Source of the DNA: Candidatus Saccharimonadota bacterium
GTDB taxonomy: Bacteria; Patescibacteriota; Saccharimonadia; Saccharimonadales; Saccharimonadaceae
Direction of reading: 5' to 3'
Length of the DNA stretch: 64,000 nucleotides
NCBI GenBank assembly: GCA_017513185.1
Contig: JAFXGL010000008.1
Location: 97,323 to 161,322 of the forward strand
Made by a program: the position numbers and the translations under genes. Positions 1 to 64,000 of the stretch are shown one piece after another (position 1 is the first letter of the stretch; the number at the start of each line of letters is the position of its first letter). The notes beneath the pieces are model-generated. The model saw only the letters and a list, made by a program, of their open reading frames with translations, was not told the origin of the DNA and did no database searches.

Positions 1-1
1 G

Positions 2-775
2 GGCAAGCTCAACTACAGCTTTTCCGACCTCATCACTATAGACCAAACCAAGCTCCAGCAGGCCATGATGGGGCAGGGAAATATGGACGACGCCTTCTCG
101 CTCAACTTCACCGAAGACGAGCTCACCCGGGTAATTTCTGCCATCTCGTCTAATACCGAGCGCGACCAAAAGTCTAACCTGCAGACTCTCGGCTATCAAG
201 ACCCCGACGAACCCTCTTCGCTCTGGTTTTATTTTGCCAGCTTTGAGGGTAAAGAAAACTTCAAAAACTTCATCAAAAAATACAACGAAGAGCATGACAA
301 AGACCAAGAAATCACCTATTCCGACATGACCGGCCTCCTCATGGACTCCATCCGCACCATCGTCGACGCCGTCTCTTACGTCCTCATCGCCTTCGTCTCC
401 ATCTCGCTCGTCGTCAGTTCCTTCATGATTGGCATCATTACTTACATTTCCGTCTACGAACGTAAAAAAGAAATCGGCATCCTCCGCGCCATTGGCGCCA
501 GCAAACACAATATCTCCAGCATCTTCAATGCCGAGACCTTCATTGTCGGCTTGCTGGCCGGGCTCTTTGGCATCGGCATCAGCTACGTTTTCATCCCCAT
601 CATCAACGCTATTCTCGACGGCCTCATTGGAGACGTCAGCATCCGCGCCGCGCTCAATCCCGAAGCCGCACTCATTCTTGTAGGCCTTAGCGTCATTTTG
701 ACTTTGCTCGGCGGTCTCATCCCTGCTAAATCCGCGGCCAAGCACGACCCAGTAGAAGCTCTGCGGTCCGAATAA
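2..775 (+). CDS. ABC transporter permease, FtsX/MacB family (C-terminal part; ORF open to window edge)
   Basis: Frame is open from nt 2 with no stop. It has the FtsX-type motif YERKKEIGILRAIGASK followed by hydrophobic helices. Stop is TAA at 773-775. Confidence 0.8.
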   Translation, partial: GKLNYSFSDLITIDQTKLQQAMMGQGNMDDAFSLNFTEDELTRVISAISSNTERDQKSNLQTLGYQDPDEPSSLWFYFASFEGKENFKNFIKKYNEEHDKDQEITYSDMTGLLMDSIRTIVDAVSYVLIAFVSISLVVSSFMIGIITYISVYERKKEIGILRAIGASKHNISSIFNAETFIVGLLAGLFGIGISYVFIPIINAILDGLIGDVSIRAALNPEAALILVGLSVILTLLGGLIPAKSAAKHDPVEALRSE

Positions 776-790
776 TTCTAGAAAAATCCA

Positions 791-819
791 TTGACTTTAT
801 CATTCCGCTTGCGTATAAT
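791..819 (+). promoter_or_regulatory. sigma70-type promoter TTGACT-17nt-TATAAT upstream of the 855 gene
   Basis: TTGACT at 791-796 and TATAAT at 814-819 with a 17-nt spacer. A GAGG Shine-Dalgarno follows at about 842-845. Confidence 0.6.
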
Positions 820-854
820 AGTAAGTAAGCAAAATAAAAAAGAGGTGTAAAATA

Positions 855-1652
855 ATGCTAAAGTCCACGCGACTTGTACTCATATTTGGTACGCTACTCG
901 GGCTTTCTGTCGCTTTCTTGCCGCAAGCTTCCCGCGCGACCACCTTTGTTCAGAGTATCGACCGCGTCTCCGCCACCATCGACGGTTACCTCGCTTTTGA
1001 CGCCATTGCCCACCAGGCTGGCACCCCCGCCTCCGGTTCTTCAGCTTACGCTTACGATAGCACAAACAATCGCTACACCGGCACCTTCGAAGTCGGCAGT
1101 CACACCGGCGCCACGGGCCTTGGCACCACCACCTACCGCGTCACCTGTAACTACCTCGCCGATAACGATTTTACTCCCAATACCTGCCAATACGGCTGGA
1201 AAGTCACTGCCGAGTCCACCTATTACAACGCTTCCACCGACGAGGCCGAGATGCGCGGTGGCAACCCAGCTAACGCCTACACCATCAAGTCCATCACGGC
1301 CAATGGCCTCACCGGCGCCAATTCCAACTGGCTCATGAAGGTCACCGGCGACAGCCGCACCTATATGAACGGCTCCAATGAACACCCCGCCGGCGCCCAA
1401 TATACCGACAGTGTCAACAGTATCGCCCGCGACTATCGCGATTTCGAGGCGATTCCATACTACAACTCTTCTAGCAAGGTCGTCGTCAACGGTAACACCT
1501 TCACTGCTGTTTCCGGAGCTACCACCACCTACACCTACAAAGGTTACCAAGAATTCGACGTCACCTACGGTTTCTCTGCCGGCCACGCCACCGCCGATAC
1601 TTACACCGGCATCATAACTTACACTCTAGCCATCAATGCCTCAGCCGTCTAA
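855..1652 (+). CDS. Secreted surface protein, WxL-domain-like (degenerate motifs)
   Basis: Signal peptide MLKSTRLVLIFGTLLGLSVAFLPQASRA. Internal SNWLMKV and C-terminal YTGIITYTLAINA resemble the two WxL motifs (GWxLxV and YxGxLTWTL) with W replaced by Y. The gene lies next to a DUF916-like gene. Confidence 0.5.
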   Translation: MLKSTRLVLIFGTLLGLSVAFLPQASRATTFVQSIDRVSATIDGYLAFDAIAHQAGTPASGSSAYAYDSTNNRYTGTFEVGSHTGATGLGTTTYRVTCNYLADNDFTPNTCQYGWKVTAESTYYNASTDEAEMRGGNPANAYTIKSITANGLTGANSNWLMKVTGDSRTYMNGSNEHPAGAQYTDSVNSIARDYRDFEAIPYYNSSSKVVVNGNTFTAVSGATTTYTYKGYQEFDVTYGFSAGHATADTYTGIITYTLAINASAV

Positions 1653-2523
1653 CCTCTCACCCCTCGCCGTTTCGCCTGGGCTTATTGAGGTTAGCTTGCT
1701 TACGCCAGGGCAGGTTTACGAGGGGGAGTTTACCGTCCTCAATCCCACTACAGAAGACGCCATTTCTCGCTACTCTATCACTGTTGGCCCGCTCACCTTT
1801 GACGACGAGTATTACAGCCCCGCCTTTGAAGATACCAGTGACTTCAACCAGATCGTCGACTGGATAGAAATAGAAAACCCTTCCGGTGAACTCGCCCCCC
1901 AAGAACGCTGTACCATCCGCTACAAAATCACCGTCCCCGAGGACGCTCCCGCCGGCGGTCAATACGCCAGCTTTCTCATCGCCTCCGAAGACCCCGCCGG
2001 CGCCCAGCAGCAAGAAGGCGTCGCCGTCGCTGCCAGGTCGCGCATCGCTATATTATTATATAGTACGGTTGATGGAGAGACCCGCGAAGAAGGCCACGTC
2101 ATAGAAAACAACGTCCCCAGCATCGTCTTTGATCAGCCCATCAAGACCAGCTCGCTCATCATCAACTCCGGCAACATCCACATCAAGGCCAAATACACTC
2201 TCCGCATCTACCCTATCTTTAGTGGCGAAGAAGTCTACACCAACGAAGAATCCCCTGTCATCAGCACCGTCATCCCCGACACCACCCTCTACAACGAAAA
2301 GACCTGGGAAGACACGCCGCTTCTTGGCCTCTACCGCGTCGTCCAAGAAATCGACTTTGGCGACCGCATCGACCGCAAGGAGACCGTTACGCTCGTCGCC
2401 CCGTTGTGGTTTATGATTCTCGCCTTCCTCTTCCTGGTATCTATTATTTACGGCATCATCGAGCGAATAGGGAAGCGCAAAGAGGCGAAGAAGGAGCGCC
2501 AAGAAAACTTAGCAAAACCATAA
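1636..2523 (+). CDS. CscA-like (DUF916/DUF3324-like) cell-surface protein with a C-terminal TM anchor; no signal peptide
   Basis: Paralog of the 3416 and 4382 products, sharing motifs such as DAPAGGQYASFLI and DGETREEG. C-terminal helix WFMILAFLFLVSIIYGII is followed by a KR tail. In-frame stops at 1615-1617 and 1627-1629 prevent any upstream extension. Confidence 0.55.
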   Translation: MPQPSNLSPLAVSPGLIEVSLLTPGQVYEGEFTVLNPTTEDAISRYSITVGPLTFDDEYYSPAFEDTSDFNQIVDWIEIENPSGELAPQERCTIRYKITVPEDAPAGGQYASFLIASEDPAGAQQQEGVAVAARSRIAILLYSTVDGETREEGHVIENNVPSIVFDQPIKTSSLIINSGNIHIKAKYTLRIYPIFSGEEVYTNEESPVISTVIPDTTLYNEKTWEDTPLLGLYRVVQEIDFGDRIDRKETVTLVAPLWFMILAFLFLVSIIYGIIERIGKRKEAKKERQENLAKP

Positions 2524-2530
2524 AAAGTTC

Positions 2531-2559
2531 TTGACATTATTAACCATGAGCGTATAATA
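2531..2559 (+). promoter_or_regulatory. sigma70-type promoter TTGACA-17nt-TATAAT
   Basis: TTGACA at 2531-2536 and TATAAT at 2554-2559, upstream of the 2614 gene. Confidence 0.65.
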
Positions 2560-2613
2560 GAAGGTACAAAAGGTCATAAATACAAAAACTAAAAACCAAA
2601 AAGGAAAACAAAA

Positions 2614-3321
2614 ATGGTTAAATCTAAAAACATTATTGCTGGACTTGGCGTTGTGGCAGGTCTCGGCATGGCGTTAATGCCACTTGGTGCCTTTGCTGCT
2701 CCTGACACCAACCATCCGGGTTGGCAAGAGACCGGCTCTTATGCCGTCCGCGCTCACGTTGGTGAAGTTATCGAAATCGCTGTTACTAATATTACAAACC
2801 CAATCTCTGGTCTTGCCAATCATTCCCGCGTTGACATCACTCCAGGCGGCACGGTAAATGCCACGACCGAGCATACCGTCCAAGTCAAAAGCAACGCTCG
2901 TGGTGGCTATCAACTTCTCCTGAAAGCTGACCATAGCGATCTTCAACTCATTACCGAATATAATGCTGATAAAAGCGCCAAGACTCTTGATCCTAGTATT
3001 AACATTCCAGGCCTAGAATCAGCAAGCGACCTCAGCGCCGACGTTAGCGGATGGGGCTATAAAATTAAAACTTCTGGCGGTCAGTACTCTGGCAACTTCT
3101 TACCGGTCCCTGATGAGTATGATAGTACTGAAGGTGCCACAATTGCTACCGGTTCCTACAAAACCGGCGGAGAAGGCTCTGCTTATCATACCGACGCTGC
3201 CGAATATACAGACACTTACGTAGTCGGCTACGGTATTAAAGCTGCAACCACTCAACCTTCCGGTAGTTATGAGGCTAAAGTAACCTACAAAGCTGTCGCT
3301 CACGTTCTCGGTGAAGACTAA
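2614..3321 (+). CDS. Secreted surface protein, WxL-domain-like
   Basis: Signal peptide ending LGAFAAP. It has a SGWGYKIK motif and a C-terminal YEAKVTYKAV motif. An AGGAA Shine-Dalgarno lies upstream and its own terminator downstream. Confidence 0.45.
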   Translation: MVKSKNIIAGLGVVAGLGMALMPLGAFAAPDTNHPGWQETGSYAVRAHVGEVIEIAVTNITNPISGLANHSRVDITPGGTVNATTEHTVQVKSNARGGYQLLLKADHSDLQLITEYNADKSAKTLDPSINIPGLESASDLSADVSGWGYKIKTSGGQYSGNFLPVPDEYDSTEGATIATGSYKTGGEGSAYHTDAAEYTDTYVVGYGIKAATTQPSGSYEAKVTYKAVAHVLGED

Positions 3322-3339
3322 TTCGTAGTCATGTTTCAA

Positions 3340-3369
3340 AACAACCGCCAAAAAGGCGGTTGTTTTTTA
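3340..3369 (+). terminator. Rho-independent terminator
   Basis: AACAACCGCC / GGCGGTTGTT 10-bp stem with an AAAAA loop, followed by TTTTTAT. Confidence 0.85.
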
Positions 3370-3415
3370 TCTTGATGTTGTATATAATAGATATACAAGA
3401 AATTCAGGAGGTAAA

Positions 3416-4372
3416 GTGAAAATTTTTAGTAAACTCAAACTTGCTACACTTACAGCCATTATCTTAGGCTTGAGCTTGTTCAGTCAAAGCGCTTTCGCGG
3501 ATGACACGGTTAAGACGGGCATCCAGCTCGCTCCAGCCTCCCAACGTATGACCTTAGACCCTGGCGCCCACTATAAAGGCACAATTACTCTTACCAACAC
3601 TGGCACTACCAACATTAGCTACCTCGTCTCGGTCTCACCGTATCAAGTTAACGATGATTATTCTTACAACTTTGAAAAGGAGACTAAATATACACAAATT
3701 TCTCGTTGGATTACTCTAGAAGAAACCACTGGGTCAATCAATGCTGGGCAAGTACAAATTCTCAATTATACCGTAGATGTTCCACTTGATGCCCCTGGTG
3801 GTAGCCAATACGCCGCCATCTTCGTTACCACTACTGACGTAACCGGCGCCATCGAAACCGTCCGCGCCGACGCCAGCCCAGGCATTATTATTCTTGCGCG
3901 CATTAACGGTGAAACCCGAGAGGAAGGCAAAATCCTTAGTACTAATATTCCCATGTTCCTACTTAACCCGCCGGCTACTGCTACCGTCAGAGTCAAAAAC
4001 ACGGGCAATGTTGACGAAGATGTCCGCACCACTATCGAAGTTAGAAACTCTCTTACTGGTAGTGTACTCTATGATAATTCCGCTGACCCCGAAGTTAATA
4101 CTCTTCTCCCCGACACCGAACGTACCATGACATTCGTCGTTAACGATATTCCGCGCCTTGGCGTTCTCTCCTTCTCCATTACCAACGAATACATAGATGA
4201 CGCCCAAATCAAGACCGCTACCGTCATCGTCTGCCCACTTTGGTTTATCGCCATCATCGTCCTCATCATCCTCACTATCGTTTTCCGTATTCTCGCCAAA
4301 AAGCGTGACGACCGTCGCACTCGCGCCAACTCACGCAACTCTACCGGGAGCGCTGACAAATTTAACATCTAA
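3416..4372 (+). CDS. CscA-like (DUF916/DUF3324-like) cell-surface protein, signal peptide plus C-terminal TM anchor
   Basis: GTG start 7 nt after AGGAGG. Signal peptide ends SAFADD. It has DAPGGSQYAAIFV and NGETREEG motifs and the C-terminal helix WFIAIIVLIILTIVFRIL followed by a basic tail. Confidence 0.6.
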   Translation: MKIFSKLKLATLTAIILGLSLFSQSAFADDTVKTGIQLAPASQRMTLDPGAHYKGTITLTNTGTTNISYLVSVSPYQVNDDYSYNFEKETKYTQISRWITLEETTGSINAGQVQILNYTVDVPLDAPGGSQYAAIFVTTTDVTGAIETVRADASPGIIILARINGETREEGKILSTNIPMFLLNPPATATVRVKNTGNVDEDVRTTIEVRNSLTGSVLYDNSADPEVNTLLPDTERTMTFVVNDIPRLGVLSFSITNEYIDDAQIKTATVIVCPLWFIAIIVLIILTIVFRILAKKRDDRRTRANSRNSTGSADKFNI

Positions 4373-4381
4373 GGAGCAAAG

Positions 4382-5329
4382 ATGAAGAAAAAACTACTTT
4401 TCGCCGTTGTCGTCTGTCTGACCCTGGTGGGGGCAATGCTCACTGGCACCAAAAACACTTACGCCGAAGCTGCCGCCGTCAAAATCTCCCCGGTGGCTAA
4501 CGCCATCAATATCAAGGCCGGCCAAAGCCAAAACTACCAGTTTACCCTGGAAAACATGAGCCAAAAGGACTACAAGTTTAAGCTCTACACGGCCCCATAC
4601 AACGTCGTCAACGAAGATTACGACGCCGACTTTACCAACGAAACCAACTACAACCAAATCACCCGCTGGATTACCTTCGAGGACGACTCTGGCTCCTTCA
4701 TCAAAGACCCCGTGTACAAGATTAAGGCGGGAGAAAAGCGCTCCATCATCTACCGCGTTTCTGTCCCATCCGACATCCCAGAGGGCGGCCAATACTGCGT
4801 GATTTTCGCCGAGTCTGTCGATGACGAAAGCTTCTCTGGCTCTGGCACCAGCGCCGGCATCGGCTCGGTCTCTCGCGTCTCCCTCATCTTGCTCGGCCAC
4901 GGCGACGGGGAAACCCGCGACACCGCAGAAATCACCGACTTCTCCCTCACCGGCATGTTCACCGCCAAAAACATCGACGCCATGGCCAAGGTCAAAAACT
5001 CCGGCAACACCGACTTTCTCGCCGTCTACGAGCTCTCCGTCAAGAGCCTCTTTGGCACCCCCATCTATAGCAATAGCGACAACTTCATCGTCCTTCCCGG
5101 CACCCAGCGCAAGTTCTCCACTTCCTGGGCAGAGGCACCGCTCTTTGGTATCTTTAACGTCTCCTTCACGGTCAACGCCATCGATCAGTCCCGCACCGAA
5201 TCCCACATCATCCTCATTTTGCCGGCTTTTGTGGTAGTTATTGCGCTTTTGCTATTGACAAGCATCATTGTGTGGACTATAATCCTAATTAGGAAACGTA
5301 AAGAACGTTCGTCTAGGCTCGTTGTGTAG
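4382..5329 (+). CDS. CscA-like (DUF916/DUF3324-like) cell-surface protein, signal peptide plus C-terminal TM anchor
   Basis: AAGGAG Shine-Dalgarno upstream. Signal peptide ends TYAEA. It has IPEGGQYCVIFA and GDGETRD motifs and a C-terminal TM helix followed by RKRKERSSR. Confidence 0.6.
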   Translation: MKKKLLFAVVVCLTLVGAMLTGTKNTYAEAAAVKISPVANAINIKAGQSQNYQFTLENMSQKDYKFKLYTAPYNVVNEDYDADFTNETNYNQITRWITFEDDSGSFIKDPVYKIKAGEKRSIIYRVSVPSDIPEGGQYCVIFAESVDDESFSGSGTSAGIGSVSRVSLILLGHGDGETRDTAEITDFSLTGMFTAKNIDAMAKVKNSGNTDFLAVYELSVKSLFGTPIYSNSDNFIVLPGTQRKFSTSWAEAPLFGIFNVSFTVNAIDQSRTESHIILILPAFVVVIALLLLTSIIVWTIILIRKRKERSSRLVV

Positions 5330-5392
5330 AGTAGCCGCGAACGAACTGCGAGTCCAAACAAAAACTAAAAATAAAAAAGCGAGTGTAGAGTT

Positions 5393-6487
5393 ATGCAAAA
5401 AAGCAAGAAAAAGCTTCTTGGGCTTCTCGGTCTAGCTGTTGTATTAGCTATGACCGTGTTTGCCTACTTTCTGCCTGCGAACGGCGCCTATGCTGAAGGT
5501 CCGTCCGATTCGCACACAGATGTCATTCGGGTCACGGTCTATGACCAATACCCATCTATCAAAATTGATAGTCCCGCCACGGACTATATCAGCACGTCAC
5601 CAGAGCTGGAGATAGCGTTTACTTACGAAAACTCCACCTATGTTGACTTCGTTTTAAGCTACGAGCAACTGGACGCCGATGGCAACCCCGTTCTCGACGG
5701 CGAGGGTAACCCTGTCATCGTTGAAGTGCCGCTTCCGCGGTTTAACCCCGATCCGTCCCGCCTCGACCCCACCTTTAACTACGATTCGGACTCTAACACA
5801 ATCACGGTTAACCTCTTCAACCCCAACCCAGAAACTGGCGCTGAAGCTCTAGGTTACGGCCACTACATTTTGACGGCCACTTCGGCCAGCCCCATTGGCC
5901 CGTCCCTCGGCGACTCCATTGAATTTGACTATGTCCCTGTACAACTCGTCCAAACCGGCAGCGCTGCCAACACCAACAACCCCATCGTCGACGTTATCTA
6001 TGACGACGGCGTGGCCATGGTAGAACTAATGCCCGTCGACAAAAACGGCAATCCGCTCTTTGACGAGCCTATCGTCGTGGAAATTGAGCCTGACGAAAAC
6101 GGCGACTACAAGGCTGGCTCTCAGACCCTCACCCTGCCGTTCACCGAAGGCGGCTTCGCCACTGGTGACTACAACATCCTCGTCACCGCCTACTCGGCCG
6201 ATGTCACTCCAGGAGAAATCGACCCGGAGACTGGCGAACAAGGTGAAGACATCATCGACTATATAGTGATTAGCTCCCCGCGCACCCTGTACCCGGTCAG
6301 CTACGTCCAACCGCCTGCCCCGGATGTGCCGGATACCGGCCGTCTCACTAACGGCGGTCTCAACATCGCCAAGTCCGACTATGTCATCACTGCCGTCATC
6401 GCCTTTGTCGGAATTGCCTTTGCCGCCTTCCTCATCCTTGGCCGCAAAAAGAAAGATTACCGCCGGAACGTTCGTTCCCGCAAATAG
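5393..6487 (+). CDS. Surface protein with a sortase-type C-terminal sorting signal (VPDTG, TM helix, basic tail)
   Basis: N-terminal signal peptide. The C-terminus reads PAPDVPDTGRLTNGG...VITAVIAFVGIAFAAFLILGRKKKDYRRNVRSRK. It is the last gene of the Csc-like cluster, the position occupied by CscD. Confidence 0.6.
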   Translation: MQKSKKKLLGLLGLAVVLAMTVFAYFLPANGAYAEGPSDSHTDVIRVTVYDQYPSIKIDSPATDYISTSPELEIAFTYENSTYVDFVLSYEQLDADGNPVLDGEGNPVIVEVPLPRFNPDPSRLDPTFNYDSDSNTITVNLFNPNPETGAEALGYGHYILTATSASPIGPSLGDSIEFDYVPVQLVQTGSAANTNNPIVDVIYDDGVAMVELMPVDKNGNPLFDEPIVVEIEPDENGDYKAGSQTLTLPFTEGGFATGDYNILVTAYSADVTPGEIDPETGEQGEDIIDYIVISSPRTLYPVSYVQPPAPDVPDTGRLTNGGLNIAKSDYVITAVIAFVGIAFAAFLILGRKKKDYRRNVRSRK

Positions 6488-6513
6488 CAAATAAGCAATA
6501 ACTCTACCCGCTA

Positions 6514-6562
6514 GAGGAAAGGATACTCGAAAAACTGCGAGGGTATCCTTTCCTCGATTTTT
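6514..6562 (+). terminator. Rho-independent terminator
   Basis: 13-bp perfect stem GAGGAAAGGATAC / GTATCCTTTCCTC followed by GATTTTT. Confidence 0.8.
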
Positions 6563-6585
6563 ATGTTTTATTTTTTCTGAAGTTG

Positions 6586-6594
6586 TGCTATAAT
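6586..6594 (+). promoter_or_regulatory. Extended -10 promoter (TGCTATAAT) for the tRNA pair
   Basis: TGCTATAAT lies 31 nt upstream of the mature tRNA-Lys 5' end. Confidence 0.5.
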
Positions 6595-6625
6595 AGTCAA
6601 AGCCCTATGTGGGCTGCCCTACGAT

Positions 6626-6702
6626 GGGCCGGTAGCTCAGTTGGTTAGAGCACGGGCCTTTTAAGCCCGGTGTCGAGAGTTCGAGCCTCTCCCGGCTCAC
6701 CA
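6626..6702 (+). tRNA. tRNA-Lys (anticodon UUU), CCA encoded
   Basis: Cloverleaf read by hand: acceptor GGGCCGG/CCGGCTC, D arm GCTC..GAGC, anticodon stem CGGGC/GCCCG with loop CTTTTAA, T arm GAGAG TTCGAGC CTCTC, then ACCA. Confidence 0.9.
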
Positions 6703-6718
6703 TCATTTACAATCAGGC

Positions 6719-6795
6719 GGAGCCTTAGCTCAGTTGGCTAGAGCGTTTCTTTGACGTAGAAAAGGTCAGAGGTTCAAATCCTCTAGGCTCCACCA
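6719..6795 (+). tRNA. tRNA-Val (anticodon GAC), CCA encoded
   Basis: Acceptor GGAGCCT/AGGCTCC, anticodon stem TTTCT/AGAAA with loop TTGACGT, T arm AGAGG TTCAAAT CCTCT, then ACCA. Confidence 0.9.
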
Positions 6796-6803
6796 CCGCA
6801 CAG

Positions 6804-6830
6804 ATTACGCTAATTATGGCGTAATTTTTA
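6804..6830. terminator. Hairpin plus T-tract after tRNA-Val, possibly bidirectional
   Basis: ATTACGC / GCGTAAT stem followed by TTTTTATT. It abuts the stop of the minus-strand gene ending at 6828. Confidence 0.6.
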
Positions 6831-7406
6831 TTGTTTTTCTATAGTTATCTTCGCAGCCGTCAGGTCACCACCAGTATATATCGACACTTTATACTCTGCG
6901 CCCGACTCCGACCGCATTATAAACTCTAGGGTATCTATAACGTTATTCACTTCCTCGCTCGCATCCACTCCGCTCACACTGCTAGCAGGGCTATCGGCGC
7001 CTACGTCCGGCCCCTCATCGCCACCGCGCTCCGGCGCCAAAGGCACCTCAATGGCATCCCAGGCCGTATCTGTCGCAGTAGTTGTAAAGTTCAGGCTTCC
7101 TTCTACAAAGGCGAAATAGCTCGAATCCGGCTCTAGCTTGGGCAGCTTAGTAGTTAGCTCGCGATAGGCCAGGGTGTACTGCTCATTAGTCAGCCCACCA
7201 TCCGTCACTAACGCCTGAATGTCGGCGATTTTTGACCCCGATGCGGCATAGTCTAGCAGCTGATCGGATTCATCCACGACTTCTTGCCCTGGGCCCTTAT
7301 CAATCAGTGCAGACAATCCAACACCCAGCAAAAGCAAAAATGCAACAAGTATAGCAAGTATAATAAATATCTTTTTCTTGGTTATGATTGGCTGCATATT
7401 GTCCAT
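6828..7406 (-). CDS. Bitopic membrane protein (N-terminal TM), paralog of the 60198-60821 product
   Basis: TM helix IFIILAILVAFLLLLGVGLSALI. It shares GLTNEQYTLAYRELTTKL with GLTSEQYSKVCAAIESAL in the paralog. Its start overlaps the upstream stop by 1 nt (TAATG on the minus strand). Confidence 0.6.
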   Translation of the reverse strand: MDNMQPIITKKKIFIILAILVAFLLLLGVGLSALIDKGPGQEVVDESDQLLDYAASGSKIADIQALVTDGGLTNEQYTLAYRELTTKLPKLEPDSSYFAFVEGSLNFTTTATDTAWDAIEVPLAPERGGDEGPDVGADSPASSVSGVDASEEVNNVIDTLEFIMRSESGAEYKVSIYTGGDLTAAKITIEKQ

Positions 7407-8989
7407 TACTTCACCTTGAACCCAACATTAGACCTATCTAGCACGGCTTTCGCGGGGAAAATCCATTCTCGATTATTGGCACTGGCCGGGTTTGCAATAA
7501 TTAGCTTATCGTCGAACGTAATGCCGATAATCGACACCCAGTGCCCGCCGCCACTACCGCCATTACCACTTCTACTAAACACGCAGAGGCCGGCAGTTAT
7601 GTTACCAGAGTTCTTGCAGAAACTTTTTTCTCTCTCTGCGTCATCCCTGCGCGCGCCGCCGACGACAATCGCTGCCCCACTCGCTAGTGCCGCGCGTGTA
7701 GCTGACAACTTTTTAGAATAACTGTCACTATAATTACTCCAAATCTCCGTCATGGTCATCTTTGTGTTTGAAATTATCTTGCGAGTGTTGGCTTTGGACG
7801 GATAAGTAAGGTTGCTTTTAGTCCAAGACGCCAACTCTTTAAGAAAATCCGCCGTTTGCGATTGAGTGTAATTATGCACCGCCCCATAAGCATTCGACAC
7901 GGCCACTAACGAACAGCCAGACTCTTGGACGGTCTGCCCATATTTGGTGGTGCTAGGTAGCCATTTGACATTTTTTACCGAGTCGTCCCACTGGCCAATA
8001 GCATTTGACGCGCTACGTTTGCCGGCTGCACTACCACCAGTCGTAGTGGGAGTGGTCGTGGTTCCATCGGTACCAGTATCTATCGTCGGCACCGGCGTGG
8101 GCGTCGGGGACGGCGTCCCACTATCGTCGCTGCCGTCATCACCACTATCACCATCGTCGCCGCTATCGCCGTCATCACTATCGCCGCTAAGACGGCAGTT
8201 AGACACGTCTATTGCGAGGGCGCTCTGGGCCGTCTTGTAACGCCCGGAGAAAGATTTATAAGCTAGCTGATACTGGTCTTTATTGGCGATAAGTTTATTC
8301 ACACTAAACATCAGCGGCGGCTTTTGCTTATTGTAGACGCAAGTACCTTTTTGGATAGACTCTTGCGAACAGCACTCATCCTGCCCCACGCAAGAACACG
8401 AGCCAGGTGCCTCTACATATTTGTAAAAGGCATAAGTTGTCTCTTGTAGAGTGCGACCGTTGAAATTAGCCGGGCTAAAGTATTTGCTATACCAGCCATT
8501 GTACATATTTGTCGACAACTCTTTAATCATAAAAGTCGCCTGCGCCTTTAAGGTCGTGACTTTCAAGCCCATCTCGTCGGCATGGTCCTGGAGCGGCTTC
8601 TCGCGCTTGGAGCCTAGCCACTGGAAAATACCAAAGGCTCGCCATCGCCCGCCGATATAGCGCTCTCTATTACGCACACCGTTAGTATAGAGCCTAAAAT
8701 CATCATCGACAATAGTGCCACCGTTAAGGACTTTTGGCCTGTAGCCGGACTCGTGAGCGATATTGCCCATAATCCCCGCCGCAGCGTTGTCGTCGTAGCC
8801 CGCATCGAGAAGATAGCGCTTCAAAGTGGCGGAATTTGAGCCGCAATCCGCCGTCATCTCTGGCAATTCTGAAGTATCATCCGGGTCGTCACTCGGACAT
8901 TTAATGGTCAGGGCCGCAGCAACCAGCGGCAGAGCTAGTACGCATACTACCATAGCCGCTAATAAACCTACACACCTCGCTTTTTTCAT
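7406..8989 (-). CDS. Secreted two-domain cell-wall hydrolase: lysozyme-like N-domain plus papain-like (C39-like) Cys peptidase C-domain
   Basis: N-terminal signal peptide. GIMGNIAHESG and FGIFQWLG motifs resemble phage-tail-lysozyme-type muramidases. A D/G/S and PT-rich linker follows. The C-domain has QESGCSLVAVSNA (Cys) and GGGHWVSIIGI (His). Confidence 0.65.
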   Translation of the reverse strand: MKKARCVGLLAAMVVCVLALPLVAAALTIKCPSDDPDDTSELPEMTADCGSNSATLKRYLLDAGYDDNAAAGIMGNIAHESGYRPKVLNGGTIVDDDFRLYTNGVRNRERYIGGRWRAFGIFQWLGSKREKPLQDHADEMGLKVTTLKAQATFMIKELSTNMYNGWYSKYFSPANFNGRTLQETTYAFYKYVEAPGSCSCVGQDECCSQESIQKGTCVYNKQKPPLMFSVNKLIANKDQYQLAYKSFSGRYKTAQSALAIDVSNCRLSGDSDDGDSGDDGDSGDDGSDDSGTPSPTPTPVPTIDTGTDGTTTTPTTTGGSAAGKRSASNAIGQWDDSVKNVKWLPSTTKYGQTVQESGCSLVAVSNAYGAVHNYTQSQTADFLKELASWTKSNLTYPSKANTRKIISNTKMTMTEIWSNYSDSYSKKLSATRAALASGAAIVVGGARRDDAEREKSFCKNSGNITAGLCVFSRSGNGGSGGGHWVSIIGITFDDKLIIANPASANNREWIFPAKAVLDRSNVGFKVK

Positions 8990-8997
8990 ATATACCC

Positions 8998-9006
8998 ATT
9001 ATATCA
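8998..9006 (-). promoter_or_regulatory. Extended -10 (TGATATAAT on minus strand) 8 nt upstream of the ATG at 8989; leaderless-type
   Basis: The plus strand reads ATTATATCA at 8998-9006. Confidence 0.55.
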
Positions 9007-9012
9007 AACTTA

Positions 9013-9021
9013 TGCTAAAAT
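9013..9021 (+). promoter_or_regulatory. Extended -10 (TGCTAAAAT) 9 nt upstream of the ATG at 9031
   Basis: Read directly from the sequence. It is divergent from the 8998-9006 element. Confidence 0.5.
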
Positions 9022-9030
9022 TAAAGTATT

Positions 9031-9726
9031 ATGGCAACGAAAAAATCTACTTCTAAAAAACCCAAAACCACAACCAAAAAACCCGCAGCCAAAAAGGCCG
9101 CCCCAAAGCCCAAAGTCGCCAAGACCGTCCACGCTACCGAGCCTTACCATCCCGCTTTTGGCGTAGTTTTGATTATCGTTTGCGCTCTCGTGGCCGCCGT
9201 ACTTTTGCCGTTTGCCATCAAAATGATTACTAAAAGCGTAGAGTCCGACGCTATGCGCTTTTCTAGCGAATATTCCAGCGTAGAAGTAGACAACGTTTTT
9301 AAATACCAGACCGCCGAAGAGGTTATCGACATCCTTAAAAACGGCACCGGCGTGGTCTACCTCGGCTTCCCGTCCTGCCCGTGGTGCCAAAACTACGCCA
9401 AGATGCTCAACGCCCTTGCCAAAGAAAAAGGCATCAAAGAAATCTACTATTATAATATCCACGACGACCGCGAAAACGGCACCGAAGCTTACGAAAAGCT
9501 CGTCAAAATCCTCGGCAATTACCTGCAAGAAGACAACAACGGCGACAAGCGCATCTACGTCCCCAACCTCACATTTGTCGTCGACGGTCAGATTATCGGT
9601 AACGATTACGAGACTTCCAAAGACACGCTCGGCCTGAAAGATCCAAACGAATACTGGACCGATGAACGCGTTGCCGCCTGGAAAGAAAAAGTCGGCACCC
9701 TCCTTGAGATTTTAGCGAAAAAATGA
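9031..9726 (+). CDS. Membrane-anchored thioredoxin-fold protein (CPWC active site)
   Basis: Lys-rich N-terminus, TM helix [21 protein letters not shown], then [15 protein letters not shown] (CxxC). Stop is TGA at 9724-9726. Confidence 0.65.
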
Positions 9727-9732
9727 TATAAT
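9724..9732 (+). promoter_or_regulatory. Extended -10 (TGATATAAT) 8 nt upstream of the typA ATG; overlaps the upstream stop codon
   Basis: Read directly from the sequence. Confidence 0.55.
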
Positions 9733-9740
9733 TGTCCACT

Positions 9741-11555
9741 ATGGACAAGAACAAAATCAGAAATGTCGCCATCATTGCGCACGTCGACCACGGCAAGACC
9801 ACGCTCGTCGACGGGCTTTTGAAACAATCGCACACTTTTCGCGATAACCAAGCGGAAATGTCCCAGACGCTCATCATGGACTCCGGCGACCAAGAACACG
9901 AACGCGGCATCACCATCACGGCCAAGCAAACCGCGGTTTTTTACGACGGCTATAAAATCAACATTATCGACACCCCTGGCCACGCCGATTTCTCCGGCGA
10001 AGTCGAGCGCACACTCAATATGGCCGACGGTGTCCTGCTTATCGTCGATGCCCAAGAAGGCCCGATGCCGCAGACTAAATTCGTCCTCCAAAAGGCTCTT
10101 GACCTCAAGCTCAAACCTGTCGTTATCATCAACAAAATCGACAAACCAGCCGCCCGCATCGAAGAGGTAAAGGACGAAATTTCTGATTTGTTCCTCGAGC
10201 TAGCTACCGACGAGTCTCAGCTCAATTACCCGATTTACTATGCTATCGCTCGTGAAGGCAAAGCTGGCAAGACTACTAGCCTCGACGACGATCTTCACGT
10301 CATTTTTGAAAGTATCATCAACGACATCCCCGCACCGCAGGTAGACGAGAACGACGGCGCTGGCGCTCAGCTCCTCGTAGCCGCCCTTGCCGCCGACAAC
10401 TACCTTGGCAAATATGCCATCGGTAAAATCTTCCGCGGCAAACTCAAAAAGGGCCAGACCGTCAAACTCCTCAGCCGCACCGGTGCCTCTAGTGCCAAAA
10501 TCGAAAACCTCTTTACCTACCGTGGTCTCGGCAAAGAAGAAGTCTCAGAAGCCACCGCTGGCGACATCGTCGCCATCACCGGCATTGACAAAGCCAACAT
10601 CGGCGACACTATCGCGACCGGCGACAATCCCGAAGCACTCCCAACCATCGAGCTGGAGCCACCTACGCTTTCCATCTACATTGGCCCTAACACTAGCCCG
10701 CTCAAAGGCAAAGAGGGCGAATTTACCACCTCTCGCCAAATCGCTGAGCGTCTAGAAAGGGAACTAGAGACCAATATCGCTCTCAAAATCGTCCCGGATG
10801 GCCTCGGCTACAAAGTCTCTGGCCGCGGCGAGCTTCATCTCTCCGTCCTCATCGAAACCATGCGTCGCGAAGGCTATGAACTCGAAGCTGGCCGCCCCGA
10901 AGTCGTTTACAAAGACATTGACGGCGTTAAATCCGAGCCAGTCGAATCGCTCACTATTGAAGTAGATAGTGCCTACGTCGGCGCCGTTTCTCAGGAGCTT
11001 GGCATCCGCAAGGCCGACCTCAAATCTACGGAAATCACGTCGACCGGCAGTACCCGCTTTACTTACGAAATCACCACCGCTGCTCTCATCGGCCTCCGCA
11101 ACAACTTGCTGACGGCCACCAAAGGCACGGTAATTATGTCGTCTATTCCCAAGGGTTACAAACCTGTGGAATCTAAATATAAGCCCGAGCGCAACGGCGC
11201 CCTTATCGCCTTTGAGTCCGGTGTCTCCACCGCCTATGCTCTCGACATGGCGCAAGCCCGCGGTACCCTCTTTATCCCGCCCCAAGTTCCGGTCTACCAG
11301 GGCATGATTGTCGGTCTCTCCAATAAAAAGGAAGACATCGACCTCAATATCTGCCGCGAAAAACAGCTCACCAATATGCGTACCCACGCTTCTGACGGCG
11401 CCATTCAGCTCACGCCCTACACTCAGCTCTCTCTCGAGCAATGTCTCGACTTCTTGCTCGACGACGAGCTCCTCGAAGTCACGCCCAAATCTCTCCGCCT
11501 TCGCAAGCGCCAACTCGACCCCATCAAGCGCAAAAGAGAAAATCGCGTCCAATAA
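9741..11555 (+). CDS. typA: Translational GTPase TypA/BipA
   Basis: [24 protein letters not shown] (G1), DTPGHADF (G3), NKID (G4), and EF-G-like domain order. The ATG at 9741 is preferred over the TTG at 9732 in the ORF track. Confidence 0.9.
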
Positions 11556-11647
11556 TCTTTACAGCCTGTAAAGTATGTGATATAATAAACCTACGCATTA
11601 TATCGCTTTTTGCGATTGTACATTTATAAACAGAAAGGGGTGATAAC

Positions 11648-12295
11648 ATGCATGGAGATTATTTTGATGATTTTATGCCTTGGAGTGTTAACTCGGACCG
11701 CTTAAACCTGAAAGATCGCCGCGACATGGTCAACCTTGGCAGGGAAAACCTGCTCTTCCTCGCAAAGTTCTGGGAACAGCACGCCAAGAAAATGTATGCC
11801 AAAGTCGACAATCCCGCGACCACGTATCAAAACCGTGAAAGATTTGAACATGACGCTTGTGACTCCACTTTCAAGGCTCGTGAAATCAAAAAAATTGCCG
11901 AAACCGCCGAGTCAAAACCACGTCTGTTCGAGAAGCCTGCCTTCAAAACCGGGTCCCAAGTCACTTGTTTCCTGGAAAAACCTGACCGTTTTGTCTCTGG
12001 TGTCCTGGCCAAAGTTAAAGCCGACGCCACTATCAACGAAGACGGCACTGCAGAAATCAAAGACGCCATACTTTCCATCCGCGTTTACGACCATTCCGGT
12101 CAGCATCTCATCGACTACGTGCCGGACGGCTTCACGCTGTTTATGACCGAAGATTTTGAATATTTTCGGAGGCACTGGCAATTCTTTGAGCTTTATCTCA
12201 ACTATCACACTTGGACTATTCCTGAGCGTGATAAGGTCAATCGCATGCTTTACTGTCTACTCTCGAGCCTGCCCGACCCTCCCACGGCGGCTTGA
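11648..12295 (+). CDS. Hypothetical cytoplasmic protein
   Basis: 215-aa ORF with a GGGG Shine-Dalgarno, a TGATATAAT at 11578-11586 and a downstream terminator. No motif recognised. Confidence 0.5.
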   Translation: MHGDYFDDFMPWSVNSDRLNLKDRRDMVNLGRENLLFLAKFWEQHAKKMYAKVDNPATTYQNRERFEHDACDSTFKAREIKKIAETAESKPRLFEKPAFKTGSQVTCFLEKPDRFVSGVLAKVKADATINEDGTAEIKDAILSIRVYDHSGQHLIDYVPDGFTLFMTEDFEYFRRHWQFFELYLNYHTWTIPERDKVNRMLYCLLSSLPDPPTAA

Positions 12296-12329
12296 GCCCT
12301 GCGCTAGCTGTAGCGCCTCCTTTCTTCCC

Positions 12330-12355
12330 AGCTCCTCGAAAGAGGAGCTTTTTTA
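12330..12355. terminator. Hairpin terminator between convergent genes
   Basis: AGCTCCTC GAAA GAGGAGCT followed by TTTTT. Confidence 0.75.
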
Positions 12356-13381
12356 TGCGATGATACCGCCACCCAGGCACACGTCGTCTTTATAAATGAC
12401 GGCACTTTGCCCGGGGGCTACACGTTTTATTTCTTCTGCAAAAATTAATTTCTTACCATCAAACTTCGCCGGAATGAGCGGTGCGCGGTGGCGTAGCCGT
12501 ACTAACACTTCGCCATCTTCCGGCAATTTCTCCCGGAAAAACAAGTTCGTGAGTGTGATTTCTTTCGTCCATAAATCCGCCGCGTTTAGGTTTTTAGAAA
12601 CGTAGACGATATTTTTCGCCAGGTCTTTTTTCACTACATAATATGGCAACCCGCCACCCACATACAAACCATGGCGTTGCCCCACTGTATAAAACACCGC
12701 ACCGTCGTGATAGCCTAAAACTTTTTCTGTTTCTGCCTCACGGATTTCGCCCGGCTGTAAATCAATATATTCGCGCAAAAAATCTTTCATCCCCACCTCG
12801 CCCACAAAGCACACCCCCATACTCTCCTTTTTATAGGCATTAGCTAGCCCCGCCTCTGCCGCCAGCTTTTTCACCTCCGGTTTCTTCAAATCCGCCAGCG
12901 GAAAGAGAGTTTTAGCCACGGCATCTTTAGAAATGCGGTAGAGGAAATAAGTCTGGTCTTTATTGGCGTCTTTGGCTAGCTTCAACTGGCCGTTCTCGGA
13001 CTTTGCATAGTGACCGGTCGCGATATAGTCCGCTCCGCATTTCATCGCTTCTTCAAAGAATAGTTTGAACTTAATCTCTTCGTTGCACATTACGTCCGGA
13101 TTCGGCGTCCGCCCCGCCTTAAACTCCGCCAACATATAGTCCACAACTTTTTCTTTATAAGCCTTTTCAAAATCAAACACCATAAAATCTAGGTCTAGCT
13201 TCACTGCCACACGTTTGGCGTCGGCCAAATCTTCTGCCCACGGGCATTTCATGCCCGGGAGGTCTTTGCTCCAGTTTTTCATATAGACACCCACGACTTT
13301 ATAGCCCTGATTTTTTAGCAAAATCGCCGAGACGGAACTATCCACTCCGCCGGACATACCTAGAAACACGGTTTTACTCAT
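12353..13381 (-). CDS. mnmA: tRNA 2-thiouridine(34) synthase MnmA
   Basis: N-terminal PP-loop FLGMSGGVDSSVSA and a typical MnmA length. Confidence 0.9.
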   Translation of the reverse strand: MSKTVFLGMSGGVDSSVSAILLKNQGYKVVGVYMKNWSKDLPGMKCPWAEDLADAKRVAVKLDLDFMVFDFEKAYKEKVVDYMLAEFKAGRTPNPDVMCNEEIKFKLFFEEAMKCGADYIATGHYAKSENGQLKLAKDANKDQTYFLYRISKDAVAKTLFPLADLKKPEVKKLAAEAGLANAYKKESMGVCFVGEVGMKDFLREYIDLQPGEIREAETEKVLGYHDGAVFYTVGQRHGLYVGGGLPYYVVKKDLAKNIVYVSKNLNAADLWTKEITLTNLFFREKLPEDGEVLVRLRHRAPLIPAKFDGKKLIFAEEIKRVAPGQSAVIYKDDVCLGGGIIA

Positions 13382-14519
13382 TTTTCATCCTCGCGTATTC
13401 TGCATTGACGACTTCCGCTAAAATCTTGCCCGCCTGGCGCACGTTTTCCTCATTATTTAGTACACCCAGTGTCAGCCTCAGTGACCCAGCAATCTCCTCC
13501 GGCGTCAAGCCGATGGCTTTTAGCACGTGTGACGGCTCGCCTTTGCTTGCCGAGCAAGCTGCGCCAGTAGAAGCATAAACTTCTTGCTCTTCTAGCTTAA
13601 AAATCAACCTTTCTGCATCTAGACCAGGGAAACACAACGGCAAAAAGTTTGCCAACATATGCTTAGGATTACCGAGGTAAACCGGCTCCACTTTGCGGGC
13701 AGAGAGCTCCTTTTTCAAGTTTTCCACAAGGCGCGTGTAATTTTTACGTGCCGCCACCGTATGGCCCTTAATAGTCTCTAGTGCCGTAGCAAAACCTACC
13801 ACTCCCGCCACGTTTTCGGTGCCGCTACGCAGATTTCGCTCCTGCCCGCCACCGTAGATTAGCGGTTTTAGTCGCACGCCGTGCCCCACATACAGCGCCC
13901 CTACGCCCTTTGGGCCACAAACTTTCGCAGAATTGAGCGTCAAAAGGTCTACACCCAGGCGCGCTACGTTAATATCAACTAACGCCAAACCCTGCGATGC
14001 ATCAGAATGCAGCAAGAGCTGCGTTTTGAGGCCACGCTTCAAGCGGTCGAGGCGGGTTTCGCGCAGAATTTGCGCAATCTCTGCCAGCGGCTGAATCGTC
14101 CCCAGTTCATTATTGGCAAGCGATACCGACACTAACTCCACGTCGTCCGTGAGCTTGGCCTGCAAATCTGCGAGGTCAATCAAGCCGGTTTTATCCACCC
14201 GAATCGTCTGCGCATCGTAATGTTTCGCATTTTCCAGTACCGACGCATGTTCGGTCTCCAGTACCAAAATTTTGCCACTAGCGGCCGTAAAAGCCAACGC
14301 ATTGGCTTCCGTCGCCCCACTCGTGATTACTAGGTCAGTGCCCTTCGCGCCGATAAAGTTCGCGATGGTGTTTTTTGCCTCTTCGTAAGCCGCGCGGACT
14401 CTCGCTGCTGGTAGATACGGGCTCGAAGGGTTAAAAAACTCTTCAGTCATGAACGGAGTCATGGCCTGAAGTACCTTTTTTGAGACCGGCGTCGCCGCCG
14501 CGTGGTCGAGATAAATCAT
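13374..14519 (-). CDS. Cysteine desulfurase (NifS/IscS, class V aminotransferase)
   Basis: MIYLDHAAATP, SAKVCGPKGVGALYV (PLP-Lys region) and RSGTENV motifs. It overlaps the mnmA start by 8 nt. Confidence 0.85.
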   Translation of the reverse strand: MIYLDHAAATPVSKKVLQAMTPFMTEEFFNPSSPYLPAARVRAAYEEAKNTIANFIGAKGTDLVITSGATEANALAFTAASGKILVLETEHASVLENAKHYDAQTIRVDKTGLIDLADLQAKLTDDVELVSVSLANNELGTIQPLAEIAQILRETRLDRLKRGLKTQLLLHSDASQGLALVDINVARLGVDLLTLNSAKVCGPKGVGALYVGHGVRLKPLIYGGGQERNLRSGTENVAGVVGFATALETIKGHTVAARKNYTRLVENLKKELSARKVEPVYLGNPKHMLANFLPLCFPGLDAERLIFKLEEQEVYASTGAACSASKGEPSHVLKAIGLTPEEIAGSLRLTLGVLNNEENVRQAGKILAEVVNAEYARMKNE

Positions 14520-14525
14520 AACTAT

Positions 14526-14531
14526 ATTATA
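14526..14531 (-). promoter_or_regulatory. -10 box (TATAAT on minus strand) 6 nt upstream of the ATG at 14519
   Basis: The plus strand reads ATTATA at 14526-14531, inside an 18-nt intergenic gap. Confidence 0.45.
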
Positions 14532-14537
14532 TAATTT

Positions 14538-15167
14538 TTACTCGGTTTTTTCAAGTTCATCAGTCTGTTCTTCAGACTGCTCGGCGGCCTGCTGCTCTGC
14601 CGTGCCAAGCGGCACAAACACTGACTCGCCTTCATCTGCAAGGTTCTTTACGGTGAAACTATTATTCTCGCGGTCTAGGGCGAAGGAAAAGCTGTCGTTT
14701 AGCTCGTATAACCAGGCTGTGTTTATCTTTAAAGTCTGTGTCTCCCCCTCTTGCTCAAAATACCATGTCATGTCGTAATAATTAGACTTGTTGGTGGTGA
14801 TTTCGCCCGTCCCGTCGGCACGGAAAGTCCAAATCACCGTCGGTGCTTCTTGCTTTTCCCAGGCGTGAGAAACGAGAATATCGCGGTCGGTCAGCACTAC
14901 CTCCGGCTCTTTCTTGCGGAGAACCAAGAAATATAATAGCACCCCAACAGCCGCTAGCCCCACCACTACGCTACTGATAATAATCGCAAACTTGGCCTTT
15001 TTGCCGAGCTTTCGGTGCTTCTTTTCTTTGAGCTCTTTCTTTTTGACTGGCTCGCCAGCCTCCGGCCCCTCTATCGGCGGTCCTTCCGGCTCTTCCAAAG
15101 AATCAACTAGTAGCGGAGCCTCAATCGGTGGCTCCGGTGCTTGTGGTGCTTCGGGCGTATTTTCCAT
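14538..15167 (-). CDS. Hypothetical bitopic membrane protein
   Basis: Pro/Glu-rich N-terminus and TM helix FAIIISSVVVGLAAVGVLLYFLVL. The start is reset to the ATG at 15167 because TGGTATAAT lies 6 nt upstream. Confidence 0.5.
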   Translation of the reverse strand: MENTPEAPQAPEPPIEAPLLVDSLEEPEGPPIEGPEAGEPVKKKELKEKKHRKLGKKAKFAIIISSVVVGLAAVGVLLYFLVLRKKEPEVVLTDRDILVSHAWEKQEAPTVIWTFRADGTGEITTNKSNYYDMTWYFEQEGETQTLKINTAWLYELNDSFSFALDRENNSFTVKNLADEGESVFVPLGTAEQQAAEQSEEQTDELEKTE

Positions 15168-15173
15168 ACCCTC

Positions 15174-15182
15174 ATTATACCA
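15174..15182 (-). promoter_or_regulatory. Extended -10 (TGGTATAAT on minus strand) 6 nt upstream of the ATG at 15167
   Basis: The plus strand reads ATTATACCA at 15174-15182. Confidence 0.5.
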
Positions 15183-15187
15183 CAAAC

Positions 15188-15535
15188 TTAAGCGTGATAG
15201 AGTTGAGTTTTGATGAGCTCCAAATACTTGCGTGTCGCTTTCACGAAATTATTCAGCTCCATCCCCTCAAGCTTATAATAGGCAGAGCCATTGGTCTTTT
15301 TAAACACGCCATTCGGACGCACTTCGTAGCGGAGCGTAATCTCGCGCGGCTGCCCCATTTCTGTCCAGGATTCATGCCAAATCCACAGATTCTTGCGGTG
15401 TTCAAAAAACTCACGTTGGTGTCCGGCTGGAATCGGGCCAAAAATCGTCCGTCCCAGCTCGCTTTCGGCGTTGATTTTGTCCTCGAGCGTGCGCGGCTTC
15501 GCGGTGGGTTTGTTTATAAAATCACGGAGCGACAT
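15188..15535 (-). CDS. Hypothetical small cytoplasmic protein
   Basis: 115-aa ORF preceded by GAGGAG. No motif recognised. Confidence 0.45.
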   Translation of the reverse strand: MSLRDFINKPTAKPRTLEDKINAESELGRTIFGPIPAGHQREFFEHRKNLWIWHESWTEMGQPREITLRYEVRPNGVFKKTNGSAYYKLEGMELNNFVKATRKYLELIKTQLYHA

Positions 15536-15601
15536 CGATCAATCTCCTCGGCGATGTGGTTGAGTTCGTTATAGATTGCTTGGTCGTTTTGGGCTACAAA
15601 A

Positions 15602-16408
15602 CTAAGTGCTGGCTGCTGTGCCGGCGCCTGATTCGGGATTCGGAAGGTTGAAGATAGTTCTTGCATTTTTCGTAGTCCACTCGGCGACTTCCGCCTCCGA
15701 GATTTCAAATTTCTTTGCTAACCAAGTGGCAACGTCTTTAACATTACCAGGTTCATTTATTTTACCACGATTTGGCGTCGGTGTCAAGAATGGCGCATCT
15801 GTTTCCAAGAGACAACGGGAGTGGATAAAGAAGGCATTCAATCGCCCATCTTTCAAGAAATCAAGGTCGGCAAAGGTAGCAATGCCGTTAATACCAATGT
15901 AGAGATTATAGACTTCTATAGCTTTGTAAAAAACTTCCGCCGTGTCGGTGAAAGAGTGCAGTACGCTCTGTTTGAGACGGCCTTCAAAAGTGAAATTCTT
16001 GATAACGGCGAAAAAGTCGTCAAACGCCTCTCGCACATGGAAGGAACAGGGAAGATTGTTGTCGACGGCCAGCTGCACCATCTCCTCAAGTAGCCGAATC
16101 TGCTTGTCGCGGTCGTAGCCGGGATAATGATAGTCCAGCCCTACTTCGCCAATGGCGACAAGCTTATCATCGCGAGTAAACTCGTATTTTTCGCCGGCGC
16201 TCTCTGGGTGCACGCCATAGGTCCAAAACACATTCCTGTGTGCCGCAGCAAACTCCTTCGCTGCGAGCGAATCCTCGTGCGATGTGCCAATGCAAATCAC
16301 TTGCTTTACCCCATGCTCACGTGCTCTTTTCAACATCTCTTCTGCCTGCTCTGGCTCAAAAAATTCGCGGTCGTGCAAATGACAATGTGTATCTACAAGA
16401 TAACTCAT
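15602..16408 (-). CDS. tatD: TatD-family metal-dependent hydrolase/DNase
   Basis: MSYLVDTHCHLHD start and later HxH/D metal ligands. The start is set at 16408, not 16477, because of the TGGTATAAT 6 nt upstream. Confidence 0.8.
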   Translation of the reverse strand: MSYLVDTHCHLHDREFFEPEQAEEMLKRAREHGVKQVICIGTSHEDSLAAKEFAAAHRNVFWTYGVHPESAGEKYEFTRDDKLVAIGEVGLDYHYPGYDRDKQIRLLEEMVQLAVDNNLPCSFHVREAFDDFFAVIKNFTFEGRLKQSVLHSFTDTAEVFYKAIEVYNLYIGINGIATFADLDFLKDGRLNAFFIHSRCLLETDAPFLTPTPNRGKINEPGNVKDVATWLAKKFEISEAEVAEWTTKNARTIFNLPNPESGAGTAAST

Positions 16409-16414
16409 AAAACT

Positions 16415-16423
16415 ATTATACCA
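16415..16423 (-). promoter_or_regulatory. Extended -10 (TGGTATAAT on minus strand) 6 nt upstream of the tatD ATG
   Basis: The plus strand reads ATTATACCA at 16415-16423. Confidence 0.55.
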
Positions 16424-16436
16424 TTTTACGCATATC

Positions 16437-16445
16437 TGATATAAT
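16437..16445 (+). promoter_or_regulatory. Extended -10 (TGATATAAT) 8 nt upstream of the alaS ATG
   Basis: Read directly from the sequence. The divergent tatD and alaS start codons are only 45 nt apart. Confidence 0.55.
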
Positions 16446-16453
16446 ATATAGCT

Positions 16454-18334
16454 ATGAATGCAAGCGAAATCCGTCAAAAATTTTTAGAATTCCAAGAATC
16501 TAAAGGCCACAAGGTCATCGCCCCGGCCCCCCTCGTGCTAGAAAACGACCCAACCACCCTCTTTACCGGCTCTGGTATGCAGCCGCTCCTGCGCTATCTC
16601 CTTGGCGAAAAGCACCCTGACGGTACTCGCCTTTCTGATTCGCAACCCTGCCTTCGCCTGCAAGACATCGAAGACGTGGGCGACCCGCGTCACACCACGG
16701 TTTTCGAAATGCTCGGCAACTGGTCGCTCGGCGACTATTTCAAAAAAGAGCAAATCGAAAATTATTTTGAATTTTTGACCCAGGTCATCGGCCTAGACCC
16801 GGAAAAGATTTTCGTCACCTGCTTTATTGGCTCCGAAAAATACGGCATCCCTAAAGACGAAGAAGCCGCCAAGATTTGGCAAGGCGTTTTTGAAAAAGCC
16901 GGCGTTGAAGCCAAGATTGTCGACCTCGACACCGCCGAAAACGGCGACAAACGGGGAATTAAGCCCGGCGAGCGCATCTTCTTCTACAACGACAAAGAAA
17001 ACTGGTGGTCTCGTGGCGGCGGTATCGAAACCACGCCTATCGGCGACCCTTGCGGCCCCGATAGTGAAGTCTTCTACGATTTTGGCGAAGACAAACAAGA
17101 TGTCGAAAAATACGGGAAGTCTCACCCTGCCAGCGACGGCGCCCGCTTCATGGAAATCGGCAACCAGGTCTTTATGCAATATCGTCGCAACGAAGACGGC
17201 ACTTTCTCCGAACTAGAGCATAAAAACGTCGACTTTGGCGGTGGTCTCGAGCGCCTTTGTGCTGCGCAGATGGGCAGCTTTGACGTCTTTAAAATCTCCC
17301 TTATGCAGCCCATCATCGAAAAGCTTGAACAGCTTTCTGGCAAGTCTTACGACAACAATACTGACGAAATGCGCATTATCTGCGACCACCTTCGCGGCGC
17401 TTACCTACTTGCCGCCCAGGGCCTCGCCCCTTCCAACAAAGCCCAAGGCTACGCCTTGCGTCGCCTGATTCGTCGCGCTATTTTGAAGGCACTTGACCTC
17501 GGCATCGCCCAGGACTTTCTCCGCGAAACCATTTCGCCAATCGAAGACGAATATAAATCTCTCCCCGACAGCATCCTCACCAACCGCGAACACGCGCTGG
17601 AAATTCTCGAAAAAGAAGAGCGTGCCTTCCGCCAAACTCTAAACAAGGGTCTAAAAGAGCTCGAAAAAATCGTCAGAAAACAAGAAATCATCACCGGTCA
17701 AGACATCTTCAAACTTCAAGATACCTATGGCTTCCCCTACGAAATCTCCATTGAAGAAATCTTCCGCCAAAATCTCAAACTCTCCGAGCATTACAAAGAC
17801 GAATTTGACCAGGCTCTTGCCGAACAGCGCGAACGCAGTAAGACTGCTAGCAAAGGCATGTTTAAAGGTGGCCTAGAAGACCACGGTGAACAAACCACCA
17901 AATACCACACCGCCACTCACCTCTGCCTCGCCGCTCTCCAAAAACACGTGAGCCGCGACATTTGCCAAAAAGGCAGTAATATCACCGCTGACCGCATGCG
18001 CTTCGACTTCAACTGTGACCACAAGCTCGCGCCCGAAGAAATCAAGACCGTCGAAGACCAAGTGAACGGCTGGATCAAGGCTGACCTCCCCGTCATCTTC
18101 GCCGAATACGACAAGGCCTACGCCCGCGACACTTTGAAAGCCCACGGTCAATTTTGGGATAAATATCCTGACAAGCTCAAAGTTTACACCATTGGCGACG
18201 AGAAAAATCCCGTCTCGCGCGAAGTTTGCGGCGGCCCCCACGTCGAACACACTGGCGTCCTTGGCCACTTCAAGATTCAAAAGGAAGAATCCAGCTCTGC
18301 TGGCGTACGCCGCATCAAAGCCGTCCTCGAGTAA
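16454..18334 (+). CDS. alaS: Alanine--tRNA ligase, short form (626 aa; appears to lack the C-Ala domain)
   Basis: Class II AlaRS N-terminus (FLEFQESKGHKVIAPAPLV, FTGSGMQP) and editing-domain motifs HTATHL and CGGPHV near the C-terminus. Confidence 0.9.
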   Translation: MNASEIRQKFLEFQESKGHKVIAPAPLVLENDPTTLFTGSGMQPLLRYLLGEKHPDGTRLSDSQPCLRLQDIEDVGDPRHTTVFEMLGNWSLGDYFKKEQIENYFEFLTQVIGLDPEKIFVTCFIGSEKYGIPKDEEAAKIWQGVFEKAGVEAKIVDLDTAENGDKRGIKPGERIFFYNDKENWWSRGGGIETTPIGDPCGPDSEVFYDFGEDKQDVEKYGKSHPASDGARFMEIGNQVFMQYRRNEDGTFSELEHKNVDFGGGLERLCAAQMGSFDVFKISLMQPIIEKLEQLSGKSYDNNTDEMRIICDHLRGAYLLAAQGLAPSNKAQGYALRRLIRRAILKALDLGIAQDFLRETISPIEDEYKSLPDSILTNREHALEILEKEERAFRQTLNKGLKELEKIVRKQEIITGQDIFKLQDTYGFPYEISIEEIFRQNLKLSEHYKDEFDQALAEQRERSKTASKGMFKGGLEDHGEQTTKYHTATHLCLAALQKHVSRDICQKGSNITADRMRFDFNCDHKLAPEEIKTVEDQVNGWIKADLPVIFAEYDKAYARDTLKAHGQFWDKYPDKLKVYTIGDEKNPVSREVCGGPHVEHTGVLGHFKIQKEESSSAGVRRIKAVLE

Positions 18335-18357
18335 TCTATTGTATTTCTAAAAGCTCG

Positions 18358-18366
18358 TGCTATAAT
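18358..18366 (+). promoter_or_regulatory. Extended -10 (TGCTATAAT) 6 nt upstream of the ATG at 18373
   Basis: Read directly from the sequence. Confidence 0.55.
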
Positions 18367-18372
18367 AACAGC

Positions 18373-19701
18373 ATGAGCTTTTTAAACCTACCAAAGCTTC
18401 CCGACAGCTCGTCTAATTCCGAATCAAACTCAACCCTTCTCGCCCTCGACATTGGGTCGAGTTTTGTTAAATGTATTCTCGCCCAGCCCGTCGACCCCAA
18501 CAAGTCCAACAAGCCTATCAAGTTTAAAAAGACCCTTCCTTCTGGCAAACTTCAAATCCTCGGCTTTGCCAAGACCCCACAGTCTCCCGGCAACATGTCC
18601 GGTGGCGGCATCACTAACATCCCCGCCGTCGTGGATGCCTGCGAAAAGGTCCTCACCGAGCTAGAAAGCAAAACCGGCGAGCGCGCCAAATCTGCCGTGG
18701 TTGGCATCTCTGGCGAACTCGTCAAGAGCAAGACTTCTACCATCCGTTATCGTCGCGACACGCCGAACAAGCCCATTACCGAGCCGGAGCTTCGCGAACT
18801 GCTCGACAAAATCGAACGACGCAACCTCGACAAACTTAAGACCGAAGTCTCCCTAGAGACTGACAACCCCGACGCCAAACTCAGCCTCATCAACTCTTCC
18901 GTCGTCTCCATTTCTATCGACGGTTACCGCATCAACAACCCCGTTGGCTTTAAAGGCGCCGAAGTTTTGATAGAATATTACACTGCCTTTGCGCCATCCG
19001 TCGCCGTCTCCGCCATCGAAAAAGTCTGCGCCGAGCTAGAACTCGACCTCCTTACGGTGGTTGTAGAGCCATTTGCGATTTGCCGTGCCTGCCTCGGTGA
19101 CGATACCGATGCCGATTTTTCGGCTATACTCGTGGACGTAGGTGCTAGCAGTACCGGCGTCGCCGTCGTCGACTCTGGTGACATTTGTGGTACCAAAATG
19201 TTTAACATCGGCGGCCTGTCCTTCACTCGTCAAATCGCCGAGTCGCTCGGCGTCACACCCAAAAAAGCCGAGCTCATTAAGCTTCATCTCGACGACGATT
19301 CTAAACTTTCCGACGCACTCATTGCCAAAGCTACCGCCGCCGTTGATCGTTCGCTTTTTGTTTGGCAGGCTGGTATCGAAATGGCTCTCGACGAGTTTAA
19401 AAACCTCGAGCCTCTGCCCCCTGACCTCTTCCTTTCTGGTGGTAGTAGCCAGCTTCTCCCGCTAGCAGAAAATCTCGCTCTTTCCAGCTGGTACGAATCG
19501 CTACCTTTTGCCAAACGTCCACTTATTCACGTACTCGACCCGCTCGCACTGCCTGACTTCATCTTCCCGGGCGGCACCGAAAAACTCGACGCTTCCTTTG
19601 TGGTTGCACTAGGGCTACTTCGCGTCGCTGTCGACACCCTGCTGGCCTCGCCAGACAAATCCGGCCTCCGCGCCAAACTCTCTAAACTTTTATCTCACTA
19701 A
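18373..19701 (+). CDS. Actin-like ATPase of the FtsA/PilM family
   Basis: LLALDIGSSFVKC, GISGELVKS, VEPFAICRA and ILVDVGASSTGVAVV motifs. The start is set at 18373; the track ORF start at 18226 overlaps alaS. Confidence 0.65.
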   Translation: MSFLNLPKLPDSSSNSESNSTLLALDIGSSFVKCILAQPVDPNKSNKPIKFKKTLPSGKLQILGFAKTPQSPGNMSGGGITNIPAVVDACEKVLTELESKTGERAKSAVVGISGELVKSKTSTIRYRRDTPNKPITEPELRELLDKIERRNLDKLKTEVSLETDNPDAKLSLINSSVVSISIDGYRINNPVGFKGAEVLIEYYTAFAPSVAVSAIEKVCAELELDLLTVVVEPFAICRACLGDDTDADFSAILVDVGASSTGVAVVDSGDICGTKMFNIGGLSFTRQIAESLGVTPKKAELIKLHLDDDSKLSDALIAKATAAVDRSLFVWQAGIEMALDEFKNLEPLPPDLFLSGGSSQLLPLAENLALSSWYESLPFAKRPLIHVLDPLALPDFIFPGGTEKLDASFVVALGLLRVAVDTLLASPDKSGLRAKLSKLLSH

Positions 19702-20395
19702 TTTTGCCAGGCTTCAAATCGCCAAGAGTATAGTTGCCAAAACTTATTCTATGCAACGCTCGCACTTCATAACCGAGCGCATTGAAGGTACGCCGAATCT
19801 GACGATTGCGCCCCTCGTGCATTTCTACTTCAAAACCTTTACGGTCGCTCTCACGTAGTCGCGTTAAACTTAATCTCGACACGCCATCTTCTAGCTGTAC
19901 GCCAAAATCGCTAATCATTTGCTGGTGCAGTGGCTCCAAATCGCGGTTTAGCTCCACATGATAAATCTTCGTCTTGGCAAACTTCGGGTGCGTCATCTGA
20001 TAAGCAAAATCACCATCATTGGTAAATAGAATCAAACCTGAAGAATCTTTGTCTAGCCGCCCTACGGTCTTGAGTTTCTGATATTTCTCGGGCAGTAATT
20101 CATAAACCGTCGGCGTCTCGCCCTGTCGCTTCCGCGAGCAGACGTAACTCACCGGCTTGTTCATCATAATATATAAATAATCATTCTCAAACGCCACTTC
20201 TTCATCGCCAAGTCTCACGCGCGAAGAAGCGTCAATTCGCGTGCCAAGCACTGCCGGCTGGTCATTCACAAAAACCTTACCACCGGCAATCAAATCGTCG
20301 GCTTCGCGACGAGAAATCCCTAGCCTCTCGGCGAGAAATTTATTGAGCCGGAGCTGCTGGAGCGGCTGGGGCTGCTGGTTGGGCTGGCTGGGCAT
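19682..20395 (-). CDS. Pseudouridine synthase, RsuA/RluB family (S4 domain plus catalytic domain)
   Basis: LNKFLAERLGISRREADDLI (S4) and VGRLDKDSSGLILFTNDG (catalytic Asp). The exact start is uncertain because the first 56 nt overlap the response-regulator tail. Confidence 0.8.
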   Translation of the reverse strand: MPSQPNQQPQPLQQLRLNKFLAERLGISRREADDLIAGGKVFVNDQPAVLGTRIDASSRVRLGDEEVAFENDYLYIMMNKPVSYVCSRKRQGETPTVYELLPEKYQKLKTVGRLDKDSSGLILFTNDGDFAYQMTHPKFAKTKIYHVELNRDLEPLHQQMISDFGVQLEDGVSRLSLTRLRESDRKGFEVEMHEGRNRQIRRTFNALGYEVRALHRISFGNYTLGDLKPGKISEIKV

Positions 20396-21092
20396 TAATG
20401 TCTCCTTGTGGTGCTACGGGTACAGGCGGTACTGGAGCTGGTGCGGGCTGAGCGGGAGCTACTGGTGCCGGAGCTGACATTTCGGGGGCTGGAGCCGCTG
20501 GCTGTGGAGCTACAGTGGCCACTGGTGCTTCCGGAGCTGGTGCCGGAGCCACGGGCTGCGCTGGAACTTCGGGTGCGGGTACGGCAGGAGCAGGCTGTGC
20601 TGGAGCTGCCGGTGCAGGAGCCGGAGCTGGTTCATCCGGTGCCGCTACGGGTTGCGGAATCGCCATCTGCTGGTCGGCCGGGATGGCCGGCGGAGTCGGC
20701 TGAGCCGGCATTGGTGCGCCAGCTGCGCCACCGAGCACTTCGTGTACAGCAGCAATCACATCTTCAATCCCCACTTGGCTCTTCACTAGGTACTTATCTG
20801 CGCCGAGATTTTCGCCACGTTTACGTTGGTCATCGGACGACAAGGCGGTCATCATGATTACCTTAATATCTTTTGTTTCGGGCGTGGAACGTAGAATATC
20901 GAGCATATCAAACCCAGAAATCTTCGGCATCATCACGTCAGAAATCACTAGGTCAGGACGTTCCTTCACGGCAATTGCGAGCGCTTCCTCGCCGTCTCCG
21001 GCCGAGCAAACTTCGTAGCCTTCTGCAGTCAGACGAATCGAATAAATTTCGCGTAAGCTCTGATCGTCCTCAACTACCATAATTTTAGTCAT
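20340..21092 (-). CDS. Single-domain response regulator (REC) with an approx. 130-aa Pro/Ala-rich C-terminal tail and no output domain
   Basis: IMVVEDD, phospho-acceptor context LVISDVMMP, and KYLVKS. The remainder is APAPAQP-type low complexity. A GGAGG Shine-Dalgarno lies upstream. Confidence 0.8.
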   Translation of the reverse strand: MTKIMVVEDDQSLREIYSIRLTAEGYEVCSAGDGEEALAIAVKERPDLVISDVMMPKISGFDMLDILRSTPETKDIKVIMMTALSSDDQRKRGENLGADKYLVKSQVGIEDVIAAVHEVLGGAAGAPMPAQPTPPAIPADQQMAIPQPVAAPDEPAPAPAPAAPAQPAPAVPAPEVPAQPVAPAPAPEAPVATVAPQPAAPAPEMSAPAPVAPAQPAPAPVPPVPVAPQGDINAQPAQPAAPAAPAAPAQ

Positions 21093-21111
21093 AACTTTTC
21101 CTCCATTTCCT

Positions 21112-22842
21112 TTATTGTATTATATTTTGATTGTTTTGAATAGGTGGAGCGGCGAATTCGCCCATCATTGAATTAGGAACTACCATCGGCGTGGGTTGCG
21201 GAGCCGGAGCTGGCTGCGGGGCGGCCACTGGTTGCTGCGGCATCGTGGTGGCAACCGGAGCTTGAGGCTGCACGGGTGCCTGTGGCGCCTGTGTGAGCGG
21301 CTGCAAAGTCGGCGCTACGCCCATCGTCGGCATGGCAGGTTGTGGATAGACTGGAGTTTGCACTTGTTGCATCATCGGAGTTGGCGCTACGGGCTGTGCT
21401 GGCACCGGCTGTGGAGCGGCTACCGGTGTTGGCGCGGGTGTCGCTACTGGTGCCGGAGCAGGCGCTGGCGCAGGCGCTGGCGTCGCCGCCGCTAATACCG
21501 ACGGGTCAAAACTCGGCGCAGTATTGAACGTCGGCGCACCCACTGTGGTCTGCGTGGCGTTCTTGGTCATATCTTGCTCAGCAAAGGCTTGCACGGCTTT
21601 TTGGTTTTGCTCAGCAATTTGGCGTTTTTCAAACTCTTCGGCGGTTAACCGTGGCAGGGAAACATAGAATGTCGAACCTTCGCCAAAAGCACTCTCAGCC
21701 CATACACGCCCAGCCATCGCTTCCACGCGCGCTTTTACGAGATAAAGCCCTAGGCCGGTCCCGCCCACCGTGCGCGTCTGCGAATTGTCCGCGCGGTAAA
21801 ACTTTTGGAAAATATGTTGCAAATCTTCGGCCGCAATCCCGATGCCGGTATCAGTCACGTTAATTAGCGCCCTATCGCCATCTCCCTGCACGTTCACCCA
21901 TACTGCCCCGCCTTCTGGTGTATATTTGATGGCGTTTTCTATCAAGTTTGCTAAAATCTCGCCTAAGAAATCTACATCGGCAAAGGTATACACTACCTGC
22001 TCAATCGACTTGCCGCCAGCAAAACGCTGGCTCTTCATAGAATCGGCACCAAAGCTATAGTTAAGATTTTTCTCCTTAAACTTCGGAATGTACTCGTCGG
22101 AAAACTTTTTCACGAAGCCAGTCAACTCCAGCGGCACCATGTGCGCATGAATGCGTTTGTCGTCCAGTTTCGTCACGTCGAGTAAATCGCGGAACAAATT
22201 CCCTAGGTGCTGCGAGGCGCTGTGTGCCGACTCCAAATATTGTCGCGCCCGTGCGTCAATCGTCGCCGTTTGCGGATTTAGCGCCAGCCCGAGATAGCCT
22301 TCAATCGAGGCCACCGGCGTACGCATTTCGTGCGAAGCGGTAGAAATAAACTCTGTCTGCGCCCCCTCTTCTTCTAGCTCTTTCGCGATGTTGCGGAAGG
22401 TGATAATCCGGTCGCTCCGCCCATCGCCAGACGGCGTCATGCTTAGTGCGATCGGAGTCTTTTTGTCGGCTTGCTTAGAAACTAGCACAAACTCACGCGA
22501 CTCAAAGGCTTGATTGGTCTTGATGGCGTTTAGAAATTCGTTGTTGTTTTCGTCGACACGGCTACCATCGGTCTTTTCAAACTTCATCACTAGGGCATAG
22601 TCAAGATTTACGGCATTTTCGGCTCTCTCACAGCCGGTCATTTCTACGGCTGCCGGGTTGATATACTTTATCACTCCGTCTTTGTTGACAATCAAAATCC
22701 CATCCTGGATGGTCTCCAAGGCAAGCACTGCCAACTTACCAGCATCTACGGGCGTTGCTGGCGCAGCAGCTTGAGTTGGGTTGGCTGCCGCCGAGGCTAG
22801 TGGCTGAGTAGTAGTCTTCTTACCAAAATTAAAAATGCCCAC
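21112..22842 (-). CDS. Cytoplasmic PAS sensor histidine kinase with an approx. 150-aa Pro/Ala/Gln-rich C-terminal tail
   Basis: PAS-like DGILIVNKDGVIKYINPAA, H-box STASHEMRTPV, N-box NLIENAIKYTP, G-boxes DTGIGI and GGTGLGLYL. No TM helix. GTG start. Confidence 0.85.
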   Translation of the reverse strand: MGIFNFGKKTTTQPLASAAANPTQAAAPATPVDAGKLAVLALETIQDGILIVNKDGVIKYINPAAVEMTGCERAENAVNLDYALVMKFEKTDGSRVDENNNEFLNAIKTNQAFESREFVLVSKQADKKTPIALSMTPSGDGRSDRIITFRNIAKELEEEGAQTEFISTASHEMRTPVASIEGYLGLALNPQTATIDARARQYLESAHSASQHLGNLFRDLLDVTKLDDKRIHAHMVPLELTGFVKKFSDEYIPKFKEKNLNYSFGADSMKSQRFAGGKSIEQVVYTFADVDFLGEILANLIENAIKYTPEGGAVWVNVQGDGDRALINVTDTGIGIAAEDLQHIFQKFYRADNSQTRTVGGTGLGLYLVKARVEAMAGRVWAESAFGEGSTFYVSLPRLTAEEFEKRQIAEQNQKAVQAFAEQDMTKNATQTTVGAPTFNTAPSFDPSVLAAATPAPAPAPAPAPVATPAPTPVAAPQPVPAQPVAPTPMMQQVQTPVYPQPAMPTMGVAPTLQPLTQAPQAPVQPQAPVATTMPQQPVAAPQPAPAPQPTPMVVPNSMMGEFAAPPIQNNQNIIQ

Positions 22843-22848
22843 ACATTT

Positions 22849-22857
22849 ATTTTAACA
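22849..22857 (-). promoter_or_regulatory. Extended -10 (TGTTAAAAT on minus strand) 6 nt upstream of the kinase GTG start
   Basis: The plus strand reads ATTTTAACA at 22849-22857. Confidence 0.4.
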
Positions 22858-22873
22858 CAAGCTTTAAAAAATG

Positions 22874-22882
22874 TGCTATTAT
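22874..22882 (+). promoter_or_regulatory. Extended -10-like element (TGCTATTAT) 8 nt upstream of the ATG at 22891
   Basis: Read directly from the sequence. Confidence 0.45.
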
Positions 22883-22890
22883 TTTTATAT

Positions 22891-24648
22891 ATGAACAAAG
22901 AAACTATTTATATCGAACCGAGTGACGATATTACGGACATTCTTACGAAGCTCAAAGCGTCCGAGAAAAAAATAGTCGCTCTTGTTCCACCCAAAAAGCC
23001 GACCGTACTTTTGAGCTCGGTCAATATTAAGTTAATTGCTCGCACCGCCAAGGCCGAGAAAAAGGCCGTGGTCGTTATTTCTACCGACGACTCACTGACG
23101 AAGCTCGCCATGGCTGCCAATCTCCCAGTTGCTCCGTCTCTCAAGTCTCGCCCAGTCATGCCCGAAGATGCCGCCAAAGAAGAAGCTAAGCCCGAGCCAG
23201 AAAAGGCCGAAGAAAAAGACGAGGAAGAAGAAAAAGACGCCGGAGAAGAGGAAGAAGAGAAGGAAGACACGGAAGAAGATGAGGATGTAGAAGAAGAAAA
23301 AGAAGATGAGGATGACGACGAGGAGGATGAAGATGCCGAAGAAGACGACGCAGAAGACGATGCAGAGGAAGAAAAGCCCAAAAAAGCCAAGAAAGAAAAG
23401 CCAGCCAAAAAAGAAAAGAAGGAAAAAGAAGAGAAAGAAGAAAAAGAATACAGCAACGCCTTTACGGCCTTTGTCGGCACGCACAAACTTCTTGTTATCG
23501 GCGGCGCCGTCGCGCTCGTCGGCATTGCCGTCTTCCTATTCTGGGCCTTTACCATCGCTCCGCGCGTCGACGTCGCTGTCTCTGTCCGCACCACGTCTGC
23601 CAACTTTTCCGAGAACGTCAGCTTCACTACCAAAGCCGAGAACGAAAAAGTCGACAACGGCACCTTCTTCCTGCACGAAGAAAAGCTAGAAAAAGACCAA
23701 ACCGTCAAATTTACCGCTACCGGCAAAAAAGACATGGGCGACCCTGCCTCTGGCGCTGTCATTGCTTACTATCAAAGCAAAGAAAACTTCACGTTTAGCT
23801 TTGCTGCTGGTTCAAAATTCGTCTATAAAGGTTTTGAATACACTGCTACTGAAGGCGCCGTGCTTGCCTGGGACGGAGAAAACGACATGGGCTGCGAAAA
23901 TGGCAGCTCCATCTCCAAAGGCTGCCTAAAGTCCGTCAAAATCCCCGTGAAAGCCGTCGCCGCAGGTGAAGATTACAACATCTCCGGCCAACAAAGTGGC
24001 TGGTCTTCCAACGATTTCCCCGCCGTCTCCGTCTATAATGCTGAAGATATCGCTGGCGGCACCTCCCGTATCGTCACCGTCGTCCAGCAGTCCGACGTCG
24101 ACCTTGCTCTCGACAAAATGAAGAGCGAAGCCATCGGCGACGCCAAGAACGAGCTCTATGGCAAGCTCTCCGACACCGTTATGCCGATAGATGCCAGCTA
24201 CAAAGTCTCCGCTAGCGACCCCCAGTCTACGCCCGGCGTCGGCGAAGAGGTTAAGGATGGTGTCACTCCGCAAATCTCCACCAAGACCACCTACACCGTC
24301 TACTCAGTAGATCGCGTCCGCATCGAAGAATTCATCAAGGCCAAAGCTAGCATTGAAGAAGGCCGCCGCCTTTACTCTATCGGCGAGCCATTCGTGGAAT
24401 ACTTCGCCGAAGGTAGCGACAGCACCTACAGTGCCAAGCTCAAGACCACCTACAAGGCTGGTCCAGAAATCAGCGAAACCGAAATTCTCGACAAAATCCG
24501 TGGCGAAAAAATCGGCCGCATTGAGCCTATCCTGAAAGATGCTTTCTCTGGAATCTCCAGCGTCAAGACCACCAAGTCTTACTTCTGGGTCAATTCCATC
24601 CCGAGCGACGAGAACAAAGTCAAAATCGAACTAACTGTCGAAGAATAA
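22891..24648 (+). CDS. Hypothetical bitopic membrane protein with a long acidic (E/D/K) tract
   Basis: N-terminal domain, then about 110 aa of E/D/K low complexity, TM helix LLVIGGAVALVGIAVFLFWAFTI, then about 370 aa extracytoplasmic. Confidence 0.6.
   Translation: MNKETIYIEPSDDITDILTKLKASEKKIVALVPPKKPTVLLSSVNIKLIARTAKAEKKAVVVISTDDSLTKLAMAANLPVAPSLKSRPVMPEDAAKEEAKPEPEKAEEKDEEEEKDAGEEEEEKEDTEEDEDVEEEKEDEDDDEEDEDAEEDDAEDDAEEEKPKKAKKEKPAKKEKKEKEEKEEKEYSNAFTAFVGTHKLLVIGGAVALVGIAVFLFWAFTIAPRVDVAVSVRTTSANFSENVSFTTKAENEKVDNGTFFLHEEKLEKDQTVKFTATGKKDMGDPASGAVIAYYQSKENFTFSFAAGSKFVYKGFEYTATEGAVLAWDGENDMGCENGSSISKGCLKSVKIPVKAVAAGEDYNISGQQSGWSSNDFPAVSVYNAEDIAGGTSRIVTVVQQSDVDLALDKMKSEAIGDAKNELYGKLSDTVMPIDASYKVSASDPQSTPGVGEEVKDGVTPQISTKTTYTVYSVDRVRIEEFIKAKASIEEGRRLYSIGEPFVEYFAEGSDSTYSAKLKTTYKAGPEISETEILDKIRGEKIGRIEPILKDAFSGISSVKTTKSYFWVNSIPSDENKVKIELTVEE
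23165..23450 (+). repeat. Low-complexity GAA/GAG/GAC/AAA-rich coding tract (acidic linker)
   Basis: Translates to EDAAKEEAKPEPEKAEEKDEEEEKD...EKEEKEEKEY. Confidence 0.8.
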
Positions 24649-24669
24649 TTTAAAGTTACTGGAGGTGTT

Positions 24670-26295
24670 ATGAAGTTAATCGCACTGGATGTGGGCGAAA
24701 AAAGAATCGGCGTAGCCAAAGCTGATACTAGCGTCAAAATTGCTGTACCCGCCGGTATGATTCCGGTTGATGGCGGAGAAATTCCGGCCATCTCTCGGCT
24801 CTGCAAAATCCAAAACATCGACGTGATTGTGGTGGGTATGCCGCGCAACCTCCAGGGCCAGCTCACCGCCCAGTCCGACTACGTCAAAAACTTCGTCAAA
24901 AACCTCAACAAAACCCTCGTTCTAGAAAAGCCCAACAATAAAACCATCAAGATTTACTTCCAAGACGAATCTCTCACTTCCGTCCAGGCCAAACAAAATC
25001 TTAGGAATCGCCCGCTCGATAAAAAATCCGGCGACATTGACGCCGAAGCAGCGACGATTATCCTTCAAGATTTTCTCGAAAATCTCGCCCGCCGTGTCGT
25101 CTATAAAAAGCCCGAGCCTAAACCTGCCCCTGCCGCCCCCTCCGCCCCTGCCGAAGTAGAGCTCAAGCCCCGCTTTAAAACCCCAAAGGAGAACTCCGTG
25201 AAAAAATGGTTCATCATCCGCATTCTCATCATCGTTATTGCCGTCCTCGGCCTTGCCTATCTAGGAGCCAGTCTCTGGTACAACTCCTCCATCTCTCCCG
25301 TCGTTGCTGCCGAGCAATGTTCCAGCATCTTTAAGCCGGACGAAGCCGACCCTTGCGCTTCGCAACAGTTCGTAGTGGAGGAAGGCTCCTCCGTCTCCGG
25401 TATCGCCGATGCGCTCAAGCAAGCTGGCCTCATCAAAAGCCCGCTGGCCTTCAAAATCTACGCCAAGATTTCCGGCAAAAGTGGCGACCTCAAGGCTGGC
25501 ACTTACAACCTCGCGCCATCCATGGCCGTCGAAAAAATCTATTCCAAGCTCATTGATGGCAGCAACGATGCCGTCGTCTTCCGCTTTACCGCCCTCCCCG
25601 GCGAGACCCTAAACGACGTCAAAAAACGCCTCGTCTCTGTCGGCTACACGGCCGAAGAAATCGACGCTGCCCTCACCAAAAAATACAACCACCCCGTCCT
25701 CGCGGACAAGCCTGCTGATGCCTCGCTTGAAGGCTACCTCTTTGGCGAAACCTACGAATTTTACCAAACCGACAGTGTTGAGACTATCATTATCCGCATG
25801 CTGGACGAACTTTATTCCGTAGTAGAGAAGAACGGCCTCCGCCAAAAGTTTAACAACATGGGCTACACCCTCCATGAAGGGCTCACCCTTGCTTCTATCG
25901 TCCAAAAAGAGGCCGGCACTGTCAGTAAGGAAGACCAAAAAATAGTCGCTCAGGTCTTTTGGAGCCGCCTCGCCCAAGGTATCGCCCTAGGGAGCGACGT
26001 CACTGCTACTTACGCTGCTAACCAAATCGACCCCGAGCGCAAGACTTACACCGACAACGCCGCTGTTCTCGCCATTGATTCGCCATACAACACTCGCAGA
26101 TATGCCGGTCTCCCTCCTGGGCCTATCTGTAATCCTGGCTCGCTCGTCCTCATTTCCACCGCTAATCCAGCCGACACTTCTTATCTTTATTTCTTGACAG
26201 GAGACGATGGTCTGATGTATTATAGTAACACGGAGGCTGAGCATAACCAGAACGCCCGCGACCATTGCCAAGTCCTCTGTAATACTCAATTATGA
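24670..26295 (+). CDS. Fusion protein: RuvX/YqgF-like nuclease, TM helix, and MltG/YceG endolytic transglycosylase
   Basis: N-terminus has KLIALDVGEKRIGVAKAD, VIVVGMP and DAEAATIILQDFLE (YqgF). TM helix is WFIIRILIIVIAVLGLAYLGASLW. C-terminus has YLFGETYEF, TLASIVQKEAG, SPYNTRRYAGLPPGPICNPG and YLYFL (MltG). Confidence 0.8.
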   Translation: MKLIALDVGEKRIGVAKADTSVKIAVPAGMIPVDGGEIPAISRLCKIQNIDVIVVGMPRNLQGQLTAQSDYVKNFVKNLNKTLVLEKPNNKTIKIYFQDESLTSVQAKQNLRNRPLDKKSGDIDAEAATIILQDFLENLARRVVYKKPEPKPAPAAPSAPAEVELKPRFKTPKENSVKKWFIIRILIIVIAVLGLAYLGASLWYNSSISPVVAAEQCSSIFKPDEADPCASQQFVVEEGSSVSGIADALKQAGLIKSPLAFKIYAKISGKSGDLKAGTYNLAPSMAVEKIYSKLIDGSNDAVVFRFTALPGETLNDVKKRLVSVGYTAEEIDAALTKKYNHPVLADKPADASLEGYLFGETYEFYQTDSVETIIIRMLDELYSVVEKNGLRQKFNNMGYTLHEGLTLASIVQKEAGTVSKEDQKIVAQVFWSRLAQGIALGSDVTATYAANQIDPERKTYTDNAAVLAIDSPYNTRRYAGLPPGPICNPGSLVLISTANPADTSYLYFLTGDDGLMYYSNTEAEHNQNARDHCQVLCNTQL

Positions 26296-27359
26296 AAGCC
26301 AAAAAATCATCTCAGTCTGCTAAAAACCCGTTTCTTCGGGCTATTAGCTATGTATTGTCGGCCCTCGCTGTCTTCGGCATAGTTTATCTTGGCTCTCAAA
26401 ACAAGACCGCCAAACAAGATGGCGTGCCTATCATGATGGCTATTTCCGACAACAACTACGCGGTCTCTGTAGACCAGCTCTCTGAGCTCTATATCGTCGC
26501 TGAGATTGCTAACAACGTATCTCTCAGCTCTTCGTCCTACCTCAATATGGACTATATTTCTGCTGTCACTCAATACTCTATTAACCAAACCGCCTCTACC
26601 CGTATCGAAAAGACCAATATCGTCGATACTTCCTCCCTTGCTAAGGGCGTGATTGAATACGAAGTCGGCGCTGGCGAGTCTATGGAATCCATTGCTGCTT
26701 CCTTTGGCCTCACTACCGACCAAATTCGCTGGTCTAACGGCCTCAAAACCACCGACCTTTCCGCTGGTCAGACCCTCTATCTACCTAGCGTCGCTGGTAT
26801 CGTCTACACCATCAAGGAAGGCGACTCGCTCGACTCTATCGCCAGCAAATATGGCTCTGCCGCAGCCGAAATCGCCGACAAAAACAACCTCACCGCCCGC
26901 GGTGTCGTTGCTGGTACTAAAATCGCCCTGCCTGGCGGTGTCGTCCCTGAGACCGAACGCCCCGAATACGTCGCTCCTGCCCCGGTCGTCGTCCCGACCT
27001 ACACTCCGTCTTACAACCTTTACGCTACCAGCTCCAACCCTATGCCTTATGGCTGGTGTACTTGGTTTGCCTGGCAATGGCGCTTCGAGAACGGCTCTCC
27101 GCTTCCTGGTGGCCTTGGCAACGCTCGCTATTGGGCCTCCCAGCTTGCCGCCAAGGGCTTTGCCGTCGGTCGCGAACCGGCCTACGGTGCCGTCTTTGTC
27201 TCCCCGGCTGGATATTATGGCCACGTGGGTATCGTCACTGCCGTCAATGGTGACGGCACCATCGAAATCACCGATATGAACGGCGTCTCCGGTTGGGGCC
27301 GCGTCGGCTCAAAGACCGTCTCTCAGTCTGAATGGGCTTCCTATCAGTTTGTCTACTAA
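26292..27359 (+). CDS. Membrane-anchored peptidoglycan hydrolase: 2x LysM plus CHAP
   Basis: N-terminal TM helix. LysM-like YEVGAGESMESIAASFG...LYLP and YTIKEGDSLDSIASKYG...IALPG. CHAP residues Cys (YGWCTWFAWQW) and His (YYGHVGIV). ATGA start/stop overlap with the upstream gene. Confidence 0.8.
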   Translation: MKAKKSSQSAKNPFLRAISYVLSALAVFGIVYLGSQNKTAKQDGVPIMMAISDNNYAVSVDQLSELYIVAEIANNVSLSSSSYLNMDYISAVTQYSINQTASTRIEKTNIVDTSSLAKGVIEYEVGAGESMESIAASFGLTTDQIRWSNGLKTTDLSAGQTLYLPSVAGIVYTIKEGDSLDSIASKYGSAAAEIADKNNLTARGVVAGTKIALPGGVVPETERPEYVAPAPVVVPTYTPSYNLYATSSNPMPYGWCTWFAWQWRFENGSPLPGGLGNARYWASQLAAKGFAVGREPAYGAVFVSPAGYYGHVGIVTAVNGDGTIEITDMNGVSGWGRVGSKTVSQSEWASYQFVY

Positions 27360-27386
27360 ACCGTATTTGCTTATATATATTATATA

Positions 27387-27395
27387 TGGTATAAT
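27387..27395 (+). promoter_or_regulatory. Extended -10 (TGGTATAAT) 6 nt upstream of the obg ATG
   Basis: Read directly from the sequence. Confidence 0.55.
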
Positions 27396-27401
27396 TACCC
27401 C

Positions 27402-28688
27402 ATGTTTGTTGATACCGCGAAAGTCAAATTAGAAGCCGGTAAGGGCGGTGATGGTGCCGTCTCTTTTCGCCATGAAATCTACATCCCTAAAGGTGGCCCC
27501 GACGGTGGCGATGGCGGCCGTGGCGGCTCCATTATCTTTCGCGCCGACAAAGACACTAATACTCTCCTAAACTTCCGTTTTACGCCCGAGCTCAAGGCCG
27601 AAGATGGCAAAAACGGCTCCGGTACCCGTTCTGCCGGCCGCTCTGGCAAAGATTTAATCATTGAAGTACCAATCGGCACCGTCGTCAAAAAGGACGGCAA
27701 GGTTATTGCCGACTTGACACGCGACCAAGAAGAAGCAGTTATCGCCAAAGGCGGCGATGGCGGCTTTGGTAACGCCCACTTTAAATCATCTACTCGCCAA
27801 GCCCCGATTATCGCCGAAGTTGGTGAACCTGGCGAAGCTTTTGAGGCCGAGATTGAGCTAAAACTCCTCGCTGACGTCGGTCTCGTTGGTCTGCCCAACG
27901 CTGGCAAGTCCACCTTTCTCTCCGTCGTCTCTAATGCTAAACCAGAAATCGCCGACTACCCATTTACCACTATCACGCCCAACCTTGGCGTCGCCACCAT
28001 CGATGACAAAGATTTGCTCATCGCCGACATCCCCGGACTCATTGAAGGCGCCGCGGAAGGGAAGGGCCTCGGCCACGCTTTCCTTCGTCACGTCGACCGC
28101 ACCGCCGTACTTCTTCACCTCGTCGATGTTTATAACGCCGATGCCGGCGAAGCCTACGCCACCATTCGCCACGAGCTAGAAAAATACTCCGATTTGAAAG
28201 ATCGCCCGGAAATTGTCGCCCTCACCAAATGCGAAGGTCTCGATAAAGAAATCGTCGACCTCCAAAAACAGTCCATCCTCGCCAAAAATCCCAAAGCTCG
28301 CATCTTCGCCATCTCCTCCTCCGCGCACATTGGCCTCGAAGAATTATTGAGAGAGCTAAAAAATAATATTAAAGATAAAAAAATCATTATTAAAGAAGAA
28401 ACTAAGAATTCAGAAGTTCCAACCATCACTTTAAATCCGGAACTTATTAAAGATACCTGGAAGATAGAAAAGATAGAGACCGAAGAAGGTATAAAATTTG
28501 TTGTCACGGGCGACAAAATCGAAAAATTCGCCCGCCGCACCGACTATAACAACTACGCCTCCCTCAACCGCCTCCGCGACATCATGAAAAAACTCGGCAT
28601 CCGCGCCGAACTCACTTCTCTTGGTGCTCAGCCGGAATCAATCATTTCCATCGCCGACCACGAATTTACTCTTGTAGAAGATTGGTAA
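27402..28688 (+). CDS. obg: GTPase Obg/CgtA
   Basis: MFVDTAKVKLEAGKGGDGAVSFRHE glycine-rich Obg fold, G1 GLPNAGKST, and DIPGLIEGA. Confidence 0.92.
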   Translation: MFVDTAKVKLEAGKGGDGAVSFRHEIYIPKGGPDGGDGGRGGSIIFRADKDTNTLLNFRFTPELKAEDGKNGSGTRSAGRSGKDLIIEVPIGTVVKKDGKVIADLTRDQEEAVIAKGGDGGFGNAHFKSSTRQAPIIAEVGEPGEAFEAEIELKLLADVGLVGLPNAGKSTFLSVVSNAKPEIADYPFTTITPNLGVATIDDKDLLIADIPGLIEGAAEGKGLGHAFLRHVDRTAVLLHLVDVYNADAGEAYATIRHELEKYSDLKDRPEIVALTKCEGLDKEIVDLQKQSILAKNPKARIFAISSSAHIGLEELLRELKNNIKDKKIIIKEETKNSEVPTITLNPELIKDTWKIEKIETEEGIKFVVTGDKIEKFARRTDYNNYASLNRLRDIMKKLGIRAELTSLGAQPESIISIADHEFTLVEDW

Positions 28689-28695
28689 AAAGTAC

Positions 28696-28724
28696 TTGAC
28701 AAGCATAAGTTTTTTCTTTAAAAT
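28696..28724 (+). promoter_or_regulatory. sigma70-type promoter TTGACA-17nt-TAAAAT for the candidate small RNA
   Basis: TTGACA at 28696-28701 and TAAAAT at 28719-28724. Confidence 0.55.
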
Positions 28725-28730
28725 AAAAAT

Positions 28731-28875
28731 AAGCTGATACGCTTCACGGGGTTCCACTGACTAGCTTAGTGGAGTGTGGAGACTACATTAAAACAAAAAC
28801 AGCGGATTAAAACAAACCAATGTGCCCCAGGGTGGGCGCGCATCAGCGGGAGGCCGGGCAACCGGCCTCCTTTTG
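28731..28875 (+). ncRNA. Candidate structured small RNA or cis-regulatory leader (family not recognised)
   Basis: It is bounded by its own promoter and an intrinsic terminator. A closing stem pairs 28733-28742 with 28838-28847 (9 of 10 bp). An inner CAC-GGGG / CCCC-AGG-GTG pairing and a TTCCAC/GTGGAG hairpin are possible. The 11-nt direct repeat ATTAAAACAAA occurs at 28787 and 28806. There is no credible ORF. Confidence 0.4.
28849..28875 (+). terminator. Rho-independent terminator
   Basis: GGAGGCCGG GCAA CCGGCCTCC followed by TTTTG. Confidence 0.8.
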
Positions 28876-28916
28876 AATTTACGCAAAAATAAACCTTTAA
28901 CATTTCGCCGTGCTTA

Positions 28917-28925
28917 TGCTATACT
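28917..28925 (+). promoter_or_regulatory. Extended -10 (TGCTATACT) 7 nt upstream of the ATG at 28933
   Basis: Read directly from the sequence. Confidence 0.45.
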
Positions 28926-28932
28926 TAAATAA

Positions 28933-31900
28933 ATGGAGCCACAAGTGGAGAAAAAATCACACAAGAAGCTGTTGATTGCTATCATCGCTTTGCTTTTGCT
29001 TGGTGGCGGTGGCTTTGCCGCCTGGTGGTTTTTGCTACGGCAACCCGCTTCGCCTTCTATAGCGCTCACTAACGGCAAAATGTACCCCGAGTTTGCCGCA
29101 GAAACTACCAGCTACACTATCTACACGTCGGCCAATTCGCTCTCCTTCTCCTGTACCGGCGACGGTGCTATCACCGGCTGCGACTCTCCCGTTGCGGTCG
29201 CCACTGGCAACTCCACCCACCAAATCGCCATCGGTGAGCATCGTTACTCCTTCTCTATCACCCGTCTTGATCCTTCCGATACCACGCTCAAAATCAAATC
29301 TGTCCGCGGCAACCCCACCGCCTGGACCACTTCCGCCGAGCTGACCGTTGCCGTAGAAAACTCCGGCTCCGTCAAAGAACTCGAATATTCTTTTGATGGT
29401 GGCAAAACTTGGCGCAGCTCTAACATCGGTACCATCACCAAAAACGGCACTTATTCCATCATCGCTCGCGATTATTTTGGCTTCCTTTCCGATACTAAGA
29501 CCGTCAAAGTCACCAAAGTTGATTCAGAAAAGCCCATCGTCAACATCACCAAAGAGCAAACTAACTCTACTAAAACCGAAGAAAACCAAGCCGTCCTCAC
29601 CGCCGTCATTACAGAGGAAATTTCCGGCATCAAAAGCATCAAATGGAACACTGGTGCCACTACCGAATCTATCACCGTCCACACCGGCGGCACCTACACC
29701 GTCACGGTGACAGACAAAGCCGGCAACATTACCAAAAAATCCACCACCGTTACCTTTGAGTCGCCCAAAGAATCTGACTCTGACCTCCCGGATACCTCCG
29801 GTGGCAACCAAGGCGACAGTAAGCAAGGCGGCAACACTCCTGCTCCGACACCTACTCCTACTCCCACGCCTACCCCCACTCCCACCCCCACTCCGCCAAC
29901 ACCGGTCACCCATACTTTCGTCGCGCAATTTGTCGGCAACGGCGCTACCGCCAGCACCTCCTCGGCTAACTGCGCCACTACCGGCACTTCCTGTACCATC
30001 CACACCGCCAATATCACGCGCGTCGGCTGGGAAATCATCGGCTGGTCCACTAACCAAAACGCCACCACCAGCGAATATCCAGTCAACGCTGACGTCCGCA
30101 TCTCCGGTAATATTCGCCTCTACGCCATCACCAGAAAGACCATCTCCGGCTCCTTTACCCTTCGTGATGAAAACGCCGCTACGCAGTCCGGCGGCTCGAC
30201 TAGCTGCACTCTCTACAATGCAGCCTCGTCTTGCAACATTACCGCCCCCATTCTCACTGCCAAATCTGGCTACACTGTCGCCGGCTGGAATACTTCGCAA
30301 ACCTCCACATCGGGTAGCCACGCTTCCGGCGCCTCTATCTCCATTTCCGGCAACACCACTTTTTATTCGGTGACCTATCTCACCGCTCCGCTCACGGCCA
30401 CCTTTACCATCTCCGACCCAGATGCTGCCACCAAGTCCGGCGGTATCACCAACTGCTTCCTCTATAACGGCGAAGAATCTTGCTCTCTCCGAGCTCCGAC
30501 TTTGACAGCCAAAACCGACTATGCTGCGGACGGCTGGTATGACCCCGAGCATGACGTCTCGCTTGATTCCGGAGAAAGCTTCCTCGTCACCATCGCCACT
30601 TCTAGCCGCACTTATTACGCCGTCACGCGCTCTACACGCATCTATTCCGCCACCTTCAACCTTCAGGATTCCGCTCACCTCACTAAGTCTTCAGAAATCA
30701 CTTCTTGTCTCCCGGAAAATGGCTCCTGCACCATCACCGTCCCCACGCTTACAGCTACGGACGCCGCTTTTGAAGCTTTTGGTTGGTCCACTAGCGCTTC
30801 CGCCACCACCGCCGACGGCCTCGGCGCCACCCTCACCCTCACTTCCAGCAATAACGGCGTCGCTTACTACTCTATCTCTCGCAATAAAACCCCTCTCTCC
30901 ACCAACTTTACCATCAAAGACTCCGCAGCCCTCTCTGCCAGCGGTTCGCTCACGCCAAGCTGTTATCTCTACAACGGCGCTACTTCTTGTACTGTCGCCG
31001 CCCCGTCCCTCTCGGCTAGCAGCGGGTACAACTTTGACGGTTGGAGCCGTACCGACGGCGCCACCTCACCAGATTTTGCGGCTGGCGACTCGGTAGCGCT
31101 CAGCCAAACCACCATTTTCTACTCCGTCTCCCACAACAACACTCCTCGCTCCGCCACTTTCAACATCTCCAATTCTTCTATTTCTCGCTTCTCCGACAAT
31201 ACTACTGCTGCCAAAACTATCAGTTGCTATCTCTACAATGGCTCTTCCTCCTGTAACGTTACCTCCCCCGCCATCAATACCGACGCTAGCTACACTGCGC
31301 TCGGCTGGGCGACTAACCCCTCCGCCACTACTGCCGATTTTACCGCGGGCAGTTCTGTCACCCTCACTGGCGCCAACCAAAACTACTACTCTGTCGTCAC
31401 CAAATCCTTCACCATCACCTTCAAATCTTCCGATCCGTCGCACCTCACCTTCGCAGGCGGCGCTACCACCACTACGCAAGTTTGCGACCTCAACAACGCC
31501 TCTAGCTGCGCCGTTAACTTCCCGGCCGTCACCACATCGGATGGTCGTGAGCTTATCGGCTGGTCCAGCACAGAAAACTCCACCACCGCTGAACATGCCG
31601 CCACCGACCACCCCTCCGTCTCATCGGCTATCACTTACTACACTGTCTCCAAAAAGACCGTTACTCTTTCGTTCTCGCTCGTAGATGCCGTTCACTTCTC
31701 GCTTGCTAGCCCCACTGCTTCTTGCACTTTCTACAACTCCGCCACGGGCTGCTCGCTCTCTGCTCCGGCTGTTACTGCCGCTGCTAATTATTCATTACTT
31801 GGCTGGTCTACCACTTCTGGCGCCACCACCTACTCTTGGAACGGCTCCGCCCGCACCGTCTCGGCCGACGCTAGCTACTTCTCTGTCTCTCGCTATGCTA

Positions 31901-33261
31901 TTCCATTCCGGCTTTACTATGTCGTCGACTCGTCGGATACCAATAAAATCTCCACTCCCCCCACCTACGACGAATGCTATCTCATGAACGGCGCCGAGAA
32001 CTGTGCCATCACCCTCGCCTCGGTCACGCCTACTTCCGCCAGTTACTACTTCGCCGGTTGGGGCGCCAGTGCCACCTCCTACGACGAATACTTCCCAGCT
32101 GGCATCAACCTCTACGGCATACCAGGGAATTACGGCATCTACGCCATTGTTGGCGCTGTCAGCCCCATCACTTTCGTCAACGGCGCCAGCGTTACTGGCT
32201 CTAACGCTTCCATTCTAGACGGCAACAACATCTCCGCACAGAGCATCAGTGCCACCAGCGGCAGCTGCATCAGTTACGACGGCACCAACTGTTACATCAA
32301 AAAGATGCCGTATCTATACGCTCCAGGTAGCGACATCTTCGGCTTTGGTAAGACCCAGCTAGGTGGCACCGACAGCCTATTATCCTTCACTGGCGCGCAA
32401 TCCGTCTCCGCCGGCAGCACACTCTACTCCCGCGTCTGGAACACCATCTCTGCCAAGTATTACAACCACGCCAAGACGTTCCTCATTAGCTTTACCGGTA
32501 GCGGTAGCAGCTCTAGCGACTGGAGCGAAGGCGGTAATCCGTCCACCGGCGACGAATATTATGCCATAGAATTCGAGAGCGGTATCGACGAAGACGTCGG
32601 CACGGCCTATGCCAACTTTGTCCTAGAAATCGCCAGCAAGCTACCTATCATCAGCGAATTCCACGGCAAAACCCGTTTCATGACCAACAACTCGTTTGAC
32701 CCGCTCTTTAACCCCAACGGGACTGCTAACGGCGTTACGCTCGGCGTTACGCACGGCTACGGTCAGTTTGCCCCGGTCGCCATTCGCCTTCAGGCCAACT
32801 CCGAAGGTAAAGTCACCAGTGTCTCCGAACTTTCCAAGTACTCGCTCGTTCACGAACTTGGCCATGCCACGGAATTTCTAGTCCTAGACCATCTCGGCGG
32901 CAGATGGCCTGTAGTCTTCAACGATCTCCGCGTACGCTGCTATAACCTCCGCCAGTCCGGCACGCCTTGCCTCAGCGACTACGCCTATAATAACGTCGAG
33001 TATAGCACCGCCCAAGGCCAATTTGTGCCTACCGCCGGTCACACTGAAGATGACTCCGACGTCGACGGCTTTGAGTTCTTCGCCGAGCTCTTCGCTGCAT
33101 GGTATAATGAGCAATATACCGGCATGGATATTGCCTCTGTCTTTGGCAACTATGGCACCAAGCACAATTCTGAGTTTGAAGCCGACACCGATAAAGCCAT
33201 GACAGACCTATTCAAAGTCATCGCAAACGACTATAACTTGGCAGCTGCCGATATGGAGTAA
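28933..33261 (+). CDS. Giant (1442 aa) membrane-anchored surface protein: Ig-like domains, PT linker, about 10 Cys-pair repeats, C-terminal M34/lethal-factor-like Zn-metalloprotease domain
   Basis: N-terminal anchor LLIAIIALLLLGGGGFAAWWFLL. (TP)n linker. Repeats of about 85 aa follow the pattern F..D..C.LYN..SC....P.LT...Y...GW.T....YYSV. HELGH lies at 32851-32865 and EFFAELF at 33073-33093. Confidence 0.75.
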   Translation: MEPQVEKKSHKKLLIAIIALLLLGGGGFAAWWFLLRQPASPSIALTNGKMYPEFAAETTSYTIYTSANSLSFSCTGDGAITGCDSPVAVATGNSTHQIAIGEHRYSFSITRLDPSDTTLKIKSVRGNPTAWTTSAELTVAVENSGSVKELEYSFDGGKTWRSSNIGTITKNGTYSIIARDYFGFLSDTKTVKVTKVDSEKPIVNITKEQTNSTKTEENQAVLTAVITEEISGIKSIKWNTGATTESITVHTGGTYTVTVTDKAGNITKKSTTVTFESPKESDSDLPDTSGGNQGDSKQGGNTPAPTPTPTPTPTPTPTPTPPTPVTHTFVAQFVGNGATASTSSANCATTGTSCTIHTANITRVGWEIIGWSTNQNATTSEYPVNADVRISGNIRLYAITRKTISGSFTLRDENAATQSGGSTSCTLYNAASSCNITAPILTAKSGYTVAGWNTSQTSTSGSHASGASISISGNTTFYSVTYLTAPLTATFTISDPDAATKSGGITNCFLYNGEESCSLRAPTLTAKTDYAADGWYDPEHDVSLDSGESFLVTIATSSRTYYAVTRSTRIYSATFNLQDSAHLTKSSEITSCLPENGSCTITVPTLTATDAAFEAFGWSTSASATTADGLGATLTLTSSNNGVAYYSISRNKTPLSTNFTIKDSAALSASGSLTPSCYLYNGATSCTVAAPSLSASSGYNFDGWSRTDGATSPDFAAGDSVALSQTTIFYSVSHNNTPRSATFNISNSSISRFSDNTTAAKTISCYLYNGSSSCNVTSPAINTDASYTALGWATNPSATTADFTAGSSVTLTGANQNYYSVVTKSFTITFKSSDPSHLTFAGGATTTTQVCDLNNASSCAVNFPAVTTSDGRELIGWSSTENSTTAEHAATDHPSVSSAITYYTVSKKTVTLSFSLVDAVHFSLASPTASCTFYNSATGCSLSAPAVTAAANYSLLGWSTTSGATTYSWNGSARTVSADASYFSVSRYAIPFRLYYVVDSSDTNKISTPPTYDECYLMNGAENCAITLASVTPTSASYYFAGWGASATSYDEYFPAGINLYGIPGNYGIYAIVGAVSPITFVNGASVTGSNASILDGNNISAQSISATSGSCISYDGTNCYIKKMPYLYAPGSDIFGFGKTQLGGTDSLLSFTGAQSVSAGSTLYSRVWNTISAKYYNHAKTFLISFTGSGSSSSDWSEGGNPSTGDEYYAIEFESGIDEDVGTAYANFVLEIASKLPIISEFHGKTRFMTNNSFDPLFNPNGTANGVTLGVTHGYGQFAPVAIRLQANSEGKVTSVSELSKYSLVHELGHATEFLVLDHLGGRWPVVFNDLRVRCYNLRQSGTPCLSDYAYNNVEYSTAQGQFVPTAGHTEDDSDVDGFEFFAELFAAWYNEQYTGMDIASVFGNYGTKHNSEFEADTDKAMTDLFKVIANDYNLAAADME
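29900..32460 (+). repeat. About 10 tandem divergent coding repeats (about 83-88 aa each) inside the giant gene
   Basis: Each repeat carries a conserved Cys...Cys pair, a GW and a YYSV/FYSV motif. Repeat boundaries were read from the translation. The unit resembles the Listeria-Bacteroides (Flg_new) repeat architecture. Confidence 0.7.
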
Positions 33262-33265
33262 ACAT

Positions 33266-33655
33266 ATGGATATCAAACCCAAAACCAATTATCTCATCAT
33301 CCTTGGCGCCATCGTGGTAGGGCTTATCACCTTTGCGGTTTTTATGAGCGAACGCAATCGCCCCAAAGATACTTCTGCCTCCACTGCTCCGACCGTCGGT
33401 CTCCTAGAAACTGTTGGCAATAAACTCATTGTCCACGCCAAGTCTAATGCCCCCAAAGGCACCGAAGAAACCTTCGTCTACTGCCTGACTCGCCAGAAGT
33501 CCTCCGATGCTTGTGCCTGGGACAACTCCGACGAATTTGACCTCCCCGAACCGGGTGATTACTACGTCTACGTCAAATCCCTCACCACAGAAGAAATTTC
33601 GGAGCCCAAACTCTTTACCTACGAGCCTATCGACAGCTCCAAAGTCAAAATGTAG
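33266..33655 (+). CDS. Small bitopic membrane protein, tightly linked to the giant gene
   Basis: TM helix [19 protein letters not shown]. The ATG lies 4 nt after the giant gene stop. Confidence 0.5.
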
Positions 33656-33665
33656 AGGCGTCACC

Positions 33666-35669
33666 ATGAACTTCCAGCTCGTCTCCAAATACCAACCCAC
33701 TGGCGACCAACCTGCCGCCATTAAACAGCTTACCAAAGGTCTCAAAGAGGGTGTTAAAGAACAGACTCTGCTCGGCGTCACTGGCTCTGGTAAAACTTTT
33801 ACCATGGCCAACCTCATTCAAAACTTCGGCAAACCCACGCTCGTCCTCGCACACAATAAAACTCTCGCCGCCCAGCTCTATTCCGAGTTCCGCGAATTTT
33901 TCCCCAAAAACGAAGTGCATTATTTTGTCTCCTACTTTGACTATTATCAGCCCGAGGCCTACATAGCCTCCACTGATACTTACATAGAAAAAGATTCCGC
34001 TATCAACGAAGAAATCGACCGTTTGCGTCACGGCGCCACCGAGGCCTTGCTTACGCGGGATGATGTGATTATCGTTGCTTCTGTTTCCTGCATCTACGGC
34101 ATCGGCTCGCCCATGAGCTACCAAGCCATGTCGCTCCCACTTTGGAAAAAGTCCACCGGCTGGGTGATGGAAGGCGACGTGCCTGTCCCGAGCCAGCTCG
34201 ACTTTATCCGCGAGCTCGTTCGTATTCAATATCATCGCAACGACCTCGCCTTTGAACGTGGTAACTTCCGTGTTATGGGCGACACTGTCGACCTTTATCC
34301 GGCCTCCGGCGAGTGGGCCTATCGTTTTGAATTTGGCTTTGACAATCTCGAATCCGTCAAAATCATCGACCCCCTCACTGGTGATACTCGAGAAAAACCC
34401 GACCATGTCCATATCTTCCCCAATACTCACTACGCTACGCCCGATTCCGACCTTCAGCGCGCCCTCGGTCTCATCGAGGCCGAATACAAAGAGCGTCTCG
34501 CTTTCTTTGAGAAGCATCAAAAATACCTAGAAGCTCAGCGCCTTACTCAACGCATCAAATACGACCTAGAAATGCTCAAGGAAACCGGCTTCGTCAAAGG
34601 TATAGAAAACTATTCTCGCCACCTCGAAGGTCGCAAAGCTGGCGAGCCGCCATATACTCTCCTTGATTTTTTCCCGAAAGATTTTCTACTCCTCGTCGAC
34701 GAATCTCACATGACCCTCCCGCAAGTTCGCGGCATGTATAATGGCGATCACGCCCGCAAAATGGCCCTCGTCGACTACGGCTTCCGTTTACCCAGCGCGC
34801 TCGACAATCGCCCGCTCACCTTTGGCGAATTTTATCGCCACATCTCCCACGCCGTCTACGTCTCCGCCACTCCGGGCGACTACGAACTATCTAACTCCCC
34901 CAAGCCAGCCGAGCAAGTCATCCGCCCCACCGGCCTGCTCGACCCGGAGATTGAAGTTCGTCCTTCCGAAGGACAAATTGACAATCTCATGGAAGAAATC
35001 GACCAGCGCATCGCCAAAAACCAGCGTGTCCTCGTCACCACCCTCACCAAGCGCATGGCTGAAGATTTATCTGACCATCTCAAAGAACGCGGCGTCAAAA
35101 CCGCCTATATCCACAGCGACATCGACACCCTGGAACGCGGCGACATCCTGCGCGACCTCCGCGCCGGCGTTTACGACGTGCTTGTTGGCATCAACCTCCT
35201 GCGTGAAGGTCTCGACCTACCCGAAGTCTCGCTCGTCGCCATCCTCGACGCCGACAAAGAAGGCTTCCTCCGCAGCGAATCTGCTCTCATTCAAACCATC
35301 GGCCGTGCCGCCCGTCACGTGGAAGGCAAAGTTATTATGTATGCCGACTTTATCACTGAGTCCATGGAAAAAGCCATATCAGAGACCGCCCGCCGCCGCG
35401 AACTCCAGACCGCTTACAATAAAAAACACAAAATCACGCCTAAAGGCATCAAGAAAGACATCTCCGCCGGCCTTCGCGCCATCATTCCCGAGAAAGAAAA
35501 GGAAAGTAAGCTTAACATTAAGAAGATTCCAAAAGAAGAGCTCCCGAGCCTCGTCAAACAACTAGAGTCAGAAATGAAACTCGCCGCTGCCAACCTCGAA
35601 TTCGAGCGCGCCGCCCTCCTCCGCGACCAAATTTCAGAAATCCAAACCACCCTCCACCCGCAAAAATAA
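33666..35669 (+). CDS. uvrB: Excinuclease ABC subunit B
   Basis: [19 protein letters not shown], Walker [13 protein letters not shown], and a C-terminal UVR motif ([12 protein letters not shown]). The start is set at 33666, not the track start at 33507. Confidence 0.93.
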
Positions 35670-35720
35670 AATAAAATCCCGTTGTTTTTAAGCAAGGCTT
35701 ATGCTAAAATAAATATAAAT

Positions 35721-35996
35721 ATGAGTGACGAGAGAGTTAAGAGAATCATTTCAGCCGAGCCAGCGCAGCCCAATGCGCCCTCTATCATGTCCGCTCCGCG
35801 CGACAAGAAGAAAGGCCAGCGCGTCATTATCATTATCGCCGCCCTCATCATTAGCCTCGCTATCAATGTCATCCTCGCCGTCACTTCGCTTTCTAAGAAC
35901 GAACGCATCAACCAAATGGAAAACGACATTAAGGATTACAAGTCCGACATTGTCGAACTCAAAAACAAAATCAATACTTTGAACGACTCGCTTTAA
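35721..35996 (+). CDS. Small bitopic coiled-coil protein (FtsB/DivIC-like, tentative)
   Basis: TM helix VIIIIAALIISLAINVILAV followed by a heptad-like region NQMENDIKDYKSDIVELKNKINTLNDSL. TGCTAAAAT lies at 35702-35710. Confidence 0.4.
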   Translation: MSDERVKRIISAEPAQPNAPSIMSAPRDKKKGQRVIIIIAALIISLAINVILAVTSLSKNERINQMENDIKDYKSDIVELKNKINTLNDSL

Positions 35997-36030
35997 CCCC
36001 TAAAATATAGTTCTATTATGGCACGTTTCG

Positions 36031-36039
36031 TGCTATAAT
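36031..36039 (+). promoter_or_regulatory. Extended -10 (TGCTATAAT) 8 nt upstream of the gatC ATG
   Basis: Read directly from the sequence. Confidence 0.55.
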
Positions 36040-36047
36040 TTTTTGTA

Positions 36048-36335
36048 ATGGAAGTTACAGAACAAGAAATCAATCACCTCGCGAAGCTCAGTAATTTTAC
36101 GCTTCAGCCCGAGGAAAAAACTGCGCTAAAAAAAGATTTGGGGAATATTTTCAAATACATTAGCAAACTCGACGAGCTTAATGTCGACGGAGTCGAGCCC
36201 ACCTACCAAGTCTTTGAAATGGAAAATATCTGGCGCCCCGACGAAATCACAGAGCAAGACGCCGACCGCGAAGCTCTGCTCGCCCTAACCAAAGAAGAGA
36301 CCGACCATCAAATTAAAGTCCCGAAGGTATTATAA
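36048..36335 (+). CDS. gatC: Glu/Asp-tRNA amidotransferase subunit C
   Basis: 95 aa, LAKLSNFTLQPEEK...VDGVEPTYQV, immediately upstream of gatA. Confidence 0.85.
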   Translation: MEVTEQEINHLAKLSNFTLQPEEKTALKKDLGNIFKYISKLDELNVDGVEPTYQVFEMENIWRPDEITEQDADREALLALTKEETDHQIKVPKVL

Positions 36336-36337
36336 TT

Positions 36338-37729
36338 ATGAAACTAGCCGATAAAACCACCACCGCCGTATCCCTCGTCAAAGCGAGCCTGAAACGTATC
36401 GAAGAAACCCAGGACAAAAACATCTTCACCTTCGTCGACAAAGAGCGCGCTCTAAAGAGAGCGGCAGAAATTGATCAGAAAATCCAAAACGGCGAAGACG
36501 CTGGCTGCCTAGCTGGTGTACCCTTTGCCCTCAAAGCTAACTTCCTTTCCACCCACCGCCCCGCCGACGCTTCCGCCAAAATCCTTACCGAGTTCCTTTC
36601 TCCCATCGACTCCACTACCGCAGAAAAACTAGAAAAAGCGGGCGCTATCTGCATGGGCTGCGTCAACCTTGACGCCTTCGCTCACGGCTCTTCCACCGAG
36701 AACTCTTACTTTGGCCCCACCAAAAACGCCTATGACGACGAACGTGTCGCTGGCGGCTCGAGCGGCGGCTCGGCTGTCGCTGTCGCGCTCGACTGCGTGC
36801 AGTTCGCTACTGGCTCCGACACTGGCGGTTCCATCCGCCAACCCGCCTCGTTTAACGGTGTCTTTGGTATCAAACCCACCTACGGCGCCATTTCCCGCTA
36901 CGGTGTGGTCGCCATGGCCTCTAGCCTGGACGTGATTGGCTTCTTTACCAAGTCTGCAGAAGACCTCGACCTTTTGATGTCCGTCACCGCCGGCCAAGAC
37001 CCCAAAGACCAGACTACCCTCCCCGACTTTTACGGCACTGACGACGTGGCATTAAAGAAAAAATCCATCGGCTACGTCAAAGAATTCATGGAATCTCCCG
37101 CCCTCGACTCGGAGATTAAAACTGCACTCGAAAGTAAGCTCGCCGAACTCAAAAAGCAAGGTTACAAAATCGTCGAGCTCTCCATGCCGACCCTCGAATA
37201 CGCCCTTGCCGCCTACTACATTATCCAGCCGGCCGAAGTCGCCTCTAACCTCTCGCGTTACGACGGCGTCCGCTATGGCTTCCGCACGGAAAATCTCAAA
37301 TCCGAAGATAAGACCCCGCTCGACCTCCTCTTTGAGAATACCCGCTCCGAAGGCTTTATGCGAGAAAATAAGCGCCGCATCATGATTGGTAACTTCGTCT
37401 TAAGCTCTGGCTTCTACGACGCTTACTTCCTCAAAGCCGCCAAAGCCCGCACGCTTATCATCCAAGAATTTGAGAAAGCTTTTAAAGAAGTTGATGCCAT
37501 TTTGAGTCCTGTCTCGCCCAACCCCGCCTTTAGGCTCGGCGAAAAAGTTAGCGACCCCGTCGCCATGTATCTCGAAGACGTCATGTCCGTCCCGGTCAAC
37601 CTCGCTGGCGTCCCGGCTGTCGCCTTCCCGGTAGGGAAGAGCAAGACTGGCCTCCCCCTCGGCCTCCAGTTGATTGGCCCTCGTCGCAGCGATAAAAACC
37701 TCATTAAACTTTCAGGAGAACTCGCCTAA
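36338..37729 (+). CDS. gatA: Glu/Asp-tRNA amidotransferase subunit A
   Basis: Amidase signature GGSSGGSAVAVA, and GSDTGGSIRQPA. Confidence 0.92.
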   Translation: MKLADKTTTAVSLVKASLKRIEETQDKNIFTFVDKERALKRAAEIDQKIQNGEDAGCLAGVPFALKANFLSTHRPADASAKILTEFLSPIDSTTAEKLEKAGAICMGCVNLDAFAHGSSTENSYFGPTKNAYDDERVAGGSSGGSAVAVALDCVQFATGSDTGGSIRQPASFNGVFGIKPTYGAISRYGVVAMASSLDVIGFFTKSAEDLDLLMSVTAGQDPKDQTTLPDFYGTDDVALKKKSIGYVKEFMESPALDSEIKTALESKLAELKKQGYKIVELSMPTLEYALAAYYIIQPAEVASNLSRYDGVRYGFRTENLKSEDKTPLDLLFENTRSEGFMRENKRRIMIGNFVLSSGFYDAYFLKAAKARTLIIQEFEKAFKEVDAILSPVSPNPAFRLGEKVSDPVAMYLEDVMSVPVNLAGVPAVAFPVGKSKTGLPLGLQLIGPRRSDKNLIKLSGELA

Positions 37730-38151
37730 TGGACGCTTCATTCATCGCACTCTTTGGCTCTATCCTCGTGGTCGGCATTTTGGTCTTTGTAGCCATCATT
37801 CTAACCGGCAAACGCAAATACACTTTTAACAAGCTAGAATACCAGACCGACTTTCTCGCCATCGAGAACTCCTTAACCAAAGAAAACCCACAAAGCTACA
37901 ACATGTCCGTCGTCGAAGGCGACAAATTGCTCGACAAAGCCTTGCTAGAGATGGGCCTCTCCGGCCGCACCATGGGTGAACGCCTCAAAAAATGCGGTAA
38001 AGAAAAGTTTTCTCAAACTAATGCCGTCTGGAACGCCCACAAGCTGCGCAATCAAATCGCCCACGAGCCCGGCTTCAAACTAGAATATCACCAAGCTAAG
38101 CACGCTCTTGCCATCTACAAACAAGCTTTAAGAGATTTAGGAGCCATCTAA
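37729..38151 (+). CDS. Small N-terminally anchored membrane protein with an RNxxxH (HEPN-like) helical domain, inserted between gatA and gatB
   Basis: TM helix IALFGSILVVGILVFVAIIL. C-terminal motif AHKLRNQIAHE. TAATG overlap with the gatA stop. gatB starts 2 nt after its stop. Confidence 0.55.
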   Translation: MDASFIALFGSILVVGILVFVAIILTGKRKYTFNKLEYQTDFLAIENSLTKENPQSYNMSVVEGDKLLDKALLEMGLSGRTMGERLKKCGKEKFSQTNAVWNAHKLRNQIAHEPGFKLEYHQAKHALAIYKQALRDLGAI

Positions 38152-38152
38152 C

Positions 38153-39577
38153 ATGTCTAACAAGTACGAAATCACCATCGGCATCGAATGCCACGTCCAG
38201 CTCAAAACCAAGACCAAGCTCTTTTCTGAAGTTGACAATGACGCCCGTGGTAAAGAACCCAACTCTTGCGTTTCTCCCGTCGACTACGCCCTCCCCGGCA
38301 TGCTTCCGCGCCTCAACGGCGAAGCCGTCAAGCTCGCCATCCGCGCCGGTGCGGCCATGAATGCCAAAATCAACCCTTCCTCGCGCTTTGACCGCAAACA
38401 TTACTTTTATCCCGACTCACCCAAAGGCTACCAAATCACCCAGTTTTATCACCCAATTGTAGGCGAAGGCTACATAGAACTTCCGTCTGGCAAAAAAATC
38501 CGCATTGAACATGCCCACCTTGAAGGTGATGCTGGCAAGCTCACGCATTTCGACACTTACTCCCTTGTCGACCTCAACCGCGTCGACACCCCGCTCCTAG
38601 AAATCGTCTCTATGCCGGATATGTCTAGCGCCGAAGAAGCTCGCGATTACTGCAAAGAACTCTGGCGTAACATGACCTACGCTGGCGTCACCTACGGCGA
38701 CCTCTACAACGGCAACATGCGTTTTGACGTCAACATCTCCCTCAAAAAGCCGGAAGATACCAAGCTCGGCACTCGTGCCGAAATCAAAAACCTCAACAGC
38801 TTCCGCTCCGTCGAACGCGCCGTCCTCTACGAATACGAACGCCAAAGCAAGATTTTGGATAAGGGCGAAAAGGTCAAACAAGAAACTCGTGGCTGGTCCG
38901 ACGCTACCGGCAAGACCACTTCCCAGCGCAGCAAGGAAGAGGCGCAAGATTATCGCTATATGCCCGAGCCTGACCTCCCACCGCTTAATCTTGCCGAAGA
39001 TTTTATCAAGGCCGAATACGACAAGTGTCCTGAATTGCCGGCTGATTATCGTCGCAAATTTGACGGCATTATCCCCGCAGACACGCTTGAGGTCTTGCTA
39101 GACTACGCTGAGCTCATGCTCCGCCTTGCCGAAATCCACGCCGCCGGTCAACCGGTGGATTACGTCGCTAACCTCTTTGCGTCCGTCCTGCTCGCCGAAG
39201 AAAACCAAAGTCTCCTCAACGACAAACTCCCCGAGGCCAATCAACTTACCGAGCTCGCCGAGATGAAGGCCAAAAAGGAGCTATCGTCGACCGCCGCCAA
39301 AGAAGTCTTCATTAAGCTCTTTGAGCCTAAGCACGCCAGTAAATCTCCGCGCGAACTCGCTAAAGAGTTAAACCTCATTCAAGAAAACGACTCCGCTACC
39401 CTTGAAGCCATCGTCGATAAGGTGTTGGAAAATCCTGCCACCAAGAAAGCTCAAGAAGACTACAAGGCTGGCCAGGAAAAAGTCCTTGGCTTCCTCGTGG
39501 GTCAAGTCATGAAAGAATCTCACGGTAAGGCCAACCCTGCCGCCGTCTCCGAGATTCTCAAAAATAAGTTAAAATAG
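38153..39577 (+). CDS. gatB: Glu/Asp-tRNA amidotransferase subunit B
   Basis: YEITIGIECHVQL, DRKHYFYPD and CDVNIS-like FDVNISL motifs, with a C-terminal YqeY-like tail. Confidence 0.92.
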   Translation: MSNKYEITIGIECHVQLKTKTKLFSEVDNDARGKEPNSCVSPVDYALPGMLPRLNGEAVKLAIRAGAAMNAKINPSSRFDRKHYFYPDSPKGYQITQFYHPIVGEGYIELPSGKKIRIEHAHLEGDAGKLTHFDTYSLVDLNRVDTPLLEIVSMPDMSSAEEARDYCKELWRNMTYAGVTYGDLYNGNMRFDVNISLKKPEDTKLGTRAEIKNLNSFRSVERAVLYEYERQSKILDKGEKVKQETRGWSDATGKTTSQRSKEEAQDYRYMPEPDLPPLNLAEDFIKAEYDKCPELPADYRRKFDGIIPADTLEVLLDYAELMLRLAEIHAAGQPVDYVANLFASVLLAEENQSLLNDKLPEANQLTELAEMKAKKELSSTAAKEVFIKLFEPKHASKSPRELAKELNLIQENDSATLEAIVDKVLENPATKKAQEDYKAGQEKVLGFLVGQVMKESHGKANPAAVSEILKNKLK

Positions 39578-39627
39578 GCTTAACAATTTTTAATTACTAG
39601 TCTATAATAAGTGGAGTAAGGAGTATT

Positions 39628-40809
39628 ATGGCTAAAAAAATCAAAATTTTTTCGCAAGTTATTTTAGGTGTCGCTTCAGCTATTACCTTGAGCTACGCCG
39701 CTGCTATTTCCCCCGCACATGCCTGTGAGGGCGACCCCACCGGACAGACCAACTGCAGCGAAGAAACAGTCCTCATCTCTCCCGCTCCAGATGCTGAGGC
39801 CGAAGACATTTACGGTGACGCCAATACCAAGCTCGACTCCGAGCGCTCCGTTTCGCACTCCTTCTTTCTCGCTGGCAACGAAGTCACATCCAAAGACCGC
39901 GTTGATGGCATCCACTTTCTCGCGGGTAATCTAGTTGAGTTTACCGGCTCCGCCGAATATGGCGCCTTTGCTGGCAACTCACTCAAAGTCAACGGCGAGG
40001 TCGAAAAAGACCTTTTCGTTGCGGGTAATTCTATCGAAATCGGCGAAGATACTAATATCGGCCGCGACCTTTACGCTGCCGCCTCTACCGTCCTTATCAA
40101 GGCCAACCTAAACGGCAATGCCTTTGCTGGTGGCACTCGCGTCGTGCTAGAAAACGTCACTATCGCTGGTGACCTCAGCCTTGCCGCCGACGAAATTGTC
40201 GTGAAGGGCAAAGTTTCTATCGCCGGCACTCTCAAATATAACGACAATGCCATCGTCACCGGCCTAGAAAACCTCTCCACCGGCAAGACCGAGACCTACG
40301 TCGGCTCCTCTAATAAAATCGACTTCTCCTTCGCCACTTCCATCACCACTAAGCTCATCTTCCTCCTCGGCCGTCTCCTCGTTGCCATCGTACTCATAGC
40401 TATCGCCGGTAAATTCAGTAAACGCCTCATTGACGAGTTCAACCCCAAGAATTCCTGGAAAGACCTCGCCCTGGGCCTAGGCTTGCTCCTCGCCACTCCG
40501 CTCGCCATTATCTTTACCGCTATCACCGTCATCGGCTTACCGCTCGGGCTCGTTGGTCTTGGCTTCTACGTCCTCTTTGCTTACCTTTCCACTTCCGCCA
40601 CTGGCCTCGTTATCGGCGACCTCCTAGCCAAGTACGCCCTTAAGAACGAAAAGCTTCACATCTTCCTCAAGGCTGCCATGGGCATCACCTTATTGACGTT
40701 CCTCGGCCTCATCCCTTATGTTGGCGGCCTCATCTCTGGCCTCGCCACCTGCTTTGGCTTTGGTTACCTCGTCCATAAAGTCTTCCGCCAACCCAAAACC
40801 AGCAAATAG
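39628..40809 (+). CDS. Membrane protein: secreted beta-helix-like repeat region (bactofilin/polymer-forming-like) plus polytopic C-terminal domain
   Basis: N-terminal signal peptide. Repeated FLAGN/FVAGN/FAGG segments about 20 aa apart. At least 4 C-terminal hydrophobic helices. AAGGAG Shine-Dalgarno. Confidence 0.55.
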   Translation: MAKKIKIFSQVILGVASAITLSYAAAISPAHACEGDPTGQTNCSEETVLISPAPDAEAEDIYGDANTKLDSERSVSHSFFLAGNEVTSKDRVDGIHFLAGNLVEFTGSAEYGAFAGNSLKVNGEVEKDLFVAGNSIEIGEDTNIGRDLYAAASTVLIKANLNGNAFAGGTRVVLENVTIAGDLSLAADEIVVKGKVSIAGTLKYNDNAIVTGLENLSTGKTETYVGSSNKIDFSFATSITTKLIFLLGRLLVAIVLIAIAGKFSKRLIDEFNPKNSWKDLALGLGLLLATPLAIIFTAITVIGLPLGLVGLGFYVLFAYLSTSATGLVIGDLLAKYALKNEKLHIFLKAAMGITLLTFLGLIPYVGGLISGLATCFGFGYLVHKVFRQPKTSK

Positions 40810-40812
40810 CCT

Positions 40813-41523
40813 ATGATGCACAGCTCCTGGAAACCGTTTCTAGAACAAGAGTTTGAGAAACCTTACTTCCAGGAGCTTTCTCATTTCCTGACGAAAGCCT
40901 ACCAGACCAAAACCATCTTCCCTAAAAAAGAAGCCGTCTTTCGCGCCTTTGCTACGGATTTAAACGACGTCAAAGTCGTCATCCTCGGCCAAGATCCCTA
41001 CCACACGCCCGGCGCCGCCATGGGTCTAGCCTTTTCTGTGCCGGCGACTGAAAAAATTCCGCCCAGCCTCATCAACATTTACAAAGAAATCGATTCTGAT
41101 CTCGGCCAAATCTACCAAGACCTCAAGACCATGAACCCCAACCTCCAGCTCAACCCGGAAGATTACCGGCATCACAATAAAACCGGCGACTTATCAAGTT
41201 GGGCTGAACAGGGCGTTTTGTTGCTCAATAATGTCCTCACCGTCGAGGCGCATCTCGCTGGCTCACACCGCGGTAAAGGTTGGGAGACTTTCACAGAAAA
41301 CGTCATCAAATATCTAAACGCAACCCGTCCACATCTCGTCTTCATCCTTTGGGGACGCGATGCTCGCAACAAAAAACCACTCATCGACCAGACCAAACAC
41401 CTCATCCTTGAATCTGCTCACCCTTCGCCACTCTCGGCTTTCTCTGGCTTCTTCGGCTCTCGTCCTTTTAGTAAAACCAACGACTTCCTAAAAGACCACG
41501 GGCTCACGCCGATAGTTTGGTAG
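40813..41523 (+). CDS. ung: Uracil-DNA glycosylase (family 1)
   Basis: VVILGQDPYH, GVLLLNNVLTV and HPSPLSA motifs. Confidence 0.9.
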   Translation: MMHSSWKPFLEQEFEKPYFQELSHFLTKAYQTKTIFPKKEAVFRAFATDLNDVKVVILGQDPYHTPGAAMGLAFSVPATEKIPPSLINIYKEIDSDLGQIYQDLKTMNPNLQLNPEDYRHHNKTGDLSSWAEQGVLLLNNVLTVEAHLAGSHRGKGWETFTENVIKYLNATRPHLVFILWGRDARNKKPLIDQTKHLILESAHPSPLSAFSGFFGSRPFSKTNDFLKDHGLTPIVW

Positions 41524-42060
41524 CTAATTTACCCACTTAAGCAAGCGCTCACGCTCCGGCGTCCCCGGCTCGTATTGTGCCAAAATATCCTCGGTATAAG
41601 TCTTGCCATTAGTAATGTTTAAAGTCTCCACGTCCGGGCAGGCCGCCAGCAGGCGAATCACTGCTTCGTCAGTGTCGATATTGGTCATCGATTTGCTTTT
41701 GTCGGACTTGTGCGAATGTACGCGCAGCTCCTTATAAACGAAGCGCTTAATCCCCGCCTGCAGGCAATACTTCAGGCAGTTCTCGCAAGTCGCGATTGTA
41801 TTGTAAACGGTGTAGCCAGTCAAATCTCGCCCGGCAAACAGCACTGCGTTCATTTCTGAATGAATCGCGAAGTAATATTTCATCGGGCGCTCAGACAGCG
41901 TCATCTTTGACTCATCCGCCCCCTGAATCGTCCCATTGTAACCAAACGACACCGGCCGATGCCGTTCGTCCACAATTACGCACCCGTTCTTGCTCGACGG
42001 GTCTTTTGACTTTTTCGCGACCTCCGTCGCTATCCCCATAAAATAAGTATCCCAATCCAT
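41524..42060 (-). CDS. dCMP (deoxycytidylate) deaminase, ComEB-like
   Basis: Zinc motifs HSEMNA and TCENCLKY. The start is set at the ATG at 42060, with TGATATAAT 6 nt upstream. Confidence 0.8.
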   Translation of the reverse strand: MDWDTYFMGIATEVAKKSKDPSSKNGCVIVDERHRPVSFGYNGTIQGADESKMTLSERPMKYYFAIHSEMNAVLFAGRDLTGYTVYNTIATCENCLKYCLQAGIKRFVYKELRVHSHKSDKSKSMTNIDTDEAVIRLLAACPDVETLNITNGKTYTEDILAQYEPGTPERERLLKWVN

Positions 42061-42066
42061 GCCCAC

Positions 42067-42075
42067 ATTATATCA
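42067..42075 (-). promoter_or_regulatory. Extended -10 (TGATATAAT on minus strand) 6 nt upstream of the ATG at 42060
   Basis: The plus strand reads ATTATATCA at 42067-42075. Confidence 0.55.
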
Positions 42076-42144
42076 TACTATCTCGCTACAGCTTGCAGTT
42101 TTTTCGGTTTCACGCTACTCTTAAACTAATCTTAAAGGAGAGAT

Positions 42145-43920
42145 ATGGAGCTTAAACACCACTATTTTCGTAGTATCAATTTAAAATTCTTGGCGATAGC
42201 CCTCACTTTACTACTTTCAAACACTCTCTGCGTTTACAAAGCTAGTAGTATCACCGACGAACAAAGGTCTTATCTCAACTGCTCGGACTTTATGTTTGTC
42301 TTTGCTCGCGGCTCCGGCGCCGAACTCAACAGCGACCGTGACTTTAAGCCCTTCAAGGCCGCCGTCGACGAAGTCTTTGGTAGCTCCGACTACTCCTACA
42401 GCTTTTACGAACTTGGCAGTACCGCCTGGAGCGGTCACTCGTACCCCGCACCGGGCATCGGTATCTCCACTTGGAAACGCTTCACTACCTCCATCGGCGC
42501 TCTCCTCTCCGGCGGGGAAATGAACGAATATGGTGACTCGGTCTATTCCGGCACTGTCGAAGCCAAAACTTTCATTTGGCAAATGCGTAGTGTCTGCCCC
42601 AACACCAAAATTGTCCTAGCGGGTTTCAGCCAAGGCGCCCAAGTCGTTTCTAGCGCCTTGCAAATTATCGACCCTAGTTGGATTTATGCCGCTCTCACCT
42701 TTGGTGACCCCAAACTCTACCTTCCAGAAGGGAAGATGAACTGGTTTACTCGTTCCACCGCTGCCTGTCGTAACGAAAATCTCTCCGAATACCGCGCCTT
42801 TGTTCCCGATTGCTATGCTTACCAGGGTATCCTTGGCGGTTATAATCCTTACCAACCCAGCGGCTACGGTGGCAAGCTCAAGGCTTACTGCCAGTGGCAC
42901 GACGTCATTTGCAGCGCCTACATCGACCTCGATAATCTCGCCTATGGTCACGCCTCCTATGCCGAGCAGGGTACCTACAAGCGCGGTGTTCAAGATGTCT
43001 TTAACATGATTGAACCCTCCACCTACGTCCGCCCATCTCAGGACGTCGCCATCCTCTTTGACGTTACTGGCTCCATGCAGCCGCTCCTCGCTCAGTTCCA
43101 ACACGAAGCTATCGCTACGGCCAAAAAGACCCTATCAAAAGGCGGCAAAGTCGCTCTCTACACCTACGGTGACCTCGCAGAGGTCAAGCCGGTCCAGCTC
43201 TGCAATTTTGATACCTGCACTATAGATAATGTCGAAACCTACATCAAAAACCTCACTGTCGACGGCGGTGGCGACTTGCCCGAATCGCTCCTCTCCGCAT
43301 CGTACACTTTGATGCGTGAACTCAAATGGGATATTGGCGCCAATAAATCGCTCGTCGTTCTGACCGATGCCGAATACCACAACCCCGACCGCGACGGTAT
43401 CACACTCGACCAAGTCGTGGAACTTTCCAAATCCATCGACCCGGTCAACTTCTACATTTTGACCGACCCTGCCCACGCTAGCGGCTACCAAGAACTCGCT
43501 ACTCGCACCGACGGCGGTGTCTACACTTCCGACGTCGCTTCGGCTTTTGGCGACCTTGAAGCAGAAATCCTCTCTCGCGACCCCGGCGCCATCTACACCT
43601 CCACTGACCTCCCCGCCCCTACTTCGGCAACCATAACGAACTTGCAAGTCACCAAACTCTCCGACACTGTAGCCGAAGTCTCATTTGATACCGACGGAGT
43701 CATGACCTTCGTCGCGCTAAACGACTACGCTGCCGGCTACACCGAAGAAAAGACCTTCAAGATAGAAGATTTACAAGGCGAGGCCACGGTCTGTCTCTCG
43801 CCCGTCTCCAGTACCGGCTACCGCGGCGACCCAACCTGCGCCAAAATAGAAAAAACTACTGGTCGCGGCGCTGTCGAAATTACTATTCCCAAGGCCCCAA
43901 ACACTGGCAAATCTAGATAA
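42145..43920 (+). CDS. Secreted cutinase-like serine esterase fused to a vWA domain, ending in an IPKAPNTGKSR tag
   Basis: N-terminal signal peptide. Cutinase-type FARGSGAE, nucleophile elbow GFSQGAQV, FGDP and C..HDVIC....GHASY. vWA MIDAS-like DVTGSM and GGGDLPES. No hydrophobic segment follows PNTG. Confidence 0.7.
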   Translation: MELKHHYFRSINLKFLAIALTLLLSNTLCVYKASSITDEQRSYLNCSDFMFVFARGSGAELNSDRDFKPFKAAVDEVFGSSDYSYSFYELGSTAWSGHSYPAPGIGISTWKRFTTSIGALLSGGEMNEYGDSVYSGTVEAKTFIWQMRSVCPNTKIVLAGFSQGAQVVSSALQIIDPSWIYAALTFGDPKLYLPEGKMNWFTRSTAACRNENLSEYRAFVPDCYAYQGILGGYNPYQPSGYGGKLKAYCQWHDVICSAYIDLDNLAYGHASYAEQGTYKRGVQDVFNMIEPSTYVRPSQDVAILFDVTGSMQPLLAQFQHEAIATAKKTLSKGGKVALYTYGDLAEVKPVQLCNFDTCTIDNVETYIKNLTVDGGGDLPESLLSASYTLMRELKWDIGANKSLVVLTDAEYHNPDRDGITLDQVVELSKSIDPVNFYILTDPAHASGYQELATRTDGGVYTSDVASAFGDLEAEILSRDPGAIYTSTDLPAPTSATITNLQVTKLSDTVAEVSFDTDGVMTFVALNDYAAGYTEEKTFKIEDLQGEATVCLSPVSSTGYRGDPTCAKIEKTTGRGAVEITIPKAPNTGKSR

Positions 43921-43927
43921 TATATAT

Positions 43928-43933
43928 TATAAT
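43928..43933 (+). promoter_or_regulatory. -10 box TATAAT 7 nt upstream of the ATG at 43941
   Basis: Read directly from the sequence. Confidence 0.45.
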
Positions 43934-43940
43934 AGTATAT

Positions 43941-46619
43941 ATGTCCGATGAAATCATCGAAGCCCGTTCCAGGGAGACCTTTGTCTCTAATGTTTCCGGC
44001 CGCCCCACCTCTCCCCGCCAGCAGAATCTCCCTAAAAAACTCCGCACCAAGGGCTTTCTCAAAAAGCACGCCCCGCTCATAGTTATTTTGAGCATTCTTG
44101 TCGCTGGTGTCGCTCTGCTTTTCGTCTCACAATCTTTCATGCCTTTTGCACTCGTCAACCGTTTCATCGAAGAATACAACGGTGCCGGCGTTTCCAGTAT
44201 TCTTCGTTCTGATTCACTGCTTGACACCCAGCTCTCCTCCACCGGCTCCTACTTTGGCCTTTCAGAAAACCAGCGCACCGCCTTTAAAGACTCCGGCATC
44301 TACCCTGTCGACTTCACTGCGAATGGCACTGCTGCCACCGCCCTTGTCTACCGCGAGACCGACGGCAGCTATCGTGCCGTCGTCCCCAAAGCCCTCGCCA
44401 GCTCCGATGTCAACGGGGCTATCGCGCAAAACCTTGGCGACTCAGAAATCACCCTCAAAAGCGCTCCGCTCCCCGTCGAGGATGCCCTCAAACTCCCGAG
44501 CTTCAAAGACCAGTATGCCTCTGCCAGCAAAACTTGGCGCGGCGGTAATGCCGGCTGGTATGACTCCATCGAAGATTTGACCGAGGCCCGCCTCGCTATC
44601 AAACGCACACGATTTAATAACTGGACTACCATGGCCTTCTCTAGCGCCGACACCGCCTGGCAAAAACTTGCCGCCGGTAACAGCACCGCCACCGATGGCG
44701 GCATTTCCGACCACGGTAGCTATGTCGACACCGACGCTGATGGTAATACCACCACGACCACCAGCTCTGGTTCGGTCGACGCCAGCTCGCTCGCCGGCGC
44801 CAGTTCTATCGAAAAAGTTCGCGAGGTCTTGAACTCCAAAATCACCAGCGTCGCCAAGCTCGCCGCCACTGTCGGCTGTACTGGTGTAGAAATCATGACC
44901 GCCATCCAAACCTACATGTCTGCCCAGCAGTCACTTCAATATCTCAACCTCGCCACCGGCTATTTTGAAGCTGTCCAAAGCGCCCAAGTCGGCAGGAACG
45001 ACGGCACTCCTATGAACGAATACAACAAAATCCTTACTACGCCCGACCCGGAGACGGGGAAGACCCCGATGCAAGCCGCTAGTTCCAGCGAACTTTTCTC
45101 TGGCACCGCCGTCAGCTCCGACGACGAAAGCATCAAAACCGTCAGCTTTGAGACACTCATGTCGAGCCTCGGCACACTGACCGGCAATGTCAACATGACC
45201 GCTCAGGCCTTTGAGGCGTGTTCCTATGTCAAAATGGGCGTCGCCGCGGTCAACTTCGCCACCACCGTCATTAGCTTCGTTCCCGTTCTCGGCCAAGCCG
45301 TCAAAGCCATTCACATCGTCGCTAAACTTGTCGGCCGCATCGCCATTGGCGTCGCCATCAGTTCCATCACGGCCTTTATCGTACCCAAAATCCTCACCCA
45401 AGTCTTTAAAAATGTCGCCAAAAATGTCGCCACAGAATGGACCGGGACAGATTATTTTGAGGCTATGAGTTCCGGCGCCAGCAAATACATCAGCGGTAAC
45501 TTCCAAACCGGCGGTGGCTCCGCGGCCTCCGCAACTTCGCTCGCTGCCTATAATCGCGTCAAAGAAGCCGTTCTGGCCGACGAGGCCGACACCGAGCGCC
45601 GCAACAAAAGCCCGCTCGACCTCACTTCGCGCTATACTTTCCTCGGTTCCATCGTCTACAGTCTCATCCCTCTCGCCACCAGCTCGACCGTCGGCGGTAT
45701 TATCAAGAGCCTTGGCGGCCTCGCCATCAACTCCGTCTCTGCCATCTTGCCTAGTGCTTCTGCTATTGCTGAAACCAACCTCGCCAGCTCCCTCGGCTCT
45801 TGCCCAGTTATGGAATCGGTCGGCGCCGTCTGCGATGCTCGTGGTAACCGCATCGACATCGACGACCCCGAGCTTGCCACTATGTCAACCGACGAACTCC
45901 GCGCTAAGCTCCTAGCCGCCGATCCTAACGCTTTCAAGGGCCAAGACGCCAACGGCCGCGACATTATCAACCCAGACTCCATCACGGGCAAAACCGCCGC
46001 CATCCTCAACCAGCGCGTCGCTACGCTCGGCATTGCTGACGCTTCCGCTGCCAACCGCCTCGTCCAACAACCTTCTGGCCTCATCGCCAATATTCCACTG
46101 GTTGGCGACGTCGCACAAATCGTCTCCGCCATGGGCGAAGCTGACAATATCGCCTGGATTTCCGGCGCCGCTGGCGTCGACTCACCTGACAATCCACTTT
46201 GGGAAAAGGTCCGCTACGCCCAAGAATACATCAAGCGCGAACGCTGGGCCGAAGTCGCTGGCCTTACCGCCAAATCTTCCGTCACGGCTTTCTTAGAAAA
46301 CTATTACGAAGAAAATCCGCTCGACAACTCCCGTGAGGGTATCCTAGCTCGCTACTCCGGCATGACCCGTGACGAAGTTCTCGCCGTCGAAGATACTATT
46401 GACGTCATTACCTACCTTGCTAACTACGACCCGAGCGAAAGGTCCACCATGGCCGCGTCCGACAACTCCCATAAATGTGATATAATAAGCTCATGCTTTA
46501 CTACAATCACTCCGTCAAAGATTCGCTCATCGACCAACGTAGTGATGCAGAATCTGGCCTTAGTACCAAAGAGGTCAAGCGGCGCCGTGCTAAATATGGC
46601 TACAACCTCCTCGATATAA
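43941..46619 (+). CDS. Large (892 aa) membrane protein, paralog of the 60821-63829 product; family not recognised
   Basis: N-terminal TM helix LIVILSILVAGVALLFV and central hydrophobic helices. Blocks shared with the 1002-aa protein are SPLDLTSRYTFLGSIVYSL vs SPFDASSPYTFLGSIVNSL, and EGILARYSGMTRDEVLAVED..YLANYDP vs EGILARRTGMTKDEVIAGIE..YLNNYDP. Confidence 0.65.
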   Translation: MSDEIIEARSRETFVSNVSGRPTSPRQQNLPKKLRTKGFLKKHAPLIVILSILVAGVALLFVSQSFMPFALVNRFIEEYNGAGVSSILRSDSLLDTQLSSTGSYFGLSENQRTAFKDSGIYPVDFTANGTAATALVYRETDGSYRAVVPKALASSDVNGAIAQNLGDSEITLKSAPLPVEDALKLPSFKDQYASASKTWRGGNAGWYDSIEDLTEARLAIKRTRFNNWTTMAFSSADTAWQKLAAGNSTATDGGISDHGSYVDTDADGNTTTTTSSGSVDASSLAGASSIEKVREVLNSKITSVAKLAATVGCTGVEIMTAIQTYMSAQQSLQYLNLATGYFEAVQSAQVGRNDGTPMNEYNKILTTPDPETGKTPMQAASSSELFSGTAVSSDDESIKTVSFETLMSSLGTLTGNVNMTAQAFEACSYVKMGVAAVNFATTVISFVPVLGQAVKAIHIVAKLVGRIAIGVAISSITAFIVPKILTQVFKNVAKNVATEWTGTDYFEAMSSGASKYISGNFQTGGGSAASATSLAAYNRVKEAVLADEADTERRNKSPLDLTSRYTFLGSIVYSLIPLATSSTVGGIIKSLGGLAINSVSAILPSASAIAETNLASSLGSCPVMESVGAVCDARGNRIDIDDPELATMSTDELRAKLLAADPNAFKGQDANGRDIINPDSITGKTAAILNQRVATLGIADASAANRLVQQPSGLIANIPLVGDVAQIVSAMGEADNIAWISGAAGVDSPDNPLWEKVRYAQEYIKRERWAEVAGLTAKSSVTAFLENYYEENPLDNSREGILARYSGMTRDEVLAVEDTIDVITYLANYDPSERSTMAASDNSHKCDIISSCFTTITPSKIRSSTNVVMQNLALVPKRSSGAVLNMATTSSI
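46478..46486 (+). promoter_or_regulatory. Extended -10 (TGATATAAT) 6 nt upstream of the ATPase ATG, embedded in the upstream ORF
   Basis: Read directly from the sequence. Confidence 0.5.
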
Positions 46620-49015
46620 AGACCACCCCCCTATGGAAAAAGCTCATCGAGCCTTTCGCCGACCTTTTTATGATTATTTTGGTTGTTGCGTTAGTGTTGT
46701 CAATTTTACAACAGTCTTGGACGGAAGTTATCGTGATTGCCCTCGATATGGTCTTGGATGTCTCGGTGTTTTACATTCAGCGTTTTTCGACCGAGCGCGT
46801 CTTAAACGCCCTTAAAGAAAAAACCGTTCAAAAAATCACCGTCGTCCGAAATGGCAACGAAGAAGAAGTTGACGCCTCCGAACTCGTCCCCGGCGACGTG
46901 GTGATTTTGCACGAAGGTGACCGCATCCCTGCCGACGGCCGCATCATCAGCGAATCCGGCCTCCTCACCAACGAATCCATGCTCACCGGCGAGTCCGAAG
47001 CCATCGCCAAAGACGCCAAAGCCATCTCTGGCAAGAAAAAAGTCTACGAGCAGAGAAACATGGTCTTTTCCGGCTCCTTTGTCATCACCGGTAGTTCCAA
47101 ATTCGTCGTCACCGCCACCGGCAACCAGACCGAATACGGTCGTATCGCCTCGCTCGCCACGTCTACCACTCTCTCCTCACCCATTCAAGAAAAAATCAAC
47201 CAGCTCGTCGTTAAAATCGCCGCTGTCATCCTTGCCGTGGCGGCAATCATCCTCGTCGTCCAGCTCATCGACGGCATCTCCTTCTACAGTGCCATTGAGT
47301 TCACTCTCGCCATGATTGTCTCTGCCGTGCCGGAAGACCTGCCTATCGTCACCGCCATCATCCTTGCCATTGGCGCCGTTCGCCTCGCCAAAAAACAGGC
47401 CCTCATCAAAGAACTTCGCGCCATCCAATCTATCGGCATTGTCACCACCATCGCCTCCGACAAGACCGGTACCCTCACCGAGAACAAGCTCTCCGTCAAA
47501 GATTGCTGGAGCCCCGAGGCCAAGAAAACTCTTAAAAACAACGAGGATTTCTTGAGAACTATTGCTTCCACCGCTATCCCGCTCGACGCCGCTACCGACC
47601 CGCTCGATCTCGCCATCTGGAACCACATTAAAAACGAAGCCCCCTACCTCGCCGACCTCAAGCCACTCAAAACTTATGCCTTCGATCAAGATTTAAAGAC
47701 CTCCGGCAACCTCTTTGAAGATAAGCGCGGCAGCCTGCGCCTTGTCATTAAAGGCGCCCCCGAAACTATCTTTGCCAAATGCATCAAGATGACCAAAAGT
47801 GAAAAAGAGGCCGCCGAAACCCGTCTCGCCCAGTTTAGCGACCGCGGCTATAAGGTCATCGCCATAGCCTCCGCCAAGATTACTCACGAAATCAACGAGC
47901 TTAGCCGCCTAACTAAAAGCGACGTCTTTAAATTTGAAGGTCTCATCGCCATCGCTGACAGCGTCCGCCCCGGCGTCATCGACGCCATAGAAGCCTCCGC
48001 CACCGCCGGCGTCAAAGTCAAAATGGTCACTGGCGACCACGCCCAAACCGCCTTTGCCATCGGTCGCGAGCTCGGCCTCTGTACCGAATTTTCTGAAGTA
48101 CTCGACTGCTCCAAACTCGGCGACCTCCCAGATTCCGACCTAGAAGAACGTGTCCAAAACGTCAGCATCTTTGCCCGCGTCACGCCAGAAGATAAGTTCC
48201 GCATCTTAAACGCCATCAAAAAGTCCGAAGTCGTCGCCATGACCGGCGATGGTGTCAACGACGTCCCAGCTCTCACCAATGCCCACGTCGGCATCGCCAT
48301 GGGCAATTCGCCCAGCATCGTCCAAGACGCCGGCGATATTGTCCTTCTCGACAATAACTTCAAGAGCATCGTCTCCGCCATGAAGGAAGGCCGCGTCATC
48401 CTCGCCAACATCCGCCGCATGCTAATTTATCTCCTCGCTACCAACGCTGGCGAAGTCCTCGCTACTCTCGGCGCCCTCTTTATCTCCGGCTCGCAGCTGC
48501 TACTACCCATCCAAATCCTTTGGATTAACATGGTTACTGACTCGCTCATGGTGATTCCTATCGGCCTAGAGCCGCCCGAAGCCAAATTTATGTCGCAAAA
48601 GCCCGAGGCTAAAGACGCCCCCATCCTCTCCAAGATTTTAGTTTCTCGCATGATTATCATTGCCGTTACCATGGCCGCCGTCGGTCTCGGCACTTACTAT
48701 CTTGCCCTCGCCCACTTCTCTCACGACGAAGCCAACACTCTCGCCTTTACTGCTATCGTCGTCGTCCAGTGGTCCAACGCCTTCTGTGTCCGCGGCACCT
48801 ACGAATCCGCCTTCCGCCGCCTTAAAGTTAAAAACACGCTTTTTATACTGGCACTCCTTCTCGCTATCACCCTCCAGGCCCTCGTTCTCTTCGGCCCGCT
48901 CTCTATCTTTGCCAAGACCGTCCCAGTTGACCCGCTCGCGCTCGCGCTCACCATTCTTGCTGCCTTTGCGGTGCCTATCCTCGTCACCGAGCTCCACAAA
49001 AAACTTGCAAAATAG
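46493..49015 (+). CDS. P-type cation-transporting ATPase (P2/Ca2+-ATPase-like)
   Basis: Cation_ATPase_N-like SGLSTKEVKRRRAKYGYN, TGES, PEDLP, phosphorylation site SDKTGTLT, MVTGDH, and GDGVNDVPAL. Confidence 0.88.
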   Translation: MLYYNHSVKDSLIDQRSDAESGLSTKEVKRRRAKYGYNLLDIKTTPLWKKLIEPFADLFMIILVVALVLSILQQSWTEVIVIALDMVLDVSVFYIQRFSTERVLNALKEKTVQKITVVRNGNEEEVDASELVPGDVVILHEGDRIPADGRIISESGLLTNESMLTGESEAIAKDAKAISGKKKVYEQRNMVFSGSFVITGSSKFVVTATGNQTEYGRIASLATSTTLSSPIQEKINQLVVKIAAVILAVAAIILVVQLIDGISFYSAIEFTLAMIVSAVPEDLPIVTAIILAIGAVRLAKKQALIKELRAIQSIGIVTTIASDKTGTLTENKLSVKDCWSPEAKKTLKNNEDFLRTIASTAIPLDAATDPLDLAIWNHIKNEAPYLADLKPLKTYAFDQDLKTSGNLFEDKRGSLRLVIKGAPETIFAKCIKMTKSEKEAAETRLAQFSDRGYKVIAIASAKITHEINELSRLTKSDVFKFEGLIAIADSVRPGVIDAIEASATAGVKVKMVTGDHAQTAFAIGRELGLCTEFSEVLDCSKLGDLPDSDLEERVQNVSIFARVTPEDKFRILNAIKKSEVVAMTGDGVNDVPALTNAHVGIAMGNSPSIVQDAGDIVLLDNNFKSIVSAMKEGRVILANIRRMLIYLLATNAGEVLATLGALFISGSQLLLPIQILWINMVTDSLMVIPIGLEPPEAKFMSQKPEAKDAPILSKILVSRMIIIAVTMAAVGLGTYYLALAHFSHDEANTLAFTAIVVVQWSNAFCVRGTYESAFRRLKVKNTLFILALLLAITLQALVLFGPLSIFAKTVPVDPLALALTILAAFAVPILVTELHKKLAK

Positions 49016-49065
49016 TAAAACTTCTGTTATATTATTTGTAATAAATAATTTTAACAGAGGAGCTT

Positions 49066-49866
49066 ATGTTAAAACAATTATTTGCCGGCCTTTTTGCGCT
49101 CGCTCTCACTGCGGCCACTTTGCCAGTTTCTACTGTGTCGGCTACCCCGGCAACTTACGAGTTCAACAATATTCTCGATCTTTGTCTTTACGTTCAATCT
49201 AACGGCCACTGGTTCAACGACGCCAACGATTGTTCAATCTACGCCAACACTCAGACCTCCGTCGTCATGGACTATCGCTTGCTAGAAATCGACGACCCGG
49301 TGGTCTTTAATAATCTCGACATCACCTTTACCCGCCCCAACAACCCCTTCTCCTTCCGTAACAGCGGCAGTCTTACTATCAACGGCGGCTACTACTCTTC
49401 ACCTAGCTGCGTCCTATGGATGAACTATGACAACCGCTACACTCCCGCTACTTTTACTAACCGCATCATCATTAACTCCGGTATCTTCACCGCCAATTCC
49501 ACTAGCACCTCTAGCGACGCTCCAGCCTCTCCGGTCTGCTTGATTTCTCCTATCCCGGTCGACGCCAGCCGCATCGACGCCGTTATTAATAGCTACCTCC
49601 CCGCCGGCAAGACTTTCCAAGAGGTCAGCACTACTCGCCGCACTCTGCGTGCTAACAGCGGCACCGCTCATGTGGATAAAACCTACTCCAATGTAGAGGG
49701 TATTCAATATCTCAGCAGCCGCTCCGTCGCCGTGGTTGACGGCCCCGTCACTCCCGCCCCAGAGCCAGAGCCTGCACCCGAGACCCCGGAAACTCCCGAG
49801 GACACCCCCAGCGAAACTCCCGCCACGCCAGTCATCCCCAAAGCTCCCAATACTGGCCGCAAATAG
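49066..49866 (+). CDS. Secreted protein ending in a PE-rich linker plus an IPKAPNTGRK tag
   Basis: Signal peptide ending VSATP. The C-terminus reads PAPEPEPAPETPETPEDTPSETPATPVIPKAPNTGRK with no TM helix. AGAGGA Shine-Dalgarno. Confidence 0.6.
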   Translation: MLKQLFAGLFALALTAATLPVSTVSATPATYEFNNILDLCLYVQSNGHWFNDANDCSIYANTQTSVVMDYRLLEIDDPVVFNNLDITFTRPNNPFSFRNSGSLTINGGYYSSPSCVLWMNYDNRYTPATFTNRIIINSGIFTANSTSTSSDAPASPVCLISPIPVDASRIDAVINSYLPAGKTFQEVSTTRRTLRANSGTAHVDKTYSNVEGIQYLSSRSVAVVDGPVTPAPEPEPAPETPETPEDTPSETPATPVIPKAPNTGRK

Positions 49867-49948
49867 GTAATTTTTACTGTTGTATTTTTTACAACGTTTA
49901 TAGGGGGACTTATGTCGCCAACAGAGGCAGCGTATAACCAAAACCAGC

Positions 49949-49977
49949 TTGACACGCTATATATAGTGTCTTATACT
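49949..49977 (+). promoter_or_regulatory. nrdD promoter TTGACA-17nt-TATACT
   Basis: TTGACA at 49949-49954 and TATACT at 49972-49977. NrdR box 1 lies in the spacer. Confidence 0.65.
49954..49969 (+). promoter_or_regulatory. NrdR box 1
   Basis: ACGCTATATATAGTGT matches 15 of 16 positions of the consensus acaCwAtATaTwGtgt. Confidence 0.75.
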
Positions 49978-49985
49978 AATTTCAG

Positions 49986-50001
49986 ACGCTAGATATGGTG
50001 T
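49986..50001 (+). promoter_or_regulatory. NrdR box 2
   Basis: ACGCTAGATATGGTGT matches about 13 of 16 consensus positions. It starts 32 bp after box 1, the typical tandem spacing. Confidence 0.7.
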
Positions 50002-50048
50002 CTAGCAAAAACCATTGAAGAAGAAAGATAAAAAAAGAGGTATTTTTT

Positions 50049-52421
50049 ATGTTCAAAAAAATCATCAAGCGCGACGGCAAAATCGTTGACTTTAAGCTCG
50101 AGAAGATTGTCGACGCCATGACCAAAGCCGGCCAAGCCACCGGCGAATTTGACCACGAGCGCGCCAAAGAACTCGCCACTGAGTTTGAGACCGCTAGCCA
50201 CGAGCTTATTAAGTCTCGCATCCCCACCGTCGAACAAGTCCAAGACGCCGTAGAGAAGGTCCTCAAAGACGCCGGCTTTAAGCGCACCGCCCGTGCCTAT
50301 GCCGACTATCGCCACCACCGCTCTGACGTCCGCATCGCCAAGAGCGACCTTATGAACATCTACCGTACCATCGCCATCGCCGACGCCAGCGAAGATTCCG
50401 ACGTCAAGCGCGGTAATGCTAACGTCGACGGCAACTCCGCCATGGGCAAGATGCTCCAGTTTGGCGCCGAAGGCTCCAAAGTCTTCGCCAAGACTTCCCT
50501 CATGAAGGCCGAATACGCCTATGCCCACGACAATGGCGACATCCACATTCACGACCTCGATTTTTACGCTACCGGCACCCTCACCTGCTGCCAGACCGAC
50601 GTCCTGCGCCTCTTTAAGAATGGCTTTAACACCGGCCACGGGCATCTGCGCACTCCGCAGAGCATTGGCTCCTATGCCGCTCTCGCTGCCATCATCCTCC
50701 AGGCCAACCAAAACGAGCAACACGGCGGCCAGTCTATCCCGCATTTTGACTACGCCATGGCCCCTGGTGTCGACAAGACCTTCCGCAAGGCCCTCCGCCG
50801 CAACCTAGAAAAATACAACGCCTTCGTCGACAAAAAGAACAAAGTTGACGTCCAGATTGGCGACTATATCGAGTTTGGCGACGACGACAAGCTCTCCCGC
50901 CTCAAGGTCCCGAAAGCCGTCATTAAGGCCTCCGTCAAAGACACCGAGAACGAAACTCAGCAAGCCATGGAAGGCTTCATTCACAACCTCAACACCATGC
51001 ACTCCCGCGCTGGCGCCCAGGTGCCATTCACCTCTATCAACTTCGGCACCGACACCTCTCCAGCTGGTCGCCTCGTGAGCAAAATGCTCCTAGAAGCCAC
51101 CGATAAAGGCCTCGGCAAGGGCGAGACCCCCATCTTCCCAATCTCCATCTTCAAGGTTAAAGAGGGCATCAACTACAACCCCGAAGACCCCAACTACGAC
51201 CTCTTCAAGCGCAGCATGGAAGTTTCTGCTAAGCGCCTCTTCCCGAACTTCTGCTTTATTGACGCCCCGTACAACCTCAAATATTACAAACCCGGCGACT
51301 ACCGCACGGAAATCGCCACCATGGGCTGCCGCACTCGCGTCTTTGCCTCTGTCTTCCCGGAATCTGACGGCATCGTCACTGGTCGTGGCAACCTAAGCTT
51401 CACCACCGTCAACCTTGTCCGCCTCGGCATCAAGCACGGCATCGCCACTGGCGAGCGCGAAGAGGCCGATTGGACCGCCTTCTTTGCCGACCTCGACCAC
51501 GTCATGGACCTCTGCGAAGGTGAGCTCTATGAGCGCTTTGAATTCCAGGCCAACCAACACGTCCGCAACTTCCCGTTCCTCATGGGTCAAGGCAACTGGT
51601 TTGGCTCTGAGAAACTCGGCCCCAACGACACCCTGCGCGACGTCATCAAACACGGCACTCTCTCTATCGGCTTCATCGGCCTCGCCGAGACTCTCGTTGC
51701 CATGACTGGCAAGCACCACGGTGAGGACGAAACTGCCCGCGAGCTCGGCCTCGACATAATTTCCCACATGCGCGAAAAATGCGACGAATACTCCAAGAAG
51801 CACCATCTCAACTACTCACTCCTCGCCACTCCCGCCGAAGGTCTCGCCGGCCGCTTCACTAAAATCGACCGTAAGGAATATGGCGTCCTCAAAGGCGTAA
51901 CCGACCGTGATTATTACACCAACTCCTTCCATGTCCCTGTTTACTACCCCATCTCTGCCTTCGAGAAGATTGAGATTGAGGCTCCCTACCACGCCCTCTG
52001 TAACGCCGGCCACATCTCCTACATCGAGCTAGACGGCGACCCGTCCCAGAACATCGACGCTTTCGAGGCTGTCATTCGCAAGATGCACGACTGCGGCATC
52101 GGTTACGGCTCCGTCAACCACCCTGTTGATCGCGACCCAGTCTGTGGCTTCTCCGGCATCATCTCTGGCCACACCTGCCCCTCTTGCGGCCGCGAAGAAG
52201 GCGACCAGCCCTTCGAGCGCCTTCGCCGCATCACCGGCTATCTCGTCGGCACCCTAGATCGCTGGAACGACGGCAAAAAGGCCGAAGAGCGTGACCGCGT
52301 CAAGCACAATGTCGACTGCGACTGCGTTCCCTCCAACGTCGACGGGGTGTATAATGTAGAGGAGAAAGATAAGCGCGAAGTCGAAAAAATGTATGCCGAA
52401 CGCGCACTCGGAAAGGAATAA
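50049..52421 (+). CDS. nrdD: Anaerobic ribonucleoside-triphosphate reductase (class III) with an N-terminal ATP-cone
   Basis: ATP-cone IIKRDGKIVDF, a C-terminal Zn ribbon CPSCG, and glycyl-radical motif RRITGYLVG. Confidence 0.92.
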   Translation: MFKKIIKRDGKIVDFKLEKIVDAMTKAGQATGEFDHERAKELATEFETASHELIKSRIPTVEQVQDAVEKVLKDAGFKRTARAYADYRHHRSDVRIAKSDLMNIYRTIAIADASEDSDVKRGNANVDGNSAMGKMLQFGAEGSKVFAKTSLMKAEYAYAHDNGDIHIHDLDFYATGTLTCCQTDVLRLFKNGFNTGHGHLRTPQSIGSYAALAAIILQANQNEQHGGQSIPHFDYAMAPGVDKTFRKALRRNLEKYNAFVDKKNKVDVQIGDYIEFGDDDKLSRLKVPKAVIKASVKDTENETQQAMEGFIHNLNTMHSRAGAQVPFTSINFGTDTSPAGRLVSKMLLEATDKGLGKGETPIFPISIFKVKEGINYNPEDPNYDLFKRSMEVSAKRLFPNFCFIDAPYNLKYYKPGDYRTEIATMGCRTRVFASVFPESDGIVTGRGNLSFTTVNLVRLGIKHGIATGEREEADWTAFFADLDHVMDLCEGELYERFEFQANQHVRNFPFLMGQGNWFGSEKLGPNDTLRDVIKHGTLSIGFIGLAETLVAMTGKHHGEDETARELGLDIISHMREKCDEYSKKHHLNYSLLATPAEGLAGRFTKIDRKEYGVLKGVTDRDYYTNSFHVPVYYPISAFEKIEIEAPYHALCNAGHISYIELDGDPSQNIDAFEAVIRKMHDCGIGYGSVNHPVDRDPVCGFSGIISGHTCPSCGREEGDQPFERLRRITGYLVGTLDRWNDGKKAEERDRVKHNVDCDCVPSNVDGVYNVEEKDKREVEKMYAERALGKE

Positions 52422-52913
52422 ATGAAGATTAGACTCTCCGGTCCTCTAGAAAGAGATAGTATCGTCAACGGGTACGGCCTTCGGGCCGTGCTCTGGACGC
52501 AAGGCTGCCTTACCCACTGCAAGGGTTGCCAAAACCCCGAGACTTGGGACCTAAACGGTGGCTTTGAAGTGGACGTCGAAGAAATCAAAGACCGCCTCCG
52601 CGCCTTTAAAGGCCAGGCTGGCATCACCTTCTGCGGTGGCGAGCCATTCCTTCAGCCTGAACCCCTGATAGAAATCGCCAAATTTGTACGCGAAGAACTC
52701 GGCTGGAACGTCTGGTCCTTCTCCGGCTACACCTACGAAGCCATTCAGAAAAAGGGTGGCAAGCAATGGGAACTTTTGACCAATCTCGACGCTCTCATTG
52801 ACGGCCCCTTCATCCTCGAGCAGCGCGACTTATCCCTTAAATTCCGCGGCAGTAAAAACCAAAGATTGCTCCACCTAGAACCCGGCACCGGCAAAATCTT
52901 GCAAACCGAGTAA
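52422..52913 (+). CDS. nrdG: Anaerobic RNR activating enzyme (radical SAM)
   Basis: CLTHCKGC (CxxxCxxC) motif. It starts directly after the nrdD stop. Confidence 0.88.
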   Translation: MKIRLSGPLERDSIVNGYGLRAVLWTQGCLTHCKGCQNPETWDLNGGFEVDVEEIKDRLRAFKGQAGITFCGGEPFLQPEPLIEIAKFVREELGWNVWSFSGYTYEAIQKKGGKQWELLTNLDALIDGPFILEQRDLSLKFRGSKNQRLLHLEPGTGKILQTE

Positions 52914-52930
52914 ATTCATTACACTTACGG

Positions 52931-52959
52931 TTGACTTATTACTCCTAAAGTGGTAAAAT
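52931..52959 (+). promoter_or_regulatory. Promoter TTGACT-17nt-TAAAAT (TG-extended) with an approx. 85-nt leader containing an 8-bp hairpin (52999-53020)
   Basis: TTGACT at 52931-52936 and TGGTAAAAT at 52951-52959. The hairpin is GCCAACTT GGGGAG AAGTTGGC. Confidence 0.5.
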
Positions 52960-53048
52960 ACTAGTTACCCTCACTCCAAGAGGCTTTTATATACTTTAGC
53001 CAACTTGGGGAGAAGTTGGCGCACCTTACTATTTAGGAGGAATACGGA

Positions 53049-53735
53049 ATGAAGCGTATTTTTTTGGTTATCCTTGCCCTGAGCCTCTGCGTGTTTATTG
53101 TTCCTGCCTTTGCTGACACCAACGTCAACATCACCACTGGTGATGGCAGTCCGGTCAACGTCACCTCGGTAGATGTCGATGGCTGTGGCAACGACGTTGT
53201 CATTGGTGGTGGAGTCAGCTGTGTCAAACCCGGTAAAACCCCGAGTTGCATCATTATCGATGGTGTCCCCAGCTGCATTGAGCCACCGAACCACTGTGGC
53301 GACCCCGATTACTGCGCCCGCATGGCCCGCCATGGTTGCCTGAAAAACACCGCTCGCGACGTTTTCGGCTATCTTGAAGGCCGGCTTCGTAGCATCGGCT
53401 GGTGGCACAAGGGCTATAAGTTCATCTGGTCTTTCGAGACCCGGGTCATTTATGGCTCTCGCGGCGACAATAATCACTACAGAGACCGCCGACCCATCAC
53501 GTTCTACTGCGTAGAAGATCCATCCATCAAGGTTAAGGCCTACATCAATGTCTACAAGCACGGAAAAGAATACTACACCGTCTTTACTACCGACTTCACT
53601 CCCGCAAAGAAATGTTCGAAGAGCGGCTATGTTTACGCCGACGAGTTGATGATTACCGGCACCTATACCGACGGCTATGCCGCTGTAGATGAGTTTATTG
53701 CCCAGCTCGAACGCCTTTGCGATGACGCCGAATAG
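53049..53735 (+). CDS. Secreted Cys-rich hypothetical protein
   Basis: Signal peptide ending PAFADT. The N-terminal half of the mature protein has 8 Cys and the whole mature protein has 11. AGGAGG Shine-Dalgarno, its own promoter and its own terminator. Confidence 0.55.
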   Translation: MKRIFLVILALSLCVFIVPAFADTNVNITTGDGSPVNVTSVDVDGCGNDVVIGGGVSCVKPGKTPSCIIIDGVPSCIEPPNHCGDPDYCARMARHGCLKNTARDVFGYLEGRLRSIGWWHKGYKFIWSFETRVIYGSRGDNNHYRDRRPITFYCVEDPSIKVKAYINVYKHGKEYYTVFTTDFTPAKKCSKSGYVYADELMITGTYTDGYAAVDEFIAQLERLCDDAE

Positions 53736-53771
53736 GGTTGCGATTGCGAGTAACCCACTTCCCCCTAATCC

Positions 53772-53799
53772 AGCCTCCCTCTCCCCAGGGAGGCTTTTT
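53772..53799 (+). terminator. Rho-independent terminator
   Basis: AGCCTCCCT CTCCCC AGGGAGGCT followed by TTTTT. Confidence 0.8.
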
Positions 53800-53801
53800 C
53801 A

Positions 53802-53810
53802 TGGTATAAT
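53802..53810 (+). promoter_or_regulatory. Extended -10 (TGGTATAAT) 7 nt upstream of the trmD ATG
   Basis: Read directly from the sequence. Confidence 0.55.
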
Positions 53811-53817
53811 AATATAT

Positions 53818-54477
53818 ATGCCAAAAATCAAATTCACGATTATTACGCTTTTTCAGGAAGCTCTCGAGCCCTATCTTAACGCCTCTATGATGTGGAAGGC
53901 CAAAGACAAGGGAATCGCCGAGTTTGATTTTGTGAACTTGCGCGACTTTGGCCTCGGCCCGCACAAGTCCGTCGACGACACGCCTTACGGCGGTGGCGAC
54001 GGCATGCTTCTCCGCTGCGAACCGGTCTTCGCCGCCATCGAGTCTGTCAAAGCCAAAGACCCGAGCGCTAAAGTAATTTTGCCCACTCCGGTCGGAGCCA
54101 CCTGGGAACAGCCCTTAGCTAGAGAACTCGCCGCAGCTGGCGGACATTACATTATTCTTTGCCCTCACTACGAAGGCTACGACGAACGGATTTTGTCGCT
54201 CGTCGACTACAAAATCTCCCTCGGCAAATTTGTTTTGACCGGCGGCGAACTCCCCGCCCTCGCCATCATCGATTCCATCGTCCGCCTCATCCCCGGCGTC
54301 CTCGGCGGCGAGACTAGCGCCGAGATTGAAAGCTTTTCCGACGGCGACAACCTCGAATATCCCCAATACACCAAACCCGCCGACTTTCGCGGCATGAAGG
54401 TCCCTGACGTCCTCCTTTCTGGTAACCACGGCGAAATCGCCAAATGGCGCAAAGAGCATGAGTCTCAAGCTAACTGA
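53818..54477 (+). CDS. trmD: tRNA (guanine37-N1)-methyltransferase
   Basis: FTIITLFQEALEPYL, DDTPYGGGDGM, ILCPHYEGYDERI and SLGKFVLTGGELPA motifs. The start is set at 53818. Confidence 0.9.
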   Translation: MPKIKFTIITLFQEALEPYLNASMMWKAKDKGIAEFDFVNLRDFGLGPHKSVDDTPYGGGDGMLLRCEPVFAAIESVKAKDPSAKVILPTPVGATWEQPLARELAAAGGHYIILCPHYEGYDERILSLVDYKISLGKFVLTGGELPALAIIDSIVRLIPGVLGGETSAEIESFSDGDNLEYPQYTKPADFRGMKVPDVLLSGNHGEIAKWRKEHESQAN

Positions 54478-56491
54478 CTCGGTCGCGGCCATTAAAGGCA
54501 TCGGCCCTAAAACCGAAAAAATCCTGAATAAAGCCGGCATTTGTACTGTTCGCGACCTGCTCTACTACCTTCCTCGTACTTACGAAAACTTCACCACTAC
54601 CACCAAACTTTCTGATCTCCGCCCCGGTAAAGTCGTGATTCGCGGCCAAATTTCTGACCTCCACACCTCGCGCACTCACCGTCGCAACCTCACCATCACC
54701 GAGGGTATCATTCGCGACAACACCGACGCCGTCCGCGTGGTGTGGTTTAACCAGCCCTACCGCGCCAAACAATTCATCGAAGGCAAAGATTATTATTTCA
54801 CCGGCAATTACGATCTAAGCCGTGGCCGTTACCAGCTCACCTCACCCCGCGCCGAACTCGCTGCCGACGTCGACAAACTCGCTGGCGGCAACAAATTCCA
54901 GCCCGTCTACCCCGTGAGAGGCAGTTTCAAAAGCGAAGGCTTCCGCAAAATCTTTGAAACCCTTCGCTCCGAATTTGCCTTCATCCCTGATTTGCTGCCC
55001 AAAATCAAACCCGGTACCCGTGCCGACGCCCTCTTTAAAGCCCACTTCGCCGAGTCCGACGCCGACGTCAAAGCCGCCCGTAGCTACCTCGCCTACGAAG
55101 AACTTTTTGAGCTTATCCTGGCCTCCCAGCTCAATAAACAGGAAAACCAAAAGCTCAGGGCCGAGCAAATCCCCTTCGTCGCTAACGACATTAAGCGGGC
55201 TGTGAGTAGTCTCAAATTTAACCTCACCAATGCTCAACGCCTCGCCACCTTTGAAATCCTTAAAGACCTAGAAAAATCCACTCCTATGAACCGCCTGCTA
55301 CAGGGCGACGTCGGCTCCGGCAAAACTGTCGTCGCCGCGCTCGCCGCGCTCTCGGTCGCCAAAGCCGGCCAGCAGACCGCCCTCCTGGCCCCCACCGCCA
55401 TCTTAGCCTCCCAACATGCCGAATCGCTCGCCGAGCTGCTGACGCCTCTTGGTATCAACGTCGCCCTCCTCACCGGTGCCACCAAGCGCAAATCCTCCCT
55501 TAAAAAACACATTAAAGACGGCGATGTTGATCTTGTAGTCGGCACCCATGCCCTCCTCACCGACGACACGGAGTTTAAAAATCTCGCCCTCACCATCATC
55601 GACGAACAGCACCGCTTCGGCGTCAACCAGCGTCAAAAACTCCTCGAAAAAACCGTGGCACGGACCGGCCTCGCGCCGCATCTGCTCATGATGACCGCCA
55701 CCCCTATCCCACGTTCGCTCCAGCTCGCGATTTTTGGCGACCTCGACATCTCTACCTTAAACGAACTTCCCAAGGGTCGCCAACCCGTCACCACCAAAGT
55801 CATCAAAGAAATCAATTTCACTGACGACCTCTACCCCAAAGTTCGCGCCTATCTAGCAAAAGGCCAGCAAGTTTACTGGATTTGTAAAAAAATCGAAGAA
55901 GGTGGCCCTTCTGAGGCCGTTTCCGTCAAAAAACAGGCAGAAAAATTGCAAAAAATCTTCCCCAAAGAAAAAATCGCCTTCCTCCACGGCCGCATGAAAC
56001 CCGAAGAAAAAGACCAAATTATGCAACGATTCGCAGAAAACAAAATCCACATCCTCGTCTCCACCACCGTGGTGGAGGTTGGCGTCAACGTACCAAATGC
56101 CAACATCATGGTGATTATGGACGCAGAAAATTACGGCCTCGCCCAGCTACACCAGCTGCGCGGCCGCGTCGGACGCGGGCAATCCGCCGCCGAATGCTAC
56201 CTCGTCAGCTCCGCCGACCAGCCCTCTCGCCGTCTAAAAGAACTAGAAAAATCCACCGACGGTTTTTACCTCGCCGAGGCCGACCTCAAGCTTCGCGGCC
56301 CTGGAGAAATTTACGGCTCACTCCAGCACGGCGCCATGAACCTCCAGTTCGCCAGCCTCTCCGACACTCACCTCATCGCCGCCGCCAGCAAGGCCGCTAA
56401 AGCCTTCGCTAAAACTCCGGACCAGCTTAAAGACTATCCCGAACTCATGACCTGCATAAAACGTTATCAACAGCTCACCACATTAAACTAA
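54458..56491 (+). CDS. recG: ATP-dependent DNA helicase RecG
   Basis: Wedge domain N-terminus, GDVGSGKT, DEQHRFG, and QLRGRVGRG. Confidence 0.92.
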   Translation: MSLKLTDSVAAIKGIGPKTEKILNKAGICTVRDLLYYLPRTYENFTTTTKLSDLRPGKVVIRGQISDLHTSRTHRRNLTITEGIIRDNTDAVRVVWFNQPYRAKQFIEGKDYYFTGNYDLSRGRYQLTSPRAELAADVDKLAGGNKFQPVYPVRGSFKSEGFRKIFETLRSEFAFIPDLLPKIKPGTRADALFKAHFAESDADVKAARSYLAYEELFELILASQLNKQENQKLRAEQIPFVANDIKRAVSSLKFNLTNAQRLATFEILKDLEKSTPMNRLLQGDVGSGKTVVAALAALSVAKAGQQTALLAPTAILASQHAESLAELLTPLGINVALLTGATKRKSSLKKHIKDGDVDLVVGTHALLTDDTEFKNLALTIIDEQHRFGVNQRQKLLEKTVARTGLAPHLLMMTATPIPRSLQLAIFGDLDISTLNELPKGRQPVTTKVIKEINFTDDLYPKVRAYLAKGQQVYWICKKIEEGGPSEAVSVKKQAEKLQKIFPKEKIAFLHGRMKPEEKDQIMQRFAENKIHILVSTTVVEVGVNVPNANIMVIMDAENYGLAQLHQLRGRVGRGQSAAECYLVSSADQPSRRLKELEKSTDGFYLAEADLKLRGPGEIYGSLQHGAMNLQFASLSDTHLIAAASKAAKAFAKTPDQLKDYPELMTCIKRYQQLTTLN

Positions 56492-56512
56492 AATAAAGGA
56501 AAATATATCACC

Positions 56513-56992
56513 ATGCGCATAATTTCCGGAAAATACAAAAACAGGGAACTAAAGAGCCCCAACTCTACCAAGACCCATCCCATGGGCGAACGCGAACGCC
56601 TCGCCATCTTTAACATGCTGGGTAATCTAGAAGGCAAAACCATCCTCGACCTCTTCGCCGGCACTGGTGCCCTCGGCCTTGAAGCTCTCTCTCGTGGCGC
56701 CGCCTCCGCCACCTTTGTGGAAAAAGATTATAAAGCATTAGAATGTTTGAAGGACAATTTAAAAAACGTCGATAATTATGAGGTTATAAAAGGCGATGTT
56801 TATAAAATAAAACTAAACAAAAAATACGACATAGTTTTTATAGATCCCCCATATGACGCCTTTGATAGGCAAGCCCTAAAGTTTAAAAAACTTCTCCGGG
56901 AAAATGGCGTCTTGGTCGTTTCTTCTCCGCAGCCCATTGACGAAACTTCTCGCAAATACGCTAATTGTTATGTAACACTTGTCTTTAATTAG
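56513..56992 (+). CDS. rsmD: 16S rRNA (guanine966-N2)-methyltransferase RsmD
   Basis: MRIISGKYKNREL, DLFAGTGALGLEALSRGA and FIDPPY motifs. Confidence 0.85.
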   Translation: MRIISGKYKNRELKSPNSTKTHPMGERERLAIFNMLGNLEGKTILDLFAGTGALGLEALSRGAASATFVEKDYKALECLKDNLKNVDNYEVIKGDVYKIKLNKKYDIVFIDPPYDAFDRQALKFKKLLRENGVLVVSSPQPIDETSRKYANCYVTLVFN

Positions 56993-57051
56993 CTATTATG
57001 GTATAATAGACTCAATAGACATTCGGTGGGCCAATAATTAGGAGTTTTATT

Positions 57052-57450
57052 ATGTACGGTCAAACCGAAGACCAAGAAAAACAGAAGAAAAAGATTATCA
57101 TCATCTCCCTTATCATGGGGATTATCATCATCATTTTGATTGGTGTTTTGATTAACGCTATCACCACCAAAAACAAGAATCAACAACTCGCCGACAACAA
57201 CGAAACCTCTCTTATCCGCGAAGACGAAAAGAAATCCGAACCCACCAAAGTAGAAGAAAACACTAAGTCCGAAGAAAAAGCGGAAGACTCCAAGCTAGAA
57301 CCGGTTGCTAACGACCAAAAACAAGAGACCGTCACGCCGAAGTCCGAGACCAAATCTGACCTCCCGCAGACCGGTGCCGGCTCTGTCCTCGGCCTTGCCC
57401 TTCTCGCTGGCTCCGCCACCACTTACGTCTTCTCTAAAAAGCGTCAATAG
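57052..57450 (+). CDS. Small LPXTG-anchored surface protein
   Basis: N-terminal hydrophobic signal. C-terminus reads LPQTGAGSVLGLALLAGSATTYVFSKKRQ, a canonical sortase signal. AGGAG Shine-Dalgarno. Confidence 0.7.
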   Translation: MYGQTEDQEKQKKKIIIISLIMGIIIIILIGVLINAITTKNKNQQLADNNETSLIREDEKKSEPTKVEENTKSEEKAEDSKLEPVANDQKQETVTPKSETKSDLPQTGAGSVLGLALLAGSATTYVFSKKRQ

Positions 57451-57452
57451 TC

Positions 57453-57483
57453 AAAAAGCTAGGCTAAAAACCTAGCTTTTTTA
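57453..57483 (+). terminator. Rho-independent terminator
   Basis: AGCTAGG CTAAAAA CCTAGCT followed by TTTTTT. Confidence 0.75.
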
Positions 57484-57495
57484 TGTTTTCTAAAG

Positions 57496-57501
57496 TATAA
57501 T
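57496..57501 (+). promoter_or_regulatory. -10 box TATAAT 8 nt upstream of the ATG at 57510
   Basis: Read directly from the sequence. Confidence 0.45.
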
Positions 57502-57509
57502 CATTTTAT

Positions 57510-58562
57510 ATGGCTGAAAAACCTGAAGACAAAAAACCATCTTTTTTAAAGCGCAAGCGCGTCAAACAGCTGTTAATCATTGCCTTCATCATCTTCAACA
57601 TCGCCATCATCTACTGGACCGCCTCTAAAGAGCTCAACCGTGACGAAGGCCTCCCCGAAGCCCACTTCACTTGGTGGCTCCTTTTGCTCGCCATCGTCGC
57701 CTTCGTTGGGGCTTTGGCTGCTGATATTTACAAATATTACATGCTCATCCGTCACTTCACAAAGAAAAAAGACCTGAAGCTTGCCGCTCAGACCGTCTTC
57801 CTTGGCCGTTACTACGACAACATTACTCCGAGTGCCGTCGGCGGTCAGCCCTTCCAGATTCACCACATGCATAAACACGGCAAAATCGACAGCGAACACG
57901 CCGCCATGATTCCTATCATCTGCTTCGTTTCGCTCCAATTCGCCTACGTCGTTCTTTGCTTCCTTACGCTAGTCTTTGGCGCCAATATCGTCCTCTCCGA
58001 CGTCACTTATGCCGCCAGCTTCGTCGGCATTTTGCTCATGGCTTTCGCTCCGGGTACAGTCATTTTCTTCGCAGTAAAACCCAAAGCAGCCAAAAAGATT
58101 GCCTCGGCGATTTTGAAATTTGGACACAAGCTTCATATCGTTCGCCACCTTGAAGAAACCGAAGCCAAAGCCCTCGGAGAAATAGAAAAATACGCCGACA
58201 CTGTCCGTCGCGTTCTTAAAAACAAAAAGCTCCTCGTAAGAGTCCTTGCTCTCTCGTTTGCTTATCAGCTCTGCCTTTACTCGATTCCATTCCTCGTCGT
58301 CCGCGCTTTTGGTGGCGACGTTGGCTATCTCCCCGCCACCATGACCGCCCTCACCATTCAGGCCGCCATCACCTTCATCCCCACCCCCGGCAACGCCGGT
58401 GCGGCCGAAGGCTCGTTTTACCTCGTCTTTGCCAGCCTCGGCAGCGGCAACACCTTTTGGGCTATGTTTACCTGGCGCTTCTTTACCTACTACGCTTTCA
58501 TCGCTCTCGGCGGCCTCGTCTATCTAGAAATGGCTTGGCAAAAAAAGAAAAAACACGTATAA
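57510..58562 (+). CDS. Polytopic membrane protein, UPF0104 / MprF-flippase-like (LPG_synthase_TM-like) family
   Basis: About 8 hydrophobic helices and the motif NITPSAVGGQPFQI typical of this family. Confidence 0.6.
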   Translation: MAEKPEDKKPSFLKRKRVKQLLIIAFIIFNIAIIYWTASKELNRDEGLPEAHFTWWLLLLAIVAFVGALAADIYKYYMLIRHFTKKKDLKLAAQTVFLGRYYDNITPSAVGGQPFQIHHMHKHGKIDSEHAAMIPIICFVSLQFAYVVLCFLTLVFGANIVLSDVTYAASFVGILLMAFAPGTVIFFAVKPKAAKKIASAILKFGHKLHIVRHLEETEAKALGEIEKYADTVRRVLKNKKLLVRVLALSFAYQLCLYSIPFLVVRAFGGDVGYLPATMTALTIQAAITFIPTPGNAGAAEGSFYLVFASLGSGNTFWAMFTWRFFTYYAFIALGGLVYLEMAWQKKKKHV

Positions 58563-58572
58563 TATATTCTAT

Positions 58573-58657
58573 GCCCGGGTGGTGGAATTGGTAGACACGC
58601 TAGCCTTAGGAGCTAGTGCCTCACGGCTTGCAAGTTCGATTCTTGTCCCGGGCACCA
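58573..58657 (+). tRNA. tRNA-Leu (anticodon UAG), long variable arm, CCA encoded
   Basis: Acceptor GCCCGGG/CCCGGGC and anticodon stem CTAGC/GCTAG with loop CTTAGGA. A TATAAT at 58558-58563 lies only 9 nt upstream. Confidence 0.88.
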
Positions 58658-58670
58658 CAACTTGACACGA

Positions 58671-58696
58671 TACGCCAAATATGGCGTAATTTTTAT
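58671..58696 (+). terminator. Hairpin plus T-tract after tRNA-Leu
   Basis: TACGCC AAATAT GGCGTA followed by ATTTTTATT. It shares the 18-nt string TATGGCGTAATTTTTATT with 6815-6832. Confidence 0.5.
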
Positions 58697-58728
58697 TATA
58701 ATATTCTCACCAAAAATGTTTATTATTA

Positions 58729-58737
58729 TGCTAAAAT
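58729..58737 (+). promoter_or_regulatory. Extended -10 (TGCTAAAAT) 6 nt upstream of the ATG at 58744
   Basis: Read directly from the sequence. Confidence 0.5.
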
Positions 58738-58743
58738 AAAAGC

Positions 58744-60198
58744 ATGAGTAAAAAGCTTTTTGCGATTATTGTGCTATCATTATTTATCGCCCTTGCTGCG
58801 CCTCTCCTCTTCTCCTCTGCTCATGCCACCACCGTCACCTACTGCTCCGGCTCCGACGACCCCACCGAAGACGACCCTTACGACCCCACCCAGCCCGTCA
58901 CCACTCAAGACGGCTCTGTCCCCTCTGCCCTTAAGAAATACCTTCTCGACTCCGGTTACAGCGAATCTTCCGCCAATGGCATCATGGGCAACATTAGTAT
59001 CGAATCTTGCGGTTACAAGCTCCGCGTTTACAATAACAGCTGCAGCTCCCTCGCTCCAGACGATTTCGTCGCCTATAAAAATGGCGCCAAAACTTTCTCC
59101 GGCGGCTACGGCCTCGCGCAGTGGACTTCCGCCGGCCGCGTTAAAAACCTCCAGGAACACGCCGACAACGTCATTAAAAAATCCGTCAACACTCTAGACG
59201 TCCAGGCTAGCTTTATAGTCAAAGAGCTCAAGTCTAGCTCTTACAAGCTTTACCCCTCCAAGCTCAATGCCATGACCATGGAGGAAGTCGTATGGGTAAT
59301 CATGCGTGACTACGAGACGCCAGAGTCCGTCATTTGCACCCAGGCCTCTAGCAGCAGCTGTAAAAACGAAGCTTCCGCCCGTAACATCTCCCTCTCTACC
59401 CTGCTAAACAATACCACCAAATATGCCAGCGCCTACAAGGCCTATACTAACCGCCTCACCGAGGCCAAGAACGCCAAGTCCATCGCCGCTACCACCCAGG
59501 AAGACCCAGGCACCAGTGACCCTACAGACCCTACTACCCCTACTGACCCTACCACCCCCACTACTCCCACCGGCAGCACTTCCGGCGCCCTCGGCAAACA
59601 ATCTTCTAGTGGCTTTTACGCCCAGTGCCGCGCCGACTATTCTAGCAAATCTTGGCGTAAGACCACCACTACCATCTGCGCTTCCGGCTGCTCGCTCATT
59701 TCTGTAGCTAACGCCGCCAAATACCTCAACGTCACACCCAACAACCCAGGCACCTTGGCCGACTGGACCAAAGGCGTCATTAGCGGCGAGTCCGATACCG
59801 GCTGGAACGGCTCCGTCAAAAAGACTATCTCGCACCTCAACATGAAATGGGACGGCAGTTACCTGTGGTCTAACTACAACACTTCCGCTGCTAGCAAAAT
59901 CACCCAAATCCGCCAAGTCCTTGCGGCGGGCGGTGTCATTATCGCCGGTGGCGATCGCAATCGCAGTAGCAACCCCAACCGCCAAACCATCGACTGCACC
60001 AGCTCTAGCAATCTCAACGCTGGTCTCTGCGTCTTTAGCAATAACGGCCACTTCATCGCCATCATCGGCATCACCTCCGACGACAAGCTCATCGTTGCCA
60101 ACGGTGCCAATGGTCGCAACGGCACCTCCAGCAACGACAAAATTCCTGCCGCCAACGTCCTAAAGTTTTCTAACAAAGCCATAGGAGTTTACAAATAA
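58744..60198 (+). CDS. Secreted two-domain cell-wall hydrolase: lysozyme-like N-domain plus papain-like (C39-like) Cys peptidase C-domain
   Basis: N-terminal signal peptide. NGIMGNISIESCG and GYGLAQWTSAG motifs. A PT-rich linker. The C-domain has Q...ICASGCSLISVANA (Cys) and NNGHFIAIIGI (His). It is a paralog of the 7406-8989 product. Confidence 0.65.
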   Translation: MSKKLFAIIVLSLFIALAAPLLFSSAHATTVTYCSGSDDPTEDDPYDPTQPVTTQDGSVPSALKKYLLDSGYSESSANGIMGNISIESCGYKLRVYNNSCSSLAPDDFVAYKNGAKTFSGGYGLAQWTSAGRVKNLQEHADNVIKKSVNTLDVQASFIVKELKSSSYKLYPSKLNAMTMEEVVWVIMRDYETPESVICTQASSSSCKNEASARNISLSTLLNNTTKYASAYKAYTNRLTEAKNAKSIAATTQEDPGTSDPTDPTTPTDPTTPTTPTGSTSGALGKQSSSGFYAQCRADYSSKSWRKTTTTICASGCSLISVANAAKYLNVTPNNPGTLADWTKGVISGESDTGWNGSVKKTISHLNMKWDGSYLWSNYNTSAASKITQIRQVLAAGGVIIAGGDRNRSSNPNRQTIDCTSSSNLNAGLCVFSNNGHFIAIIGITSDDKLIVANGANGRNGTSSNDKIPAANVLKFSNKAIGVYK

Positions 60199-60821
60199 TG
60201 GACAATTACAGCACCCAAATCTTCCCGCAGGTCAACCCAGGCGAAGCCGAAAAACCGCGCCTCCCCAAAGCCGCCATCATCGCCGGCATCGGTCTGTTTG
60301 TGATTTTAATCGGCGCCGGCGTCTTTCTCATGCTAAATAAGGGCGACATTCAAAGTCTCGACAATGAGGCCGAGCCAGCGCTCGAATACTCCAAAGAAGG
60401 CTCGCGGCTGCTCAGTCTAGACAAGCTCATGGACTATGGCCTCACTAGCGAACAATACAGCAAAGTCTGCGCCGCCATTGAATCCGCCCTCGACCGCGGC
60501 GACAAAGACAGTAAATATTTTGACTATATTTATGACAGCTTCGTTACTGAAAAATCTTTCGCTAGTGAAGACAGCGGACTCTCCGAGGAGGAGCGCCAAG
60601 CCATTCTCGCCGCCATCAGCGCCAACGACCACACCGCCGAAAAATACGGCCCGGAGGGAGAGACTAATACCGAAACCCACGCCGACAAAGAGCAGCTCAG
60701 TATCATCACTTTCCAGCTCATCTCCGACACCGAAAAAGTCTACACCGTCCGCTTCAACGCCGCCCTTGGCGCCAAAGACCTCAGCGTAGAAGTTAAAGAT
60801 TCCGAAGGAAACACCCTTTAA
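60198..60821 (+). CDS. Bitopic membrane protein, paralog of the 6828-7406 product
   Basis: TM helix AAIIAGIGLFVILIGAGVFLML. TAATG overlaps at both ends. Confidence 0.6.
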   Translation: MDNYSTQIFPQVNPGEAEKPRLPKAAIIAGIGLFVILIGAGVFLMLNKGDIQSLDNEAEPALEYSKEGSRLLSLDKLMDYGLTSEQYSKVCAAIESALDRGDKDSKYFDYIYDSFVTEKSFASEDSGLSEEERQAILAAISANDHTAEKYGPEGETNTETHADKEQLSIITFQLISDTEKVYTVRFNAALGAKDLSVEVKDSEGNTL

Positions 60822-63800
60822 TGAGCGAGCCAAACGAGGAACAGAAAAAAGCTAGGGCTGCCAAGCGAGAGCTGGCCGCCGCCGAAAAAGCCAGTAGCGA
60901 CCGCAAGAAAAAGGCCACTGTTGCCGGTGCTGCGATAGTAGCTACTGTCGCCACCGCTGGCGCTGCTGCACCCGCTGCCGGTGCTGCTGCTGGTGGGGCT
61001 GCCGCGGGAACTGCTGGCGCCGCTGGTACAGCCGGGGCTGGGGCCGCCGCTGCAGGCGAAGCGGCTGGTGCTACGGCCGGAGCTGCTGGTACTGCTGGTG
61101 CCGCTGGAGAAACTGCCGGTGCCGCTCAAACTGCCAACGCCGCTAGCAAATCTGCCGATGCCGCCCAAAAGCTCAAAAACGCCGAAGAAAAAGCCAAAAA
61201 GTTTAAAGAAAACTACGACAAAGTCAAAGATAAAGTCGACAAAATCGAAGATTTATCCGGTGGCGAAGAAGAAGTCGAAGACGAAGACGAAAGCGAAGAA
61301 GAGCAAACCGCCCAACCTATCGCTACCCCCAAGAAAAAGCGTTCCAAAATCGCCACGTTCTTTGTGGTCGGCATCATCGGTATTTGCGCCCCGCTACTTT
61401 TCCTCACCGCTGCTATCCTTTACCCAGTCCATCTCGCCGTCACGATTGGCGACAAAGTCGTGACCTTTTTCACTACTATTTTCGAGAAAGCTAAAAATGT
61501 CTTTTGCGAACTTCTCGGCATCGGCAGTGTGCCTGACGCTACCGCTGAGACCTTTGAGGAATACGGCATAGAAATCGGCGCTATCACCGAGACTGGTGCT
61601 TTCATCCAAACCAACCGCGTCATCGCCAGCGGCAAAGAATATCAAATCGCCGCGAGCGACGGCACCGTCGTCCGCGCCGAGAGCGGGGAACTATCCGTCC
61701 GCTTTAAGGACAAAGTCATCTCCGCCGACCAACTAGAAAATGAACTAGAAACTAACCCGGAGTTTTACCAAGCCTTTTACAACGCCATCGACGACTGCCG
61801 CAAAAAGCACGATGTCACTTCTGAAGACAACTCCGTCAAAAAAGCTGCCTACGACGACCTCAACATTGGCCTAGACCCCTACGCCGCCCTAGAGGAAAGC
61901 GAAATTGAAGACCCCCAGGCCGCCTTTGAAGAAATCTTTACTAGCCTACTAGACGGCACCGCTACCTCCACCACTATCGGCACCGTTAACTACGGTTCCG
62001 CTGGCGAAAACGAAGAGCCTCTGCCCCAAGGCGACACCAGCAACGCCGGCCTCCAAGCCGAAGAATACATCCGCGAAATTGCCAAGAAAACCACTGCCGA
62101 CGGTGGCGACACTAAAAAAGCCACGGAAAAAGCCGCCGCCCTTCTCAACGCCGCCGTTTCTGCCAACGAGCCATATTATGCCGCTCGCGCCTACGCCGGC
62201 ATCATGGAAGCCATCGACCTCAACAAGCCCGGCCAAACTGGCTCCGGCCCTGTCAACGAAGCCATGAACTTGCTCAGTACCGAGACTGAGAGTCAAACTA
62301 TCGACATCGACACCGGCAAAAACAAGAGTGTCACCGGCTCTGCCGTCAATTCGCCCAACCTCAGCGCCGTCACTTATAACTCAGAATATTCTAAAGAAAC
62401 CGCCGAAGGCTACTCTAGAGATCGCGCCATGTTCGTCTCCTCCGTAGAAATAGCCAAAAAATACCCAGAAAACGGCGAAGATTGTGTCAAAATCAACGAC
62501 GTCTACAATGCCACCAACAACACCATCGTAGCCATTAGCAACGCTCTAGAGAAGTTTTGGCGCTGGATTGTCTCCATTATTTCCGGCCGCGCCGAAGCCG
62601 ATGCAGACCTATTAGTGGACGCCACCAAAGATAGCATCTCTACCGCCGTCTTTTCTAAACCGTCAGAAACCACCGTGGGCGAGGCCCTAGGCGAGAGGCT
62701 AGTGGAAGGCGCCGCCTATTACAACACCATGGTTTCGCGTGAAGTCGGTGGCTCCACCGCTTCCGATAAAAACGCCATCGCTGTCTACAACAAAATGGTT
62801 ACCGACTCCATCGCCCAAAAAGCCAAGGCCGACCGTGCTACCAAGAGCCCGTTTGACGCCTCCTCGCCCTATACCTTCCTCGGTAGCATCGTCAACAGTC
62901 TGCAGCCCATCGTCAAAAACACCGGCTCCGTCGTCTCTAAAGTCTCCTCGCTAAATAATCTCACCGCCAAATCCGTCGCTCGCATCACCACCGGCGCCTA
63001 TGCCGAAGGCAACGAGGAAACTTATCAAATGCAAAACGGCAACTGCAGCACGGAAAACTCCATCGGCGGCGAAGGCGACATCTATTGCAACGAGGCTCCA
63101 TCCTTTGACCCCTCCACCTTCTCCATGACTCTCACCGACCTCCAAGACAAAATCGCCGGCGACCTCGACGAGCGCAAACGTATCAAAGACGGCACCGACG
63201 CAGCACGCTATCTCATTCTCCACACCGAGCGCGAATCTACTCCGGGCGTCAAGGATGCCACCGTCTGCGAAGCTATCGCCAAGGAAATTTACCGCCCCTC
63301 CATCCTCGAAAGCATTTGGAACTTCTTTGCTGGCTCGCCAGACATCGCCAGCATTTGTAGCCGCCCCGAAGTAAAAGATTACGCCACCGGCAAAGAATAT
63401 GCCAACACTGCCGAAAACGCCAACTGGAACACCAAATATAAATACTACCAGGGTTACACATTGGAAGTTTACGTGATGGATCTCTTTGGCTACTATAGCG
63501 AAATCTGCGACGAAGAAAACCCCGTTGTCGCCTACAAGAACGAATATTACACCAAACACCCCAAAGACAACTCTCCGGAAGGTATCCTGGCTCGTCGCAC
63601 CGGCATGACCAAAGACGAAGTTATCGCCGGCATTGAGGCCGTCCGCTACCTCGCCTATCTCAATAACTACGACCCCGCCACCCGCTATGCCTTTGGTGGT
63701 GCACCAGAGCTTCGTCCGCTCCACTTTGAAGATGATGGAGCTGTCATTGCCACCACCTTTGCCGACGAAAAACGCCGCATTGTCTATGCCGACCGCCGCA

Positions 63801-63829
63801 ACCGCAAACGCGAAATGTTAGTGGTTTAA
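60821..63829 (+). CDS. Large (1002 aa) membrane protein with an N-terminal Ala/Gly/Thr tract; family not recognised
   Basis: Charged N-terminus, an approx. 85-aa A/G/T tract, an acidic stretch, TM helices FFVVGIIGICAPLLFLTAAILYPV, and a large C-terminal region sharing blocks with the 43941 product. Confidence 0.65.
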   Translation: MSEPNEEQKKARAAKRELAAAEKASSDRKKKATVAGAAIVATVATAGAAAPAAGAAAGGAAAGTAGAAGTAGAGAAAAGEAAGATAGAAGTAGAAGETAGAAQTANAASKSADAAQKLKNAEEKAKKFKENYDKVKDKVDKIEDLSGGEEEVEDEDESEEEQTAQPIATPKKKRSKIATFFVVGIIGICAPLLFLTAAILYPVHLAVTIGDKVVTFFTTIFEKAKNVFCELLGIGSVPDATAETFEEYGIEIGAITETGAFIQTNRVIASGKEYQIAASDGTVVRAESGELSVRFKDKVISADQLENELETNPEFYQAFYNAIDDCRKKHDVTSEDNSVKKAAYDDLNIGLDPYAALEESEIEDPQAAFEEIFTSLLDGTATSTTIGTVNYGSAGENEEPLPQGDTSNAGLQAEEYIREIAKKTTADGGDTKKATEKAAALLNAAVSANEPYYAARAYAGIMEAIDLNKPGQTGSGPVNEAMNLLSTETESQTIDIDTGKNKSVTGSAVNSPNLSAVTYNSEYSKETAEGYSRDRAMFVSSVEIAKKYPENGEDCVKINDVYNATNNTIVAISNALEKFWRWIVSIISGRAEADADLLVDATKDSISTAVFSKPSETTVGEALGERLVEGAAYYNTMVSREVGGSTASDKNAIAVYNKMVTDSIAQKAKADRATKSPFDASSPYTFLGSIVNSLQPIVKNTGSVVSKVSSLNNLTAKSVARITTGAYAEGNEETYQMQNGNCSTENSIGGEGDIYCNEAPSFDPSTFSMTLTDLQDKIAGDLDERKRIKDGTDAARYLILHTERESTPGVKDATVCEAIAKEIYRPSILESIWNFFAGSPDIASICSRPEVKDYATGKEYANTAENANWNTKYKYYQGYTLEVYVMDLFGYYSEICDEENPVVAYKNEYYTKHPKDNSPEGILARRTGMTKDEVIAGIEAVRYLAYLNNYDPATRYAFGGAPELRPLHFEDDGAVIATTFADEKRRIVYADRRNRKREMLVV
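60917..61175 (+). repeat. Low-complexity GCN/GGN-rich coding tract (Ala/Gly/Thr)
   Basis: Translates to ATVAGAAIVATVATAGAAAPAAGAAAGGAAAGTAGAAGTAGAGAAAAGEAAGATAGAAGTAGAAGETAGAAQTANAAS. Confidence 0.8.
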
Positions 63830-63861
63830 AAATTAAAAAGGGTGTATAATTAAAAAAGGAT

Positions 63862-64000
63862 ATGGTTAAAACTAACAAGAAAAAGCATCTGAAAATAGTT
63901 TCTGTTATTTTGTCGCTTTGTTTGTTGTTTGCCGCCGTCATCCCGACTGCTAATGCTTCGGCCACTGGTAGCTTTGACAGCTCTTGTGCTGGCCCGGCTG
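63862..64000 (+). CDS. Secreted protein, N-terminal fragment (runs off the window)
   Basis: MVKTNKKKHLKIVSVILSLCLLFAAVIPTANASA signal peptide. TGTATAAT at 63843-63850 and AAGGA upstream. Confidence 0.5.
   Translation, partial: MVKTNKKKHLKIVSVILSLCLLFAAVIPTANASATGSFDSSCAGPA

What the first reader, a model, noticed from the sequence alone, without database searches (positions are those of the whole stretch)
28933..33261. 1442-aa anchored surface protein ending in an anthrax-lethal-factor-like (M34) metalloprotease, preceded by about 10 Cys-pair repeats
The C-terminal region has HELGH (32851-32865) and, about 70 residues later, EFFAELF (33073-33093). This matches the HExxH...EFFAEAF zinc-ligand arrangement I recall for the M34/ATLF family (anthrax LF and the Clostridioides Pro-Pro endopeptidase). 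Upstream are Ig-like modules, a (TP)n linker and about 10 repeats of roughly 85 aa. Each repeat has a conserved Cys pair, a GW and a YYSV, resembling Listeria-Bacteroides (Flg_new) repeats but with an added likely disulfide. This would hold a protease at the end of a long stalk anchored by an N-terminal TM helix. It could be an adhesin that cleaves host-surface proteins or releases the cell's own adhesins (inference). A small TM protein (33266) is tightly coupled downstream.
Basis: partly seen in the sequence, partly recalled or inferred. Interest (0 to 1): 0.65.

Follow-up and report, generated by a model that had tools for sequence, protein, structure and literature searches.

The report
Stalk-mounted lethal-factor-like protease of Saccharibacteria
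A ruminant-gut Saccharibacteria genome encodes a real 1442-residue membrane-anchored surface protein whose long repeat stalk ends in a very divergent zinc protease related to anthrax lethal factor; it is always paired with a small membrane protein, and some close relatives lack the pair altogether.

Summary
ORF 28933-33261 (1442 aa) has an N-terminal TM helix, three Ig-like modules, a (TP)n linker, nine clear and one degenerate ~85-aa Cys-pair Flg_new-type repeats, and a C-terminal domain with HELGH (aa 1307) and EFFAELF (aa 1381).

On its own the C-domain hits nothing in Pfam or PDB. An exhaustive search found about 15 relatives. A profile built from them hits only M34 structures: anthrax LF at E=6e-7 and PPEP-1 at 1.5e-4. 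It aligns HExxH, the catalytic Tyr (Y1350) and the Glu ligand (E1381). An AlphaFold model (pLDDT 83) has a zincin layout, and LF is the top Foldseek hit, but weakly (TM 0.40). No member reaches the Pfam ATLF cut-off. The window clade carries a 24-residue insertion between Tyr and Glu. I call it a divergent M34-like sister family, not a curated member.

The organism is a bovine/sheep-gut Candidatus Saccharibacteria. The gene and a co-oriented 129-aa TM partner form a cassette between a conserved small-RNA-like element and uvrB. The cassette is present in six loci, absent in two syntenic loci and replaced in one. The protease tip evolves faster than the anchor but is under purifying selection. 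Its substrate and role remain inference.

The parts
28897..28925 (+). Promoter-like site TTAACA-17-(TG)TATACT. It ends 7 nt before the ATG, so the mRNA may be leaderless or nearly so.
   Evidence: 10 of 12 matches, TG extension; sequence. Consensus match only.
28933..33261 (+). Gene for the 1442-aa surface protein.
   Evidence: Independent contigs identical over 28811-33700. dN/dS 0.08-0.13 against the L001 orthologue.
28966..29037 (+). N-terminal hydrophobic helix (aa 12-35, KLLIAIIALLLLGGGGFAAWWFLL) after a Lys-rich N-terminus. Inferred to be an uncleaved signal anchor with the N-terminus inside the cell.
   Evidence: Sequence. Conserved in orthologues without an AxA-type cleavage motif. Topology is inferred.
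29050..29760 (+). Three membrane-proximal beta-sandwich / Ig-like modules (aa 40-114 with Cys74/Cys83, aa 115-198, aa 199-276). This is the most conserved part of the protein.
   Evidence: Sub-threshold Pfam/NCBIfam Ig-type hits (Big_7, Big_13, CHB_HEX_C, OmpL47-type). The profile of this region retrieves SprB/Ig-like proteins. 80-88% identical to P0004.
29761..29907 (+). Low-complexity linker with a (TP)n run (aa 303-324). Its length varies between strains by in-frame 6-nt units.
   Evidence: Insertions ACGCCT or GCGCCT after 29865 in runs X14, X18 and X28.
29908..32412 (+). Stalk of ten ~85-aa Flg_new-type repeats, each with a C-x6-8-C pair. Nine have GW and YYSV; the tenth (about aa 1101-1172) is degenerate.
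   Evidence: Pfam Flg_new E=4.4e-14. Flg_new / Flg_new_2 on single repeats. Repeat table and HMM.
32467..33258 (+). C-terminal M34-like (ATLF-like) zincin domain, aa ~1179-1442.
   Evidence: Family profile against PDB: LF 5.8e-7, PPEP-1 1.5e-4. AlphaFold model pLDDT 83, pTM 0.87. LF is the top Foldseek hit.
32851..32865 (+). HELGH: two zinc-binding His and the catalytic Glu, on the active-site helix.
   Evidence: Invariant in 16/16 members. Lies in helix 140-162 of the model. Aligned to LF HEFGH 686-690.
32938..32970 (+). Cys1336 and Cys1346 (RCYNLRQSGTPC), a Cys pair specific to the window clade. The rest of the family has a C-terminal YLC...C pair instead.
   Evidence: Alignment. A disulfide is inferred.
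32980..32982 (+). Tyr1350 (in LSDYAY), aligned to the catalytic Tyr of M34 enzymes (LF Y728).
   Evidence: HMMER alignment. Present in at least 90% of family members.
32998..33069 (+). Clade-specific insertion between the Tyr and the Glu ligand. Alignment A3 has 24 extra columns here, about aa 1356-1379 (the placement of the gap is approximate; the segment between the motifs is NNVEYSTAQGQFVPTAGHTEDDSDVDG). It is predicted as a beta-hairpin plus an acidic loop.
   Evidence: Alignment. Model strands 196-199 and 204-207.
33073..33093 (+). EFFAELF. E1381 is aligned to the third zinc ligand of M34 enzymes (LF E735).
   Evidence: invariant. Lies at the start of helix 221-237 in the model.
33266..33655 (+). 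Co-oriented 129-aa partner: an N-terminal TM helix plus a ~90-aa ectodomain with two invariant Cys. It starts 4 nt after the big gene's stop codon and ends 10 nt before uvrB (ATG at 33666).
   Evidence: Conserved downstream of the big gene in all six loci, with overlapping stop and start codons in L004, L005 and L006.

Best explanation
This is a real, selectively maintained gene of a ruminant-gut Candidatus Saccharibacteria. It encodes a type-II membrane-anchored surface protein with three parts. The base is a conserved set of three Ig-like modules. The stalk is a flexible (TP)n hinge followed by ten disulfide-type Flg_new repeats, tens of nanometres long if extended. The tip is a catalytically competent zinc endopeptidase that is a distant homologue of the M34 family (anthrax lethal factor, Pro-Pro endopeptidases). 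Zinc would be held by His1307, His1311 and Glu1381. Glu1308 would act as the general base and Tyr1350 would stabilise the transition state. The enzyme is held away from its own membrane, so it most likely cuts proteins outside the cell: on the surface of the bacterium that this episymbiont attaches to, or in the surrounding matrix. A co-transcribed small membrane protein acts with it as a partner (anchor, chaperone or inhibitor). Shown here: the gene, its architecture, homology of the zinc-binding core, conservation of the catalytic residues, purifying selection, the conserved partner gene, and presence/absence of the cassette between strains. Inferred: membrane topology, disulfides, catalytic activity, the substrate and the partner's role.
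For: ORF and motifs. Identical independent assemblies. Purifying selection: dN/dS 0.10 for the protease domain and 0.08 for the N-terminus. Robust link to relatives: the A1 profile against 1.84 billion proteins gives P0005-P0009 at E=5.5e-15 to 5.6e-8. Full-length collinearity with P0004 and P0007-P0009. M34 link: family profile against PDB gives LF 5.8e-7 and PPEP-1 1.5e-4, with nothing but M34 down to E~0.1. Five of 12 members show individual sub-threshold ATLF hits, best 1.6e-5. Most distant members keep the canonical Tyr-x6-Glu spacing. H, E, H and E are invariant in 16/16 members. The model (pLDDT 83) has a zincin secondary-structure layout, and LF fills the top four Foldseek hits with probability up to 0.92. 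Phage zincins annotated 'M34' or 'lethal factor' appear among the BFVD hits. Taxon and habitat. The partner gene is conserved in six loci. The cassette is absent or replaced in syntenic loci, as expected for an accessory host-interaction factor. PPEPs provide a precedent for extracellular, sometimes wall-anchored, M34 enzymes that cut surface adhesins (PMC8610288, PMC12828418).
Against: The window domain alone gives no Pfam or PDB sequence hit. No relative reaches the ATLF gathering score. The sequence match to M34 covers only ~65 residues around the zinc site. All Foldseek E-values are above 0.001, with TM 0.34-0.40 and rmsd ~7 A, and PPEP structures are not in the top 50. A 24-residue insertion separates Tyr1350 from Glu1381, unlike every characterised M34 enzyme. 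There is no unambiguous RNA or protein evidence and no biochemical data for any family member. The host organism and the substrate are unknown.
Confidence: 0.6

Rival explanations
1. Contact-dependent effector with an immunity partner, following the logic of polymorphic toxins. The stalk delivers the fast-evolving protease tip to the target bacterium. The co-translated 129-aa membrane protein is the cognate inhibitor that protects the producer's own surface.
For: The layout is a conserved N-terminus, a rapidly diverging C-terminal enzymatic tip and a tightly coupled small downstream gene. Identity to P0004 falls from 80-88% at the N-terminus to 39-52% at the tip. The partner diverges in step with the tip: 71, 48, 53, 26 and 37% identity, against 77, 49-53, 44-45, 26-28 and 26-27% for the tip. 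It has the highest dN/dS in the locus, 0.18. The cassette is strain-variable at a fixed site. Zincin toxin domains are known in polymorphic toxin systems (my own knowledge: Zhang, Aravind et al. 2012).
Against: All orthologues keep the same tip family, whereas polymorphic toxins swap unrelated tips. There is no known pre-toxin or trafficking domain and no orphan tip/immunity pairs. The partner has no similarity to any known inhibitor. Small proteins often evolve fast anyway. No complex prediction could be run.
Confidence: 0.15
2. PPEP-like release switch. The protease cuts the cell's own adhesins, or its own Pro-rich (TP)n hinge, to detach the episymbiont from its host cell.
For: The characterised M34 relatives PPEP-1 and PPEP-2 release the producer's own adhesins at Pro-Pro sites (PMC8610288). 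The protein carries a Pro-rich hinge containing one Pro-Pro (aa 303-324).
Against: The profile matches LF better than PPEP. PPEP structures are absent from the top fold hits. The N-terminal subdomain that carries the PPEP S-loop and diverting loop does not align. The Pro-Pro in the hinge is not conserved in P0004. No neighbouring gene with repeated cleavage motifs was seen.
Confidence: 0.1
3. Nutritional protease. It degrades proteins in rumen fluid or on the host bacterium to supply peptides to an amino-acid-auxotrophic Saccharibacterium, with no specific target.
For: Saccharibacteria lack most biosynthetic pathways (PMC10633639). The broader family occurs in rumen/gut Clostridia next to dockerin proteins, which suggests extracellular degradative assemblies.
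Against: An accessory gene that is absent from close relatives fits a core nutritional role poorly. A 1100-residue stalk is costly for a bulk protease. Fast tip evolution suggests a specific, co-evolving target.
Confidence: 0.1
4. A non-catalytic adhesin tip: a zincin fold retained only as a binding module.
For: The domain is very divergent and carries an unusual insertion next to the active site.
Against: HExxH and the Glu are invariant in 16/16 members and the Tyr is present in at least 90%, across Saccharibacteria and Clostridia. dN/dS is 0.10.
Confidence: 0.05

Closest known systems
Anthrax lethal factor catalytic domain (MEROPS M34; Pfam ATLF PF07737)
   Same: HExxH on the active-site helix. 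A Tyr and an EFFAEAF-type Glu ligand lie on the following helices and align residue for residue (LF H686/E687/H690, Y728, E735 to H1307/E1308/H1311, Y1350, E1381). LF is the best sequence-profile hit and the best fold hit.
   Different: Only the ~65-residue zinc core is detectable by sequence. Foldseek TM is 0.40. A 24-residue insertion lies between Tyr and Glu, and the Pfam cut-off is not reached. LF is a secreted multi-domain toxin that enters animal cells through protective antigen. This protein is an N-terminally anchored stalk protein of an episymbiotic bacterium, with no PA-binding domain.
Pro-Pro endopeptidases PPEP-1/Zmp1, PPEP-2 and PPEP-3, including wall-anchored PPEP homologues (PMC8610288, PMC12828418)
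   Same: Small extracellular M34 zincins of Gram-positive bacteria, some tethered to the cell surface by added domains. They share the N-terminal-domain / active-site-helix / C-terminal-domain layout, with Tyr and Glu on helices of the C-terminal domain. Profile E=1.5e-4.
   Different: PPEPs are reported only in Clostridiales and Bacillales, are ~200 aa long, and have a Tyr-x6-Glu spacing. Their specificity elements (S-loop Trp/Tyr, diverting loop) could not be aligned here. Nothing here indicates Pro-Pro specificity.
Listeria-Bacteroides / InlB B-repeat (Pfam Flg_new PF09479, Flg_new_2 PF18998)
   Same: The stalk repeats match above the Pfam cut-off and share the GY-x-F-x-GW and terminal YA/YS strand pattern.
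   Different: Each repeat carries an extra C-x6-8-C hairpin where the Flg_new consensus has none. The repeats are ~85 aa long against ~65-70 aa.
Polymorphic toxin / contact-dependent inhibition systems (CdiA-CT/CdiI, Rhs and LXG, including zincin 'Tox-MPTase' tips). This comparison rests on my own knowledge.
   Same: A long repetitive surface filament, a rapidly diverging enzymatic C-terminus, a tightly coupled small downstream gene, and strain-variable presence.
   Different: The same tip family occurs in all orthologues. There are no recognised trafficking or pre-toxin domains. The partner is a membrane protein of unknown fold, and immunity function is untested.

Membership tests
MEROPS M34 / Pfam ATLF (PF07737) | HExxH motif on the active-site helix | tested here: met
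   HELGH at aa 1307-1311. Invariant in 16/16 members. Lies inside model helix 140-162. Aligned to LF HEFGH.
MEROPS M34 / Pfam ATLF (PF07737) | Third zinc ligand is the first Glu of an EFFAEAF-type motif on a C-terminal helix | tested here: inconclusive
   The motif EFFAELF is present and invariant, aligns to LF E735, and lies at the start of model helix 221-237. Distances in the model could not be measured because no coordinates were accessible.
MEROPS M34 / Pfam ATLF (PF07737) | Catalytic Tyr seven residues before the Glu ligand (LF Y728/E735; PPEP-1 Y178/E185; PPEP-3 Y190/E197, PMC12828418) | tested here: not met
   The aligned Tyr1350 is present, but it lies 31 residues before E1381 because of a 24-residue insertion. 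The distant family members P0007, P0008, P0011, P0012 and P0013 do keep Y-x6-E.
MEROPS M34 / Pfam ATLF (PF07737) | Score at or above the Pfam gathering threshold (27.4 bits) | tested here: not met
   The window domain gives no hit even at E<=10. The best relative, P0005, scores 25.2 bits at E=1.6e-5; others score 15-17 bits.
MEROPS M34 / Pfam ATLF (PF07737) | Significant profile-level sequence similarity to solved M34 enzymes | tested here: met
   16-sequence profile: LF 5.8e-7, PPEP-1 1.5e-4, ATLF-like 9g0j 1.1e-3, and no non-M34 entry below E~0.5. This depends on intermediate sequences; the 3-sequence clade profile finds nothing.
MEROPS M34 / Pfam ATLF (PF07737) | Fold similarity to the LF domain IV / PPEP fold | tested here: inconclusive
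   LF is the top four Foldseek hits (probability 0.63-0.92), but with E 0.024-0.065, TMq 0.34-0.40 and rmsd ~7-8 A. PPEP is not in the top 50.
Pro-Pro endopeptidase (PPEP) subfamily | S-loop aromatic residue (Trp103/Tyr113) and diverting loop that impose Pro-Pro specificity (PMC12828418) | not testable with these tools
   The N-terminal subdomain does not align by sequence, and no coordinates were available for superposition.
Pro-Pro endopeptidase (PPEP) subfamily | A substrate adhesin with repeated Pro-Pro cleavage sites encoded nearby | tested here: not met
   The neighbours are Obg, a LysM-CHAP protein, the 129-aa TM protein and UvrB. Only one non-conserved Pro-Pro exists, in the protein's own hinge.
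Flg_new / Listeria-Bacteroides repeat (PF09479) | Pfam gathering score; tandem ~70-aa repeats with the GW motif | tested here: met
   52.8 bits against a cut-off of 27. Nine repeats carry GW, and single repeats hit Flg_new / Flg_new_2.
Polymorphic toxin system | Unrelated C-terminal toxin domains exchanged on a conserved N-terminal scaffold, each with a cognate downstream immunity gene | tested here: not met
   All six loci keep the same tip family and the same partner family. Only faster divergence of the tip is seen. Immunity function is not testable here.

The most novel reading that the evidence does not exclude
The cassette is a contact-dependent device of an episymbiont. A ~40-nm stalk presents a fast-evolving lethal-factor-like protease to the surface of the host bacterium, to breach or remodel its envelope proteins. 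The co-translated membrane-anchored 129-aa partner is the protease's dedicated inhibitor (immunity) on the producer's own surface. The pair is gained, lost or replaced by other surface proteins at a hot spot between a conserved small RNA and uvrB, which tunes host range.
Probability: 0.15. Interest if true: 0.75.

Novelty: new variant of a known kind. Interest (0 to 1): 0.48.

Why it matters
How Saccharibacteria and other Patescibacteria recognise, attach to and exploit their host bacteria is largely unknown beyond type IV pili, a type IV secretion system and a few adhesins (PMC10633639). This finding offers a concrete, testable candidate: a strain-variable, stalk-displayed protease with a dedicated partner. 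It extends the M34 / lethal-factor-like proteases beyond Firmicutes toxins and PPEPs into the candidate phyla radiation. It also defines an uncurated sister family, about 15 sequences among 15 billion proteins, shared by rumen Saccharibacteria and Clostridia. If the function is ordinary (a surface protease), the value is mainly in annotation: the family is currently invisible to Pfam and NCBIfam.

Tried and rejected
1. phmmer of the C-domain against PDB found nothing. Pfam and NCBIfam on the C-domain at E<=10 found nothing. So single-sequence methods cannot classify it.

2. The word-indexed homology search found only 2 relatives, then 6. The exhaustive search was needed. P0010 from that search is a low-complexity repeat artefact and was dropped.

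3. The first AlphaFold model, built from 3 sequences, had pLDDT 52 and was not used.

4. The clade-only profile (A1) against PDB found nothing. The M34 link is therefore transitive.

5. Is the small partner a copy of the big protein's Ig modules? Local hhalign gave only a 23-column motif match to module 2 (P=0.002, probability 13%), which is inconclusive. A partner profile against PDB and Pfam found nothing.

6. I looked for more orthologues in 39 metagenome loci that share the upstream small-RNA element. None carries the protease, stalk or partner. This instead showed that the cassette is accessory.

7. There are no paralogues of the stalk, tip or partner elsewhere in the window.

8. Transcription: the two 'RNA?' runs give only a few low-depth contigs and carry a 'GENOMIC' label, so I treat them as no evidence.

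9. A literature search found no described Saccharibacteria M34-like protease.

10. The frameshifts in L001 and L002 were considered as possible pseudogenes. L003, which has the same sequence as L002, is intact, so they are most likely assembly errors in a repetitive gene.

Full report
OBSERVATION

The ORF 28933-33261 (+) is the longest in its neighbourhood and translates without interruption to 1442 aa. HELGH lies at aa 1307-1311 (nt 32851-32865).

Ten C-x6-8-C pairs recur every 78-97 residues between aa 347 and 1120. Nine of these repeats also carry GW and a terminal YYSV-like strand. The tenth is degenerate. Pfam recognises the repeats as Flg_new (E=4.4e-14, 52.8 bits against a cut-off of 27). 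Single repeats also touch Flg_new_2, the divergent InlB B-repeat.

The N-terminus is Lys-rich and is followed by a 24-residue hydrophobic segment (aa 12-35). No conserved signal-peptidase motif appears in the orthologues, so I infer an uncleaved signal anchor. Residues 40-276 form three modules. Their Pfam/NCBIfam hits are sub-threshold and of the Ig type, and a profile of this region retrieves SprB/Ig-like proteins. A (TP)n hinge follows (aa 303-324).

The gene is not an assembly artefact. The exact sequence is present in at least 17 gut-metagenome runs from several studies (bovine and sheep). One independent contig covers 28811-33700 with no difference. A ~98%-identical strain variant shows no frame-breaking change: its two single-base indels, 4 nt apart, offset each other and the hinge insertion is in frame.

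WHAT THE C-TERMINAL DOMAIN IS

On its own the domain is invisible to curated resources. It has no Pfam or NCBIfam hit at E<=10 and no PDB hit by phmmer. The word-indexed search of 5.8 billion proteins gave two relatives.

An exhaustive HMMER search of 1.84 billion cluster representatives, using the three-sequence profile, gave eleven real relatives. Four are close. Five (P0005-P0009) score E=5.5e-15 to 5.6e-8. P0011 and P0012 score ~1e-5. A further profile search added four more.

P0004, P0007, P0008 and P0009 are full-length and collinear with the window protein: same TM segment, same three modules, hinge, Cys repeats and tip. Their tips are therefore orthologous to the window's.

In the 16-sequence alignment, HExxH, the Glu of EF[FLIVW][AS][ETD] and a downstream Tyr are invariant. 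The Tyr of (L)S(D)YA(Y/F) is present in at least 90% of members.

A profile of this alignment, searched against all PDB sequences, finds only M34 enzymes: anthrax lethal factor (E=5.8e-7), PPEP-1/Zmp1 (1.5e-4) and an 'ATLF-like domain' protein (1.1e-3). The first non-M34 entry appears at E~0.6 (the 12-sequence version is). The HMMER alignment pairs the window family's HExxH with LF HEFGH. It pairs the conserved Tyr with the Tyr in LF 'LTSYGRTNEAEFFAEAF', and the first Glu of EFFAE with the first Glu of that LF motif. From the literature these are Y728 and E735. The equivalents are Y178/E185 in PPEP-1 and Y190/E197 in PPEP-3 (PMC12828418).

Five of twelve members show individual ATLF hits, but all fall below the gathering score (best 25.2 against 27.4 bits).

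An AlphaFold model built on the 16-sequence alignment is confident (mean pLDDT 83, pTM 0.87). Its layout is that described for PPEPs:
- a mixed alpha/beta N-terminal subdomain;
- a long helix carrying HELGH (model residues 140-162);
- a helical C-terminal subdomain in which Y1350 sits in a short helix and E1381 opens the next long helix.

Foldseek against the PDB ranks lethal factor first to fourth (probability up to 0.92). The match is weak, with E 0.024-0.065 and TM 0.34-0.40, and PPEP structures do not appear. Against predicted viral structures, the hits are phage zincins, including ones annotated 'endopeptidase family M34' and 'lethal factor'. I could not read the model's coordinates, so the ligand geometry is unverified.

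My conclusion is that the domain is a zincin whose zinc-binding core is homologous to M34. It belongs to an uncurated, very small sister family rather than to ATLF as curated.

HOW THE WINDOW CLADE DIFFERS

Most distant members keep the canonical Tyr-x6-Glu spacing. The window clade (window, P0001-P0004, L003) has 24 extra residues between Tyr1350 and Glu1381. These are predicted as a beta-hairpin followed by an acidic loop (HTEDDSDVDG). The clade also has its own Cys pair (C1336/C1346) in place of the C-terminal YLC...C pair of the other members. It sits next to the active site, where it could shape specificity (inference).

ORGANISM, CONTEXT AND POPULATION GENETICS

The nearest genome hit is a Candidatus Saccharibacteria MAG (L003). 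N-terminal orthologues are annotated Candidatus Saccharibacteria. The habitat is the bovine/sheep gut.

The gene order is RuvX-YceG fusion, LysM-CHAP, Obg, a conserved RNA-like element, the giant gene, the 129-aa TM gene, uvrB, then gatCAB. This order is shared by the window, L001 and L006. The small TM gene follows the giant gene in all six loci. It overlaps the giant gene's stop codon in three of them, and it has two invariant Cys. In the window it starts 4 nt after the stop and ends 10 nt before the uvrB ATG at 33666, so the three genes are probably co-transcribed (inference).

The pair is accessory.
- In two loci with the same synteny (L043: Obg 78%, UvrB 87% identical; L020: Obg 81% identical), the RNA element is followed directly by uvrB.
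- In L027 the same slot holds a different secreted protein. It has a signal peptide, a segment that by eye matches the Flg_new repeat pattern, and two copies of a domain that by eye resembles the Fibrobacter-type paralogous domain. These assignments were read from the translation and were not scanned against profile libraries.

Conservation falls from the anchor to the tip. Identity to P0004 is 80-88% over aa 1-400 and 39-52% over aa 1121-1440. The same gradient appears with P0007-P0009. Against the closer L001 orthologue, dN is about twice as high in the tip (0.146) as in Obg (0.071). dN/dS stays near 0.1, although dS is close to saturation. The tip is therefore functional but fast-evolving. 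The partner diverges about as fast as the tip (dN/dS 0.18).

The wider family also occurs on contigs of spore-forming Firmicutes, next to yabP/yqfD, yunB and dockerin genes. There it has one or two Cys repeats and an N-terminal TM segment or a weak, sub-threshold dockerin-like match. This fits the Firmicutes distribution of M34 and suggests gene transfer within the gut (inference).

MECHANISM

The best-supported reading is a membrane-anchored, stalk-displayed zinc endopeptidase acting outside the cell. The partner protein sits in the same membrane. The substrate is unknown.

Three features point to a specific, co-evolving extracellular target, most plausibly on the bacterial host of this episymbiont: the accessory distribution, the fast-evolving tip and the long stalk. 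The rival readings cannot be excluded with these tools and are scored separately: a polymorphic-toxin-like effector with an immunity partner, a PPEP-like self-release switch, a bulk nutritional protease, and a non-catalytic adhesin.

COMPARISON AND NOVELTY

Extracellular and wall-anchored M34 enzymes are known in Clostridiales and Bacillales (PMC8610288). Four things are new here: the phylum; the giant N-terminally anchored Cys-repeat stalk; the dedicated TM partner; and the divergence, which is below curated thresholds and includes an insertion between two catalytic residues. I found no description of such a protein in the Saccharibacteria literature I searched. I rate it a new variant of a known kind, of moderate interest.

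Noticed in passing
window 28696-28880 (core 28731-28847; terminator 28848-28871): A candidate conserved small RNA lies between obg and the giant gene. It has a promoter-like TTGACA-17-TAAAAT site, a ~118-nt core and a hairpin terminator. The fold z-score is -5.5. No Rfam family matches (best: SraB at 21.5 bits against a gathering score of 130). The core is ~97% identical between the window, L001 and L006, although the flanking proteins are only 25-60% identical. A 31-mer from it occurs in 39 metagenome contigs, usually beside obg in varying orientation, with variable terminator stems that keep their pairing. The sequences are too conserved to show covariation. In assemblies its depth is 5-10 times that of the flanks, and contigs break there.
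   Followed up: partly
window 28897-28935: The -10-like TATACT ends 7 nt before the ATG of the giant gene, and no Shine-Dalgarno sequence is present. The mRNA may therefore be leaderless. The L006 orthologue has a ~25-nt leader containing GAGG instead.
   Followed up: no
window 29839-29904 (insertion site after 29865): The (TP)n hinge varies in length between strains through in-frame 6-nt insertions (ACGCCT or GCGCCT), seen in three metagenome runs.
   Followed up: partly
L043, L020, L027 (slot equivalent to window 28872-33665): The site between the RNA element and uvrB is a variable slot. It is empty in L043 and L020. In L027 it holds a 745-aa secreted protein with, by eye, one Flg_new-like repeat and two Fibrobacter-type paralogous domains (not scanned against profile libraries). 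In L020 the first 64 residues of UvrB are 98% identical to the window although Obg is only 81% identical, which hints at recombination near this site.
   Followed up: partly
L001 8190-8201; L002 2838-2960: The orthologous genes are split by apparent frameshifts in two ENA metagenome scaffolds. L003 carries the same sequence as L002 and is intact, so these are probably assembly errors in a repetitive gene rather than pseudogenes.
   Followed up: partly
window 24670-26295: A single ORF fuses a RuvX (Holliday-junction resolvase-like) domain to a YceG/MltG-like domain. The same fusion is called in L001 and L006.
   Followed up: no
window 33507-35669: The mechanical ORF for uvrB starts at 33507 and overlaps the small TM gene. 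The UvrB homology begins at residue 55, and the real start is the ATG at 33666 ([16 protein letters not shown]), 10 nt after the stop codon of the small gene.
   Followed up: yes
window 60821-63829; 43941-46619; 42145-43920; 7406-8989 (-); 22873-24648: There are other large genes of possible surface or host-interaction interest. Two ORFs (1002 aa and 892 aa) have no Pfam hit. One protein combines cutinase and VWA domains. One 527-aa protein has a phage-tail-lysozyme domain. One 591-aa protein shows only weak, mutually overlapping, sub-threshold Pfam hits over residues ~100-226.
   Followed up: no
L009 5001-7579; L010 4237-6815: In a Clostridia-type contig, the family member P0012 has a weak dockerin match and two Cys repeats. 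It is followed, with a 4-nt overlap, by a 187-aa dockerin protein. This suggests a cellulosome-associated version of the protease.
   Followed up: no

Follow-up and report, generated by a model that had tools for sequence, protein, structure and literature searches.

Gram-positive conjugation systems pair a VirB6-like protein with a two-domain VirB1-like hydrolase, as in ConG and CwlT of ICEBs1, TcpH and TcpG of pCW3, and PrgH and PrgK of pCF10. The rvh T4SS of the Rickettsiales has several extended VirB6 paralogues, and its genes are scattered in islands. The Gram-positive VirB6-like/VirB1-like pairs are summarised, and the scattering of the rvh genes is noted, in PMC12102498. In Southlakia epibionticum ML1 the T4SS cluster corresponds to SEML1_0005-0013 (Wang et al. 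2023, PMC10633639; Quinonero-Coronel et al. 2025, PMC12102498), and SEML1_0005-0008 were found to be essential by Tn-seq (PMC10633639). No T4SS before that of the Saccharibacteria had been shown to be essential for its carrier, and reviews describe the role of the Saccharibacteria system as "completely unknown" (PMC11665869, PMC12857230).

Here we analysed an operon at the 3' end of the window, by which we mean the whole 64,000-nt stretch under study, part of a Saccharibacteria MAG chromosome. The operon consists of four genes encoding, in this order, a hydrolase, a small bitopic protein, a very large membrane protein (LARGE) and a VirB6-like protein, the last of which is cut by the window edge. 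Since the last gene is VirB6-like, the most likely reading of the operon is that of an accessory ('satellite') module, which duplicates the envelope-spanning components, without the ATPase, of the T4SS that Saccharibacteria require for life on their host bacteria. The preliminary description listed three genes and missed the fourth because the window ends there.

The first three genes are consecutive ORFs on the + strand: gene 1 (58744-60198, 484 aa), gene 2 (60198-60821, 207 aa) and gene 3 (60821-63829, 1002 aa). The gene 1/2 and gene 2/3 junctions both read TAATG, where the stop and the start codon share one base, which confirms on the sequence the coupling through 1-nt overlaps that had been described. 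A tRNA-Leu(UAG) gene (58573-58657, + strand) lies immediately 5' of the operon. The scan for promoters and terminators was run on locus L008 (sites 7715-7743 and 7851-7868; window position = L008 position + 50820). It placed a sigma-70-like site (TTGGCA-17-TATAAT, 11/12 in the consensus scan) at 58535-58563 on the + strand, which stands before the tRNA and not before gene 1. The terminator-like hairpin with a T-run that follows the tRNA (58671-58688, + strand) sets the operon apart from upstream transcription. The strongest terminator is found directly 3' of gene 4 (window-equivalent 66128-66150).

What remains in front of gene 1 is an AT-rich spacer (58689-58743, + strand), in which direct reading shows the -10-like hexamers TATAAT (58697-58702) and TAAAAT (58732-58737). 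No Shine-Dalgarno sequence precedes gene 1. The spacer is a candidate promoter, which might give a leaderless or short-leader mRNA. However, the 'leaderless-type promoter' proposed for this position was not borne out, since the consensus scan of the interval from tRNA-Leu to gene 1 found no sigma-70-like site and only the -10-like hexamers are present.

Gene 4 has the same orientation as gene 3 and is separated from it by a gap of 33 nt. Only its 5' end (63862-64000) falls within the window; on the full contig it encodes 753 aa and ends at window-equivalent position 66123. The protein has a signal peptide and at least five TM segments, and its hydrophilic tail is long. A precomputed annotation gives it a match to PF19590 TrbL_3, and 5 of 15 relatives matched PF04610 TrbL/VirB6 (best E 5.1e-5); searches of the current Pfam and NCBIfam libraries with gene 4 itself gave no match. 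Its family stands at the head of virB4 clusters. Judged by its sequence, gene 4 encodes a polytopic membrane protein of the extended VirB6/TrbL type. The VirB6 family profile retrieved nothing in a PDB search, and among 72,556 plasmids searched by tblastn the gene 4 membrane domain had no match.

The NCBI product name for gene 4 is 'oligosaccharide repeat unit polymerase'. A Wzy-type polymerase was considered and rejected: there was no NCBIfam match at E up to 0.01 and no Pfam Wzy/O-antigen match, and the name occurs only in the source record.

Gene 1 encodes a predicted secreted two-domain peptidoglycan hydrolase. A signal peptide (aa 1-28) is followed by a PF18013 lysozyme-like domain (aa 65-195), a Thr/Pro linker and a Cys/His peptidase domain (aa ~312-451). 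In Pfam, PF18013 Phage_lysozyme2 was matched with E 3.2e-17 and 63.5 bits (cut-off 28.2), and Peptidase_C39_2 with E 1.3e-4 and 23.0 bits, below the cut-off of 24. The catalytic Glu motif GNxxxES aligns with that of phi29 gp13. E87, C316 and H436 are invariant in the five close homologues, and the GH motif is retained in 21-22 of the 26 hydrolase sequences, in which the gene 1 type and the core-cluster type (D1) were taken together. As proposed before, gene 1 is predicted to be a secreted, bifunctional wall hydrolase. Export would be by Sec, the lysozyme domain is of the phi29 gp13 type and the second domain is a Cys/His peptidase; the signal peptide, the PF18013 match and the invariant C316 and H436 point to this. 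Up to E 0.01, Pfam reported no SLT/lysozyme-like (PF13702/PF01464), NlpC/P60 or CHAP domain in gene 1, and a sequence search of the PDB returned nothing. The architecture is analogous to that of the CwlT/TcpG/PrgK-type VirB1 hydrolases, but it is built from domains of other families, and this identity was rejected.

The small protein encoded by gene 2 has one TM helix (aa 20-49) with about 155 aa outside, and proteins of this type always come directly after the hydrolase. Its topology would suit a VirB8-like bitopic protein with an NTF2-like fold, but it has no family match. When gene 2 was compared by hhalign with the small protein of the core clusters (D2), only the TM helix aligned. Neither gene 2 nor gene 3 had a match in Pfam, NCBIfam or PHROG, in agreement with the earlier view that they fit no curated family.

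The LARGE protein has a cytoplasmic N-terminal tail, one TM helix and a mainly helical outer domain. Along the sequence we observed, largely as had been described for it, an Ala/Gly/Thr tract (aa 31-115, 60911-61165, + strand; 45 Ala, 17 Gly and 9 Thr in 85 residues), an acidic stretch, one strong hydrophobic segment (aa 175-210, 61343-61450, + strand) and an outer region of about 790 residues. The hydrophobic segment is preceded by KKKRSK, which fits the positive-inside rule. We place the large domain on the extracytoplasmic side because of this basic patch and because a pair of Cys residues in the outer domain is nearly invariant. The Ala/Gly/Thr tract is lineage-specific (5 of 86 members of the LARGE family).

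An AF2 run on a 6-row alignment of gene 3 reached a pLDDT of 42. The model that we used was built on a 76-row alignment and is confident, with a pTM of 0.84. A sequence search of the PDB with gene 3 gave nothing, and a fold search of the model against the PDB and BFVD gave nothing significant (best BFVD match E 0.25). An assignment of gene 3 to VirB6/TrbL/TcpH was rejected, as hhalign of LARGE against the VirB6 family gave a probability of 0.6% and the protein has one strong TM segment instead of at least five.

Word-index searches with gene 3, with or without the Ala/Gly tract, returned 4 proteins only, and the family was revealed by a full HMMER scan. It comprises 1132 clusters at 50% identity and is unannotated. 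The genome scan for LARGE was biased toward members keeping two motifs, because it was seeded with the 6-row alignment. In at least 19 Saccharibacteria species-representative genomes LARGE lies directly downstream of VirB4, within the order VirB6, PrgI, TrsD, VirB4, LARGE, PF18013 hydrolase, small protein. The cluster at locus L025, for example, encodes a VirB6-like protein, PrgI (E 2.3e-11), a TrsD-like protein, VirB4 (P-loop_TraG E 1.7e-29), LARGE, D1 and D2. The gene 1 and gene 2 HMMs were too narrow for the core-cluster versions, so the D1 and D2 families were seeded separately and compared by hhalign. D1 carries PF18013 (E 2.2e-19) and aligned with gene 1 at a probability of 95.8%. HMMs built from L025 detected PrgI and the TrsD-like protein in 19-20 core loci, and neither of the two in the window or in L008.

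LARGE also adjoins VirB6 without VirB4 in 10 lineages, 4 of which additionally encode the small protein, with or without the hydrolase (L011 is truncated at its edge). In simple NJ trees, built with no support values, satellite and core copies of VirB6 form two clean clades, and the satellite LARGE copies, almost always found beside a VirB6 paralogue, form a clade of their own. By sequence, gene 3 and gene 4 of the window are placed in separate, old paralogue lineages that travel together.

Paralogues of the first three genes are present in the window itself. A hydrolase (7406-8989, - strand, 527 aa; PF18013 E 4.7e-20) is 32% identical to gene 1 (E 6e-55) and is joined by an identical TAATG overlap to a small bitopic protein (6828-7406, - strand, 192 aa) that matches gene 2 with E 1e-12. 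A second LARGE paralogue (43941-46619, + strand, 892 aa) is 30% identical to gene 3 over the C-terminal ~370 aa (E 9e-30) and belongs to a subgroup located after a cutinase/VWA protein in several genomes. These values confirm that the hydrolase and small protein pair recurs and that the components are multi-copy, as had been noted.

The preliminary description also held that the locus does not look like a canonical T4SS. Its observation stands, since no ATPase, coupling protein, relaxase or phage gene was found in the window and 10 kb on either side; VirB4 (P-loop_TraG, AAA_10), PrgI, a pilin array and VirD4 were likewise absent from this region. The conclusion that it is unlike a T4SS fails, because the next gene of the operon is VirB6/TrbL-like and the LARGE family is fixed in the Saccharibacteria T4SS cluster after virB4. 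Of what had been named beforehand as speaking against the description, namely VirB6 identity of the large protein together with VirB4 or VirD4 genes beyond the window, we found half: a VirB6-like gene is present, but LARGE itself is not VirB6 and the flanks contain neither VirB4 nor VirD4.

As part of an accessory T4SS, the hydrolase would open the cell wall locally, which is the role of VirB1. The small protein would hold or control the hydrolase at the membrane, and VirB6 would form the membrane channel. LARGE, with its one-helix anchor and disulfide-bearing helical outer domain, might form the section of the channel that crosses the wall or faces outward, or it might scaffold the hydrolase there. 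The module would plug into a VirB4-driven core whose genes lie elsewhere in the genome and so make an alternative version of the machine. A bolder extension, which we put forward as speculative and rather doubtful, is that LARGE represents an unrecognised T4SS structural class specific to epibiotic monoderms, that is, a membrane-anchored, wall-crossing or host-facing channel part with a novel fold. Several interchangeable LARGE/VirB6/hydrolase sets, core and satellite, would then adapt a single VirB4 motor to different hosts or life stages, or the satellite would be a conduit that needs no ATPase, placed where the cell touches its host.

Most LARGE members are found in non-T4SS contexts (28 beside PheST/FtsEX and 12 beside a cutinase/VWA gene), and therefore the family is not exclusive to the T4SS. 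LARGE could instead be a general envelope scaffold that recruits or regulates hydrolases in a T4SS-independent wall-remodelling or surface complex, much as the coiled-coil partners of hydrolases do (PcsB with FtsEX, for example). The VirB6-like protein would be a co-opted anchor, and the complex would function in growth, in division or in maintaining the surface. The housekeeping surroundings of most copies are consistent with such a scaffold, the 28 lying between MetRS/aquaporin and PheS-PheT-FtsE-FtsX, and so are the add-ons of hydrolase type (weak CHAP, Metallophos, GDSL) on some LARGE members and the lack of a nearby ATPase. However, the PheST/FtsEX synteny may be mere gene-order conservation in small genomes, the virB4 cluster is the only context with clear functional partners, and the satellite LARGE clade nearly always adjoins a VirB6 paralogue. 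We consider the scaffold unlikely as an explanation of this operon.

The preliminary description favoured the breaching or remodelling of a host wall, and such an activity is possible. In its strict form, a stand-alone, ATPase-free three-gene device would cut the glycan and the peptide of the host wall at the attachment site, with no relation to the T4SS. Such a device leaves out the fourth, VirB6-like gene as well as the virB4-linked trio of LARGE, hydrolase and small protein in other genomes, and we regard it as improbable, even though gene 1 is predicted to be exported with glycosidase and peptidase domains, its lysozyme domain is of the type used by phage phi29 to enter Gram-positive cells from outside, and the organism's group is epibiotic. 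A prophage or tail-like remnant, made of a 'phage tail lysozyme' and a long helical tape-measure-like protein, is suggested by the Pfam name of PF18013, the weak PHROG matches of gene 1 and the tape-measure proteins among the non-significant fold matches of gene 3, but it is effectively refuted by the absence of PHROG matches for genes 2-4, of relatives among 2.9 million viral contigs, of a fold match better than E 0.25 and of phage structural, integrase or packaging genes over 84 kb, and by a chromosomal position conserved across many species.

The accessory T4SS reading adds two points to the reviews cited above (PMC11665869, PMC12857230): a very large family with no recognised fold is a fixed neighbour of virB4, and a second old VirB6 lineage travels with its own LARGE and sometimes with its own wall hydrolase. 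The LARGE family can serve as an annotation marker for T4SS-linked genes that are now called 'hypothetical' or carry a product name such as that of gene 4. If the satellite sets are truly alternative channel parts, they would offer a handle on how an epibiont crosses two cell walls and adapts to its hosts.

Among known proteins, the phi29 tail-tip hydrolase gp13 (PDB 3CSR), the archetype of PF18013, resembles gene 1 in its GNxxxES and GxxQWT motifs, in the joining of a lysozyme domain to a peptidase domain and in the logic of cutting both glycan and peptide of a Gram-positive wall. It differs in being a virion protein with an M23 metallopeptidase instead of a Cys/His peptidase, and gene 1 has no significant sequence match to the solved chain (E 0.48). 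The Gram-positive conjugation pairs likewise encode a polytopic VirB6-like protein beside a secreted hydrolase with glycan-cutting and cysteine-peptidase domains. However, the window hydrolase combines PF18013 with a C39-like domain, not SLT/lysozyme-like with NlpC/P60 or CHAP, its module has no adjacent ATPase, and LARGE is an extra component. With the rvh T4SS the window shares a host-dependent carrier whose genome is reduced, the duplication of VirB6-type genes and the distribution of T4SS parts over separate loci, whereas rvh belongs to diderms, has another VirB6 lineage and is not known to include the LARGE family or to have a hydrolase attached to its paralogues.

The Southlakia cluster differs from the window module in several respects. 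The window module has no nearby VirB4, PrgI, TrsD-like protein or pilin array, its order is hydrolase, small protein, LARGE, VirB6, and its VirB6 and LARGE fall into separate paralogue clades. Only one PF18013 protein appears in the Southlakia tables, and the C-terminal DD-peptidase-fold domain reported for SEML1_0007 is missing from gene 3. On the other hand, both lack a relaxase, and the order from SEML1_0013 to SEML1_0005 matches that of the Saccharibacteria core virB4 clusters. Southlakia has an extended VirB6-like protein, an unannotated membrane protein of ~1000 aa directly after virB4, a hydrolase with PF18013 and cysteine-proteinase domains and a small exported protein, and the order LARGE, hydrolase, small protein is that of the related loci L001 and L025. 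This synteny suggests that SEML1_0007 is itself a member of the LARGE family.

The preliminary description of this locus as three chained envelope genes was real and well observed, but the window edge cut the operon off. Three forward-strand ORFs lie where it had placed them and encode a hydrolase (gene 1, 58744-60198, 484 aa), a small bitopic protein (gene 2, 60198-60821, 207 aa) and a large protein (gene 3, 60821-63829, 1002 aa, whose family we call LARGE), and a TAATG sequence with one base common to stop and start joins genes 1 and 2 as well as genes 2 and 3. A fourth ORF (gene 4) starts at 63862, 33 nt past the end of gene 3, and continues beyond the window. We read it in full from contig JAFXYS010000001.1 of a Candidatus Saccharibacteria MAG (GCA_017541625.1), found through an exact protein match to gene 3. 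The locus retrieved there (L008) is identical to window positions 50821-64000, and gene 4 occupies its positions 13042-15303, equivalent to 63862-66123 of the window (NCBI MBR3595155.1). Directly 3' of the gene 4 stop (window-equivalent 66128-66150) comes the region's best intrinsic terminator, and EF-Tu and other housekeeping genes follow. Since gene 4 follows 33 nt behind gene 3 and this terminator comes only after it, the transcription unit comprises four genes, with co-transcription signals spanning all of them. The leaderless-type promoter proposed for gene 1 could not be confirmed. The good promoter-like site upstream (58535-58563) belongs to tRNA-Leu (58573-58657), and the stretch from the terminator-like hairpin after this tRNA (58671-58688) to gene 1 holds -10-like hexamers only and no Shine-Dalgarno sequence; a leaderless start is possible. 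Further upstream, 57052-57450 (+) encodes a 132-aa protein that resembles a sortase-anchored surface protein (weak PF00746 match, E 0.005): its N-terminal TM helix leads into a middle part rich in Lys and Glu, and LPQTG, a hydrophobic stretch and a basic tail make up the C terminus.

Gene 1 had been described as a secreted hydrolase with a lysozyme-like and a Cys/His domain. This agrees with its Pfam match to PF18013 (E 3.2e-17) and with the invariance of E87 (in the GNxxxES motif), C316 and H436 among its close homologues. The match to Peptidase_C39_2 was slightly below the cut-off, and the sole solved sequence relative was the lysozyme domain of phage phi29 gp13, a weak match in which the motifs align. 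Its sequence identifies the predicted product as an exported two-domain wall hydrolase. The bitopic gene 2 product has few detectable homologues and no family match in Pfam, NCBIfam or PHROG, and the gene was positioned directly 3' of a hydrolase in every locus found by the gene 2 HMM. The window carries a second such pair on the reverse strand, with a hydrolase at 7406-8989 (32% identity, E 6e-55) and a small protein at 6828-7406 (E 1e-12); the two genes again overlap in TAATG, and the ATGGACAAT start recurs as well. Just upstream of this pair are three tandem paralogues without a Pfam match (1636-2523, 3416-4372 and 4382-5329, all +; 295, 318 and 315 aa), and their cluster, c44, also occurs near LARGE modules in loci L001 and L013. 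Proteins that act on the envelope are plentiful in the window, among them a separate LysM and CHAP wall hydrolase (26292-27359, +) and a likely surface protein of 1442 aa with Listeria-Bacteroides repeats (28933-33261, +).

Gene 3 was, as claimed, also without a known family, since we found no sequence match in Pfam, NCBIfam, PHROG or PDB. Residues 31-115 contain 45 Ala, 17 Gly and 9 Thr and are followed by an acidic stretch; a single strong hydrophobic segment (175-210) is preceded by KKKRSK and followed by about 790 residues. The Ala/Gly tract is present in just 5 of 86 family members and is therefore a lineage-specific appendage. A profile of six relatives, searched against 1.84 billion representative proteins, retrieved 1132 clusters at E <= 0.001 (464 at E <= 1e-30), most of them of 850-1050 aa and matched across almost the full length. 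The motif R-x3-SPFD-x2-S-x2-TF-x-GS is invariant or nearly so, as is a pair of Cys with a spacing of 14 residues; this pair and the basic patch ahead of the TM segment point to a location of the large domain outside the cell. AF2 produced a confident model from a 76-row alignment (mean pLDDT 82.8, pTM 0.84), in which helices predominate and a single small domain is beta, and Foldseek returned nothing significant for it in PDB (best E 0.24) or BFVD (best E 0.25). Some longer members have added enzyme domains (Metallophos, GDSL lipase, weak CHAP; P0089, P0104, L043 9401-12736 and L075 7054-10362), and such a variable catalytic add-on upon a constant scaffold may bear on function.

In the 753-aa gene 4 protein, a signal peptide is accompanied by five or more hydrophobic segments and a hydrophilic tail of about 430 aa. 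It matched PF19590 TrbL_3 in precomputed tables and nothing in current Pfam or NCBIfam, a discrepancy likely due to library version, and 5 of its 15 aligned relatives matched PF04610 TrbL/VirB6 (best E 5.1e-5). These features characterise gene 4 as a VirB6-type membrane protein at the sequence level. Its NCBI name, "oligosaccharide repeat unit polymerase", had no supporting Pfam or NCBIfam model.

We then considered where LARGE genes are located in other genomes. Scanning one genome per GTDB species gave 138 relatives. We kept 80 loci, nearly all of them under a Saccharibacteria label and sampled from rumen, gut and mouth; since the scan relies on two conserved motifs, these are minimum counts. 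ORF calling, HMMs and neighbour clustering sorted 91 LARGE proteins into four recurrent contexts. Class A (19 certain, 6 probable) is the core T4SS in the order VirB6-like, PrgI, TrsD-like, VirB4, LARGE, D1, D2, where D1 is a hydrolase and D2 a small protein; L025, for example, matched PrgI (E 2.3e-11) and P-loop_TraG (E 1.7e-29) in Pfam. Class B (28) has the order MetRS, aquaporin, LARGE, PheS, PheT, FtsE, FtsX by Pfam. In class C (12), LARGE stands behind a cutinase/VWA protein and ahead of a P-type ATPase and NrdD, at times in tandem duplicates. The second LARGE copy of the window (43941-46619; 30% identity across about 370 C-terminal residues, E 9e-30) belongs here and, together with the second hydrolase/small-protein pair, bears out the claim that the components are multi-copy in this genome. 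The cutinase/VWA protein directly upstream (42145-43920, +) recurs beside LARGE in seven further genomes, where LARGE is in some cases duplicated in tandem, so the two may be another functional pair. The P-type ATPase, on the same strand, has its listed start at 46493, so that its first 127 nt (46493-46619) overlap the end of this copy; the true start is probably further downstream. On each of two other contigs, a core-T4SS LARGE is accompanied by another copy at a distance of about 6-25 kb (L043/L050 on CAMZHH010000001.1, L071/L075 on CALCYQ010000001.1), hence several paralogues per genome seem usual in Saccharibacteria. GC skew was negative in 31 of 32 2-kb bins of the window (cumulative -5.9), most genes are on the + strand, and the window appears to belong in its entirety to one replichore.

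Class D comprises 10 lineages in which LARGE adjoins a VirB6-like gene without VirB4, in variable order (the window, L001, L004, L006, L011, L014, L015, L036, L047 and L090). The hydrolase and small-protein pair is also found in the window, L001 and L004; L011 has a small protein at the cut edge of the locus and L047 a D1-type hydrolase. D1 matches PF18013 (E 2.2e-19) and aligned with the gene 1 family at 95.8% hhalign probability, while D2 and gene 2 have the TM helix alone in common. In neighbour-joining trees without support values, core and satellite (VirB4-less) VirB6 proteins formed two clean clades, and gene 3 fell in the satellite LARGE clade, apart from the core one.

At the family level, LARGE is thus linked to virB4, as are the hydrolase and the small protein. 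What the operon builds is probably an envelope sub-assembly of the T4SS in an alternative form. The gene 1 hydrolase would open the wall, gene 2 would tether or control it, gene 4 would form the membrane pore and LARGE the wall-crossing part or its scaffold, with a VirB4 encoded elsewhere as the power supply. Since most LARGE copies sit in housekeeping contexts, a T4SS-independent wall-remodelling complex is the main rival, although we consider it unlikely. Still less probable is the stand-alone cutter of host walls that had been proposed along with the statement that the locus does not look like a canonical Gram-positive T4SS. That statement is only partly right: gene 3 is not a VirB6 (hhalign probability against the VirB6 family, 0.6%), and the window and 10 kb to each side of it held no VirB4 or VirD4, but it fails on the VirB6-type gene 4 in the operon and the tie of the family to virB4. 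A phage origin, already doubted in the preliminary description, is effectively excluded, as genes 2-4 had no PHROG match, relatives were absent from the viral contigs searched and the 84 kb inspected held no phage genes.

The T4SS sub-assembly that we favour makes the locus a variant of a known system and not a new kind. Patescibacteria T4SS have been placed beside monoderm conjugation systems and lack relaxases, and many of their VirB6 and VirB1 homologues are encoded away from virB4 (Quinonero-Coronel et al. 2025, PMC12102498); in reviews, the role of this T4SS is given as "completely unknown" (PMC11665869, PMC12857230). The LARGE family and the VirB6-LARGE satellite modules are not described in PMC10633639, PMC12102498 or the T4SS reviews. 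Two things come to light here. LARGE is a very large family of novel fold, bound up with a machine that is essential yet still unexplained, and VirB6 has a second lineage that comes with partners of its own. In Southlakia epibionticum the essential T4SS spans SEML1_0006-0019 (Wang et al. 2023, PMC10633639), with VirB6-like SEML1_0013 and 0011, PrgI (0010), then 0009 and VirB4 (0008). SEML1_0007 is a 1113-aa hypothetical protein whose sole recognised domain is a C-terminal DD-peptidase fold, SEML1_0006 combines PF18013 with a cysteine-proteinase fold, and SEML1_0005 is a small exported protein; SEML1_0005-0008 were classed essential, and the Southlakia tables examined list PF18013 for one protein only (PMC10633639). 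The "peptidase and lysozyme homologues" 3' of virB4 are likewise noted as essential in Southlakia (PMC12102498). The order from SEML1_0013 to 0005 is the class A order of the Saccharibacteria core loci, and by this synteny LARGE is most likely the SEML1_0007 family.
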